The notes under the pieces are model-generated. The model ran no database searches. It had not been told where the DNA came from and was given only the letters and a program-made list of their open reading frames with translations. DNA of 64,000 bases from Mustelus asterias (taxonomy: Eukaryota). The stretch lies in NCBI RefSeq assembly GCF_964213995.1, contig NC_135812.1, positions 28,272,001 through 28,336,000 of the forward strand. The letters are read 5' to 3'. Shown in pieces: positions 1 through 64,000 of this stretch. Both the position numbers and the translations under genes were made by a program. Positions within the stretch are counted from its first letter, which is position 1; every line of letters starts with the position of its first letter.

Positions 1-569
1 TTCCCACTTACATGCTGCATGCCACAGCTTAATCATCCAAAAACATTGCATATTTCCACATACATGTGGACAGCACCGAGCTCCAGCCCACCCTCCAGTG
101 CATGATCTGTCAGACTGCACAACCGACATTCAAATTGACTATTCCAATGCAATCCTGGCCAACTTCCCAAGTTCTACCCTCCATAAATTGTATCATTCAA
201 AACTCTGCTGCCTGTATGCTAATTTGCACCACGTCCTGTTCATCTAGTACCCATGTCCTATCTAAACTACAGTCACTCCCAGTTAAGCAAAGCCTTGATT
301 TTAAAATTCTCATCCTTGTTTCAAATCCCTCCATGGCTTCACCTCTCTCTATCTGTAATCCACCAGTCCTCATATTGGTACTGCTCCAATATTGGCCTTC
401 AGCATCCCCAATTTTAAATCACCCCAAAGGCAGCCATGCCTTTAGCTGCCTTAACATGCTTTTGGCCATCTGTCCTAGTATGTCCCTAAACAGCTCAGTA
501 TCAAATGGTTTAATAACACGTGAAACACCTGGAAAAGTTTTACTATGTAAAAGTGATACATAAAGAAAA

Positions 570-785
570 TAAAAAAAGAGAAATGCTGGAAAATCTCAGG
601 AGGTCTGAAAGCATCTGAGGAGAGAGAATAGAGCCAACATTTCAAGTCTAAATGACCCTTTGTCAGAACTGGCTCAGATCAGTATTCTGACGAAGGGTCA
701 TCTAAACTCGAAACGTTGGCACTATTCTCCCTCCACAGATGCTGTCAGACATGCTGAGATTTTCCAGCATTAACAGTATTTTGCC
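570..785. mobile_element. Palindromic Penelope-derived element, second family, with hammerhead core
   Basis: Inverted arms ~582-669 and ~686-771; CTGACGA-AGGGTCATCTAAACTC-GAAACGTT on +. Related pieces at 4740-4875, 28915-28960, 31512-31590, 38830-39040, 47195-47560. Confidence 0.75.
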
Positions 786-2044
786 TTTAAGGCAATAAAG
801 TAATCGATAGGTAATAAAGTAGTTGATCTAATAAAGCGCTAGCCTCGAAGTGAGGCTTGGATTCACTCAGTTAGCCAGGCTAACAAAAATGGTGCAAGGT
901 TTAAAGAGTTTTGATATCTAATGCCATGCAGACATGGCATTAAATGTGCCAATTGTCAAAAAAGCTGGAAGATTCCAGGTCAGGACAGCAGTGGTAAGTC
1001 AAGCGGCCTCAATTTGGGAAGGCAAAGTTTATTTGAAGGATCCATACCCAACCATCTTCCCTTGAACATTGCAAGGTGTTTCAGACAGGGGCAAGGCCAA
1101 GCCAGACAGTGAGAGAGATGAGAAGGTGCACCCTAAGTATGGTTAAAGAAATAGGTTTGAGAAGTTTTCAAAAAGAGGCTGAAGGATTTTAGAAGTAGCT
1201 TAAACAAAATCAGACTCAGTCAGCTAACAGTTCTTCCACAATTAGTAGGGTGGGAAAATGGAGTATTCTGGGGCTGATGAAAAAGAGGGGGGAATATTCT
1301 GCTGGAGGCAATTGCAGTGAAGGTGAGATGAGGAAAGTTAATTTCCTGCAAGTGGAGAAAGGCAGAACCACTCTAGGTTAGAGGAGAGACAATACACTAA
1401 GGGGCAACAGTGCAGGTCAGATCAGTGGATGGAGAAAGAGCACATGCAGCTAAACCTGGAACTGAAATGCATTTAAGGGATAATGGACACAATGGACAGA
1501 TAGGCAGGTCAGACGCTTGGAATCCTGCTGCGAGTAACTCCTAACTCTGCACAGGTGCTCCACCATCTACAAGGCACAGTAGTGTGATGGAATACTTTCC
1601 ACTTGCCTGCACAAGTGCAGCTCTAACAATAATCAAGAAGCCCGACACCATCTAGGACAAATCAGCCCACTTGACCAGCACCCCATCCACCACCTTAAAG
1701 ATTTGCTCCCTCCGCTCTTGACAGTCTTGTAGCAGTCTTTACAAGATGCACTGCAGCAACTCACCAAGGCTCCTTCAAAATCCATGACATCCACTAACTA
1801 GAATTCAAGAAAGAGCCTCACAAGGCCACTTTCTCAAGGGCAGTCAATACTGGCCTAGGCAGTAATGCCCATTTCCCGTGAAAGAATAAAACAGCAAACC
1901 AGCTTCACACTTCTGAATCATTCTGTATGTCTTAATCATGATAATGGTATCACCTTAATATGTAAATCTATACACTTTCATAGGTTTGAAAGATTTGAGA
2001 AGTGTGAAGCTGTAGAGCAACAAATCAATGTCAAAGCAAAGCAA

Positions 2045-2318
2045 TGATGTGGAGATGCCGGCGTTGGACTGGGGTAAACACAGTAAGAAGTTTAACAACA
2101 CCAGGTTAAAGTCCAACAGGTTTATTTGGTAGCAAAAGCCACACAAGCTTTCGAGGCTCTGAGCCCCTTCTTCAGGTGAGTGGGAATTCTGTTCACAAAC
2201 AGAACTTATAAAGACACAGACTCAATTTACATGAATAATGGTTGGAATACGAATACTTACAACTAATCCAGTCTTTAAGAAACAAAACAATGGGAGTGGA
2301 GAGAGCATCAAGACAGTA
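2045..2318 (-). mobile_element. Penelope-like pseudo-LTR fragment with hammerhead core
   Basis: Nearly identical to 16665-16895; minus strand CAC-CTGAAGA-AGGGGCTCAGAGCCTC-GAAAGCTT-GTG. Confidence 0.85.
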
Positions 2319-3167
2319 CCAGGAAAAAAGCAATACCAGGAATAGATGGCACAAAAGCATTGTGCACTCATGAAATAAAGCAATTGCTCAAGTTTGTTTT
2401 CAGCCATCAATATTGTAATTTGATTATACAATTGAAAAAAAATAGTTAAAAAATCAGTTATTTCTTCAAAAAAATAGTTTGCAGCTCCCTTGACCTAGCA
2501 CATCAAGACAACATCCAGCACAGTCCAAGTCATGCAAATTAAACAGATGACAGAGTCATTAGTGAACTAGCATACAGGGGTCACAACTAGCCAGATCACC
2601 CATTTTGTGGGCAGAGAAAGTGGGGGAAGGGGTGAGCTAGAGGAAAAACGGTGGTCCACCCCACCTTTATCCAGCCATCTGGGTGGAAAATGAATGTGCG
2701 TACATGACAACAGTCAATTTTAGCTGTGATAGCCTTCATAATCAAATACCCTGCCATCACTCTCACAAACCAAGCATAAGGAGCTCATTTAAGCCAAAGT
2801 ACCATTGGGCATGACACTTCCGAAATGCCAGAAAAAGCTAATATCTTGGAAGACAGAGGAAACCTTTAACAATCTGTTGGCATGGTACACCAAGTTGTAT
2901 GTGTGTGCCAGACTGGGTACAAATGGTACAAGATTAGCTAAAATGAGTACCACAAGTGGCTGCACGAACCAAATATTTTGCATAATCTTCCATGTAAATT
3001 CAACTATCATTCTACACAATTACACATTTATAAAATCCCACATATTTTAACATGGGAAACTGCACACTGATTTCAGGTTTATTGTGTGCACGCTGATTTC
3101 AAGTTTACTGCAATGTAATTATTTTCCAAAGATGCGAGCAAGTAAAACTTTGCAATTTTGAACAAGC

Positions 3168-3298
3168 TAATTCTGTCCCAACTCAAACATTATACAGGAG
3201 CCAAAAAAAATGCAATCTGAAAATATTGGGGTTAATTCTGTCCCACTCAAATTATTATACAGGGGCAAAAAAAATGCAATATCTGAAAATATTGGGGT
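3168..3298. repeat. Tandem duplication, ~65 bp x2
   Basis: TAATTCTGTCCCA..ATTATACAGG..GAAAATATTGGGGT occurs twice. Confidence 0.85.
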
Positions 3299-3847
3299 TT
3301 AAAAAGTTACATTTGAAGGTGGAACAAAAATACAATGTTTTGCAGTCAAAAGGTTAAACTGGAATGTAAAACGTGATCTAATCATCTACAAAGAACGAAT
3401 TTATTTTAAAAAATGATAAAGGGATGATGTAACAATCTGCATTTGTACAAAGTCTGCATTTGAACTTGAAGGTTTTTTTTTAAAAATGCCAGTCATACAG
3501 CATAAACTGACGCACTTCATAACTTGGTAACTTGCAGGATCTGAGGCCCAAGAGGAGGAAAGGGCAGGCTGCACTCCAGGCGGGCCTAGTGGGCAAAAGG
3601 CTGCTGATGGACCTCCCTGCAGTTTTGCACACCGTGTCCCAAAGAGGGAAGTGCGACGGTGCTCAGACGCCAGGGGCCTAGTGCGGGAGCCCGCTGATCC
3701 TCAGGCGCGGGCGGCCCAGTTCCAGGCCAGGCCCCGAGGCCTCGCCCTTCCTCCTCACCCCCCATTTTCCTTCCTCCTCACCCCCCATTTTCCTTCCTCC
3801 TCACCCCCCATTTTCCTTCCTCCTCCTCCCTCCCCCCCCAAACTCAC

Positions 3848-3940
3848 CGTCAGGGTGTCGTCGATGTAGAGCGGGATCTGCCTCTTCTCGAAGGGGAACT
3901 CTTCCTCGCCGTCTCTGCAGACGGCCACCAGGCGCGCCAT
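3848..3940 (-). CDS. GGNBP2: GGNBP2 first coding exon (31 codons; gene continues off the left edge)
   Basis: Translates MARLVAVCRDGEEEFPFEKRQIPLYIDDTLT, the vertebrate GGNBP2 N-terminus. Phase-0 donor ACG|GTGAGT at 3847. Acceptor ttttctccccccccctcag| suggests the exon starts at 4027. Syntenic with PIGW/MYO19. Confidence 0.95.
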
Positions 3941-4606
3941 GTCAACACCGAGGAGGAGGAGGACGAGGGGAAGCTGACAGCACCAACCGCCACTCACTGA
4001 CACACACACACCCTCCCCCTGCGGGGCCTGAGGGGGGGGGAGAAAATCCTCCCGCTCCGCTTCAATCCAAACAGCTGAGCGCCCAACGGCGGTTGTCTGT
4101 GTGGGGTGAGGGGGCCCGCTGTGTCGAAGGGGAGGCTTTGGGCCTGGGGGGGGGGGGGGGAAATCAGGCTGGAGCCGCACTCAGGGACGGGCGCTGCCTC
4201 CCGCTCCCCGCAAACTCGCCTCCCTCTCCACCAAAATATTCGAATAAAAATGGAGCGCGTCACAGCCACAGCGCCGCCGCCTCCATCCGCCCCGGCAAAA
4301 GAGATCCTTCCCTTTAACCCCCTCAGCTCAGCGACGCCTTCTTCCCGCCTCAGTCAGCGCCACCACCCTCCCCTCGCTGCCCCCTCAGATTTCTTATTTC
4401 CCCCTCTCTCTCTCTCGATTGTTCTGTCTCTGTGTGCGTGTGTTTTGATATTAACTCTCTACTGTTGAACGGGCAGTTTTCCTCCTCTCTCTCTCTCTGC
4501 GGCCGGGCCCAGGGACGTGGCGACAGATTCAACATCCGCCACCACCCCCGCTGAAAGTAGTTCCGATCGGTCTGCGCATGAGCGAGGGAGGAGGGGGGCA
4601 GCCGAG

Positions 4607-4686
4607 CACTCGGCGCACGCGCGCTCACCCACTCCACTCGGCGCACGCGCGCTCACCCACTCCACTCGGCGCACGCGCGCTCACCC
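4607..4686. repeat. 28-bp tandem repeat (~2.9 copies) in the GGNBP2 promoter
   Basis: CACTCGGCGCACGCGCGCTCACCCACTC at 4607, 4635 and 4663 (partial), perfect copies. Confidence 0.95.
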
Positions 4687-4884
4687 GCTGGGATCCAGGC
4701 TCCTGTCTGCAGAGTCTCTGCCCAGCAAACAGTAAAGGGCTCTGATGAAAAGTCACCCAATACTCGAAACGTTGGCTCTATTCTCTCCCACAAACGCTGT
4801 CAGACCTGCTGAGGGTTTGCCAGCATTTTTCAGTTTTTGTTTCAGATTTCAGCACCTGCAATATTTTGCTTTTATTCTGAACAA

Positions 4885-5412
4885 TAACACAGTGGTTGGC
4901 TCTGCTGCTTCACAGCACCAGGGACCCGGGTTCGATTCCCGGCTTGGGTCGCTGTTATGTGTGGAGTTTGCACGTTCTCCGCATAGAAACCCTACAGTAC
5001 AGAAAGAGGCCATCTGGCCCATCGAGTCTGCACCGACCACAATCCCACCCAGGCCCCACCCCCATATCCCTACACATTTACCCGCTAATCCCTCTAACCT
5101 ACGCATCTCAGCACACTAAGGGGCAATTTTAGCATGGCCAATCAACCTAACCCACACATCTTTGGACTGTGGGAGGAAACCGGAGCACCCGGAGGAAACC
5201 CACACAGACATGGGGAGAATGTGCAAACTCCACACATGTCTGCATGGGTTTCCTCCGGGTGTTCCGGTTTCCTCCCACGGTCTGAAAGACGTGCTGGTAT
5301 GGGGCATTGACCCAAACAGACTGTGGCGACTAGGGGAATTTCACAGTAACTTCATCGCACTGTTAATGTAAGCCTTACTTGTGACTAATAAATAAATAAA
5401 CTTTAAACTTTA
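4885..5412 (+). mobile_element. tRNA-derived V-SINE with an antisense V-SINE (4983-5236) inserted
   Basis: B box GGTTCGATTCC and V-core GTGTGGAGTTTGCACGTTCTCC...GGTTTCCTCCGGGTG split by the inner copy. Confidence 0.8.
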
Positions 5413-5984
5413 GTAATGATGCCCGGAGAGAGTTGGCCAAAATAACTGAAAAACACCCACTTACCACAGGAGGCCACAGAGAGCCCACACTACTTTGCAT
5501 CAATAAATCCTTGGTGTAGATTGTATTTTCTTTTTAAAAAAAGGAAAGATTTGCATTTATATTTCACTCACACAGGGCATGCCAAAGTTCTTCACTGACC
5601 TTGAACTGCAGTCATTTGTCATGTAGCAGCAACCAATTTGGGCATAGCAAGATACAAATGACAATCCAGTCAGACACGGAAGGCCAAATGGCCTTCTGTG
5701 CTGTAATTCTGTGATTTTTAAAAACTTGATTTGATTTATTATTGTCACATGTATTGGTACACAGTGAAAAGTATTGTGTCTTGCTCGTCATACAGACAAA
5801 ATATATTGTTCATAGAGTACATTGGGGAGAAGGAAAGGAGAAGGTGCAGAATATAGTGTTACAGTCATAGCTAGGGTGTAGAGAAAGGTCCATTCAAAAG
5901 TCTGATGTTAGCAGGTGATAATGAAAATTTGTTATTAGATGTTGGTTGAAGAATAAAGTATTGGTAGAGATTGGCACCCTTCCA

Positions 5985-6850
5985 TCTGCAAGAGATGGTG
6001 GGAATGCAGCCTCAGAACTTTGGTGAGGTCAGATAAGATCGTTTGCTGCACTTCCTATGACAACTGAACAAGCTGATTCTGGAGAGCCAACGTCTACCAC
6101 ATACATGTGCTGCATGTGAAGTTATCCCTTGCTGGTGGTGAGGGGTGGTGTCTACTGACACCTTGGTGGAAGGCTGCCATCTGCTTTGGAGCTTTTGAAA
6201 CCACATCTCCTCTTGGTGGAAAATTCTTACCTAATAGTTGGTGTCGCCATTTGCATCAAATATCAGCTAGAGTTTCCCACTTGTCATGATTGATGTTGAA
6301 GGCTTTCAATCTCTCTTTTGACCTCATCCTTGAATCGAAGATTTGGGCACCTTTCTAGTCTCTTAGCATAGGCTATCTCCCCGCAGAGCATATTTGTGGG
6401 GGGTTTTGGCCATCTTCCGTCCTGTGCACATACCCAAGCCAGCAAAGTTTCCTTTGCTTGATTCATGCTCATAAGCTCAACGTGTCTGCTCCAGAAAAGA
6501 CAGCTTAGAGTCATAGAGTTTTTCAGCACAGAAAGAGGCCCTTTGCCCCAACATGTCTGTGCCTCATCAAGCACCCATCTATTTTAATCCCATTTTCCAG
6601 CACTTGGTTCGATATTGGTGAATTTGTTTTTCCATGTGATGCCGAGGTTGCGCCATACATTCGAAAGATGGAAATAATTTTGCTTTTTTTTTTGATAGGT
6701 GTAAGTTGTCCAAGCTTCACTGCCACACAGCAACATGCTGAGGATACATACTTTGTAGATAAGGATCTCAGTCTTGTGATCAATTTGTTGTTTTCCATGC
6801 CCATTTTGTTAGTTGGCCAAAGTTGGTGGCTGCCTATCCAATGTGTGTGA
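5985..6850 (-). mobile_element. Degenerate RTE-like LINE fragment with short CR1 3' insert at ~6507-6610
   Basis: Minus-strand remnants similar to RTE C-terminus (...DGRWPK...LCGEI...RPNLRFKD..KR). Confidence 0.55.
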
Positions 6851-7819
6851 ATCATAGAATCTCTACATTGAAGAAAGAGGCCATTTGGCCCAATGAATCT
6901 GCATCATCCACAATCCCCCCAGGCCCGATACCTGTAACCCCATATATTTAACCTGCTAATCCCCTGACACTAAGGGGCAATTTAGCAGGGCCAGTCAACC
7001 TAACCTGCACAGCTTTGGAGTGTGGGAGGAAACCGGAACAGCCAGAGAAAACCCACGCAGAATGTGCAGAATGTGCAGAGACAGTGACCCAAGCAAAGAA
7101 TTGAACCCGGGTCCCTGGCGCTGTGAGACAGCATTGCTAACCACTGTGCCACTATGCCACCCCACACATGGGGCTTCAGTTTAACGGTTCATTTACACAT
7201 CTAAAAGTGAACCACTTCCATTGTACTGCACTGGAATATTAGTCCAGATTTTGTACTCAAGCCATCAGAATGGGATTTCATCCAACAACCTCCAACTCAG
7301 AGGCAAGAATGCTACCAATTGAGTCCTAACTGATACATCACCTATGTACACACACATATAAATGCTAATTTTCCCTTTTCAGTAGAGGGCAGATGCACAC
7401 ACTTTAGAAATGAAGTCAGGTTCTTTCTGTCTGTTCTCAGAGCTTTGACAAGTGAAATTGTGCACAGCAGTAGATTTGCAAACTGGGACCAGCTCCCCAA
7501 TATTTAGGAATAACAAAATAGATGCCTAATTGGAGCCAGTGCAATACAGTAGAGGCTATGTCCTCAGCACATCCCAAAGAGGTCAAACATCCCAGCCAAT
7601 TCTTGAGAGTCCCTGGATTGTGACTGACCATCATAGTGAAGGTTCATTCGGGGAGGCGCTTAACATATTAAGAGACTTCATTGGGAACATATAGAGGTGA
7701 AATCAGGCATCAGAGAAAATGCACAAACCTCCAAGAAATGCATCTACCCGACCCTCCAAGCACCACCTGTCTCGCATGTGGCAGAGTCTGCATAATGCAT
7801 ATTGCACTTGTCAGTCATC

Positions 7820-9499
<1,680 letters not shown>

Positions 9500-10329
9500 C
9501 ATCTCAGAACCCATTGAATTATAGGCCATCCCCAATCCTGAGGGACAGCCTATAAAGAAGATGGCAGTCTGCATTGAATCTGAGTCAAAGTTGGTGAAAA
9601 TGGATGTGAAGGGAAGAAATTATGGAAAGAGAGATTTCTTCAAAAGAAAGGCAAATTGCACACACAAAAGTCTGTGGAAGGCAAGATCCAGCGGAGGAAG
9701 GTAAAGGGAATGTTTAAGCTACTGATATTGGGACAGGAGGGAAAATGATGGAAGGATAGCTGGTTAAAGAAGTTAAGGGGAACCAGCTTACATGTGAATA
9801 GATTGCTCAAAATTGTATCAAATTATAATGAAAGGATAACATTATTTGTTTTTTCCACATTGCTATCAAGTTTATTTTCTTAGCGACTAGTTTTATTTAG
9901 GGTAGCTGCAATGTAATTTTAAGCAAGCTTATAATTATATTTGAGAAGTAGCATAAAGATCAGCTCTGTCCTGTATGTATTATTATTTTATTATCTGTAC
10001 ATCAACACCATTCTAAATTGTAACTGATCAACTAAATGCAGCCAGTTATGCGGATAGGTGACAGCAACTTTAGTTCCTCAAGAGAGAGCACAGCACAGGA
10101 TTGTCTTGTCCGTTGAACTACTCATTGCTGTTCATCTCCTTGCCTTCCACTTTTCAGAAGTCTGAACTTCAGTATTTTGAGATTTTCAATGTCGGCATGC
10201 ATGTATAAGCCTTTCAATTGCTTCCTGGTTACATTTTAAGTAAGAATGACCAATTACTGATAGCTGCATTTCAACTGGAAGTAATGTTACCACTTTTCAC
10301 CAAAGTCATCTGAGTGCAGCTTAGATGCT

Positions 10330-11090
10330 GAGCACAACACTGGCATCTACCCAGCAATGTGGAAAATTGCCCAGGTATGTCCTGTGCACAAGAAACAAGA
10401 CAAACCCCACGTGGCCAATTACCGCCTCATCAATCCACTCTTGATCATCAGTAAAGTGCTGGAAGGGGTCATCAAAAGCACTATTAAGAGGCACTTACTC
10501 AGTAATAACCTGCTCATGGATGTTCACTTTGGGGTTCCGCCAGGATCACTCAGCGCTTCACCTCATCACAACCTTGGTTCAAACATGGACAAAAGAGCTG
10601 AATTCCAGAGGTGAGGTGAGAGTGACTGCCCTTGACATCAAGGCAGCATTTGTCCGAGTGTGGCATCAAGGAGTCCGAGCTAAACTGGAGTCAATAGGAA
10701 TCAGGGGGGAAATCTCAGCTGGTTGGAGGCATACTTGGCACAAAGGAAGGTAGTTGTGGTGGTTGGAAGAGAATAATCTCAGTCCAGGACATCACTGCAG
10801 GAGTTCCTGAGGGTAGAGTCCTAGGCCCAACTATCTTCAGCTGCTTCATCGATGACCTTCCTTCCATCAGAAAGTCAGAAATAGGGATGTTTGCTGATCA
10901 CTGCACAATGTTTAGAACCATTCATGAATACTCAGATACTGAAACAGACCATGTCCAAATGCAGCAAGACCTGGACAATATCCAGGCTGACAAGTGGCAA
11001 GTAACATTTGCACCCCACAAGTGCCAGGCAATGACCAGCTCCAACAAGAGAGGATCTAACTATCGCTGCTTGACATTTAGTTGCATTCAC
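10330..11090 (+). mobile_element. CR1/L2-group LINE RT fragment (second family)
   Basis: WKIAQVCPVHKK, ANYR, ALDIKAAF, MFADHCT; 3' pieces of the same family at ~1515-1890, 20065-21520 and 44305-44845. Confidence 0.85.
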
Positions 11091-11644
11091 TAATGTCCTT
11101 CAGGGAAGGAAATCTGCCATCTTTACCTGGTCCGGCCTACATGTTACTCCTGATCCACAGCATTGTGGTTGATTCTTAAATGTCCTCATGTGGCAATGTT
11201 GCAGGAATGGTAATGGCGTGAAACCAGATGAATGTAGGTTAGGTTGATTGGCCATGCTAAATTGCCCCTTAGTGTCAGGGGGATTAGCAGGGTAAATACA
11301 TGGGGTTACGGAGGTAAGGCCTGGGATTGTGGTCAGTGCAGACTTGATGGGCCGGATAGCCTCCTTCTGCACTGTACGGATTCTATGATTCTAAGATTCT
11401 ATGAGTGCAGTCCCATCCACCTGGACAACAGTGGAAAGGCATCAGAGGATAATGGTGTGGTCAACTGTGTCAAAGGCTGCAGGCAGGTTGAGGAGTTTAA
11501 CTTCATCACAGCCACATAGATGGTTATTTCTGACTTTGATAAGAGCTGTTTCGAGACTGTAGCATGGGCGGAGACCTGATTGGTGGGATTCAAATATGGA
11601 GTCCTTGGAAAGATGAACATGGATTTGACAGAAATACTTCAATT

Positions 11645-11940
11645 TTGATTTGATTTATTATTGTCACATGTATTAACATAGTGAAAAGTATTGCTTCTTG
11701 CACGCTATACAGACAAAACATACCGTTCATAGAGAAGGAAAGGAGCGAGTGCAGAATGTAGTGTTGCAGTCATAGCTAGGGTGTAGAGAAAGATCAACTT
11801 AATGCAAAGTAAGTCCATTCAAAAGTCTGACAGCAGTAGGGAAGAAGCTGTTCTTGAGTTGGTTGATACGTGACCTCAGACTTTTGTGTCTTTTTCCCAA
11901 TGGAAGAAGGTGGAAGAGAGAATGACCGGGGTGTGTGGCG
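11645..11940 (-). mobile_element. Rex/Babar-like LINE 3' end
   Basis: Minus-strand LKNSFFPTAVRLLN and (TCAAA)n tail; sibling copies at ~5725-5915, 29912-30100, 33570-33915 and 61085-61270. Confidence 0.7.
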
Positions 11941-12211
11941 TAGTTTAAAAGAGTTAGAATGGAGTTTTAGAAGCATAGAACGAGGGTAAAAGATAGAATT
12001 AGAAGGTATGCTGGACACAGCTTGCAAGAAGTCACCTCACTCCGGTGCCATTTTGGAAAACAAAAGGTTGGAAGGATGGTGTGGGTCAAGGGTTTTATTT
12101 TTGATGAGATTTAAAGGAGAGATGGCATTTGTAGAGAGAGAACCATTAACTGTCCGCGCAGCTTGGAGGACTGAAGGGCCTGTTCCCGTGCTGTACTTTT
12201 TTTTGTTCATA

Positions 12212-13678
12212 TCAGTTAATGTGACACCACTGTTTAAAAAAAGAGGTAGACAAAAGGCGGGTAACTATAGGCCAATTAGCTTAACTTCTGTAGTGGGGAA
12301 AATGCTTGAATCTATCATCAAGGAAGAAAAAGTGAGACATCTGGATAAAATTGTCCCATTGGGAAGATGCAGCATGGGTTCATGAAAGGCAGGTCATGTT
12401 TAACTAATTTAGTGGAATTATTTGAGGACATTACGGTGGGCAATGGGGAACTGGTGAATGTGATGTATCTGGATTTCCAGAAGGCATTCAACAAGGTGCC
12501 ACACAAAAGGCTGCTGCATAAGATAAAGGTGCACAGTGTTATGGGTAATGTATTAGCATGCATAGAGAATTGGTCAACTAACAGAAAGCAAAGAGTTGGG
12601 ATAAATAGGTTTTTCCTGGTTGGCGGTCAATGACTAGTGGTGTGCTTCAGGGATCAGTGTTGGGACCGCAATTGTTTACAATTTACAGAGATGATTTGGA
12701 GTTGGGGACCAAGTGTAGTGTGTCAAAGTTCGCAGATGACACTAAGATGAGTGGTAGAGCAAAGTGTGCAGAGGACGCTGAAAATCTGCAGAGGGATATA
12801 GACAGTTTAAGTGAGTTGGCAAGGGTCTGGCAGATGGAGTACAATGTTGGTAAATGTGAGGTCATCCATTTTGGCAGGAATAACAGCAAAATGGACTATT
12901 ATTTAAATGGTAAAAAATTGCAGCATGCTGCTGTGAAGAGTGTGTCCTTGTGTACGAATGACAAAAGTTGGTTTGCAGATGCAGCAGGTAATTAAGAAGG
13001 TAAATGGAATTTTGTCCTTCATTGCTACTGGGATGGAGTTTAAAAACAGGGGGATTATGTTGCAACTGTATAAGGTGCTGATGATGCCACACCTGGAGTA
13101 CTGTGCACAATTTTGCTCTCTTTACTTGAGAAAGGATATAGTGGCACTAGAGGGGGTGCAGAGGAGATTCACTAGGTTGATTCCGGAATTGAGAGGCTTA
13201 TGTGGAGGGACTGGGTAGACTGGGACTCTAGGAATTTAGGTAGGGACCTCTACCTCTAGGGACTCTCGACTTGGAATTTAAAAGAATGAGGGGGGAATCT
13301 TATAGAAACATATAAGATTATGAATGAAATATATAAGATAGAAGCAGGGAGGTTGTTTCCACTGGTGGGTGAAACCAGAACTAGGGGACATAACCTCAAA
13401 ATAAGGGGAGCAGATTTAGAATTGAGTTGAGGAGGAACTTCTTCACCCAGAGGTGAATCTGTGGAATTCCCTGCTCAGTGAAGCAGTTGGGACTACTCCG
13501 TTGAATTTTTTTAAAGCAAAGATAGATTTTTGACCAGTAAAGGAATTAAGGGTTATGGTGAGCGGGTGGGTAAGTGGAGCTGAGTCCACAAAAAGATCAG
13601 CCATGATCTTATTGAATGGCGGAGCAGGCTTGAGCGGCCAAATGGCCTACTCCTGCTCCTGGCTCTTTTGTTTTTTAA
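12212..13678 (+). mobile_element. CR1 LINE 3' part (reverse transcriptase, frameshifted)
   Basis: NVTPLFKK, GNYRPISLTSVVGK, QHGFMKGRSCLTNL, YLDFQKAF, GSVLGP, SKFADDTK; CR1 3' UTR. Confidence 0.93.
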
Positions 13679-14527
13679 CATGGAGAGAGGGGGAGGAAGT
13701 TGAATGGTGAGCAGTTTATTGGGAATAGGGCTGAGGGAGCAAGAGGTGGGCCTAATGGACAAGGTGAGCTCGGAGAGCACATGAGGGGAGGTTGGAGAAA
13801 AACTAGAGGAAGATTTGAGTTCTAGGCTAGGGTAGGAAGGAACTTTAGAGGAAATTTTGTCTGGTGGGCTAGTGGAAGGGTGTGGAGTGGCAGAAGCAGC
13901 TAATCAGATGGTCTCAACCTTAGTGACAGAGAAGCCCTCATTTCCTCATACCCATTGTTGGAGGTAAGGGTAGATGAAGGGATTGAAGAAGAGTTTGCAG
14001 TGGGAAAAAAAAGTTAGTGGTTATCTTTGCATCCTAGGATGATCATGAATTGGTGAGTTATTTTAGCAGATAACAGCAGGATCTGATGGGTGCTTTTTGT
14101 GGTACAGACAGATCTGGTGATGAATGGCTAAACTAGTTGTCCTCCATATCCCTTAATGCCTGTGTCCCTTGAATTAGAAGGTATGGAGATGAGGGATGTA
14201 CCAGTAGGAATGGAGTAAGAGTTTTAACAACGCCAGGTTAAAGTCCAACAGGTTTATTTGGTAGCAAATGCCATTAGCTTTCGGAGTGCTGCTCCTTCAT
14301 CAGATGGAGTGGATATCTGCAGATATCCCTAAGCAATCTGGTTAGTTCTGTTTCAGTCCTTAACAAGTTTAAGACCAAAACAATTCCTCTTCATGGGTCA
14401 ATAATCACATGGCATAACTGGGATTGAGAGCAACCCAATAATTGGATGTGCAGTAGTGAATAGCTGACCTCTGTACTGTGAGTGATTTGGCCAAGGTGGT
14501 CAATCTCACAAAGGTAGGGAGACTATT

Positions 14528-14793
14528 AGGACAGAGTTGAGGAGGAACTTCTTCTCTCAGAGGGTGGTGAATCTCTGGAATTCTCTGCCCACTGAAGTGG
14601 TGGAGGCTACCTCGTTGAATATGTTTAAATCACGGATCGATGGATTCCTGATCGGTAAGGGAATTAGGGGTTATAGGGATCAGGCGGGTAAGTGGAACTG
14701 ATCCACTTCAGATCAGCCATGATCTTATTGAATGGCGAGGCAGGCTCGAGGGGCTAGATGGCCTACTCCTGCTCCTATTTCTTATGTTCTTAT
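14528..14793 (+). mobile_element. Short 5'-truncated CR1 (same subfamily as 19148-19884)
   Basis: Near-identical reverse complement of 19155-19413; TTCTTATG-type tail. Confidence 0.85.
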
Positions 14794-14977
14794 TACTACT
14801 CAGAGTCTGTGCAACTACAAGTAGGATAAACTTGGATGGTGGATGTTGTTGTGGCCAATGATACTGGAGCCTATTAGCAGCTCATCTACTAAGGCATGAT
14901 CAGTGTAGGTGAATTAGGAAGGGAAGTAAAAGAGCAAGATGTAAGCAGAGTGCCGTTGAATCCTGATTTTAAACCTC

Positions 14978-15294
14978 TTTTAAAAAATTTATTTATCCAA
15001 TTCAATCCAATCAAGTCCATTTCAGAGTTTCAACAAGTTGAGACATTCCCGATCCAAGCTGACAAGAAAAGGCTCTCACCTCCTGTCTTGGGCTTGATCT
15101 ACATGATCCAAGCGCTGATTGGAGTAGGCATTGCACCTCCTCCAAGGCTTGATCTCATTTGCATCTTAGCCAAAAGGCCGAGATGCCGCTTTAAAAAATT
15201 GCTTCAAATGAAGCTAAAATGTAACCTAATGACTTCAACCAAGTACAGCATGTCGATACTACACTTGATCTTAGCCAAAAGGCCGAGAAGCAAT
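14978..15294 (-). mobile_element. U2 snRNA-headed short retroposon, copy 1
   Basis: 15294-15255 equals U2 nt 1-40 with 1 mismatch; non-U2 body shared with 46100-46422; internal U2 nt 7-27 at 15183-15163; A-rich tail. Confidence 0.85.
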
Positions 15295-15532
15295 TTAGAG
15301 CCACTAAGATTGATTGTGATATATGTTACAACTTTTTTTAGAAATGTTCTTTCTTGTAACCACGAGAAGGTAGCTATTTTATGTGAACAAGATTATATTG
15401 TAATTATGTTATTGTATACTGTAATTTTGATATTGTGATTGTTATTGCTGGCCTGTATTACATCATGATGCACATTTGTAATGTATGTGGTTATATCTTT
15501 AAAGTGGCGAGCAATGATATATTTCTTTACCA

Positions 15533-16485
15533 TGTTACAATCCCTGTGGATAACTTTTTAAAAAGATATTTAAATTTCCAGTGACTGACTGAGGGAACAA
15601 CACAACAAGATTTCAAGTTTTAAGATTTTTATTGTGACAAAGGAAACATAAACAACATTGACTAGCCATCTGTTAGCAGTCGACTTAAACTTTAAAGTCA
15701 CCCAAGTGACTTTTAACATAACCAACAATCCCATGGTTATATTTCGCACCATCCCTTAACTGGACACTTCATTCTCCAGGAACCAGTCCAAGCTCCCAAT
15801 AGCTTGCTTCCTTTTTCTTTTCCCAGCCAGGTAATTTCTAATCCCAGAATTGACTTTCATTGTGAGGTTTACACTGGAGAATCCTTCCCTGTAGCCCAAG
15901 CTAGGTAACTCTTTTTTAGTTTCTTTTAAATCCTGATAAACCAGTCTCTTCAATCTGACGTGAGCTCCCACTGCATTTTGCATGGTGACCAACAGAGTCA
16001 GCATTTTCTCTGCTTCAGGTGCAGTACTGGGGGTTGCCTCTATCTCCTGCTCTCTGTCAGATGACTGCAGACTGACTGAATTTCAGGGATATTTGAGGAA
16101 AAAAAAACAAAGGTCATCGCCATGATAACATGAAACACATGGTCCTTGTTTCCTGGTAGAAATGATAGTTAGCAATCTTCTAGACTTCCAACTCCATCCT
16201 ATCAAGGAATTAAAGAGACAGTTTAAAATATAACAGCTTATAGAATCTGACATTCCTAAGACCACCTTACGAGTCTACCTACAGTCATCACAGATGCCCT
16301 TGCCATTGTCCACAGATGTCAACATCTTGCACCTCCTTCCCAGTAAGTTGACCTGGACCCTAATGTCCTCATAGCAACAAAGCCATCCCGGTGTGTTGCT
16401 GGAGGAGTTCACAGAACCCCCTTCCCACTTCATGCCTCCATTTTACCTTAAAATAATCTCAAAATATAACTTTGTATTCGTAACA
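15533..16485. mobile_element. Probable solo LTR (953 bp)
   Basis: TGTTAC...GTAACA inverted termini; flanks ACCA/GCCA (4-bp TSD with one mismatch). Confidence 0.5.
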
Positions 16486-16664
16486 GCCACCACTCTCAAA
16501 ATGTTTGCTTATCTCCTCACCGATGATTTATAATTGCCCTGATACCAGTTATCATTTGATCGGTCATTCATAGTAACCACATTAATGTCGCTAGAATATT
16601 ACATTATGGCAGGCATCACAGCTAATTCATGTTGCCACCTTATATCTGGTACTAGCAAATCCAG

Positions 16665-17301
16665 TAAGAAGTTTAACAACACCAGGTTAAAGTCCAACAG
16701 GTTTATTTGGTAGCAAAAGCCACACAAGCTTTCGGAGCCCCAAGCCCCTTCTTCAGGTGAGTGGGAATTCTGTTCACAAACAGGGCATATAAAGACACAA
16801 ACTCAATTTACATGAATGATGGTTGGAATGCGAATACTTACAGCTAATCAAGTCTTTAAGATACAAACAATGTGAGTGGAGAGAGCATCAAGACAGGCGA
16901 AAGAGATGTGTATTGTCTCCAGACAGGACAGCCAGTGAAACTCTGCAGGTCCAGACAAGCTGTGGGGATTACAAATAGTGTGACATGAACCCAATATCCC
17001 GGTTCAGGCCGTCCTCATGTGTGCGGAACTTGGCTATCAGTTTCTGCTCAGCGACTCTGCGCCGTCGTGTGTTGTGAAGACCGCCTTGGAGAACGCTTAC
17101 CCGAATATCAGAGGCCGAATGCCCGTGACCGCTGAAGTGCTCCCCAACAGGAAGAGAACGGTCTTGCCTGGTGATTGTCGAGCAGTGTTCATTCATCTGT
17201 TGTCGCAGCGTCTGCATGGTTTCCCCAATGTACCATGCCTTGGGACATCCTTTCCTGCAGCGTATCAGGTAGACAACGTTGGCCGAGTTGCAAGAGTATG
17301 C
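16665..17301 (-). mobile_element. 5'-truncated Penelope-like element: GIY-YIG endonuclease plus pseudo-LTR with hammerhead core
   Basis: Minus frame SCNSANVVYLIRCRKGCPKAWYIGETMQTLRQQMNEH...GLNRD; CTGAAGA..CGAAAGCTT core near 16725-16757; 14-bp TSD ACTAGCAAATCCAG (16651-16664, 17302-17315). Confidence 0.92.
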
Positions 17302-17735
17302 ACTAGCAAATCCAGCAGGGTTCAGAGGATAGGGGAGGAACGCTCACCAATCTTTCATTCCCACTTGGACCAATTTTAGTTCCCCCATTGTAGCACTGCC
17401 TAAAATTAGCAAACTCAGTACAAATTGTTGGTCCGGCTTGTGACCTTTGAGATTTGTACAACTTAGCATTTGTCTGGGGAAACGAGCTGAGCCATCACAG
17501 AAGCAATGAAGCAATTGAGGACGTTGTCCAATTTATTTGGTTTTATGGTACTGTACTCGTGGAAACTGCATGCACTTTGTTAAGGCTTCTGAATGTTGTT
17601 TGAATGTTATTTGAAATGTTGATGAATATATGTTATTTACCCACTCTGTGCTCTGTGCTCCTCCTTGTCGAAAGAATTAACCAAGCATAAATTGTAGCTT
17701 TCAGCCGAGGACAGTTCTTGTGGATCTGAGGTAGT

Positions 17736-17772
17736 GTTGCCTTGGTTACTGACGTCACGGTTGCATGACAAT
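17736..17772. promoter_or_regulatory. Candidate RFX X-box / CRE / X-box composite element
   Basis: GTTGCCTTGGTTAC (17736-17749), TGACGTCA (17750-17757), GTTGCATGACAAT (17760-17772). Confidence 0.5.
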
Positions 17773-18719
17773 GCAGTTCAGTTAGAATTTATGCAAAAGA
17801 TAGTCTAGACGATTTTTACCAGAGCAAAATGCTGCATAATATCAAGGTTTATATAGCACTCTGTGTATAAACTGAGATATCTCACCAGTGGTACTGAATT
17901 CATTTCATAAATGATAAGAGTATTATAATTGGCAAGAGCTGCAGTAGAGAATCAATTGGGTAGATCCTTGTGAATGGTATTCTGTTAGCTGTATCTCTGC
18001 TACTGAAATAAATTCTCTTAATTTTCTCGCATCCCTGCTAAAGTCATTGAGTCTTCTTTGCATATGGTTCCATGGGGGCCTGTCACCCTTTCGTACTTTA
18101 CCCAAGTGGCCATTGTTCACTTATGAAGCTAAACAGTATCTGTCAAATATTTATTATAACATAGCATGACATCACAGTTGAGCCCAGTTATATCTTTACC
18201 TGATGCCCACATTCCCGCAGGAATGTTGGATGACAATCAAGAGCAAGTAGCTGCATTAAAAGATGTAGGGAGCGATCCTACTAAAAATGAGCATAAAAAT
18301 AGGAGAGTTTCAGTCCTGTTTTTTCAGCAAGAGAAAAAATAAAATCTTATTGTACTTAGAAGAAAAGTGAGTCAAAGTGTGATTCTCACCAGTAGGGGGA
18401 GAGGACAGAGTCTAGTCACGCAGGTAAGCCAGCTTCTGACTGCTAGAGGGCACTATTGCTCATGTGACCTGATCTCCCAGTGCACTGCCATGAGTACACA
18501 AGGCACTAGGAGATTATCACCCCCCCCCACACAAATCGCCGCCACCCCGATCATCACCCCCTCCCGCCAATCACCCACTCCCTTAGCCAATCACTGCCCT
18601 CATTCGCCACCCCCCAATCAATTGCTGCCATAGCGATCCCTGATGCAGAGTGCGCTGCCTCCCCTTCAGTCCCTGCCGCTCCCCTTAGGCTCCACTCCTT
18701 GGCACTGCCAGGGTGCCAG

Positions 18720-20060
18720 CTTGCGGGGAACATAAAAATTGATTGCAAAGGTTTCTATAGGTATGTGAGGAGAAAAATATTGGTGAAGACAAATGTTGAT
18801 CCCTTGCAGTCAGAAACAGGAGAATTTCTAATGAGGAACAAAGAAATGGTTGACCAGCTGAATACATACTTTGGTTCTGTCTTCACAAAGGAAGACATAA
18901 ATAAGATACCAGAAATGTTGGGGAACACAGGGTTTAGTAAGAGGGAGGACTTGAAGGAGGTAAGTATTAGTAGAAAAATGGTATTGAGGAAACTAATGGG
19001 ATTGAAGGTCAATAAATCCCCAGGGCCTGATAATTTACATCTCAGAGCACTTAAGGAAGTGGCCCAAGAAATAGTGGATACATTGGTGGTCATCTTCCAA
19101 GACTTGATAGACTCTGGAACAGTTCCTACAGATTGGAGGGTAGCTAAAGAATATAAGAACATAAGAAATAGGAGCAGGAGTAGGCCATTTAGCCCCTCGA
19201 GCCTGCCCCGCCATTCAATAAGATCATGGCTGATCTGAAGTGGATCACTTACCCGCCTGATCCCCATAACCCCTAATTCCCTTACCGATCAGGAATCCAT
19301 CTATCCGTGATTTAAACATATTCAACGAGGTAGCCTCCACCACTTCAGTGGGCAGAGAATTCCAGAGATTCACCACCCTCTGAGAGAAGAAGTTCCTCCT
19401 CAACTCTGTCCTAAACTGACCCCCCTTTATTTTGAGGCTGTGCCCTCTAGTTCTAGCTTCCTTTCTAAGTGGAAAGAATCTCTCCACCTCTACCCTATCC
19501 AGCCCCTTCATTATCTTATAGGTCTCTATAAGATCCCCCCTCAGCCTTCTAAATTCCAACGAGTACAAACCTAATCTGCTCAGTCTCTCCTCATAATCAA
19601 CACCCCTCATCTCCGGTATCAACCTGGTGAACCTTCTCTGCACTCCCTCCAAGGCCAATATATCCTTCCGCAAATAAGGGGACCAATACTGCACACAGTA
19701 TTCCAGCTGCGGCCTCACCAATGCCCTGTACAGATGCAGCAAGACATCTCTGCTTTTATATTCTATCCCCCTTGCGATATAGGCCATTTGCCTTCTTGAT
19801 CACCTGTTGCACCTGCAGACTGGGTTTTTGGGTCTCATGCACAAGGACAGTAGCATGTTGTAATTTTTTTCCATTTAGGTAATAAAGTAATCCCATTATT
19901 TAAAAAGGGAGATGGAGAGAAAGCAGGGAATTATTGAGCAGTAAGCCAAATGTCAGTAGTGGGGAAAATTCTAGAATCCATTATCAAAGATTTTATAGCA
20001 AAGTACTTGGACAACAGTGGCAGGATTGGACAGGGTCAGCATGGATTTATGAAAGGCGAA
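18720..20060 (+). mobile_element. CR1 LINE fragment split by an antisense younger CR1
   Basis: ...KSPGPDNLH...VPTDWRVA at 19147 resumes as VIPLFKKG...QHGFMKG after ~19885. Confidence 0.85.
19148..19884 (-). mobile_element. Young CR1 3' end nested in an older CR1
   Basis: Open frame LYRALVRPQLEYCVQYWSPY...ELRRNFFSQRVVNLWNSLP; nearly identical to 14528-14793. Confidence 0.9.
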
Positions 20061-20256
20061 TCATTCTTGGTTGTTAAAGGCCAATCATATCTATTACAGG
20101 ACATCACTGCAAAAGTTCCTCAGGATAGTGTCCCAGGCCCAACCATCTTCAACTGCTGCATCAATTACTGTCTCTCCATTATAAGGGGTTGTTCACTGAT
20201 GATTGCACAGCGTTCAGTATCATTTGCAACCCCTCAGATACTGAAGCAATCCACGT

Positions 20257-20284
20257 ATATATATATATATATATATATATATAG
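20257..20284. repeat. (TA)n microsatellite
   Basis: About 14 TA units. Confidence 0.95.
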
Positions 20285-21699
20285 CAAGACCTGGACAACA
20301 TATTGGCTTGGGTTGATAAATGGCAAGTAAAATTTGAGCCACACAAGTGTCAGGCGCTGAGTATCTTCATCAAGAGAGAATCTAACCATCTCCTCTTGAT
20401 AGTCAATGGCAATATCCTTGCTGATTCCCCCACCATCAACATCCTAGGCGTTACCATTGACCAGAAACTGAACTGGACCAGTCACTTAACTGAACCAGCC
20501 ATATAACTGTTGTGGCTGCAAGAGTAAGTCAGAGGCTAAGAATTCTGAGGCAAGTAAATCACCTCCTGACTCCCCAAAGCCTGTTCACAGTGGACAAGAC
20601 ACACGTCTAGAGTGTGGTAGAATACTCTCCACTTGCGTGGAAACTTAAGAAGCTTAAAACCATCCAGGACAAAGCATGCCCGCTTGATTGGCACCACAGC
20701 CACCAACATAAATATTCATTCCCTCCAACACTGATTCACAATAGCAGCAGTGTTCTATATAGAAGATGTACAGCAGCAACTCACTGAGGATCCTTCAACA
20801 GTACTTTGAAACCTCCAGGAATGTATTCACAGTTGACAAACACACAGGTTTGAAGGTACTGTCGAGGGATCCTCAGTGAGTTGCTGCTGTAGATCAACTG
20901 TGAGTGTGTTCCTGGAGGTTTCATCACATGACTTGCCCGCTATGCTCCAGACATTTGTTGGGCAATACATCCATCCTTGTGATGCATGGCCTTCCCATGC
21001 CAATCTTAAAGCAAACAGGCTCATTGCGTGTCTTTCAACTGCCAGTCAAACAGCCCCCCCCACTCCCTCCCGAATTTTCAATTTTTTTTTACCTGGTATA
21101 GAGAAATGTTCAACACATTCATTCAAAAAAGTTATCTTTTTTAAGCGGGCATGCTTTTTCTCCAGGATTTCACACTGCAATGTCATGGAGATTCATCTTA
21201 ATTCCTGGAGACTCCAGGCCAACCCTGGAGGGTTGGCAACCCTAAACCCATGACCTCTCCCACCTAGGATAAGGGCTGCAGACACATGGGAACACCAACA
21301 CCTGCAGGTTCCTCTCCAAGTCACACACCATCCTGACTTGGAACTATATCACCGGCCGTTCCTTCACCAATGCTGAATCAAAATCCTGGAATTCTCTCTC
21401 TAGCAGCACCACAGTAGATGGACGGCAATGGTTCAAGAAGACAGCTCACCATCACCTTCCCAAGGGCAATTACGAATGAGTGACAGATGCTGGTCTTGCC
21501 ACCAACATCCCAGAAAGAAAAGAAAGCTATGTATCTATGTTTTGTGTCATCTGCAAACTTCATCCTTCTTTTGACCATTTGTCTATAATTCTTTCTTCCT
21601 TTTTATGTTAGTCAATAGTCTATTTTCACAATGTCTTTGTCCCTTATTCCTTTTTAAAATATTTTCTCTGTAATTCAGTTTTTTGTTGTATTATGAACA

Positions 21700-22862
21700 T
21701 TAAGGCTGGGAGGCACCAGCGAGGTTTGCAATGGGCGTTATGGTGGTTGCGAGTCTCTAAAGCACTTTTTTGTGGCACAATCAGCTCTGTGCGGGATATC
21801 TCAATTTCCCTATGATTCATGGGCATGAAGAAGTATTTGCCAGGCCACTAGGATCTCCTCCATCCTCCCAGGAATGGTTACCTCCAGCGGGGTTTATGAC
21901 TGCATCCCACTAATGGAAACAGATGTCCTGACCCTGCTGGTGGGGACAGAAGCTATCGAAACCCCCCTCGCAGGTCGGAGGCAAGGGGGGGGTGCCCCTT
22001 GGGCAATGCCACAATGCCCAAGGGGCAAACTGGCATGCCCACCAGGCAGTGTCAAGGGGCAGGGTGTGGTAAACCACTGTTAGCTTATTACCTGCATATG
22101 CGACATGCCTGGACACATCCCTGCCGGCCCTACCCGAGACTCCTCCCCCCCCTGGTCCAGGTATAAAGGCGACTGCTCCCCACTCCCCTGCCTCAGTCTG
22201 GACCAGTTCATCGGCATGGGTGTGCTCCAAGTCTTTTGCTAATAAAAGCCTATTTGTTCTTGCATACAACTAGTCTTTGCTCGATTGATGGTGCATCACA
22301 GGGCATACTAGGTGTGGGGCCTAATGGGGGACCAATCAATGGGTTGCGGGGCTTGGAGCATTGGGAGAAGGAAGGAGGACAATCGGGCCTTGTCATCGAG
22401 ACGGAGGGTTCGTGGCTGGTCATCAGGGCTGGCCAGGTGGGGGTGGAAATAGGGGCTGGCCCAGGGAGGTCTGGTAGGCCAGCATTCGGGGGTTTGGGGG
22501 GGTGGGTGGTGTGACCTGGAAGGCTGGTGATTGGGGGTCGCAGGGCTGGCCAGCAATCGGAGTCCAGCGATCGGGAGACTTGCAATGGGGAGGGGGGCGC
22601 GGGGGGGCCCATTGTGCATATGTCAATCTCTGCACTGACTGATCAACACATGCACATTGGCTTGCTCAGCACTCTGCTGCCAGCCTCTTGGATGGGAATA
22701 GGCCTCACCGCCTACTTACCAGAATGAATCATGCTGAGGCATTCCGCATTGTTCAGAGTGTCAGAGATTCGTTCTGGGAAGGATGCCCAAAAAACAGGCA
22801 GGAAATACTCCTGTTTTCCCGCCCGTAAGGCACTTCGTTTTTTTTGGGAGAATCCTGGCCTA
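21700..22862. mobile_element. GC-rich MITE-like element; related copy in opposite orientation at 18268-18720
   Basis: Reverse complement of 22790-22860 resembles 18268-18330; shared CCTTG(G/A)CACTGCC..TGCCAG motif; interrupted by the 22065 LTR. Confidence 0.5.
22065..22298 (+). mobile_element. Short solo LTR (234 bp)
   Basis: TG...CA termini, 5-bp TSD CAGGG (22060-22064, 22299-22303), TATAAA near 22162 and AATAAA at 22241. Confidence 0.85.
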
Positions 22863-25800
22863 CATTTTCATATGCCTCATTTTCTTGTTGCAGTTTAGCT
22901 TCTATCTCTTCAGTCACTTCAAGTGTGCTCAGTGTTGGTTACCTTTCCTTTCCAAACCCCACACCCCCTCCCCTCCAGAGCAATGTGCCTGTGCTATTCC
23001 CAAAGCATCTCCTCTTTGAAGGCCTCCCATTGTCAACTTAGTTTTGCCTACCAATCTTTGATACCAAACTGCCTGGGTTGAATCCCTCTTCAACTCACCA
23101 AAACTTCTTGACAAATGTTTTTTTTCATTGAGATAAATCTGGACCAGTTGAGGGAATACAGTACCTTAGTTGCATATGGAATGGTGAAACATGCTCACTG
23201 AAGCAGTTTCAAGTTGATCTTCTTGCTCTGTAGCAATGTGGAGGGGGGAGTGATTTGTTCTGAAAATAGTGAATCTCCACCTAATGCCCAAAATGTGTAA
23301 TTACATCCTAACAGTAACTAGATACTTGATTGGAACATTGGTCTGGTATTTGCTTTCAGCTGTGGAGGTATTGCCATTCACCATGTTGGAAGCCATGACA
23401 GATTTTCATGTCTTGTTATTGAAGCTTTCCTTGAATCTGTCATCTTCTCCATTGTGGCATCAGTACTTGTGAAAAGGCTAAACAATAATAAGACTCTTCA
23501 ACTGATCAGATTGAAAAATCCTCACTGAGGTATGCTTGGTGCAATCCAGGAAGTATAAAGCAGGAAATGCAGATTTAAATGATATAAAGAAAGCACAATA
23601 AAGACTCGGACATATTGGACACAAAAGGTGACCAAAAATGTGATTTTTAAGTACAAAAGTCTACAGACTCAATATTTTTAACATCTCCATGGAATTTGAT
23701 TTAAGGATTTAAGACCAAGTCTAGTTTTCAGGTGAAGGGAAGTTGAGGCTGGGAGATAATTGGACCTGGGCTTGTAGGCACAATTCACTCTCTATTTGAA
23801 AATCATAATGCCTATTCTTCTATATGATAATATGTAATGGGAAAATGCCATTTATTGTGAAACTTATGACAATTTGGGAAAGCAAGAGGTAGAGTTAGTT
23901 GGAATATAGATGTTTCGACAGTGTAGACTGAGTGAGAGGATGTTGCAAAACTGAGACACTACACCAATTCCATTGAGAGAAAAGTATAATTAGTGTGGCA
24001 GGTTTATATAGGTGGTTTCTATTCTAAACATGCACATAGAAATAAAGAATGAAAAAGATTAACTCAAAAACATTATACCAAAATTAACATTTTACTGGCG
24101 ATGGGATTGGTGATGGCATTAAGGGATGAAAACTGGTGAAGAAGAATATTTGCCCTGAATTAACTTTGTTCCTTCACGTAGAAAAATGTTTTCAGGTTTT
24201 TTTTATGCATACTATTATTAATAATAGAAATCACACCACATGCTTTGCAGATTAGAGCACTTAACTTTTGAAATTGGAGAAGTGACAGTAATAAATCCAT
24301 GGCTGGGCAGTCAGGCAAATCAACCTGAAAAGAAAAAAATCATCCTCAGTGTTTATCCTGGAAATCAAACAAATAACTTAAAGTGAACAGCAATACATGT
24401 TACAAAGTATGGTTGGTAATGTTAGATGATGAACATTTAACATATGATATTCACTTTAACACAGTGGGCACATTTATTTTAAAATAAATGAACATGCCTT
24501 GATTTGTCTATTATGACTAGTAACAATTTTTAGTTGCCTGTTGTAAGGTTTCAAAGACAGAAAATATTTAAAATGTTTTGTATATTGATTAGCATTCAAT
24601 AAAGGAAAATATAAGTGAATGTTTTGATGAGCCAATTCATCTGCACCCAGTTTTAAATCTTTATTTTACGAATACTGATTTCTCCATTAATCCCCTCTAA
24701 GATACTTAAGGATATAAATTATTAATTTAAATGTTGCTAACCAACAATCTAAATCAATCTGTGGGTCCCCCTGGGCCTAGAACAGTTAAAGACACAATAG
24801 TAAATCAGCTCTGCCTTGGAAAACTGTGTGTCAGACAAGATTGGGAGTGTGCTCTAAAATGTTTCAGGTTATGATATGAATAGGCATAGAGGCTGTATTT
24901 TGTATTTTCAGGTAGATCTGACCGATTGTTCTAACCTCAGGGTTGTAATCTATCAATGCCCCAATCTGGACCGTGTAAACTTTTATTGGAATACATGCAA
25001 CTTGCATTTTTTTCATCGAGTTCCAAGTACCACCATGTTGATCCAAGATGGCTACTGCCAATAATATCTGTAATCAGTTATTTTGGAGTAGGCAAGAACA
25101 TGTACTAAATATTTTTTACCTCCTCGTTGAGAAACATCAGAGACAATCCTTTCACATTACGATCCATTAGAAATAATGTTAAATTGGCGTCTACCTACAG
25201 GAGGCAAGATCTACTATAGTTGGCAGTGTAGTTGTAATTGAAATTTTGCAACTGTAGTACTTTTTTGATCATATAACAATTTTAGAATTCTTTTAAGTAA
25301 CCTTTGCACTTCTAATCAATAAGGCATGACAGCAAGAAGCTGTTTCATCAACATTAATTTATAGGATTATTTAATTAAAGCTCATGTTTGCTGCTCAAAC
25401 ATATTTTAGATGCATTATCCCTCTAATACAAATAAAAAGTCAAGGAGAAATAAAGTTATATTGTGCACTTCACCAACTCTGTGGAAAAACAACCACTTTG
25501 TCAAGCAGCATGCAATGAAATTAAGCAAGAGCAACAACAGAAACTTGTGTTTGTGCAATGCCTTCAATGTGATGAAACATCCCTAGGCACTTCACAGGGA
25601 TATTATAAAACAAAGCATGAAATAAAAATAAAAGGTCATCTAAATTGCTTTGGCAGGGCCTTGCTTTTAAATCAATGGTGGGCAAACTGCCGCACATCAG
25701 GGTTCTGAGAGTGGCCCCTGAGACATTTTGTTGACTGTTGCCCATGCACAAGAGTTGCCACATTCCACTAGTTTCTGTCCACATATTAACAGTATGATTA

Positions 25801-27099
25801 AAATGGTATGCACATAAAGCAAGAAAACCTGAAGGTGTGTGCTGATTGTACACAACATTGACTATGAGAGCCGTGCACTCCCTCTTCGTCCAATCAAAGC
25901 GTGAACATTTATTTTGTTTTTACCATTTGAAGTATTTTCGTTAACTCGTCGTGAAATCCTCAGTGTGTATTAAAAGTATTCAATCTTATTCACGGGGGTT
26001 GTGGTTAGTGAATATGTCCAATTTCAATCTTGTGGCCCACTGAGAGGAAAGAGGGCGACTCACATGGCCTACTCACCAGCCTTGGTTGCCTATCACTGCT
26101 TTAAGCAGTTTCAAGTACTGCTTTGAAATGGGTCAGTGGCAGAAAATAAGTGTGAAAATATTTGCTGATAACGGATGTCTAATTGTTTAATAATGTCCCT
26201 TTTTGACTTTTTTTCTGACATATCTTGAGATCTTCCACTTTCCTGCTGCAGTAACAGCAGTAGAACTGAAAGGAAATCCTCTCAGGAGGGACATGGGGAT
26301 ATCTGAAATATGACTGCAATACAGTAGAAAATACTACACAATGTAAAAGGAGTCTTCTGTACAACTGGCAAAATAACAAGCACAATATAAAAAATGGTTG
26401 AAGGCTCATATTTCTATGTGTAAGTAAAAGATGATAGACAAATGCGTACTACTGGATCGTTATTTTAATGTGGACAGTTGGTACAGCAGTTAATTTATAA
26501 AGCACATCAGTATCTTAAAATGATCACACAGCTGCATTATGAAAACCAGAAAGAGCATTAAAACCTTTTACTTCTGGAGTAGATATGATGTGTTTTTTGT
26601 TGCGAACAAAAATTCATCCATTTTAATATTTTTAAAAAACACAAAATTTTCTGTCTTCTCCATTCTTAGTCTTTATTCCATGAAAAAGTTTAAAGTCCAC
26701 TTCTAACTTTTCACCAACACCACCTGGAATTAGCCTGCAAAAAAAGTTTGCAAATGTGACCTGGAACTGACTTGCCCTCTGAGCTTGGGAGTGATGCATA
26801 GTGCATATAGGAGAAAATTAGCATATAGGAGAAAAGTACACACACCTTCACATTTAACCAGAACATAGTGCCACTTCTTAGATAGTACATTTTTGATATG
26901 ATCATATATTTGCTTTATTTTCTGCAAGGAATAAATAGAATGACAGACAGATAAATCCTGCACATGCAGAATTTTAAACGTTCCAAATTATGAGAGGTGT
27001 AAGGTATGAGTGTGTGTAATTATTGAAGTGCAAGAACTCAGATCCCTATACCTTCAGAATGGTTTTACTTTGATTAAAGTGAATCATGGAAATAGCAAA

Positions 27100-28626
27100 T
27101 CACCAAAACTTTAAGGTAATATCATTGATGTGTAAAATGTAGACAACGAAACAATTGCAGAACATATAAAGCAAAAGTACAGATAAGGAAATAATTGTGT
27201 TGCTATGAATAGTATCTATCATGAGATTCACCAAACCAGTCAAGATATTAGATTGCAGGAAAAACAGCAGTTGGTTTCTGCTTACAGCCTCAATAAGACA
27301 AAAATGTATACTGGTTTTATCCACCTTTCCAGAAGGACTGCTTTTCAACAAAGTCCTATCCTTCTCATGTTGGGAAGAACCTCGTAAAATGTTCCATGAA
27401 CTTGGCACATTTGAAATCCCCGAAATAACTTTGACAAATACTAAAATAAGATCAGCCAGCATATGAATCATCAGAAAAAACAAACTCTGCCCAACCGTCC
27501 ATAAAACAAAACTCAGGTTGGCCATCCGGCGAGATACGGTCTCGGTGAGATTCTCAGACACAAGCAGTAGCAGCCACATTAGCAAAAAGCCCATCAAAAG
27601 GGAACCTTGTACTTTTATCCATTCTATCACCAGTGTCCTCTTCTTCATTATGAAAACGCCGGCCTGTACGCCAGCCATGTAAATAGCTAAGTACCCTAGC
27701 AATGAAAAGAGTCCTTCTCTGTTGGCATTAATGAACCCAACCCTGGTGTCTTTGCCATCACTTCCATGCAATATAAATTGCTTCAGATTTGTAGTTTCAA
27801 GAAGCAATTGATAACCGATGGCAATGCTAGCTGACAAGATCCAAGAGCTTCTAACAGGGCATAATATCAAAAGAAAAGATGATAGGATCCTAACTATAGC
27901 CAGTGTGAAAAAGAAGTTCCAATGTAAACCATATTCAGATATGTGCTCATGATAATCCACTGCTCTAACACTTAGTAGACGAGCTAATCCTAAAAAAACT
28001 AAGGGCCATACTGCTATGATCTGTTTAATCATAAAACTAAATTTGGAATGTGATGTATTTTTGTTCCTCTGCCTTGCTTCAGGAGAAACAAGGGCATTTG
28101 CAAAAACAAAAGCAGCCACTCCAAAATCCATAATTCCAGTCCCATAGGTTTCAGCTTTAGCATAGCGTCTTGGAAAAATTGGAAAGTCCACAGCTAGGAT
28201 GCTGATGCCAGTCTTTATGTTAACAAAGACGCGGAACAAAGTGACAAAGGGAACGTAATTCACATCCAAGCTGGTTTCTAAAAAAGATCCGATTACTTCT
28301 TTTAAGTGTTGATGGGAATAGTGCTTTCTTTGACTGTATATCTGAAACACAGATAGCCCAAGTACAGCTGCTAGAACCAGCACCATCCAGTGAAGTATAT
28401 CTGACAAAACAGTGCAGGACAGTACAAGAGATGCCACCAGCAAAATAAAATCAATCAGCAGGAGTCTTTTCCACGATGATGCGGTACTTGGTCCAACAAA
28501 ATACATTAATATCAGTCCTCGGCAGTTGACACATAACGCAGACAGAATTAAACCCAATAAATTCTCAGCCAGTGTAGTACCAGTCAGGTTACTGATAAAT
28601 GCTTCTTTTAAATCTTTTTGTGCCAT
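27100..28626 (-). CDS. PIGW: PIGW, GPI inositol acyltransferase (GWT1 family), single coding exon, 508 aa
   Basis: Intact ORF with MAQKDLKEAFISNLTGTT start, ILAVDFPIFPRRYAKAETYGTGIMDFGV, EHISEYGLHWNFFFTLA, NANREG, VSRRMANL and a KFW end. Acceptor cttcag|GAAAA at 28647/28646. An in-frame ATG at 28641 would add 5 aa. Confidence 0.96.
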   Translation of the reverse strand: MAQKDLKEAFISNLTGTTLAENLLGLILSALCVNCRGLILMYFVGPSTASSWKRLLLIDFILLVASLVLSCTVLSDILHWMVLVLAAVLGLSVFQIYSQRKHYSHQHLKEVIGSFLETSLDVNYVPFVTLFRVFVNIKTGISILAVDFPIFPRRYAKAETYGTGIMDFGVAAFVFANALVSPEARQRNKNTSHSKFSFMIKQIIAVWPLVFLGLARLLSVRAVDYHEHISEYGLHWNFFFTLAIVRILSSFLLILCPVRSSWILSASIAIGYQLLLETTNLKQFILHGSDGKDTRVGFINANREGLFSLLGYLAIYMAGVQAGVFIMKKRTLVIEWIKVQGSLLMGFLLMWLLLLVSENLTETVSRRMANLSFVLWTVGQSLFFLMIHMLADLILVFVKVISGISNVPSSWNILRGSSQHEKDRTLLKSSPSGKVDKTSIHFCLIEAVSRNQLLFFLQSNILTGLVNLMIDTIHSNTIISLSVLLLYMFCNCFVVYILHINDITLKFW

Positions 28627-29509
28627 ATTAGGATTGATCATTTTTCCTGAAGACATCTGATGATATGCTGCATTTGGTAATAGATTGTTGGAAAGCAAAC
28701 CAGAGTATATCATTGATTTACTAACCATACAAAGGTTATTGACTCAAAATGTTAACCTTGTCTGTCTCTTCAACGATGCTTGAGTATTTTGCTTTTCTTA
28801 TGCCTAGAATTAGGTAGGGTGGTTTCTGTTGGGTCAGTAGGGGAGATAAAATGGCTCTTACAAGGGCAAACAGTTTTTTTAAAAAAAGAGTAATCCTATA
28901 ACATTCTTATATCAGAAGAGAAAATGCTGGAAATTCTCAGCAGGTCTGGCAGCATCTGTTACTGCATCCGCAGTAATTTGCTTTTATCCTTGTATCAGAT
29001 GCATTTTAAAGGCATCTTCGTTTTTGGCTTTAGGATCCTTGTCCAAAAGAAGTTACTCCTAAGTTTTTTTTGGCTGTTGCAGTGCTTAGAAGTGACACTG
29101 GGCAGTTCACACTGAACGAACGAAGCATCTGGCAGCCACTTGGTGAGGGATAGCAGCCGACACTGGGCAGTCACTTGGTGAGGAGCCGGAGGTGTGAAGC
29201 CAAGTTTTAGCTGGGGCTCTGGTTCACATTGTCACCCCCACAACCAGGCGCAGGTTTCATCCAGTCAGGGCCACATCTGAAATGGAAACCAATAATGTCA
29301 GCCCAACACTCCCAACATTGACACCATTAGAATGAGGATTATTGTGCTCAACTTTACCAGCGGCCTGTTTTCACTGTTGTCCCGGGGCGCTGGGCCGGGT
29401 TTCCGCTGGAGTGTCCGGCGCTCACAGGCCGAGGGAGCGACTCCTCTCACCCCACGACAGTTCCCACTCCTCCCCGTCCCGCTCTCACTCCGGGCTCCCC
29501 GCTCGCGCT

Positions 29510-29685
29510 GCCCGGCCACGGCGCTCGCGGTCCCGCGCATGCGCCTCCTCGCCACACTGCTCCCGGCCCCGCGCTTGCGCCTCCTCGCCACACTGCTCCC
29601 GGCCCCGCGCATGCGCTTCCTGGCCACGCCTCTCGCGGCCCCGCGCATGCGCCTCCTCGCCACCCTGCTCCCGGCCCCGCGCCCG
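29510..29685. repeat. 36-bp tandem repeat (~4.5 copies) carrying NRF1 sites
   Basis: Unit CCGCGCATGCGCCTCCTCGCCACACTGCTCCCGGCC; motif period is exactly 36 (29535, 29571, 29607, 29643, 29679). Confidence 0.93.
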
Positions 29686-29762
29686 CTGAGGTGAAAGATC
29701 AGGGGGTGGGAACGGGAACAGTTGCCGGATCTCGCGAGACCAGCTGGCGACGGAGAGCGGGA

Positions 29763-29843
29763 ATGGCCGCTTCAAGCATCCACCCGGAGCGGCAGGACGC
29801 TGTCCCCAAGCGGAGAGCCCCCTGCCCGGCAGCCGGCACACAG
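29763..29843 (+). CDS. MYO19: MYO19 putative first coding exon (MAASSIHPERQDAVPKRRAPCPAAGTQ)
   Basis: GGAATGG Kozak context, 27 codons, strong phase-0 donor CAG|GTAAGA; in frame with the exon at 39534. Supported by splice logic, not homology. Confidence 0.55.
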
Positions 29844-30710
29844 GTAAGAGCGGCCCCTGCCTGCCTATCTGTCTGTCACCAACAGGGGAGCTGGAGGACT
29901 TGGAGAGAGTGGATTTGATTTGATTTATTATTGGCACATGTATTAGTATTCAGTGGAAAATATTGTTTCTTGCGCGCTACATAGACAAAGCATACCGTTC
30001 ATAGAGTACATAGGGGAGAAGGAAAGGAGGAAGTGCAGAATTTAGAGTTACAGTCATAGCTAGGGTGTAGACAAATCTGTTTAATATAAGATAGGTCCAT
30101 TGGGAGAGAGCAGAGGGGGCACTGGGAGTAGGAGGGGGAACCTTGGACAAGGGTTCGAAGACAAGGGATGCGATGGGCTGAGGGCAGAGTGACTCTGTGG
30201 TAAAAGGGGCACTGGGGGCAGATGGGGACAGGACTGGGGTCTGAGGGCAGAGGGAATTGGGTGAGGGGGTCTGTGCATAGAGGGGTCTGGGGGCAGACGA
30301 GGACAGGATAGGGGATTGGGGGGGTCTGTGGGTAGAGGGGCACTGGGGATGGGGGGCTCTGAAGTCAGAGGGGGTGGGGATAGATTAAGGGTAGAGAGGC
30401 AAGGAGGGTCTGTGGGTAATGGTAAAGGGGATTGGGGCTGGGAAAGGGATTGAGGGACAGGAGATGGTGGGCAGGGGGACAAGGTATGGGGTAGGGGGCA
30501 GAGGATGAGCGTAGGGGTTGGGAGATTGGGGTCCTCAGTGCTAGGGGGTTAGGGATAAGGTTGAAGGAGGTATGGGAGCAGATTTTGGGGGCTGCCTGTG
30601 AGTCAGCCTGCATATGTCACCATCTGCTAATCCTCTCTGTTCGGCCTTTACTGTACTTGGGAGTGTTAAATGAGGCAAAGTGTTTTATTTTCCTGCACAG
30701 GAATAATCAT

Positions 30711-30900
30711 GATGTGGAGATGCCGGCGTTGGACTGGGGTGAACACAGTAAGATGTCTCACAACACCAGGTTAAAGTCCAACAGGTTTATTTGGTAGCAA
30801 ATACCATAAGCTTTCGGAAGGAGCAGCGCTCCGAAAGCTTATGGTATTTGCTACCAAATAAACCTGTTGGACTTTAACCTGGTGTTGTGAGACTTCTTAC
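30711..30900. mobile_element. Fold-back Penelope-like insertion
   Basis: ~70-bp near-perfect inverted arms (30748-30900); 14-bp TSD ACAGGAATAATCAT (30697-30710, 30899-30912). Confidence 0.88.
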
Positions 30901-33900
30901 AGGAATAATCATCACAGGGGCAATGTCATCTTCATTGCAGTCCCATTGCACTGTACACATTACCTTGCTTCTGAATAAATTTCTCCTGTTTGATTGTGAG
31001 ACAAGCTGCAGGGTTTTTTTAAACATTTAAAATGTGCAAATGTTAAGGAAGAGGGAAAGGGTATAGAAGGATCACAAATATTGAAGTATAGAAACACTGC
31101 CAACCTTAAGCTGGCAATTTGAAATCACACACTTGATAATTGTGACTAAATTTCAATTGTACTTGATTTGCTGTAAAGTGCCGTAGGATGTCTTGAAGTT
31201 GAGAGTTGCATAAATGTAAGTCTTTCTGACAGTGAAGTGACTGGTCACTAAACTAATTTATTTTAACATGGTGACGATTACTGATTTCTGAGGAGAACAA
31301 TCTGCATGATTATACATAGGGGTCTTCCTTTAACTGATTCTCAGACAAAACTGGTATATAAATATTCCGTTGCAAATTTGCTATTATAATGACACCACTT
31401 GTTAAATATTTGCTTTTCTTTTTGGTCCTGAGAAGCCTATTTGAATTTTAATAGTATTTTCCAAACTGACTTGCGCTATCCCTACACACACAGACACATG
31501 CACGCTCGCTCGCTGGAAAATCTCAGCAAGTCTGACAGCATCTGTGGAGAGAGAAAAGAGCCAATGTTTGAGTCTGGATGACCCGTCATCCCTATCCCTT
31601 ATCTGCTCGGAACTATGCCTGTGTGTAACAGATCAGGAACAGAATCTAGCTTAGCTGTGATGCGTGTCACAGCTGAATGGCTTGCTAACTGTACAACATT
31701 GTACGGTATCCCCTGAGCGTGCTGGGTGATTTCTTGAAACATATTTTAGAATTACACTTTAATTTTTTTTTCTCGTGACTGGTGTTGGCTCTGCTTTGCA
31801 AACACTGGGAGCAGTAACCACACAATTCACTGATGTGTTTGAACTTGTATTGCTGGATTTTGAGTAGTTTCATGCAGCTTCTTACAATGCTGATTGAATT
31901 CAACATGGTCATACTCTCAGCTTAAAGAACTGTTTGAAATATGTTGAAAATTATACACCTATTAAATTTGGCTTTACAGTGGAAATAACAGGTCAGTGGA
32001 AAGGTTGTGTTGAAGGGCGGAATTTTACCGAAGGTAATAGTTGAGCTATTAAATTTTTGGTAGGCATGGCAATAATGCTGTATCTTTGATCTCCTCCTAT
32101 GAAACAGTAAGAATGGGATTGTCTCCCTTCCCGAGTCTGTTGGAATCATCTTGCTGTGTCTGACTTTATGGAAACAGTCAAGCCCTTAACAAATTTTTGA
32201 GTCTAACTCCACCCTGTTGAAAAATGTGATGTTGTAATTAGTAGGATTATAGAAATTGTTTCAGAGTGGGCCGCGGGTGGTTCTGTTCCAAAAGTAGCAA
32301 GCTAGAAGTGACTCACAACAGCCATGATGCATTCTGTGAAGTTACTGTCCTGGCTTGTGAGCAATTCCTTGGCTGCAGTGTATTAATTTCACTTCAGCAA
32401 CTTTTAATAGTTGTAACATTTAACATTTTTGTATTTGCTCTTTTGAGTATGCATTTAGGCGATTGTAAAACAAAATTATTTTCGAAAGTACACAAATGTT
32501 GTCCCCATTGGAGTTTTTAATGGATGGAATACAGCTGTGCGGTATTTGCAGAAACAGAAACCTGTGCCATACACGGATCGGTGTTCAGTGGTTCAGAAAG
32601 CAAATTTTGTGGTGACGTCAAAGTTGGGGAACTCTTCAGTGGAAAAGACCTCCAACACACCAAAACATCGGATCTTTATTTGACTTCAGTCTAATCTTAA
32701 TGTCTGGCTGGAAATATGATTGGATTGTCATTTATTTACAATTAAAATTTGTTTTTAGCTATTTGTTAAAACAACCTCCTCATTTATCATTTGAAACATT
32801 GGGGGAGCTGGAATTTGACTTTTAAAAGCATTAGCCAATTTTCAAAATGCTGACAGACAAATAAAACAGCAAATAAACTCATGTAACCAAAAAACTCATT
32901 TGGGATTCTCCCAAGATGAAATCATTGCCAAAGCTAGCTCTAGCAGACGAAATTGAGAAATCCAGATATCTTTATAATAAAGCTAAATAATATGTGTTCA
33001 TGAACCTTTTGATTCCATGTTTAAACACTGAGTAATCTTTCTGAATATATTAAGTTTGTAATCAATGAATTGGTGAAGTGGGTGAGCCCTTTGTTCTTTT
33101 CAAAAATAAAGGGCCAAATCTGTAAATGATGGAATGATTTATTGGCTTTGAATCATATCTTGTCTTACTTTTGAAATGTGTTCCCAGTCACAAACAACAA
33201 TTAGACTGTGATGGGCACGAACTGCTACTGTTCATTGAAAATTTTATGCTTAAAGGCATCTGAGCTAATAGAATGTGGGCTAAGTGTAACAATTGCTGGT
33301 AAGAATTTTTAAAGTGATTGAGACTTACTGATTACAGCAATCACCCGGAAAGATGATATAAAATCAGTCTTGAATTGTTCTGTTTCAGAAAAGCAAAGAG
33401 CCTTTCTTCTAAAAGATAATGTATCTAAATATTCATTAGAGGTACCCTCTGGACAGCTGTGGAGCACAATCGCAACTAAGAGCACTAATTATTTAATAAA
33501 ATATCCTTTGGTCCTGAGTACAATAAATGCACAAAATGTTTTTTGACAACAGTGTTTGGATTTTTAAAAATTTGATTTAATATTGTCACATGTATTAGTA
33601 TACAGTGAAAAGTATTGTTTCTTGCGCGCTATTCAGACAAAACATACCGTTCATAGAGACGGAAAGGAGCGAGTGCAGAATGTAGTGTTACAGTCATAGC
33701 TAGGGTGTAGAGAAAGATCAACTTAACGCAAAGTAAGTCCATTCAAAAGTCTGACAGCAGCAAGGAGAAGCTGTTCTTGAGTCGGTTGGTACATGACCTC
33801 AGACTTTTGTATCTTTTTCCCGAAGGAAGAAGGTGGAAGAGAGAATGTCCGGGCTGCATGGAGTCCTTAATAATGCTGTCTGCTTTGCCAAGGAAGTGTA

Positions 33901-36900
33901 GACAGAGTCAATGGCAAACTTAGGCCAAATTAACATGGATTTGGACCACTGAAATATGGAATAAAGTTGAAAGTGTTTCAAATGTATTGAGACTATTTGG
34001 AATTTTTAAAAAATGAGCAGAAGACATGGATGTAGAGGGTTCAGTTGTACTAAGATTGAATAGATCAATAAGGCAGTGCCTGAAGTGGATAAGTATGGGA
34101 TAATTAAATTGGACTTGCACTGAGGTACCAAAGCCATGCTGGAATGGATCTGTATTGAATGATGTTGGATATCATGCTGCAGGCGATGAAGATCTTCCAG
34201 CTGAAGTCCTGTAAAACACAGGAAGCTTAAGACAATTATGAAAATCTATGGGTCCAGTGTGTGTGAGAAACTTCCAGACTTCGTCCCCAAGATTGTGACC
34301 ATTGTTCAGGTGTCTCTGCTGCATATCCCCTCCCTCATGCTCATCTAGTGCCCTGAACCCATGCGCTTTTTCTAGTTTCTCTTCCATATTCTCTTGTGCT
34401 GTCTCTGAGTTCAACTTGCCTACGAGACCCACTTTTTGTTCTCATGGTGCCATTCCCACAAAGCCGCAGACACAGCTTCACTTCCTGACCCCCATGCAAG
34501 CCAACATTATAAATTAATCACCCTCTTCAGGTATTATCCCTCTTCCATCTAAAACCACTGTCATACTCTTTTCATTAAAAAAACTTCACTCATCTGTCTT
34601 GGCAAACTGCTACCACATCTCCTACCTCCCCTTCATATCCAAACTCTTTGACATGGTCATCATCTCCCAGACCTGTGCCTATCTTTTCCTGCAACTCCAT
34701 GTTTTAAAGTGTCTAATCAGGTTCAGCCCATTTTTGTTTGATTATGCTTCTGTTAAGTGTCAATTTCAATGTTGAAAACGCTATAAAAATTGAAATTGTT
34801 TTGCTAGTTCAATAATGGAGAGGCATCAGGACATAAGGTTGAGGGAGCACAACTTACACTTTTATAGTCTTTGATCAGCATCACAACAAACAATTCTTCA
34901 AAGAATCAACACTTCTCCGCTTATCAGGATGAGAAACGTTGCTGAGAAACAGAAGTTATTTTCATCTTTAACACTAAGCGCAACTATCTAGCACTCCTAT
35001 AGCACTCTGTTCCAACAATGTGCCTGACTCATTGAATGCATTTCTTCTATTCTTGTGTGGCAAGTTCCATTTCTCTCTGCAACTTTCCTTGGATTTCTGT
35101 GTGAGATTAGCAATCATTGTTAAATTTGGAAAAGTTTTGTGCTGTGCTACTTGCATTTATACAACTGGATTGAAATTGGCTAAACTCATTTCATATCAGA
35201 TATTCTATAGCTGTCAGATAGAGGGGACTTTTATGCCATCCTTTTTAGCTTGATTTGAACTTGAGGTGGAAGGCTGGTGGATGAACCACTGCGCAACAAT
35301 TCCCTAACCTAACCGTTTCTCAAATAGACTCTGTGTGAGTTAGCGGCATCCTTATTGTGGGGCAGTGGGTAGCACCGTAACTAATTCTGCCCCATGTTTG
35401 TTAATCCAGTTGCCATTAGATATTTGTGTATAAGAGTAATTACTCTTCTAGGTGTATGAGGGAACGTGACTTTGGGTTCTGTTATGTTGGTGCTTTTTCT
35501 TTTACATGTGAAATAACCAAGTTTTTCAGCCTTCCATTTGTCCACGTTTCTCTTTCCGTCATGTTTAACTATTTTTGTTTTTGAGAAGAGTGGATGATGT
35601 GCACTTCACACTTCAGGAAACATTGACTCATCTGTGGCTTGGCATAAATAGGCTGTCTAGCAATATGGAGCCATTGAGAGAAGTGATGGAGAGGCCAAAA
35701 TGAATATCATCAGCATATATGTCTGCAGATGATGTCAGCCTGTACTTAAAGAATGGAGTTAAGACAGGCTTTACAGAGAGCTCTGAGTTAATACTATCTG
35801 CCTGGGTCAAGTTTTCTCTATTGGAGATGTGCAATTGTAAGTGGGTGCAAGGAGTAGATCCATGGGTTGAATAATGGAAGAGAATGGTGTGGTTAATATG
35901 CTGAAATATGGAGGGTTGAGGATACAGAGAGATAAACAAGTTGTTATTTGTAAGTAGGACTTGGGTGATCTCAGTGCTGTGAGTAGACTAAAGATTACAG
36001 TGGAGGGATTGAAAGGGAGATTTTGGAGAGAAGGACACAGAGTTGGGGGTTGATGACATATCTGAGGACCTTGGATTAAAAAGGTGGTTGGAACTTGGTG
36101 TGGTAATTGTAACAGATGGATGGACCCAAAGTAGAGTTTTGCGAAGTGCTGAATCTAGATTTGAAAAGTATATTTTTTAAAGTTTATTTATGGAAAACCA
36201 TTAGTTCTCTTCAAATGAACATCAAGCTGGGAATTGAACTGGGTCCCTGGTGCTGTGAGGCAGCAGTGCAAACCACTGTGCCACCGTGTATATGGATGGT
36301 GCCTGAGGAAAGAAAGGCAATGTTGACGAGATGTTATTTAGTGGGGAAGAGAACTTGAAAATGGAAGTTGGGGGTTCATGAAAGAAATTGGCTTGGAGAG
36401 TTGATGGGGTGATGGCAGAAAAAGCAAAGATGATTGTGTGATGGGAGAATCTTGTGGGATGGACAAGAGACTGTGGGAGGTCAGGAGCAATGGGGGAGGA
36501 GAGTGAAGTAGCAGCAGAAGCAGGTATTCTCAGACTTTAAAACTATTTATCGTCACTGCTGTACTGCGTCTGTACTTCGCTTTCCTCGTTTAAGATATCC
36601 CTTAAAACTTAACTCTTTGACCAAGCTTTTGATCACTTGATATACTATTTTCTTATGTGGCTCAGTATCATGTTTGTTAATGTTCCTGAGAAAAGTCTTT
36701 GGGCATTTTATGTTACAGGCATTACATAAATTGAAGTTATTGTAGGGAAATGGCAGTCAGTTTGTGCACAGCAAGCTTCCACAACCGGCGTGAAGTAAGC
36801 CATCAGCTCATTGTTTTGTAGGTATCGATTGAGGAATATTAGCCAGGATACTGCAGTAATGTCCATGCTCTTTGAACAGAATTATGGGATCATACGTTCA

Positions 36901-37689
36901 CCTGGAAGGCCAGGCAGGACCTCTGTTTAATCGCCCAACTGAAAGGTGGCACCTCTGACAGTCGCTTGGGTGTCAGTCCAGATTTTGTGCTCAAGTCTCT
37001 GGAGTGTAGCTTGAATCCACTGGGCCAAAGCTGTCCCACTTGGGTTTAAGGAATTTGATTTTAGGAAGTGAGGGTGGGGAGAATCATCACCTTCAGCAAG
37101 TAGTTGAAAGGCCAAGAGAGAGAGAGAGGAATTAAGTTTCAAACAACTTCACTGCTTTTAATAAGACACCAGAACAGCCTTGCCCTGAGGGGTTTGCAGT
37201 GTGTGCACATTAAATACAGCCATTGTATAAATGTTTCAAATTAATTTGCAACGTCCTCCATTGATGCAGGTCAACATTTTTTTGATGTGAAAATAATTCC
37301 TGATATGCATTAGGCAGGCTGCGTTGGAAAGGATCACACTTGCTACTCGCACCTAGAGTGCTAACCTGTAAATGTGCACTTACTTTGTGCTGAAAACTCA
37401 GTTCCTTGTGTGGGTGACCACGTACTCGCTGATGTTGCATTTGGAGAGAACTAATGAATTTCCAATTTTGTTGTTTTAACTCGTTTTCCTACAATGCTTA
37501 ATTTAAAACCACTATATCTCACATGAGGCAGATACAGAATTGTGGTATTTATTCAGAAGAACTGAACTAAAGCTCTGACTGCTGATAGTCGCAATAATGA
37601 GGTAATGCGTACTGTTCCAGTTGCCAAGTTCTGCACACATGAGGATGGCCTCAACCAGGATCTTGGGTTCATGTCACACCACCTGTAAC

Positions 37690-37980
37690 CATTTGGTCTG
37701 GGCTTGCAAAATCTTACTAACTGTCCTGGCTTGAGACAATTCATACCTCTTTAACCTGTGCTTGACCCTCTCTCCACTCGCATTGTCTGCACCTGTAAAA
37801 CTTGATTACCTGTTAAGACCTGCATTCCAACCATTATCTTATCATTGTGTCTGTATCTACATATGCCCTGTTTGTGAATCCAACTCTTTACTCACCTGAT
37901 GAAGGAGCAGTGCTCTGAAAGCTCGTGCTACCAACTAAACCTGTTGGACTTTAATCTGGTGTTGTGAGATGTCTTACTGT
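37690..37980 (+). mobile_element. Penelope-like pseudo-LTR with hammerhead core, sense to MYO19 pre-mRNA
   Basis: CAC-CTGATGA-AGGAGCAGTGCTCT-GAAAGCTC-GTG near 37893-37928, followed by the shared AAACCTGTTGGACTTTAA end. Confidence 0.75.
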
Positions 37981-38829
37981 TCTAGTTGGTTAGAGAATCT
38001 TTGTGTCACACCTGATGATGATATGCAAGAACAATATGGCTGAAAGCTCTTTTTATTCCTGTGATGACTGCTGTATTCAAGCATTCTTGTACTGAAGTAT
38101 GACATTGAAGCAACAGTAGTATTTTCTTTTAATTTGCGGAGAAAAACAGCATTGCTTAACATTTTTTAATGGAATTGTGGGGCTACTTTTTAATGAAATT
38201 GTGAGGCTAGATTAATTTTCTTTCAATTTAAAAATGCTCTAATTTCTCTCTGCTGCATTTTCTACCTTCCCACACTCCCACGGGCATCAGTTCATGGGGC
38301 TATTGTTCTATAGAGCAGGTATGCTTGTACGTCACTTAAGTGACCGATTGTTTGTCCCACAAGCCTGGTCAATGAGTGGACTTGCAACATTGTGTCAGTA
38401 GGTCATAATAACCATCTGTCAGCTAACTCTGCTCCTCCTTCACCTTCTGTTCACAAAGATAGGTTTTCCAGGAGGATGTCATACAGGACTGGAAATGCTC
38501 AACAATTTCACTTCTTCTCCATCTGTATCACGCTGGCTGAGATCAGCTAACTCAACATCAGAGTTGGAGTTGATCCGGGGAATTCCATAATTGCATATGA
38601 CCTTGTCTTCTTCAACATGACGTTTTACAGTGCTTGTAAAGAAGCAGCATTTTTATTCTAGGCACCTGATACCGACATTAAATGCTTCAAGGTTACTTGT
38701 CGCTCCCTCCTCATTGTATCCCAGCTCCAACTCGTACAGTATAGCACTCGCTTGCTATACCAGTGTGGCCACTTCCAATTTTTCACTTCATTCATCTTTG
38801 AAAAAGATTGCCAATTGGGACAATTTATT

Positions 38830-39040
38830 AATAAAAGCAAATTACTGCGGATGCTGGAATCTGAAACCAAAGGAGAAAATGCTGGAAAATCTCAGCAGGT
38901 CTGGCAGCATCTGTAAGGAGAGAAAAGAGCTGACGTTTCGAGTCCAAATGACAAAGCTTTGACAAAGGATCATCTGAACTCGAAACGTCTGCTCTTTTCC
39001 CTCCTTTCAGATGCTGCCAGACCTGCTTAGATTTTCCAGG
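38830..39040. mobile_element. Palindromic Penelope-derived element (same family as 570-785)
   Basis: CTGGAAAATCTCAGCAGGTCTGGCAGCATCTG...CAGATGCTGCCAGACCTGCTTAGATTTTCCAG inverted arms around a degenerate hammerhead pair. Confidence 0.75.
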
Positions 39041-39533
39041 GTGAGAGATAATTTATTGTTGCAGTCACACATTGGATTCTTATAGCCAGCATGGAGAGGA
39101 GTCTCCTCCTCCTCTTGTTCTAAGCAGGATTTCAACTGAGATTCCAGACCTGAAAAGCAGTGTTCCACTTAACAGCTCAACCCCAGTGCCCCAGCTCCAT
39201 ATGTATGTAAAGAACAGAAACAGTGACCACTCTTCTGGAGTTCTTTCTACCAGATTTATTATAAACTTAAAAACAGAATTGGATATTTTCTGTGTATTTT
39301 CAATTCTGTACCACTGACCAATATTTCATAAAAAGAAGAAAAGGAAGTTTAGTAAATATTGGGTACGGTTTAGTTGTATGCAACACACTTGATGGTAATT
39401 TAACAAATGCAATAGTGCACCAATACATTGTTTACTGCTCGCTTAAGATGAATACATGTTAGCAATAAAAATTAAGCAAGTGGATTCACACTCGAGAAAA
39501 AATGCATTTTTAAATGTTTCTGGTTGTTTTCAG

Positions 39534-39681
39534 AGTAATGGCTTCATAAAGCCCCAGAAGACTTCAGATCACACTACATTGGATCATACATTTGAGGAGG
39601 TAAAAGCTTTTCTCATTAATGAAGATGAGTTGCACCAGTTTGATGACCTCACTAAAGTCAACCCAGTGACAACTAGCACAG
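39534..39681 (+). CDS. MYO19: MYO19 exon (SNGF...FDDLTKVNPVTTST)
   Basis: ttttcag| acceptor, |gtatat donor; matches MYO19 DDLT(R/K)VNPVT. Confidence 0.9.
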
Positions 39682-40845
39682 GTATATATTTAATTGGACA
39701 GTGACTTGATTTTTGTGGGGTATTATTTTTTAAAATCCTGGATGTTTAAATGTGCCTCTGGTATGACTATGGCTCATTACTTCTGATCTCAGGGGCTTCA
39801 TCTCCCACTCCCCCAACCCTCCCATGGTAATTGCCCTGGAAGTTCAGGCTGCTGATGGCTGCAATTACCCTGCCCTTGGAACCATCTGATATGCCAATTT
39901 AAATTGGAAACTTTGGATGGTTCCCACCATCTCACAAGAATAGTTACCCAGGAAAGGTTAGAAGAATTAAACATAGAAACTAGAAGCGGGAGTAGGCCAT
40001 TCGGCCCTTCAATTCTGCTCTGCCATTCATATTAATCATGGCTGATCATCAAATTCAATATCCTGACCCTGCCTCCCCTCCACCCCCATATCCCTTGATC
40101 TCTTTAGCCCCAAGAGCTATATCTTATTTCTTCTTGAAATCACGCAACTTTTAGGCCTCAACTACTTTCTATGGTAGTGAATTCCACAGATTCACGACTC
40201 TCTGGGTGAAGAAATTTCTCCTCACCTCAGTCCTAAAAGGGTTACCCCTTATCCCCAAACTAAAATCACTTCTAACTCCTGAGTAACTGTGGTGCTGACC
40301 CCAAACCCCCTCTGAGAGCCCCCTCCCCCCACTGAACCTTCCAACCTATTCATTATGATCATGGCTGATCGTCAAATTCAATACCCTGATCTCGCCTTCC
40401 CCTCCCCCCAAATCCCTTGATCCCTTTAGTCCCAATGCACGTATTATTCAGTGAGGTTAAACTGTCAATATGAAAGAAGATGTTTCTAGAAATGCTTAGC
40501 AATTCCATTATCTTAAGAAAAGATTGGCGTATTTAAGGTTGGAGCCCCTTCAGCAGAACTACTTTTCGAAGAATGTGCTGACAAAGTGATGTTTCTCCAC
40601 GCGTTCATTATCCAGCTTCAAAGTTGAGAATTTGTTACAATGCAGTGGTGTGATTATCCTAATTAAAGAAACCAAAGTACATTCTTGAAGAGGGTTGGAT
40701 GACTATAGGGACGTCATGTTAAATGTATACATTCTTTACAGATGCAGGATCATAATCCAAATAAATTTGATTGCCACATCTGTGTCTAGCATAAAATTTA
40801 TTAGATCTTGCAGTATTTTGATACAAAGGAACCCGCATAAGTTCA

Positions 40846-41757
40846 TGCTAGTGGGGTTCCCCGGAGACCAGGTATCGCTGAAACTTCAGCCAATACAAAG
40901 ACTCGTGAAAGCCAGTGTCCCAGTTTAAAGACGTGTCTTTTATTTAACCAGCGATCACATGGAGAGATTATTGAAAAGTCCTAGGCTTCTCTCGGCGATT
41001 AGCAGCCTGACCTTCCCAATAACTCTGACGTACAAAGCTTAGGATAGATCAATTATACATTTCTCTTATCAAATTCTCCCACCTTTCATTAACTTTGAAT
41101 CAATCATCTTCAATACACACAAATCATTAATAACACCTGCCACATACTTTAGTCAATTGCATTTCACTAATGGGATTTCATTGGTCCGTAAAATTCAGAC
41201 GCTTCCTCCCCCTATTGCTGACTCAACTTCCTCTGTTGCTCAGCAACCACGACGCTGAGCTACAAAGGTCAAAGTTAATATTCCCACCAGTTTTCACCAC
41301 GTCACTGGCTAAACCTGACAAATGCACATCCCCATCTGAGAAGGCATTGTCTTATCTGGGCAGTGAATTAATCCTATTTATAAAGCTGCCTTGAGAACTC
41401 TGCTGTTAGCAACTCTTGTAGATAAGAACTTGCACATTCTGAGGTTTCGTTGTTTTCTAAGCATGTGGTTCTGTCTGTATGTCCCCGTACTATCATGCCT
41501 TGCAGCAACTTGCTCTTGGCTAAAGTGCACAATTACTTTATAAAATACAGTTAAGAGATTTAAAATATCTAAATATGCAGTTAAATCACAATCACTTGTT
41601 TAAATCTCTTAATTGCATTCACATGTGTAAACTGTTCCCTTGTTAGCTTATAAGTCTGATTTAGAGTCATTTAACTCAATGCTGGTAGTTCTGTTAGTGT
41701 CTTAAATGCCTAATGGTTTAAAATTTTCTCTAACCTACTAGGAATTTCTCCCCAACA
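40846..41757 (-). mobile_element. Solo LTR, ERV-like (912 bp)
   Basis: Minus strand starts TGTTGGGGAGAAATT and ends CCCCACTAGCA; 5-bp TSD GTTCA (40841-40845, 41758-41762); minus-strand AATAAA near 40940. Confidence 0.8.
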
Positions 41758-41785
41758 GTTCACATCTTTCTTTTCTGCCTCCCAG

Positions 41786-41934
41786 TTTTAAAATGTCTGC
41801 ATGCAAGATATACGACCAATGTGTTTTACACCAATGCTGGTTGTACGCTGGTGGCACTTAACCCATTTCAACCTGTGCCTAACTTGTATTCCCCTGGCAT
41901 TATGAAGGAATACCACACTGCGTCCCGACCACAG
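41786..41934 (+). CDS. MYO19: MYO19 exon (VLKCLHARY...FYTNAGCTLVALNPF...RPQ)
   Basis: cccag| and |gtaact; phase 1 to 0; myosin head N-terminal motif. Confidence 0.95.
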
Positions 41935-42525
41935 GTAACTCAAGTATAGAGTGATGATATAATGTGTATTAAACAAGAATTAATCATCATTGATTACAAA
42001 TTCTGCAACCTCAGTGATCAAAATATTAACATTTAATTTGTGTCCAATTTATTCTAACCATTTAGTCAATATAATGTATGCTGTGGTCAGATTGCAACTT
42101 TGCGCAAACCATTTAAACTTGTTCTTAAAGTTGAATAATTGAGAAAAATCCCTCTAGTTCCCAGGCCATGTGTTTTGAGAATATAAGAATAACAGATTAA
42201 AATTTGTCCCATGGTGATGATGTGATCGGAAAACTAAATTTGATCTCCACAGAACTTGCACATTCTGAGGTTTCATTGTTTCCTAAGCATGTGGTTCTGT
42301 CTGTATGTCCCCGTACCATCATGCCTTTCAGCAACCTGCTCTTGGCTAAAGTGCACAATTACTTTATAAAATACAGTTATTAGCAGCCACTGCATGTTCA
42401 CAATTGTGCTCACCTAAATTTACCAGTTTAATAACATTAATTCAATGTATTTTGCTGCTTTTACTACCATAGTGTCTTTTTATACAAATAAAAACTTCAA
42501 GAAATTAAGTCTTTCTATTCTTTAG

Positions 42526-42639
42526 GAGTTGAAACCCCACATCTTTACAGTGGCTGAGGATGCCTTCAGAAATGTACAGAGCCTCATTGAACCAGTTAAC
42601 CAGTCACTTATCGTCAGTGGGGAGAGTGGTGCTGGAAAG
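42526..42639 (+). CDS. MYO19: MYO19 exon with P-loop (ELKPHIF...NQSLIVSGESGAGK)
   Basis: tttag| and |gtaaga; GESGAGK P-loop. Confidence 0.97.
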
Positions 42640-43104
42640 GTAAGAACTCAACATGAAGAATGTGATCAGATCCAGTAATGAACAAACCTACCCCACACAT
42701 CAGGTGTGGATGTGATTTTGGAAAATGGATTTTGCTAATTGTAAGCAACTGGACATTAAAAACGATGAATATAGTAAGGTGCCATTGAGCTGGCTTTATT
42801 GATCTATCCCTCCTTCAGTAGAGGCACAGTCATGATACAGTAGGCCCAATACACTTTGTTATACTCTTCAATAGTGTTTTGAAGGTAAATCTCTGGTCAT
42901 TTTATTGAATTTCAGTACTTTAAATATTCCAGGATTTGTGCACACAGTTTTTCTGTTAAAGGCAGAAAAATGACCAGGACACAACCAAACAAAACATTGA
43001 CTTGTTATGGTTGGTCATGTTTTCAAGATCCATAATGAAAACGCTCAACAGAAACCAATTTCTAACTTGTAACCACATCTAGTGATGACCTTTCCGTTTT
43101 ACAG

Positions 43105-43237
43105 ACTTGGACATCTCGGTGCCTTATGAACTACTTTGCCACAGTTGCTGCCTCATCCACTTCTGCTAAATGCCAAGAAAATGTAGAAAGGATAGAAAAG
43201 AGAGTACTTGATTCCAATCCTGTGATGGAGGCATTCG
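43105..43237 (+). CDS. MYO19: MYO19 exon (TWTSRCLM...DSNPVMEAFG)
   Basis: acag| and |gtaaaa; MYO19-specific TWTSRCLM. Confidence 0.97.
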
Positions 43238-45464
43238 GTAAAAAAAAACACTTTTATTAAATTGGATGTTTGAGAATTTAGTGAAATATTTTGATTGACT
43301 CTCAGGATGAAATATTCCTTTTTATTGGACTCTGGAATCTAGGTCTAATTACTAATCAGTGGAAATGTAGAAGTGATCCCAAAATTAGTCCTTGTGGTCA
43401 GTGTTGCAGCTCAGTGCCTAGCAGGTGGCAGAACTCGGTCACTGTATCCCAGGTGAAACAAGAGTCTGCAAATGCATCCTTGGACACTGCAAGTTAGATG
43501 TGCCTAGCTCACGTGGGTAAGGATGAGTGTGAACTGTTCCCCCTCTGATGTAAGATAATCCATGCTCCCTCCCATTGCTGCTTTCACCCTCCTTCATAAA
43601 ATTGGACAGAGAAACATCCATGGCATTTCCCATATTCAGAATTCAGTTGGCAACAACTGAAATACAACCTTAAGTATTCACATTCCTAAAAATAAACAAA
43701 ATATTACTTGCCTTTATCATAAATATTATATGACCAAGTCAAACTTACAGCACATTATCAGTGAAAAAATTGGGAATCACTATTGGAATTCACTTAGATT
43801 GTATTTTTGTGTTGTTTATTATTTTAATTGATGCTAACTCATCCAGTGCAAGTATGTTTTCAATTGATCAAAAACTACAGTTTTTAGTTATTGGAAAACT
43901 TCCCTCATCAATAATCAGACGAAGTGTATGATATGAAGAGAATTAGAAAGTAAACAGTCTAGTTGAAAATGGGATTGAGATAGCGTGTCCTGTACGTTTA
44001 CCAATGTATGTGCCAAGACCACAAATTTGTGTTCACAATTTGTACTATGGTGAGTTATCATTTCAGCCAACCTGTTTGAGATGAACAAGTTCTCTAATGG
44101 AACTAATATATTTTTAAAAATTGTCAACAAATCCTATTAACCATTCTGCACCACCTAGTGGCCTACTGCAGAACATCACTGGCTTAAATATTAGAACAGG
44201 CTGCATGCTCACTCTTGTGGTCAAGTACAGTAATGATGTGTCACAGAAAGAATTGTGGGTGGTTGAGGTAGGAAGAAGAGGCAGGACATAAACATGAGGA
44301 AAGAGGCTAGGAATCCTGCAGCGAGTAACTCACTTCCTGACTCCCCAAAGCCTGTCCACTATCTACAAGGCACAAGAAAGAAGTGCGATGGAATACTGTC
44401 CACTTGCCTGAATGAGTGCAGCTCCAACAATGCTCAAAAAGCTTAACGTCATCCAGGATAAAGCAGCCCACTTGATTGGCATCCCATCCACAATTATTGG
44501 CTCCTTTCACCACTGATGCACAGTGGCAGCTGTGTGTACCATCTACACTGCAGAAACTCACCAAGGATCATTAGACAGCGCCTTCCAAACCCACAACCAC
44601 TATCATCTAGAAAGACGAGGGCGGTAGACACAAGGGAACACCACCAACTGCAAGATTCCCTCCAAGTTACACACTATCCTGACTTGGAAATATATTGTTG
44701 TTTCTTCACCATTCCAGGAACTTCCTCCCTAACAGCACTGTGCGTGTACCTACACCACATGGACTGCAGTGGTTCAAGAAGACAGCTCACCACCACCTTT
44801 GAAAGGACAATTAGGGATGGGTAATATCCCATGAATGAATTTTAAAAACCCACCAACAAGGGAGTGTAAAATTCAGGCCATGGAGTTAAAGCCAATGAAA
44901 GTAGTGGCAATGTGTTTCTTGGAGGCTGTTATTGTATGGATGAAATGCTGCTTACTTGCAAATATAAACCACTGCACAGTAATTGGCAGGGACAATTAAA
45001 CAAAAATAAGATTGAAAAAAAAAGCGTGTGAAAGGTTTGTAGAAGATTTAAAACCATGATTTATTTTTATTCATTCGTGGGACACGGACGTCGCTGGCTG
45101 GCTAGCATCAGGAGTTATCATGTCATTTTAGTTGGGATATAAGAAAAGGTTCCATAAATTGGTTCCAGCCACCTTGGTGTTAACTATGACCAGACTTTGG
45201 ACCGCCAGCATTTTGGATGGTGGATGTTTAGTAAATGGTCTGATCTGCTGAAGTAAATGGTTTTTGAGGCACAGATGGTCAAATGAAGATGCTAAATCTG
45301 TGTAATCCTGGATATTTTCAATTCAACTTGTATTCAGTGTTTTTAAAAAAAGGCTTGCTCCATTCCTTTTTTGTTGAACTGATCTTGTGCATGAAATTAA
45401 AACTTACTGAGGGGAGCTTAAATGAAGAAGTAATTGATTATCAACCTGATTTACTGTTTCACAG

Positions 45465-45534
45465 GAAATGCATGTACACTACGGAATCACAACAGTAGTC
45501 GATTTGGAAAATACATCCAATTGCAGTTAAACAG
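45465..45534 (+). CDS. MYO19: MYO19 exon, switch I (NACTLRNHNSSRFGKYIQLQLNR)
   Basis: acag| and |gtagtt; NSSRFGK motif. Confidence 0.97.
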
Positions 45535-46099
45535 GTAGTTTTACAGATCAGCTGTGTGGATGCATTTATTCAATCTGCTCTTAAATTCTTCAAAATCATT
45601 TTCATTGCATAAGCCCATTTTTATGTTTTATTGGTTCATGGTTATAATACAGATGTATGGAATGTCATTTTAATGACACGTGTTGTGTTAGTAGATGATA
45701 GGAATATTAGGCCATTTCACTCCTTGTTGAGTTTGTCCCATTGTTCACTGAGCAGGCTGATCTGCAACTTAATTCCATGTACCCATCCTTGTCTCATAGT
45801 CCTTAAAAGCTTTGGCCAACAATAACTCAGTCTCAGTTGCAAATTTGAATCAAGTTGCTTTTTGTGGAAGAGAGCTCTAAGGTTCTACCACTTTTTGTGT
45901 GTAGAAGTATTTCCTAATTTCACTGTCCTTAATTTTTAGCTTATGTCCACTCACCTGCAACCAGTAAAAGTAAGTTTTTCTCAATCTACACTATCTGTTC
46001 CCTTTACTATCTTGGCAACTTTGATCAACTCAACCATTAACCTTCTGAGTCTCAGGGAATACACTCTAGTTTGTGCAACCTCTCCTTGTAACTTAACTC

Positions 46100-46422
46100 T
46101 TTTTTTAATACTTTTCCAATTCAATCAAATCAAGTCCAATTCAGAGTCTCAACAAGTTGAGACATTTCCGATCCAAGCTGACAAGACAGGGTATGCAACC
46201 CTTTACCCTATCTTGGGCCTGATCTACATGAGCCAAGCTGATTGGAGTAGGCGGACATCCCCGCCTCCAAGGCTTGATCTCATTTGCATCTTAGCCAAAA
46301 GGCCGAGATGCCGCTTTTAAAAAATCGCTTCATATGAAAATGAAGCTTAAATGTAACCCAATGACCTCAACCAAGTGCAGCATCCGCATAACTAAACTTG
46401 ATCTTAGCCAAAAGGCCGAGAA
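46100..46422 (-). mobile_element. U2 snRNA-headed short retroposon, copy 2
   Basis: TTCTCGGCCTTTTGGCTAAGATCAAGTTTAGT head, same body as copy 1, A7 tail, flanking direct repeat AACTCTT (46095-46101, 46421-46427). Confidence 0.85.
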
Positions 46423-46782
46423 CTCTTGGAGTTGAAGAGTAATGCACTCCCTCATAGGTCAATATAGTCTTCCTGATGTGTGATCCATACTGGTCAAGAA
46501 GGTCCACAGTTTGATCCTTATCTGTGTTGAATTCTCTGATCTATTAGGTTGGACTGATATTGCCTGAAAGCGCCAATAGGTCATTTCGCATCAACAGACC
46601 TTCCTGAAAGTGTAGGAATAAAGTGAAGACAGGAATGATCTTGGTCATGATGTCCTTTATGGAAAAATAACACTATCTCTTTTGAATTTTGTGTGTAAAG
46701 AACGATTACTTAGGCAAAGTAGGTTCTGAAATTTCTGCACCTATTCAGGTTACAAAACTGCTTACCAATTTGTTCTTGGTAG

Positions 46783-47125
46783 AAATCATAGAAACCCTAC
46801 AGTGCAGAAAGAGGCCATTTGGCCTATTGAGTCTGCACCAACCACAATCCCACCCAGGACCTACCCCCATATCCCTACATATTTACCCGCTAATCCCTCT
46901 AACCTACACATCTCAGGACACTAAGGAGCAATTTTATCATGGCCAATCAACCTAACCTGCACATCTTTGGACTGTGGGAGGAAACCGGAGCACCTGGAGG
47001 AAACCCACGCAGACACGGGGAGAATGTGCAAACTCCACACAGATAGTGACCCAAGCCGGGAATCGAACCTAGGTCCCTGGAGCTGTGAAGCAGCAGTGCT
47101 AACCACTGTGCTACCGTGCCGCCCA
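46783..47125 (-). mobile_element. HE1-like V-SINE, full length
   Basis: GGCAGCACGGTAGCACAGTGGTTAGCACTGCTGC head, B box, V-core, CR1-type tail; siblings at 6852-7162 (-), 50270-50567 (-) and 11236-11403 (+, 3' part). Confidence 0.85.
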
Positions 47126-47324
47126 TATTTTAGCATAGCCAATCAACCTAACCTATACATCTTTGGACTAGGTACTGCAAGTACTCAGTTCAGGAAGCAT
47201 CTGTGGAGAGAGCAGTAAAGTTAGTGGGCGGAGTTTTCTGGCCGTGCTCACCCCGAAACCAGAAAATCCCGCCCGAGGTCAACAGACCTTTTCATGGTCC
47301 GCCCCTTGCTGGCTACAATTTCCG

Positions 47325-47445
47325 TGATGTGGAGATGCCGGCGTTGGACTGGGGTAAGCACAGTAAGAAGTCTCACAACACCAGGTTAAAGTCCAACAGG
47401 TTAAACCTGTTGGACTTTAACCTGGTGTTGTGAGACTTCTTACTG
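47325..47445. mobile_element. Fold-back Penelope-like insertion nested in a MITE
   Basis: ~40-bp perfect inverted arms; 13-bp TSD TACAATTTCCGTG (47314-47326, 47446-47458). Confidence 0.88.
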
Positions 47446-47644
47446 TACAATTTCCGTGGCAGGCAGAACGGGAAAATTCACCCCTATGTTTCAGATCGAT
47501 GACCTTTCATAACTTCTTCGTAATTCCAGGATCGGTAGTTTTTTGCTTTTGTTCCAGGTGCTGCTTATTTTAATCCCCTCTTGCGAAACCAGAATCTTCT
47601 TGATTTTGTCCTCCTTTCCAGACAATCAGTGCTTTATTTTCCAG

Positions 47645-47747
47645 ATCGCAGCAGCTGCTGGGAGCCTCTGTTCAGACTTACCTATTGGAGAAAACACGAG
47701 TTGCCTATCAAGCTCCTTCGGAAAGAAATTTTCACATTTTTTATCAG
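47645..47747 (+). CDS. MYO19: MYO19 exon (SQQLLGASVQTYLLEKTRV...ERNFHIFYQ)
   Basis: ccag| and |gtgagg; phases consistent. Confidence 0.97.
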
Positions 47748-49113
47748 GTGAGGCAAGGTGATCTTCACAAGTTTAATGGCATCTAATGCAAATTTGATTT
47801 TATATTGAAAAAGTTGGCGATGGTTGGTTATTGGGGCAGAGTTCGTAAACTAGTACCAATCACAAAATCTGCTACAGTGGGAGAGTAGGGTAAGAAATGG
47901 CAATTCTTGATGTGGGGATTTACGTTAGCTTTTGGACATAAAATGATGAAACCAAAACAAAATGCTGGAGCCACCAAGCAGATTGTCTTGGAGCAACTGT
48001 GGACCAAACAGACCAAGTTAACTTTTCAGAACGTTGATGAAAAATCTACATCTATTTTCTCCACTTCATTCTCTGAAGAGTATTCCCGGTACCTCCTGTT
48101 TTGTTTCCAATTTGCCATTTCCGTTTTAATTTTTGAAGGCATTTGTTTTTAAGAACTATAAAATCTAGAACTGATGTCCATGGGTAAACTTCTGGTAATA
48201 GTTTAGGTTAACTTTGAAGGTTTGCACTGGAATGATGGAAATACACCAGTATAAGTGAGGAGGACTTGGGATTCAGTTTTTCTTTCATTCAGAAAGGCCC
48301 TTACTTTGTAGCTGACACCTCCTGTGCTTGACAAATCCCACTTGCAGAGAAAAAGATACTGTTATTTCTAAAACACTTCCTAGATTGACACATTTTGCTA
48401 TCTTTGAAACCAAACTAGTGTAGAATATGATTGTGACTTCCGATAACAGCACATTGTAAGATACAAGAAGTAACGGAAAAAAATGACTTTTGCATTGGAA
48501 TCTGTGCATTCAGTCTGATAGCCCACTCAACTCAGCTGTCCTAATCAAAAACTGCCCCTGGACTTGCAGCTCCATTGGAAGTGCTGGCCAAGTTTCATTT
48601 AAGAATTCTGCAGACATTCAATGCCCTTTACACACCCAGTTTCTGCACTTTTACCGGAAAGCTGTTCAAAACGCTGATGGAGGACCTTCACTCTTCAAAG
48701 ATTGCACTGAAAGAGTTCTTGGGCTGCATATCTGTAGAAGCAAAAGCTTATTACTAATATACTCAGATGTTTGCAATCATTGTTCCCACTAAGCTGCGCA
48801 AATGCACAGTTCTACAGCAATTCGGAATATGCCGCAGAGGGAGCAAACAGGCTGCGCACAAGCTATGTTTCATTTAAGATGCAACCATGCGCAGCCACAC
48901 ATCAGTCTTAAAGTGCATTGTAGCAAGTTTGCCGTGCACCACAAATAGAAGCTAGAGGGCAGATTGGTTTTAATGAGGGACAAGCAGTAATGTGGGCAGT
49001 AGGAAAATTGAAGTACTTTGCTGTTGTCTTGGGTAACTTCCTTGTGTTATGTTGAAGCCATTGATTCAACAATATTCTGAATGCTGGAGCTTACTACTGT
49101 AATGTTTCCTCAG

Positions 49114-49210
49114 ATAATGAAGGGAGCCACTGAGGAGCAGAGGTTGGAGTGGGGTCTTCCTGAAGCAGCAGAATTCTTCTGGCTACCAAATGCTGACAAA
49201 ATGTTAGAAG
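49114..49210 (+). CDS. MYO19: MYO19 exon (IMKGATEEQRLEWGLPE...MLE)
   Basis: cctcag| and |gttagc; aligns with MYO19 ICKGASEDERLQWHLPE. Confidence 0.93.
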
Positions 49211-49838
49211 GTTAGCATGATTGCCAAATTGTCTCCAATGCTGCTTTTGAAAATAGGCAATTCAAGAATACATGCATTTGGTACAATATACTTCCTGTTT
49301 TATCAGAAGTAGTAGATCCTCTGTGGTATAATTAACAGGAAGTTGGATAATGTGCTGCTTTGTCAGTGTTCTCCCATGTAATGCACAATATGTTATTGAA
49401 TCTGATGAGGCAGAGGTATGTATAAGCTATCCTCCTTTTTACATCAGAGTCCAATTCTTACGCATAAGCCTGGCCTGAGACCATTCATTTAATTTATCAG
49501 TGAGCAAGTCACACATTAAAGAAAAAACTTGCACGTTTATAGAACACATCAGATGTCTAAGAAATGTTAAATAAGTTGTCTGTTATTTTCTTCACCAATT
49601 CTCTGCTTTCTCCTTATTTGCTTGACCTGTTAACTACTTGTTGGAATACAGGAGTCCTGAAGGGAGAATTCAGATATTGAGTTTCAGCAGAGCATATGGT
49701 TAAGGAAGCATTACAGCTATGGTTCATCCTGCCCTCACCCAATGTACATGTGAGCATTTTTAATGGGGGTTTCTGGAGAGCGATCGAGGGTGAATCCCAG
49801 AATTATTTTTCTCCCTTACGTAAGGCCGTGATATTGAA

Positions 49839-49904
49839 GCCAGTGATAACACATGGATTACTGACGCTGCTGCCAGTGATAACACATGGATTACTGACGC
49901 TGCT
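49839..49904. repeat. Perfect 33-bp tandem duplication
   Basis: GCCAGTGATAACACATGGATTACTGACGCTGCT x2. Confidence 0.9.
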
Positions 49905-50634
49905 CAGCGCAGCTAACTCATCGCAGACCTGGGAGTTAACCTGGGATCTTCCTATTCTTTTTGCTCTCAGCTTCTATCTGAATAAAGTATGTAAGATTGG
50001 CTGCCCTTGTGAAACTGTTTTTATTTACGTTGTAATAGGCTACAGAATCCTCCTTCATGTAACTCTGAAACTGATTTGTCATTGAAACATTGTTTGAAGG
50101 CTGGCATTCAATCTTGTTTGTCTGTCTTACCATCTAGTAATTCTGCCAGGTAATTCATGGGACAGATTTCTAAGTAACACTCTTGATCAGTTTGGTGACT
50201 AAATGACAAACTAAGAAGAGGAAAAAAACTGTAAGGAGGTGAAGAAATTGAGTATAATACGGAAGTTTCATCATAGAATCCGACCATGCAGAAGGAGGCC
50301 ATTCAACCCATCGAGTCTGCACCAACCACAATCCCACCCAGGCCCTATCCCCATAACCCCGTGCATTTACCCTAGCAAGGTCCCTGACACTAAGGGTCAA
50401 TTTAGCATGGCCAATCTTTGGAGTGTGAGAGGAAACTGGAGCACCCGGAGGAAACCCATATGGGGAGAACATGCAAACTCCACACAGACAGGTGACCCAA
50501 GCTGGGAATTGAACCCGGTCCCTGGCACTGTGAGGCCACAGTGCTAACCACTGTGCCCACCGTGCCGATTCATGGTATATGCACATAGCTTGGCTATCAG
50601 TCCAATTGTTTTAATCTCTTTTTATGTTGTGTAG

Positions 50635-50711
50635 GGGACCAATTGGAAGAAACCAAAGATGCAATGCTTCACTTGGGCATTAGCGGTGACACACAAGAGC
50701 AGGTGTTCAGG
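50635..50711 (+). CDS. MYO19: MYO19 exon (DQLEETKDAMLHLGI...VFR)
   Basis: gtag| and |gtaagt; AMLHLGI. Confidence 0.93.
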
Positions 50712-51189
50712 GTAAGTGAACCATGTGTCTTTGCAATTTCTCTCTTTAATTATTAACTTATCAACCATTTCATTGGTTAATGAAGTGGCATATTTATTTT
50801 CAGGTGTTTTTTAAAACACTTTTTGTGAAATTAGAAATACAAGTCCCCCATATACAAGCTGCCCCTTCTCTCCTAGTAACAATGATTCAAATCAGTATAC
50901 TGAAAGAAAATGCAAGTCGTTAATTTAAAGTATTCATTGCAGTCTCGAGCTTTGAATCAGCTTATTACTCTTCACTTCAGTTGAGTGTATGGTTGTATAT
51001 ATATGGAGTGTATGGAGTATATATATGGTTGAGTGTAAGTGGGATGGTAAAGAATTGTAATATCTGGTTGATTGGCAAATAAGCTCTTGTTCCAAGGTCT
51101 GAAAGAGCCACACCGGAAATGATTACAGCAGATTAAGGAACATAGAAATGTGAGAGGAGAGGAAACTGGATTTAAAATTAGTTAAATTA

Positions 51190-51496
51190 GGGTGGCACGG
51201 TGACACCGTAGTTAGCACTGCTGCCTCATAGCACCAGGGACGGCAGTTCAATTCCCGGTTCAGGCCACTGTCTGTGCGGAGTCTGCACGTTCTCCTCGTG
51301 TCTGCGGGGGTTTCCTCCGGGTGCTCTAGTTTCCTCCCACAGTCTGAAAGACGTGCCGGTTAGGTGCATTGGCCGTGCTAAATTCTTCCTCCGTGTACCC
51401 GAATGGGCACTGGAGTATGGCGACTAGGGGATCTTCACAGTAACTTCATTGCAGTGTTAATATAAGCCTACTTGTGACACTAATAAATACACTTTA
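51190..51496 (+). mobile_element. V-SINE with a different tail, full length
   Basis: Same head and V-core as the HE1-like SINEs but tail ...CACAGTAACTTCATTGCAGTGTTAATATAAGCCTACTTGTGACACTAATAAA, shared with 5290-5412. Confidence 0.8.
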
Positions 51497-51972
51497 GAAA
51501 GGAGGAAACAGATTCTAGAATTTGAGGACAGTTTTACAGAATGTTTGGGAATGGATAACGTTGTCCTGCGGGTTTCCTCCCTGTTCACAAAATCCAAAGG
51601 GGTCATGTCAGAGGCAGCAGCTGAGGAAAACCTAGGTTAGGAGAACTGAGGATTTAGTGATAAAGTTGCTGAGCTGGATCTTGTGGCTAGGAGGGGGATG
51701 GTAGCTTAACATTTAATTAGAAAGGTTAACTAAAGTTTAATCTATGAACAAAAGTGTAAATTAAAAACCTTAAGCAAGGTACTGAAAGATTTTTTTAAAA
51801 AGTGAATTTGGCATAGTTTAATTCTGTTGTCCTCTTTTGAGTGATTTTGTTCCTGTTCGTTTTGTCAAATATTTTAAGCAAATAATTTTGTATGAAGAAA
51901 GATGGCAAAAGTATTTGTCGGCACAAATCTTGCTAATTTTCTATTTATTTCATGCATTTCTTTTTCCGTTAG

Positions 51973-52063
51973 ATTTTAGCTGGTCTTCTACATCTTGGCA
52001 ATGTGCGATTTAGCGCGGCTACAGATGAGTCTCACCCTTGTGATCTCAAAGAAAAAACTAAGT
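51973..52063 (+). CDS. MYO19: MYO19 exon (ILAGLLHLGNVRF...KTK)
   Basis: ttag| and |gtaagt; LLHLGN motif. Confidence 0.96.
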
Positions 52064-52292
52064 GTAAGTCAAATGGATTACTAATTTCAAAAAAATGTTT
52101 CATGAATTCTGAGCAAGTTGTGCTTTAGGAACCAGTTTTTGTCCTTTTAATTTTGATCTATAAATAAATCTGACTGCGTGCTTTGTGTTGACATGAATTT
52201 TCCTCCTGGCACTGGGAATAGCCCATTTGTGGTCTTCTGATTTATTTTTACTTTTGGGCTACTACATTAATCAGAATCTCTGTTTCCTTCAG

Positions 52293-52464
52293 GCTTTCTT
52301 AAGAGAACTGCAAATTTACTCAAGGTTTCTGAGGAGAACCTTTTGGAACAGCTCAGAGTCCGGACTATTACAGCAGGCAGACAGCAGCAAATCTTTAAAA
52401 AGCCATGCTCTAAAATAGAGTGTAGCACAAGAAGAGACTGTGTTGCCAAAGTCATTTATGCAAA
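52293..52464 (+). CDS. MYO19: MYO19 exon (FLKRTANLL...RTITAGRQQQIFKKPC...RRDCVAKVIYA)
   Basis: ccttcag| and |gtaggt; phase 1 to 2. Confidence 0.95.
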
Positions 52465-53383
52465 GTAGGTGGCCTTCTACTGATCATTTTAAGTGATGCT
52501 CTGTTTGTTAATTCAATTGAGCAAAGTAGTTTTCCCATTGGAAAAGTCAAACGTGGGGAATTAGAAAAATTGAAATATTGAAATTCTTCTGCACTTTCCT
52601 GTTGGCTCAGTAAGTAAATGTACTCGTATCGTGATAGTAGAGCTAGCTAGACCATAGACATTACAATTGGTGTCAATCAGATTAGGATACTGCAAAGTGA
52701 TTCATTGTCAGAGGTTCAAATGAGATGGTCCAACTATCTATTTGTCACTGACGCCATTTGAAGAAATGCACAGAATTCTCTAACATCTTGGTCATCATTT
52801 CTGGGTCAGCTACCGCCAGTAATAACTAGTTCGTTGGTCATTCATCTCATTTCTATTTGTGAGATCTTGCTGTGGACGAATTGTTTAGGGGAGTACATTG
52901 CAACTGTGATTATTTGGATGTGAAGTGCTTTGGAATATCCAGAAGATGTAATAACACATGTTCCTTTTTCTTCTCTAAAGGGGGAAATTGAGAAAGCTCT
53001 TTCATTTAAGTAACACTTTATCACATCTTAAAGATGTGCAAAAGTATCTTGCAGCCAATGGATGTCCTTTGGATTGCAGTTACTGTTGATAATTGTGGCA
53101 TTCAACTTTCGCACAGCAAGTGAATGAATGGCCAGATAATTTTCCCTGGTGGTTTTACTCCAGGTTAAAAACCAGGACACTGGGAGAACTTTCGATGCCT
53201 TTCAATAATGCCATGTTATCCTTTACATCATCTGAGTTGGAAGGTGGACCTGCATAACTCCTTCATTACAACATTGACATTACCAACTGAGACAAACTTG
53301 CATGTATAAATCTGTTGCAATAACTTCCTTTTGTATTCTTGATATTGTTCATTTTTAATATTTTTGGTTTGGATATTTTGCAG

Positions 53384-53457
53384 GTTGTTTGACTGGCTGG
53401 TAAAAGTTATAAATGGCTCCATATGTTCAGATTCTTTCAGGTGGACGAATTTTATAG
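53384..53457 (+). CDS. MYO19: MYO19 exon (LFDWLVKVINGSIC...WTNFIG)
   Basis: ttgcag| and |gtattt; LFDWLV motif. Confidence 0.96.
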
Positions 53458-53999
53458 GTATTTATGATAGCTTTACAAAATTGAAATCCTGGAGTAGTCC
53501 TTTCTGTGACTTAATTTTACTGTGAAGTGTTAAGACAACAGAACAATGTGCTATTCCAGATAAACTCCCAATCATACAGGTGACCTCGCAGGAGAATGAA
53601 AGGGGAGATCTCTTTCGCAGAGAAAAATATTACGCAAAGTTCGTACTGGTTTTAGAAAAGTATCATTTGTTTGAAATCTACTTCATTGAGAATACATTTT
53701 ATTTTTCTTCCTTGTGAGTCTGAGCTCTGGGTCAAGTATCCATTCATTTTATTCGGACAAGTGCTTTATTATCCTCCGATCACTCAAGTTGCCTCTTGCT
53801 GTCTCCTGGGATTTTTTTTACAGAACATTTGCATTACTTAGGAACTTGGAATTGGGAGCAGAAGTAGGCAAATTCAGCTATTCAAGCCTGCTCCGCCATT
53901 CAATCAGATCATGGCTGATCTCTCCCTGGTCTCAAATCCACCTCCCCACTTGTTCCCTATATCCCCTTATCCCTTTTTTATTAGAAATAGATCTATCTA

Positions 54000-55025
54000 G
54001 TAATATACCGTGGATGCTGGAATCTAAAATAAAAACAGAAAATGCTGGAGAATCTCAGCAGGTCTGACAGCATTTGTGAAGTGAGAATAGAACCAACGTT
54101 TCGAGTCTGTGTGACCCTTCATCAGGGCTAAGAGCGAAGAAAATCAAAGGATTTATGCTGTGAGAGTGGGAGGGGCTGTAATGGGACAAAGGAAATGTAA
54201 ATGAGGATGAAGAAGGCTGGGAGAGGTGCTAAAAGTGGCCATGAAGTGATCAGAATGTGTAAATGGCACAACAGAGCTACAGATGGTTAACAGGCCTAAT
54301 GGTATTATCATTAGACTATTAATCCAGAAACTCAGCTAATGTTCTGGAGACCCGGGTTCAAATCCCACCATGGCAGCTGGTAGAATTTGAATTCAATTTT
54401 AAAAATCTGGAATTAAGAATCTACTGATGACCATGAAGCCATTGTCGATTGTTGGAAAAACCCATCTAGTTCACTCATGTCCTTTAGGGAAGGAAATCTG
54501 CCGTCTTTACCTGGTCTGGCCTACATGTGACTGCAGAGCCACAGCAAAGTGGTTTAGTCTCAACTGCCCTCCAAGGGCAACTGGGAACAGGCAATAAATG
54601 CTGGCCTCGCCCCATGTCCCATGATGTAATAAAAAGAAAGGCAGTTGCCCTGAAAAGGAGGGGGGGGGGGAAAGCAGGAATGGAGAATTGGAAAAATGGA
54701 AGTGAGAAAGAAGGATGATAAAAATGGATGAATGAGATGAAAGGAAGAAACAGAATGAAATAAAATAAATGGAAGGGGGGGAGGTGGTGCAGGTGGAGGG
54801 GAGGGTTCATGTTCTGAAATTATTGAACTCAGTGTTCAGTCCACAAGGCTGTAAAGTGCCCAATCGGAAGATGAGGTGCTGTTCCTCCAGTTTGCGTTGG
54901 GGTTCGCTTGAACATTGCAAAAGGCCAAGGACGGTCATGTGACAGGAGAGCAGGGTGGTGTGTTGAAGTAGCAAGCGACAGGAAGATCTGGATCCTGCTT
55001 GCGGATGGACCGAATGTGTTCGATA
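54000..55025 (-). mobile_element. Penelope-like 3' fragment (second family) with nested SINE at ~54293-54630
   Basis: Minus-strand QRKLEEQHLIFRLGTLQPCGLNTEFNNF endonuclease tail; CTGATGA-AGGGTCACACAGACTC-GAAACGTT core at ~54095-54125. Confidence 0.75.
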
Positions 55026-55315
55026 AGTTGGTTACTGGCATTACCTGTGGAAAATGGTGATTGGTATTTTGCTGTTTCATCTTGGTATCTCTTGCCTTAC
55101 ATTTTACCAATAAATTAAGAATGGAATCAAGCATTTCCCAAGGGACAAGTGGTTGTAGAACTTTAAAAAAGAGTTAAGTTGAATGTTTATCATTGTGAAA
55201 TGGGCCATCTAACCTGCACTTTTCATTTTTGAAAAGATGTCAGTTCAGCACGGCTGTAAATGAGTATGCATTTGAGATAAAAACAATGATGTTCAACGCT
55301 TGCTTGTTTCTTCAG

Positions 55316-55437
55316 GTCTGTTGGATGTATATGGATTTGAGTCATTTCCACAAAATAATCTGGAACAGCTCTGTATTAACTATGCAAATGAAAAGCTCCA
55401 GCAGCACTTTGTGGCACATTATCTCAAAGCACAGCAG
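55316..55437 (+). CDS. MYO19: MYO19 exon, switch II/relay ([10 protein letters not shown]...[17 protein letters not shown])
   Basis: ttcag| and |gtactg; DVYGFE motif. Confidence 0.97.
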
Positions 55438-56057
55438 GTACTGCAGCTCGATAACGTGGTATATCTTTAACACGGCATAACGTCGACACTTCACCTGGAA
55501 TTGTTGCATTATATTGTGGGTGCCTGCAAGTAATAAAACACCTACAATTAACGACTGTGAGTTAGCAAAGTTTGTTGGGATTCAATTGGAGATGTGAAAT
55601 TTGAAACTATGGCAGTATTAAAATCAGATGTAGGAGTTCCAGTTATTTCAGGCATGGAATAATGTGTAAAGTTCAGTGGTAATTTGATGTGTGCTTCAAT
55701 CCCTGTATTTGTATACCCTTCTTCCTAATCTCCCTTATACTCAACATAAAGACTTATGCTATGGCACCTTTCTGATATATAAGTTTTAAAATGAATGTTC
55801 AGTTGCCTATTAGGTGAAATTGTTTATTACTAAGCCCAGTAACTTTTGATTGAATCTGTTCAGGTAACTTTTGTGCAGTGAAACCCTAATACAAATAGAT
55901 GTAATTCCATTAAACCCATAGATTAGAAGAGCAGGGAAGCAATGAGAGGCTGCTAATAACATTTACAGTCTATTTTCACAAATGGCTCAGATCACTGGAA
56001 AATTTGCTTTTTTTAATATGTTTGAAGTTTATTCACTCCTGCTGTCCTATTCTTTAG

Positions 56058-56171
56058 GAGGAATACACCACGGAGGGTCTGGAATGGTCCTTTGTTAGTT
56101 ACCAGGATAACCAGAGCTGTTTAGATCTGATCGAGGGAAATCCCATCTGCATCTTTTCCCTTTTAAATGAG
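56058..56171 (+). CDS. MYO19: MYO19 exon (EEYTTEGLEWSFVSYQDNQSCLDLIEG...LLNE)
   Basis: tttag| and |gttggt. Confidence 0.97.
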
Positions 56172-56275
56172 GTTGGTTGTTTTTTTAAGTCTTTAACTTG
56201 TCTTTTGTAAGCATGCGCTGAGTAGAAAGCACAGATTGAAAGGTCACAAGTTGTTACTTGTTACATCCTTGTTGA

Positions 56276-57878
56276 TTAGAGCCATAGAGGTTTACAGCAT
56301 GGAAACAGGCCCTTCGGCCCAACTTGTCCATGCCGCCTTTATTTTTTTTAAAAACCCCTAAGCTAATCCCAATTGCCCGCATTTGGCCCATATCCCTCTG
56401 TACCCATCGTACCCATGTAACTATCTAAATGCTTTTTAAAAGATAAAATTGTAACCGCCTCTACTACTACCTCTGGCAGCTTGTTCCAGACACTCACCGC
56501 CCTCTGTGTGAAAAAATTGCCCCTCTGTTCACTTTTGTATCTCTCCCCTCTCACCTTAAACCTATGCCCTCTAGTTTTAGACTCCCCTACCTTTGGGAAA
56601 AGATATTGACTATCTACCTTGTCTATGCCCCTCATTATTTTACAGACCTCTGTAAGACACCCCTCAGCCTCCTACGCTCCAGAGAAAAATGTCCCAGTCT
56701 ATTCAGCCTCTCCTTATAACTCAATTCATCAAGTGCCGGTAGCATCCTCGTAAATATTTTCTGCACTCTTTCTAGTTTAATAATATCCTTTCTATAATAG
56801 GGTGACCAGAATTGCACACAGTATTCCAAGTGTGGCCTTACCAATGTCTTGTACAACTTCAACAAGACGTCCCATCGCCTGTATTCAATGTTCTGACCGA
56901 TGAAACCAAGCATGCCGAATGCCTTCTTCACCACTCTGTCCACCTGTGACTCCACTTTCAAGGAGCTATGAACATGTACCCCTAGATCTCTTTGTTCTGT
57001 AACTCTCCCCAACGTCCTACCATTAACTGAGTAAGTCCTGCCCTGGTTCAATCTACCAAAATGCATTACCTCGCATTTGTCTAAATTAAACTCCATCTGC
57101 CATTCGTCAGCCCACTGGCCCAATTGATAAAGATCCCGTTGCAATTGGAGATAACCTTCCTCACTGTCCATCATGCCACCAATCTTGGTGTCATCAATTC
57201 ACTAATCATTTTGCAAACTTACTAACCATGCCCCCTATATTCTCATCCAAATCATTAATATAAATGACATATAACAGTGGGCCCAGCACTGATCCCCAAG
57301 GCATACCGCTGGTCACAGACCTCCAGTTTGAAAAACAACTCTCTACAACCACCCACTGGCTTCTGTCAAGAAGCCAATTTTGTATCCATTTAGATACCTC
57401 ACCCTGGATCCCGTGAGATTTAACTTTATGCAACAACCTACCATGCGGTACCTTGTCAAAGGCCTTGCTAAAGTCCATGTAGACAACATCAACTGCACTG
57501 CCCTCATCTACCTTCTTGGTTACCCCTTCAAAAAACTCAATTAAATTTGTGACACATGATTTTCCACTCACAAAGCCATGCTGACTGTCCCTAATCAGTC
57601 CTTGCATCGCTAAATGCTTGTAGATCCTGTCTCTCAAAATACCTTCCAACAATTTACCCACCACAGATGTGAGGCTCTCTGGCCTGTAGTTCCCAGGCTT
57701 TTCCCTGCAGCCCTTTTTAAACAAAGGCACAACATTTGCCACTCTCCAATCTTCAGGCACCTCCCCCGTGACTATCGATGATTCAAATATCTCGGCTAGG
57801 GGACCTGCAATTTCCTCCCTAGCCTCCCACAACGTCCTGGGATATACCTCATCAGGTCCCACAGATTTATCTACCTTG
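56276..57878 (-). mobile_element. CR1 LINE 3' part (RT) in a MYO19 intron
   Basis: ORFs 57206-57862, 56635-57174 and 56363-56635 carry CR1 RT motifs (YMDFSKAFDKVPH, GSVLGP, KFA/DDTK). Confidence 0.95.
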
Positions 57879-59839
57879 TATTGTCCCCATTAGGAGATTT
57901 ATTGTTAAAATAAAAATGGATTTACTTTTTGCCATTAGTGAGGGAAGGGAGTGCAGAAGATTCAATGAACCAATTACCTTTTATTGTATAGGATATCTCC
58001 AAAGCCTTTGACAGGGTGTGGCCCTGTGTAATGCTGAAATCAAAACTTACCAGAGCCTTCTCATTTTTCTTTCCCAAAACTTTGGAATATCTTACCTGCT
58101 TCAATCTTTCAATTTGCCTACAGTCTTCACACGTTTATAATACAGTAGTGTGCCAAATTTGGCTGTCGAAAAACTGGAGGTGTCTGAAAAATTGACATTT
58201 TTAGAATGTGCCATGCATCAGTTTTAAGTAAGTTTAAAAAATAAAATTGCCTGCACAATTTGGCCAGACAGTACATTAGTGGACTGTGGTGCCTGACTAG
58301 TTATCCCCTTTGCTGCTTGCACGTCGGCCTATTCCCGCACTTTGAGTGACCCTTAACCCCACGCGATCTGGCTTAACTCATACTGCCTGACTAGAAATGC
58401 GGCAAGACCTGAAGCTTGCTGGTTTTGAGACACTGTACCGGTACAAACTTCGTGCTGCCCAATAGGTATCTTGTATTTTGCATCCTTTTTTTTACATTTG
58501 AACTTTGGTGTCCTATTTAGTGCCTATTTAGCTCTGATAGCTCTCTCACCTAAGTTGGACGGTTAAACGTTCCAGTCTCACCCCAGGATTTGAGTGCATT
58601 ATGTAGGCTGACACACTTCAATACACAACTGAAACAGTGCTGCATTGTCAAAGATAGAATATTAAATTGATCTTCTACCTACCTATTCAGGTGCATCTAA
58701 AAGGTTCGCTGGAAATCCTCTAGAAACAGCATCATAACTAACATTTCTTTGTCAAATTAATTGCTAGAAAGGTCCAACTGGTCTATTCCAATGTTCATGC
58801 CCCATGTAGGCCTACTTCATCTAACCCTGTCTGCATAGCCTTCACTCTCGTAAACTTATCTAGCTGCCTTTTAAAGACATCTATGCCATTCATCTCACCT
58901 ATTCTATTTAGTAGCAAGTTCCACACTCCATATTTATCCATCAAAACACACCATTTAAACTATTCACTAATCATTTGTGAGTTCAGTGTGTGTAAACTGG
59001 CTGGCCTTTGCCTAACACTGTAAAATGTTATCTGTTAGTTACCAAACCCTTTGGGTGTCATGAGGATATGAAAGGGATTTTATAAGTGGAAGTTTGTGTT
59101 CATTTATTTGTTGTTTCCTGTTGTTTATTCTTTTTCATTCTTTCTTTCTGCATTCATTTATTGGTTTCCCACAAGGCGAAGTTTGTACATTTTATTTGAA
59201 ATTGGGAATGAGGTGCGTCAACCTGCATAAGTTATCAGTGCAATTGATAAAGTAAATTGAGGTGTTGTATTACTGGTTTGTTTTTTTTATCAGCCTTTCA
59301 GATAAATATTTACTCCCACAGCCTGGCTATGGTGAATGAGCAGAACTAGCATTTAGTTATCTTTGTCAACTATTGTCAGGTAAAATTTCTTACTTGAACA
59401 GAAAATGTCATCTTAAAAATTTAGCTCCACCAATTTCACTAACTGGTGTATGCCAGTGTCCAGATTCCCCACAAGCCTCCTCCCATCGTCCTTTGTCTAA
59501 GACTACCAATATAATCTGGTGTTCCTTTATCCCTCATGCGCTAATCTGTTCTTTTCTCCCTCATGCGCTTATCTGGCTTCCAATTAAACACATTAAATCT
59601 ATTTGCCTCAAACACTCTTTGTGGTAACCTGATCCATATCATTGCCAGCATGTGTTGTTTTAAAACGTTTCTCCAATTTTTTTTGTTGCATTGATTAGTG
59701 ACTATATATTTATAAAATTTAATTTTGGAAAGCCCACCCCATCTTTTACATCTACTATATTAAACTGTTTCAGTCTCCTAAAGACCTTTATCAGGTCAAG
59801 TATCAGGAAGGCTGAAGCCATTATTTCCATTCTCCACTC

Positions 59840-60515
59840 CCTAGCTACCAACTCAATCCTTCTCCCTAGCAACCATCTGTGATGAAACCAGTCTGTTCAC
59901 AACTTTGGTGTTAAATTTGGGATGAGCTACCAAGCACACGTCTGTGCTGTAACAAATAATGCCTATTTTGACATCTGTAACTTTGCACCTGCTGAAACAT
60001 TAATTCATGTCTTTGTTATCTCTGTACTTGATCATTCCAACACATGCCTGGCTGGTTTCCCACGTTCCATCCTCCAGAAACTTGGGATTATCCAAATCTC
60101 TGCACCAAGTCCCATTGATCTACCACTCCTGTGCTCACTCCTGTAGCTTCCAGCTTTTAAAATTCTCATCCTTATTTTCAAATCCCTCTGTGGCCTCCTA
60201 TGTCTGTAATCTCCTTCAGCCCACAACCCCCTTAAATGTTTGCATTCATCCAGTTCAGGTCTCTTGAGCATCTCTGATTTTAATCCTTCTCACACTGGTA
60301 ACTATGCCTTCAGTGGTCTAGGCCCTAAGCCATGGAATTCCTTCCCTATGCCTCTCTACATTCCTTTCTTCATTTTTTAACACTCTGTAATATCTACCTC
60401 CTTGGCCAAGCTAACCAATATCTCTTTATGTGGCTTGGTGTAGCGTTATGTTTTATAATACTCCTGTGAAGTGGCTTGGGATGTTTCATTATGTCACGCT
60501 GCTATATAAATACAG
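59840..60515 (+). mobile_element. L2 LINE 3' fragment
   Basis: AETLIHVFVISVLDHSNTCLAG, FKILIL remnants and GCTATATAAATACAG-type tail; similar L2 remnants at ~130-500, 11410-11640, 13680-14200 and 35620-36520. Confidence 0.75.
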
Positions 60516-61406
60516 TTGTTGTTTTGTCATCATTACTGTCAGCCATTTCTTTTTCAGAGAAAGGAGGTTCTGCCTCTCTTGAGTGTATTATTTCAAATCT
60601 GGTATCATGCTTGTGACTCATTTCTGCACCTTTTCCAGTTCAGTATCCTTTTTATAATATGGAGGTCAGAACTGCTTAAAAATCTCTCAAATTCCTTTTA
60701 TCTCCATTGAATGGCACCTCACACCAAGTGTGAGATGGCTGCTACACCAAAGGTCCCAATGTTGATCATAGAATTTGAATTGAGGATCAGCCTTCACCAT
60801 TCTTATTTGGAACGTGAATTTGAATTTGAACTAACCAATAGTAGGTGATTTTCTTTGTAGAATTTCATTTGAATCATTAGATCGTTTGAATTAAGCAATT
60901 TAGAATTAAGAATAGGCAACTGTATTCCAGCACCTCATTTTTCCTTGGTGCATTTTGACACACTTATCTAGGTGATGCTCGTTAATTATTTAAAATTGTG
61001 ATTTTTGTGAAGTAAAACACATTTTCACACACAATTCTTTCAAAAGTGAAATGGATTTTTACCCAATTTTGAATTTTTAAAAAGTTTGGTTTGGTTTGAT
61101 TTATTATTGTCACATGTATTAGCAAACAGTGAAAAGTATTGTTTCTTGCGCGCTATACAGACAAAACATACCGTTCATCGGGAAACAAGAAAGTGCAGAA
61201 TGTAGTGTAATAGTCATAGCTAGGGTGTAGAGAAAGATCAACTTAATGCAAGGTAAGTCCATTCAAAAGTTATTCTAGTTCCTACGAATGTGGATGTTGT
61301 GAAGCTTTATTTGTTTAATAAATTGTAGAGATGAATTGGGTATATATAGTTAGTAAATGTTCCCCAACTCTTCTTTTGAATTTATTTATGATCTCTTTTC
61401 CTGTAG

Positions 61407-61583
61407 GAGAGTCGCCTCAACCGACTTTCAGATGCAAACGAATTTAAAACTCGTCTTCAGGCAGCTTTGACAAGTAATCACTGTCTGAGCTGGAATGTGT
61501 TTAGCAGGGTTCCCAATTTCATAGTGGCACATTACGCCGGCAAGGTTAACTACCAGATTGAGGGAATGATGGAAAAGAACAAG
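61407..61583 (+). CDS. MYO19: MYO19 exon (ESRLNR...FIVAHYAGKVNY...EKNK); last exon in window
   Basis: ctgtag| and |gtaagg; HYAG-V-Y and EKNK motifs. All 15 exons splice into one open frame of 574 codons. Confidence 0.96.
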
Positions 61584-62442
61584 GTAAGGAAAATTGAATA
61601 TCCCTGAGACAGTCACTGCAAACTATGTTAACGAGGTATGATCCCATTTACGGTATAGCAGTTCCTCATTATTGCACTGAAGTGTCAGCCTGGAAAATGT
61701 ATTCAAAGTCCCTCCTTGGGCCTTGAACCCATAGCTTTCTCACTTAAAGTAGTGCTTGGTGTATGTTCAATGTACATCTTGTCATGGCTATTTTCATTTT
61801 TTTGTTTTTGTTTTGTACATCCCCTAAAACAGAATTACACTGAGTTTTAAAACAAATGCAACAACACAAAGATTTGTGTAGTGTGATGGGAGTCAGGTAT
61901 GATTTCCCCCGCTACATTGTGTTTTTCATCTTGGTCAGTTCTATAGGGAAGCGATGAGCAAAGGTTAGAGATTTCCCCATTGTGGGGAGAAAATAGACTT
62001 GTCTCCATCAGTATCCTTGAATCTGACCTGTATATGGTAAATGTGTAGTTTGAAGGGCAGGAGAGAGTAATGCACTTTTATTTGTATTCAGCAAATAATT
62101 TTGATTTATTATATTCAGTAGAAGATGGCATCAAATAATGTTCTTTCTTAAAGATATACCATGTCCAAAAATAAGCTACTGTAGTATTTTTGGTAACTTG
62201 AAAGGTTATTTGGTGTAATGGTGCTGGTAAGCCAGTAACTTATTCTCATGTACCTTTAATAGTTCTTTAAAGAAATTCTGATTTAACGTGCATTTCTTAT
62301 TGTTCCCTCATTGATTAAAGAATTCAGTAAAAATATTTATGAGTTGCTTTTTTGTATCACCCTGTTATGCTTAGTAAAGCCACCTACTGGACATGCCTAG
62401 ATAACACACCTCTGTAGGAATTACAATGTCTCAGAAAGACAA

Positions 62443-63734
62443 AGGCCCTGATTTTACCATTTTCATTCTAAGTGCTGAATCTGGGCGTAATGCAGATCCG
62501 ACTTAGAAATCTGCTTTCAGGCGCCCCCATACGCTCTCAGCCACCTCCAGTCCCATTCGCGCTGTGGGCAGGGCTTAGCGCGGCCAAAACGATCAGAGCT
62601 CTGAACTGCGCATGCGCAGTTAGAAATAAATTTGAAAAAGTGCGCCCGTATCCATCCCCCCCCCCCACTACCCACACACATCACTGACCCCCTTATCCAC
62701 CCCCCCCACTACCCAGACCGATCGCCACCACTGCCCCCTTCCCTCCCCACCGATCGTCCGCAGAGTGGCAGCAGACCCCCCGCCCCCCCACCAGAGATCC
62801 ATCTCCCCCCCCCCCCCCACGCAGAGTGGCAGCGGACCCCCCGCCCCCCACCAGCGATCCATCTGCCCCCCCCACTAGAGATCCAAGTGCCCCCCCACCA
62901 GAGATCCATCTGCCCCCCCCCACCATAGATCCATCTACCCCCCCCCCCCCACCCAACCAGAGATCCATCTGCCCCCCCACCAGTGAGCGATCAGGCCTCC
63001 CCCACCCCGAGATACATTTTACCCGCCTCCCCCCCCCACCCCCCCCCCCCCCACCCCCCCCCCCCCCCCCCCCCCCCCCCCACCTCCCCGCCCTCCCAAG
63101 ACAAGGATCTGGCCTCATCATCCCCCCCCCCAGAGAATAGTCTGGCCTCACTCCCCCTCCAGAGGAACATCTGACCCGCATCCTCCCTCCCCACCAGACA
63201 ACGATCAGCCCTCCCCACCACCACCAGACAACGATCTCCCTCTCGCCCCCCCCCTCCTCCGCCAGAGATACATCTGACCCGCCGCCGCCTCCTCCCCACC
63301 CCCCCCAATCAGACAACGATCTGACCTCACTCCCCTCCTCCCCCCCCCCCCCCCCCCCAACCAGAGAATGATCCGACCCGCCTCCCTCCTCCCCCTCCAC
63401 CACTGATCTGAGCCAGAGAGCCGTTGGAAGCTCTGAACGCGCTCTTCAGAAGCTGGAGCGCCCGATTCAGACTTTTATTTAGCAGGTCCATTACGGCGCG
63501 GTTCCGGATTGGCGAACGCGGTGGTAAAGGGGCAAATGCTGATAAAGTTGGGCGGGCAGTTCATTAATTCAATTTATATGCATGCAAATGCATTTAAATC
63601 GTTGTTGTGCCCGTTTTGGGCGTGAAGCGGATCGCCGCCATTCCCGGGTTTCGGTAAAGTGGCAATCTGCGCGGGTGCGGATCGCGTTAATGGCCTCTCA
63701 CCTGACTTTACCACGTTTGGTAAAATAGGGCCCA
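62443..63734. mobile_element. Non-autonomous DNA transposon (MITE, PIF/Harbinger-like) with C-rich minisatellite interior
   Basis: Imperfect TIRs GGCCCTGATTTTACCA / TGGTAAAATAGGGCC; CpG-rich; internal repeats CCAGAGATCCATCTGCCCC and poly-C at 62650-63400. Confidence 0.7.
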
Positions 63735-64000
63735 ATGAGACCCATTTCAGTCAACACCCAGATCCTGGAACCATCTAGAACTGAATTCCTGGTTTGAATG
63801 GGTCTTTTCAGAAACAAAAAAAATAATGGTCTCAAAACCATAGGGGGCTAGAAACAATAACCCAGGATTAGGTTCATTAAAGTAATGCCAATACCATAAT
63901 TTGAAGGGAGTTGCAAGCAGCCACATGGTGAGACAGCCATATTTTTAGGCTGCCACCTTTCGTTCAAACAGGCAGCCTGTAGAAAATACCATAGGAGACA

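Follow-up and report, generated by a model that had tools for sequence, protein, structure and literature searches.

A U2 snRNA-headed, SINEU-like retroposon family in a shark genome

Genes and repeats of the locus

The window, that is, the whole 64-kb stretch of shark DNA that was analysed, contains an intact single-exon PIGW (GWT1) gene at 27100-28728 (-), with 542 aa from the upstream ATG, most relatives having ~508 aa. The five closest relatives of its protein are from sharks (83-88%), followed by rays and a chimaera (65-73%). Head-to-head with PIGW, nine Myosin_head exon frames in model order mark a myosin gene at 41734-61604 (+), which we take to be MYO19 by vertebrate synteny. An intronless 199-aa frame with Ribosomal_L6 domains (8665-9264, +), which shows no ATG-started ORF of 120 aa, is probably a processed ribosomal protein pseudogene, and two low-complexity or tandem regions (29296-29949, just upstream of PIGW, and 62688-63445) carry open frames on several strands with no Pfam match.

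Several repeat families are dispersed among these genes. A tRNA-type SINE family, presumably HE1/V-SINE-like, with A and B boxes 44-45 bases apart, occurs at 47120-46784 (-) and in further copies at 4982-5236, 6850-7162, 11226-11390, 36223-36288, 50270-50567 and 51184-51396, several of the copies being nested or inverted. Near-perfect palindromic repeats of one family (29/29 paired; 30748-30900 and 47360-47446), which we assume to be Penelope-terminus- or MITE-like, give spurious Rfam miRNA matches and have relatives at 2044-2316, 14214-14312, 16660-17034 and 37623-37983. A second family of short inverted repeats maps to 582-771, 4739-4876, 31505-31590, 38843-39047 and 54006-54128, and two CR1 3'-end fragments in opposite orientation (14526-14793 and 19153-19414), 96% identical, represent a young LINE subfamily.

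Besides these repeats, the window holds two copies of a composite element that starts with a U2 snRNA fragment (Table 1). Copy 1 and copy 2 (46422-46109) align with 84.8% identity over 316 columns (E 5e-93), with 28 substitutions at 292 aligned positions; all junctions of the composite are common to both, and their flanks are unrelated to each other, which bears out the earlier note in regarding the recurrence ~31 kb away as the sign of a repeat family. A profile built from both copies has exactly two matches in the 64-kb window, which at 95% corresponds to 3.8-113 copies per Mb, provided that the window is typical (n=2 copies); the anatomy described below is drawn from the same two copies.

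Table 1. Position of the U2-headed element, its parts and its insertion marks in the window
Feature	Position	Strand	Remarks
Copy 1 of the U2-headed element	14978..15294	minus	full length, 317 bp; without clear target duplication
U2 snRNA head, nt 1-40	15255..15294	minus	Rfam alignment
Anti-head arm	15223..15251	minus	inverted copy of U2 nt 11-39, imperfect; next to the head
Hairpin B, small	15201..15214	minus	loop 6 bases longer in copy 2
A-T6-AAA run, end of module 1	15190..15200	minus	11/11 identical to the 3' end of copy 1
Second U2 5' piece	15161..15186	minus	remodelled; identical in both copies
Octamer ATGCAAAT, perfect	15157..15164	minus	both copies
Hairpin C	15105..15155	minus	perfect B box 15154-15146, both copies
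Hairpin D	15051..15100	minus	tandem paralogue of C
B box in hairpin D	15099-15091	minus	perfect in copy 1, one mismatch in copy 2
3' stem-loop E	15027..15044	minus	predicted fold
Degenerate short tandem run	14995..15024	minus	period 10, 3 copies, pentamer-like; TRF score 37
Copy 1 tail: AATAAA, T6, A4	14978..14993	minus	missing from copy 2
Copy 2 of the U2-headed element	46102..46422	minus	starts at U2 nt 6, short A run as end
5' target-site duplicate AAGAG	46423..46427	minus	7 bp counting two T shared with U2 nt 6-7
3' target-site duplicate AAGAG	46097..46101	minus	copy 2
Old CR1-type LINE ORF2 3' region split by copy 2	45860..46500	minus	collinear CR1 frame on either side

The minus strand of copy 1 begins, as had been noticed, with U2 nt 1-40 (15294-15255), which reach 56.3 bits against the Rfam U2 model (gathering score 46, E 1.9e-08) in an alignment that spans 190 bases, with identity restricted to the first 40 positions. 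A 25-base motif of the head has 4 matches in the window (0.00 expected). Copy 2 lacks U2 nt 1-5 and shows a mutated branch-point sequence. Since copy 1 lies above the Rfam cut-off, copies of this kind would be annotated automatically as U2 genes. An explanation without any mobile family, by a U2 gene variant that has diverged, by a pseudogene or by local duplication, would account for that score over 190 bases and for a U run near the Sm position of the model; it is nonetheless largely refuted and deserves very little credence, as the identity stops at nt 40, the element has no canonical Sm site (the U run at 15190..15200 is followed by A instead of G), the flanks are unrelated, and copy 2 splits a CR1 element with a target duplication.

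Copy 2 is a retroposed insertion, with a 5-7-bp target duplication, 5' truncation, an A tail and an interrupted CR1. A duplication of this kind would arise by chance with a probability of 0.0024 for 7 bp or 0.063 for 5 bp. The upstream flank matches residues 36-57 of one CR1 frame from the window (E 0.016), and the downstream flank residues 77-149 of the same frame (E 6e-09). Relative to the myosin gene, copy 2 is antisense and falls within an intron (Myosin_head exons 45434-45535 and 47604-47783, +). Copy 1 shows no clear target duplication and its flanks have no match to other repeats of the window; according to the available text on the crocodilian family SINEU-2, its insertions vary as well, with duplications, truncations or no change (PMC4494074).

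The element is non-coding: it has no ORF, and most indels between the copies are not multiples of 3. Stop-free antisense frames run across both copies (14893-15438, +, 181 codons; 45940-46320, +, 126 codons). A coding role for these opposite-strand frames was discarded, as the 181-aa frame of copy 1 has no Pfam match and the frame is not conserved between the copies.

Regarding its distribution, at least half of 31 sampled words of the element are present in 14 of 24 listed public runs, from nine studies and seven organisms, six runs with 0.29-0.39 of the words being left out of the count; among the listed runs with element words there is no RNA run. As the 40-base U2 head can give only ~3% of the words, the body itself is shared across species, which is compatible with family copies or orthologous insertions alike. 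Exact patterns of the element gave no match in viral contigs, metagenomes or prokaryote genomes. A second pattern had 41 metagenome loci, which were dismissed as chance, no match extending past 24 bases among the 15 best. We are highly confident that this is a real, retroposed, U2-headed family of sharks.

Anatomy and predicted folding

Directly behind the head lies an arm that can pair with it. In copy 1, head and arm form 17 Watson-Crick and 8 G·U pairs, with no A·C and two 2x2 internal loops, and in copy 2 13 Watson-Crick and 9 G·U pairs, with no A·C and 6 other oppositions. The resulting hairpin is predicted to form only on the U2-sense strand (z -6.5 in copy 1 and -3.2 in copy 2) and not on the opposite one (-0.7 and -0.4, respectively). 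In the two-copy consensus all 24 head-stem pairs are kept, two of them through U-A to U·G changes, and copy 2 disrupts one more pair. All transitions in the arm belong to the kind that keeps a G·U pair (8/8; p 0.012, corrected for 16 G·U-type and 9 A·C-type opportunities), a bias that A-to-I and C-to-U RNA editing before reverse transcription could cause instead of selection.

The whole copy 1 is also predicted to fold strongly (MFE -101 kcal/mol, z -4.0, with 0 of 100 shuffles equally stable), as is copy 2 (z -4.9), although the complete copy 2 fold shows no strand bias (z -5.6 vs -5.7). Substitutions are not significantly rarer in stems (15/191 paired vs 13/101 unpaired positions, p 0.21). 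In the predicted fold of copy 1, native U2 stem I drops to about 0.01 and the branch-point sequence is paired, with an unpaired probability of at most 0.07. The previous suggestion that transcripts would carry the branch-point recognition sequence GUAGUA is therefore misleading, given this pairing in copy 1 and the mutation of the sequence in copy 2.

The ~270 bp downstream of the head had been described as non-U2 sequence, which does not hold, since they contain a second piece of the U2 5' end: nt 112-132 of the element are an exact repeat of its nt 7-27 in both copies, within a 54-base block that shows no differences between them. Three sites are changed in this second piece, in both arms, which is predicted to create three new Watson-Crick pairs that extend stem I. 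Hairpins C and D, which align locally with each other (p 0.0005 in copy 1 and 0.006 in copy 2), each open with a sequence similar to U2 nt 24-31.

The A-T6-AAA run at the end of module 1 constitutes a strong Pol III terminator sequence. The perfect octamer corresponds to the core of snRNA distal elements; it occurs in 4.7% of 10000 shuffles and 16 of 402 window tiles, so that it may be due to chance. In copy 2, the longer loop of hairpin B (46341-46334, -) is one base off a reverse octamer. As copy 1 has a 6-base deletion at this loop, the ancestor may have had two octamers. The search for ribozymes gave neither HDV-like nor hammerhead core motifs on the U2 strand, nor any Rfam ribozyme family, with limits of E 10 for copy 2 and E 1 for the window.

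At the 3' end, where an A-rich tail had been proposed previously, the A runs that close both copies are short, mixed with T and preceded by a degenerate 5/10-bp tandem run. The AATAAA-T6-A4 layout of copy 1 is found in 2.0% of shuffles and 8 of 402 tiles, and copy 2 ends in TT, A5 and the target duplication. As a first guess, the target duplication and the A run would fit an L1/Tx1-type partner. Like the L1 motif, the insertion site of copy 2 has a pyrimidine|purine step, yet only three of its six bases match the TT/AAAA target (as given in the available part of PMC13174262). The stem-loop and short tandem run would equally fit a partner of the stringent L2/CR1 tail type; stem-loops are common in this LINE type, and UnaL2 ends in TGTAA repeats (PMC3747384, partial text). 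The last 80 bases gave no match to LINE or SINE ends in the window (best E 0.055).

Origin and transcription

The end of the U2 head brings to mind Keno (Tx1 clade) and Utopia (RLE), which, according to the extracts available of PMC4640811, insert at the same U2 site, nt 38|39, so that the U2 sequence continues from nt 39 on their downstream side. The earlier note was right to place this site near the end of the head, which lies within 2 bases of it. It had also inferred that the element sits in a U2 gene and is transcribed from the external U2 promoter, and neither point finds support in the two copies: U2 nt 39 onward is found directly 3' of the element in none of them (0/2), the flanks are unrelated, and the ~270 bases upstream of either copy contain no octamer and no match to a PSE-like motif (two mismatches allowed). 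Candidate 3'-box-like matches after both copies were rejected, as each has one mismatch and part of it falls in unrelated flank. An unseen master copy in a U2 gene is possible.

A derivation from Keno or Utopia would require master copies inserted at U2 nt 38|39 and co-transcribed from the U2 promoter, whose RNAs carry the upstream U2 piece; the arm would belong to the element itself, as a 5' end that has evolved pairing with the target, and the copies seen would be off-target insertions. Such an origin would explain why the head ends at nt 39-40, at most 2 bases from the shared site, and why copy 1 starts at exactly U2 nt 1, and there are precedents in the partial texts at hand: some Utopia families insert outside U2 genes (PMC4640811), R2 RNAs include as many as 36 bases of target sequence from upstream, and short derivatives of R2 with internal deletions exist (PMC3774820, PMC3414825). 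Even so we consider it unlikely, not only because both copies lack U2 nt 39+ behind them and a PSE-like match in front, but also because the site of copy 2 is a CR1 frame, which is not U2-like, and because neither the second U2 piece nor the two additional starts similar to U2 nt 24-31 are predicted by it. Moreover, U2 retrocopies cut at defined single-stranded positions exist without such an element (PMC5322556, partial text).

The reading that we regard as somewhat probable is that of a non-autonomous shark retroposon of the SINEU type, independent of the crocodilian families. From the U2 head, the second U2 piece, the internal duplication, the two copies, the marks of copy 2 and the folding potential on one strand, all of them observed, we infer a stepwise construction, Pol II transcription, mobilization by a LINE and masking of the U2 segments. 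A U2 5' fragment would have been added twice by template switch during reverse transcription, together with an internal duplication of a hairpin; template switch and recurrent 5' U2 additions are proposed for SINEU-1 in the available text of PMC4494074. Full-length RNA would then be produced by RNA polymerase II from outside promoters, for instance where a master copy lies downstream of a host promoter or one of snRNA type. Shaped on the U2-sense strand, this RNA would have all its U2 segments paired away, including the U6-pairing region and the branch-point sequence, which might keep it off the spliceosome and stabilise its 5' end. Finally, a LINE enzyme would reverse-transcribe the RNA at a nick, with the A-rich 3' end as the place of priming.

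The assignment to Pol II comes from the oligo-T runs, four T4 and a T6 in copy 1 and three T4 and a T6 in copy 2, the T6 lying at nt 97-102 in both. Pol III stops almost fully at T5 or longer runs and by 65-95% at T4 (PMC8466645, partial text). As both copies span the internal T6, a Pol III stop, the simplest source of their full-length template is Pol II, and the element is, as far as its sequence indicates, probably transcribed by Pol II.

A pure Pol II model does not explain the presence of perfect A and B boxes. The U2 head itself harbours an A-box-like sequence (nt 18-28) and a B-box-like one (nt 25-33), each with one mismatch. Inside the second U2 piece of copy 1 there is a perfect Pol III A box (15172-15162, -), followed after 18 and 73 bases by perfect B boxes; the consensus of both boxes is that of PMC4333407, where the Alu spacing is 64 bases start to start. 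Among 10000 shuffles, 24 have a pair with 73-base spacing, as do 5 of 402 window tiles; the other tiles of the scan include heads of tRNA-type SINEs (e.g. 47113), which serve as control. These boxes are a lead and not a finding, because U2 gives all but one base of each, the change in the A box completes a stem, and the far B box of copy 2 is mismatched.

On this basis the element could instead be a Pol III SINE whose internal promoter derives from duplicated U2 fragments, with module 2 (from nt ~106 on) comprising the A box, the B boxes, AATAAA, T6 and the A tail, and module 1 as a second monomer in front. In addition to the A box at 15172 and the B box at 15099, 73 bases on, purines lie 14-17 bases ahead of the A box, the two modules share a U2 5' start and a final 11-base T6/A run, and the end of copy 1 has the T+ layout (PMC8466645, available text). 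We nevertheless find this improbable. With U2 supplying all but one base per box, the shuffle figure is overstated, the chance being perhaps about 1 in 16, and the A box and the stem are perfected by one and the same base. Copy 2 has a mismatch in the well-spaced B box and lacks AATAAA, while the B box shared by both copies is only 18 bases from the A box. A T4 just after the presumed start and the T6 in mid-element speak against Pol III, the bodies of modules 1 and 2 without the tail do not align significantly (p 0.11), and module 1 is present in both copies.

A related and similarly doubtful idea is that a latent Pol III kit lies in the first 33 bases of U2, its two boxes each one base off and too near one another, and that duplication spaced the boxes and single changes perfected them, giving rise to an internal promoter, a T+-like end outside mammals and an antisense arm that hides the splicing sequence. 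If true, it would explain the repeated U2 5' additions in SINEU and answer how SINEU is transcribed. In that regard, the available text of the SINEU paper leaves transcription unexplained; promoter-like sequences were not found there, and the internal oligo-T was taken to exclude Pol III (PMC4494074).

Comparison with known systems

With Keno and Utopia (PMC4640811, extracts), the shark element has in common the U2 end at about nt 38|39, and differs in having no ORF, no U2 nt 39+ and both copies (2/2) outside the U2 locus. The SIDEs and 5' ends of R2 (PMC3414825, PMC3774820, extracts) are similarly short and non-autonomous, strongly folded, and their RNA may start with host RNA-gene sequence, whereas the shark copies show neither an HDV-like nor a hammerhead core and do not lie in the target gene. 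The mammalian T+ SINEs B2, Dip and Ves resemble copy 1 in their AATAAA, T run, A tail and A and B boxes; these are, however, tRNA-derived and, in the available text of PMC8466645, reported only in mammals, whereas the shark element has internal terminators and its copy 2 lacks the signal. The shark SINEs HE1, SacSINE1 and CmiSINE are also short shark retroposons, but with tRNA heads (PMC3747384, PMC5499810, partial texts); in the window, no similarity was found between the element and the tRNA-type SINE copies.

SINEU has not been detected outside crocodilians according to the text available of PMC4494074, a statement repeated in that of a 2017 review (PMC5381603). Among titles and beginnings of abstracts no shark snRNA-headed SINE was found; Repbase, Dfam, subscription journals or supplements may well hold this family as an unnamed SINE/U entry. 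Neither SINE nor snRNA occurs in the main texts of the catshark genome paper and of the Squalomix preprint, snRNA does not occur in PMC5499810, and PMC7245038 does not mention SINEU.

In its architecture the element resembles SINEU-1 of crocodilians (PMC4494074, partial text), which likewise has a U2 head, more than one U2 piece, less than 500 bp without coding capacity, oligo-T runs inside, an A-rich end and partial duplications, with target duplications that are short or missing. Apart from the shark host, the differences are the arm, the paralogous hairpins and the A/B-box and octamer motifs, which do not appear in the SINEU-1 text at hand, where no Pol I, II or III promoter-like sequence is reported; the target of copy 2, which is CR1 and not Mariner-N4_AMi (n=2 copies); and a tail that is not plain poly(A). 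Membership of a crocodilian family is unlikely given the shark host, the element being set apart from crocodilian SINEU by description and not by body sequence. Of the features of the SINEU class, a U2 5' head, a non-coding unit of <500 bp and a shared composite are present, with target-primed marks in one of the two copies, and the proposal of a dispersed, non-coding, U2-headed retroposon family that works in a shark like crocodilian SINEU is thus supported, copy 2 carrying the marks of target-primed insertion. Its anatomy poses the questions of whether the sequences that pair in the spliceosome have to be masked once a retroposon has borrowed U2, and whether duplicated U2 fragments can be an internal promoter. 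In any case, a shark family common to several species would mean that snRNA-headed SINEs arose more than once in vertebrates.
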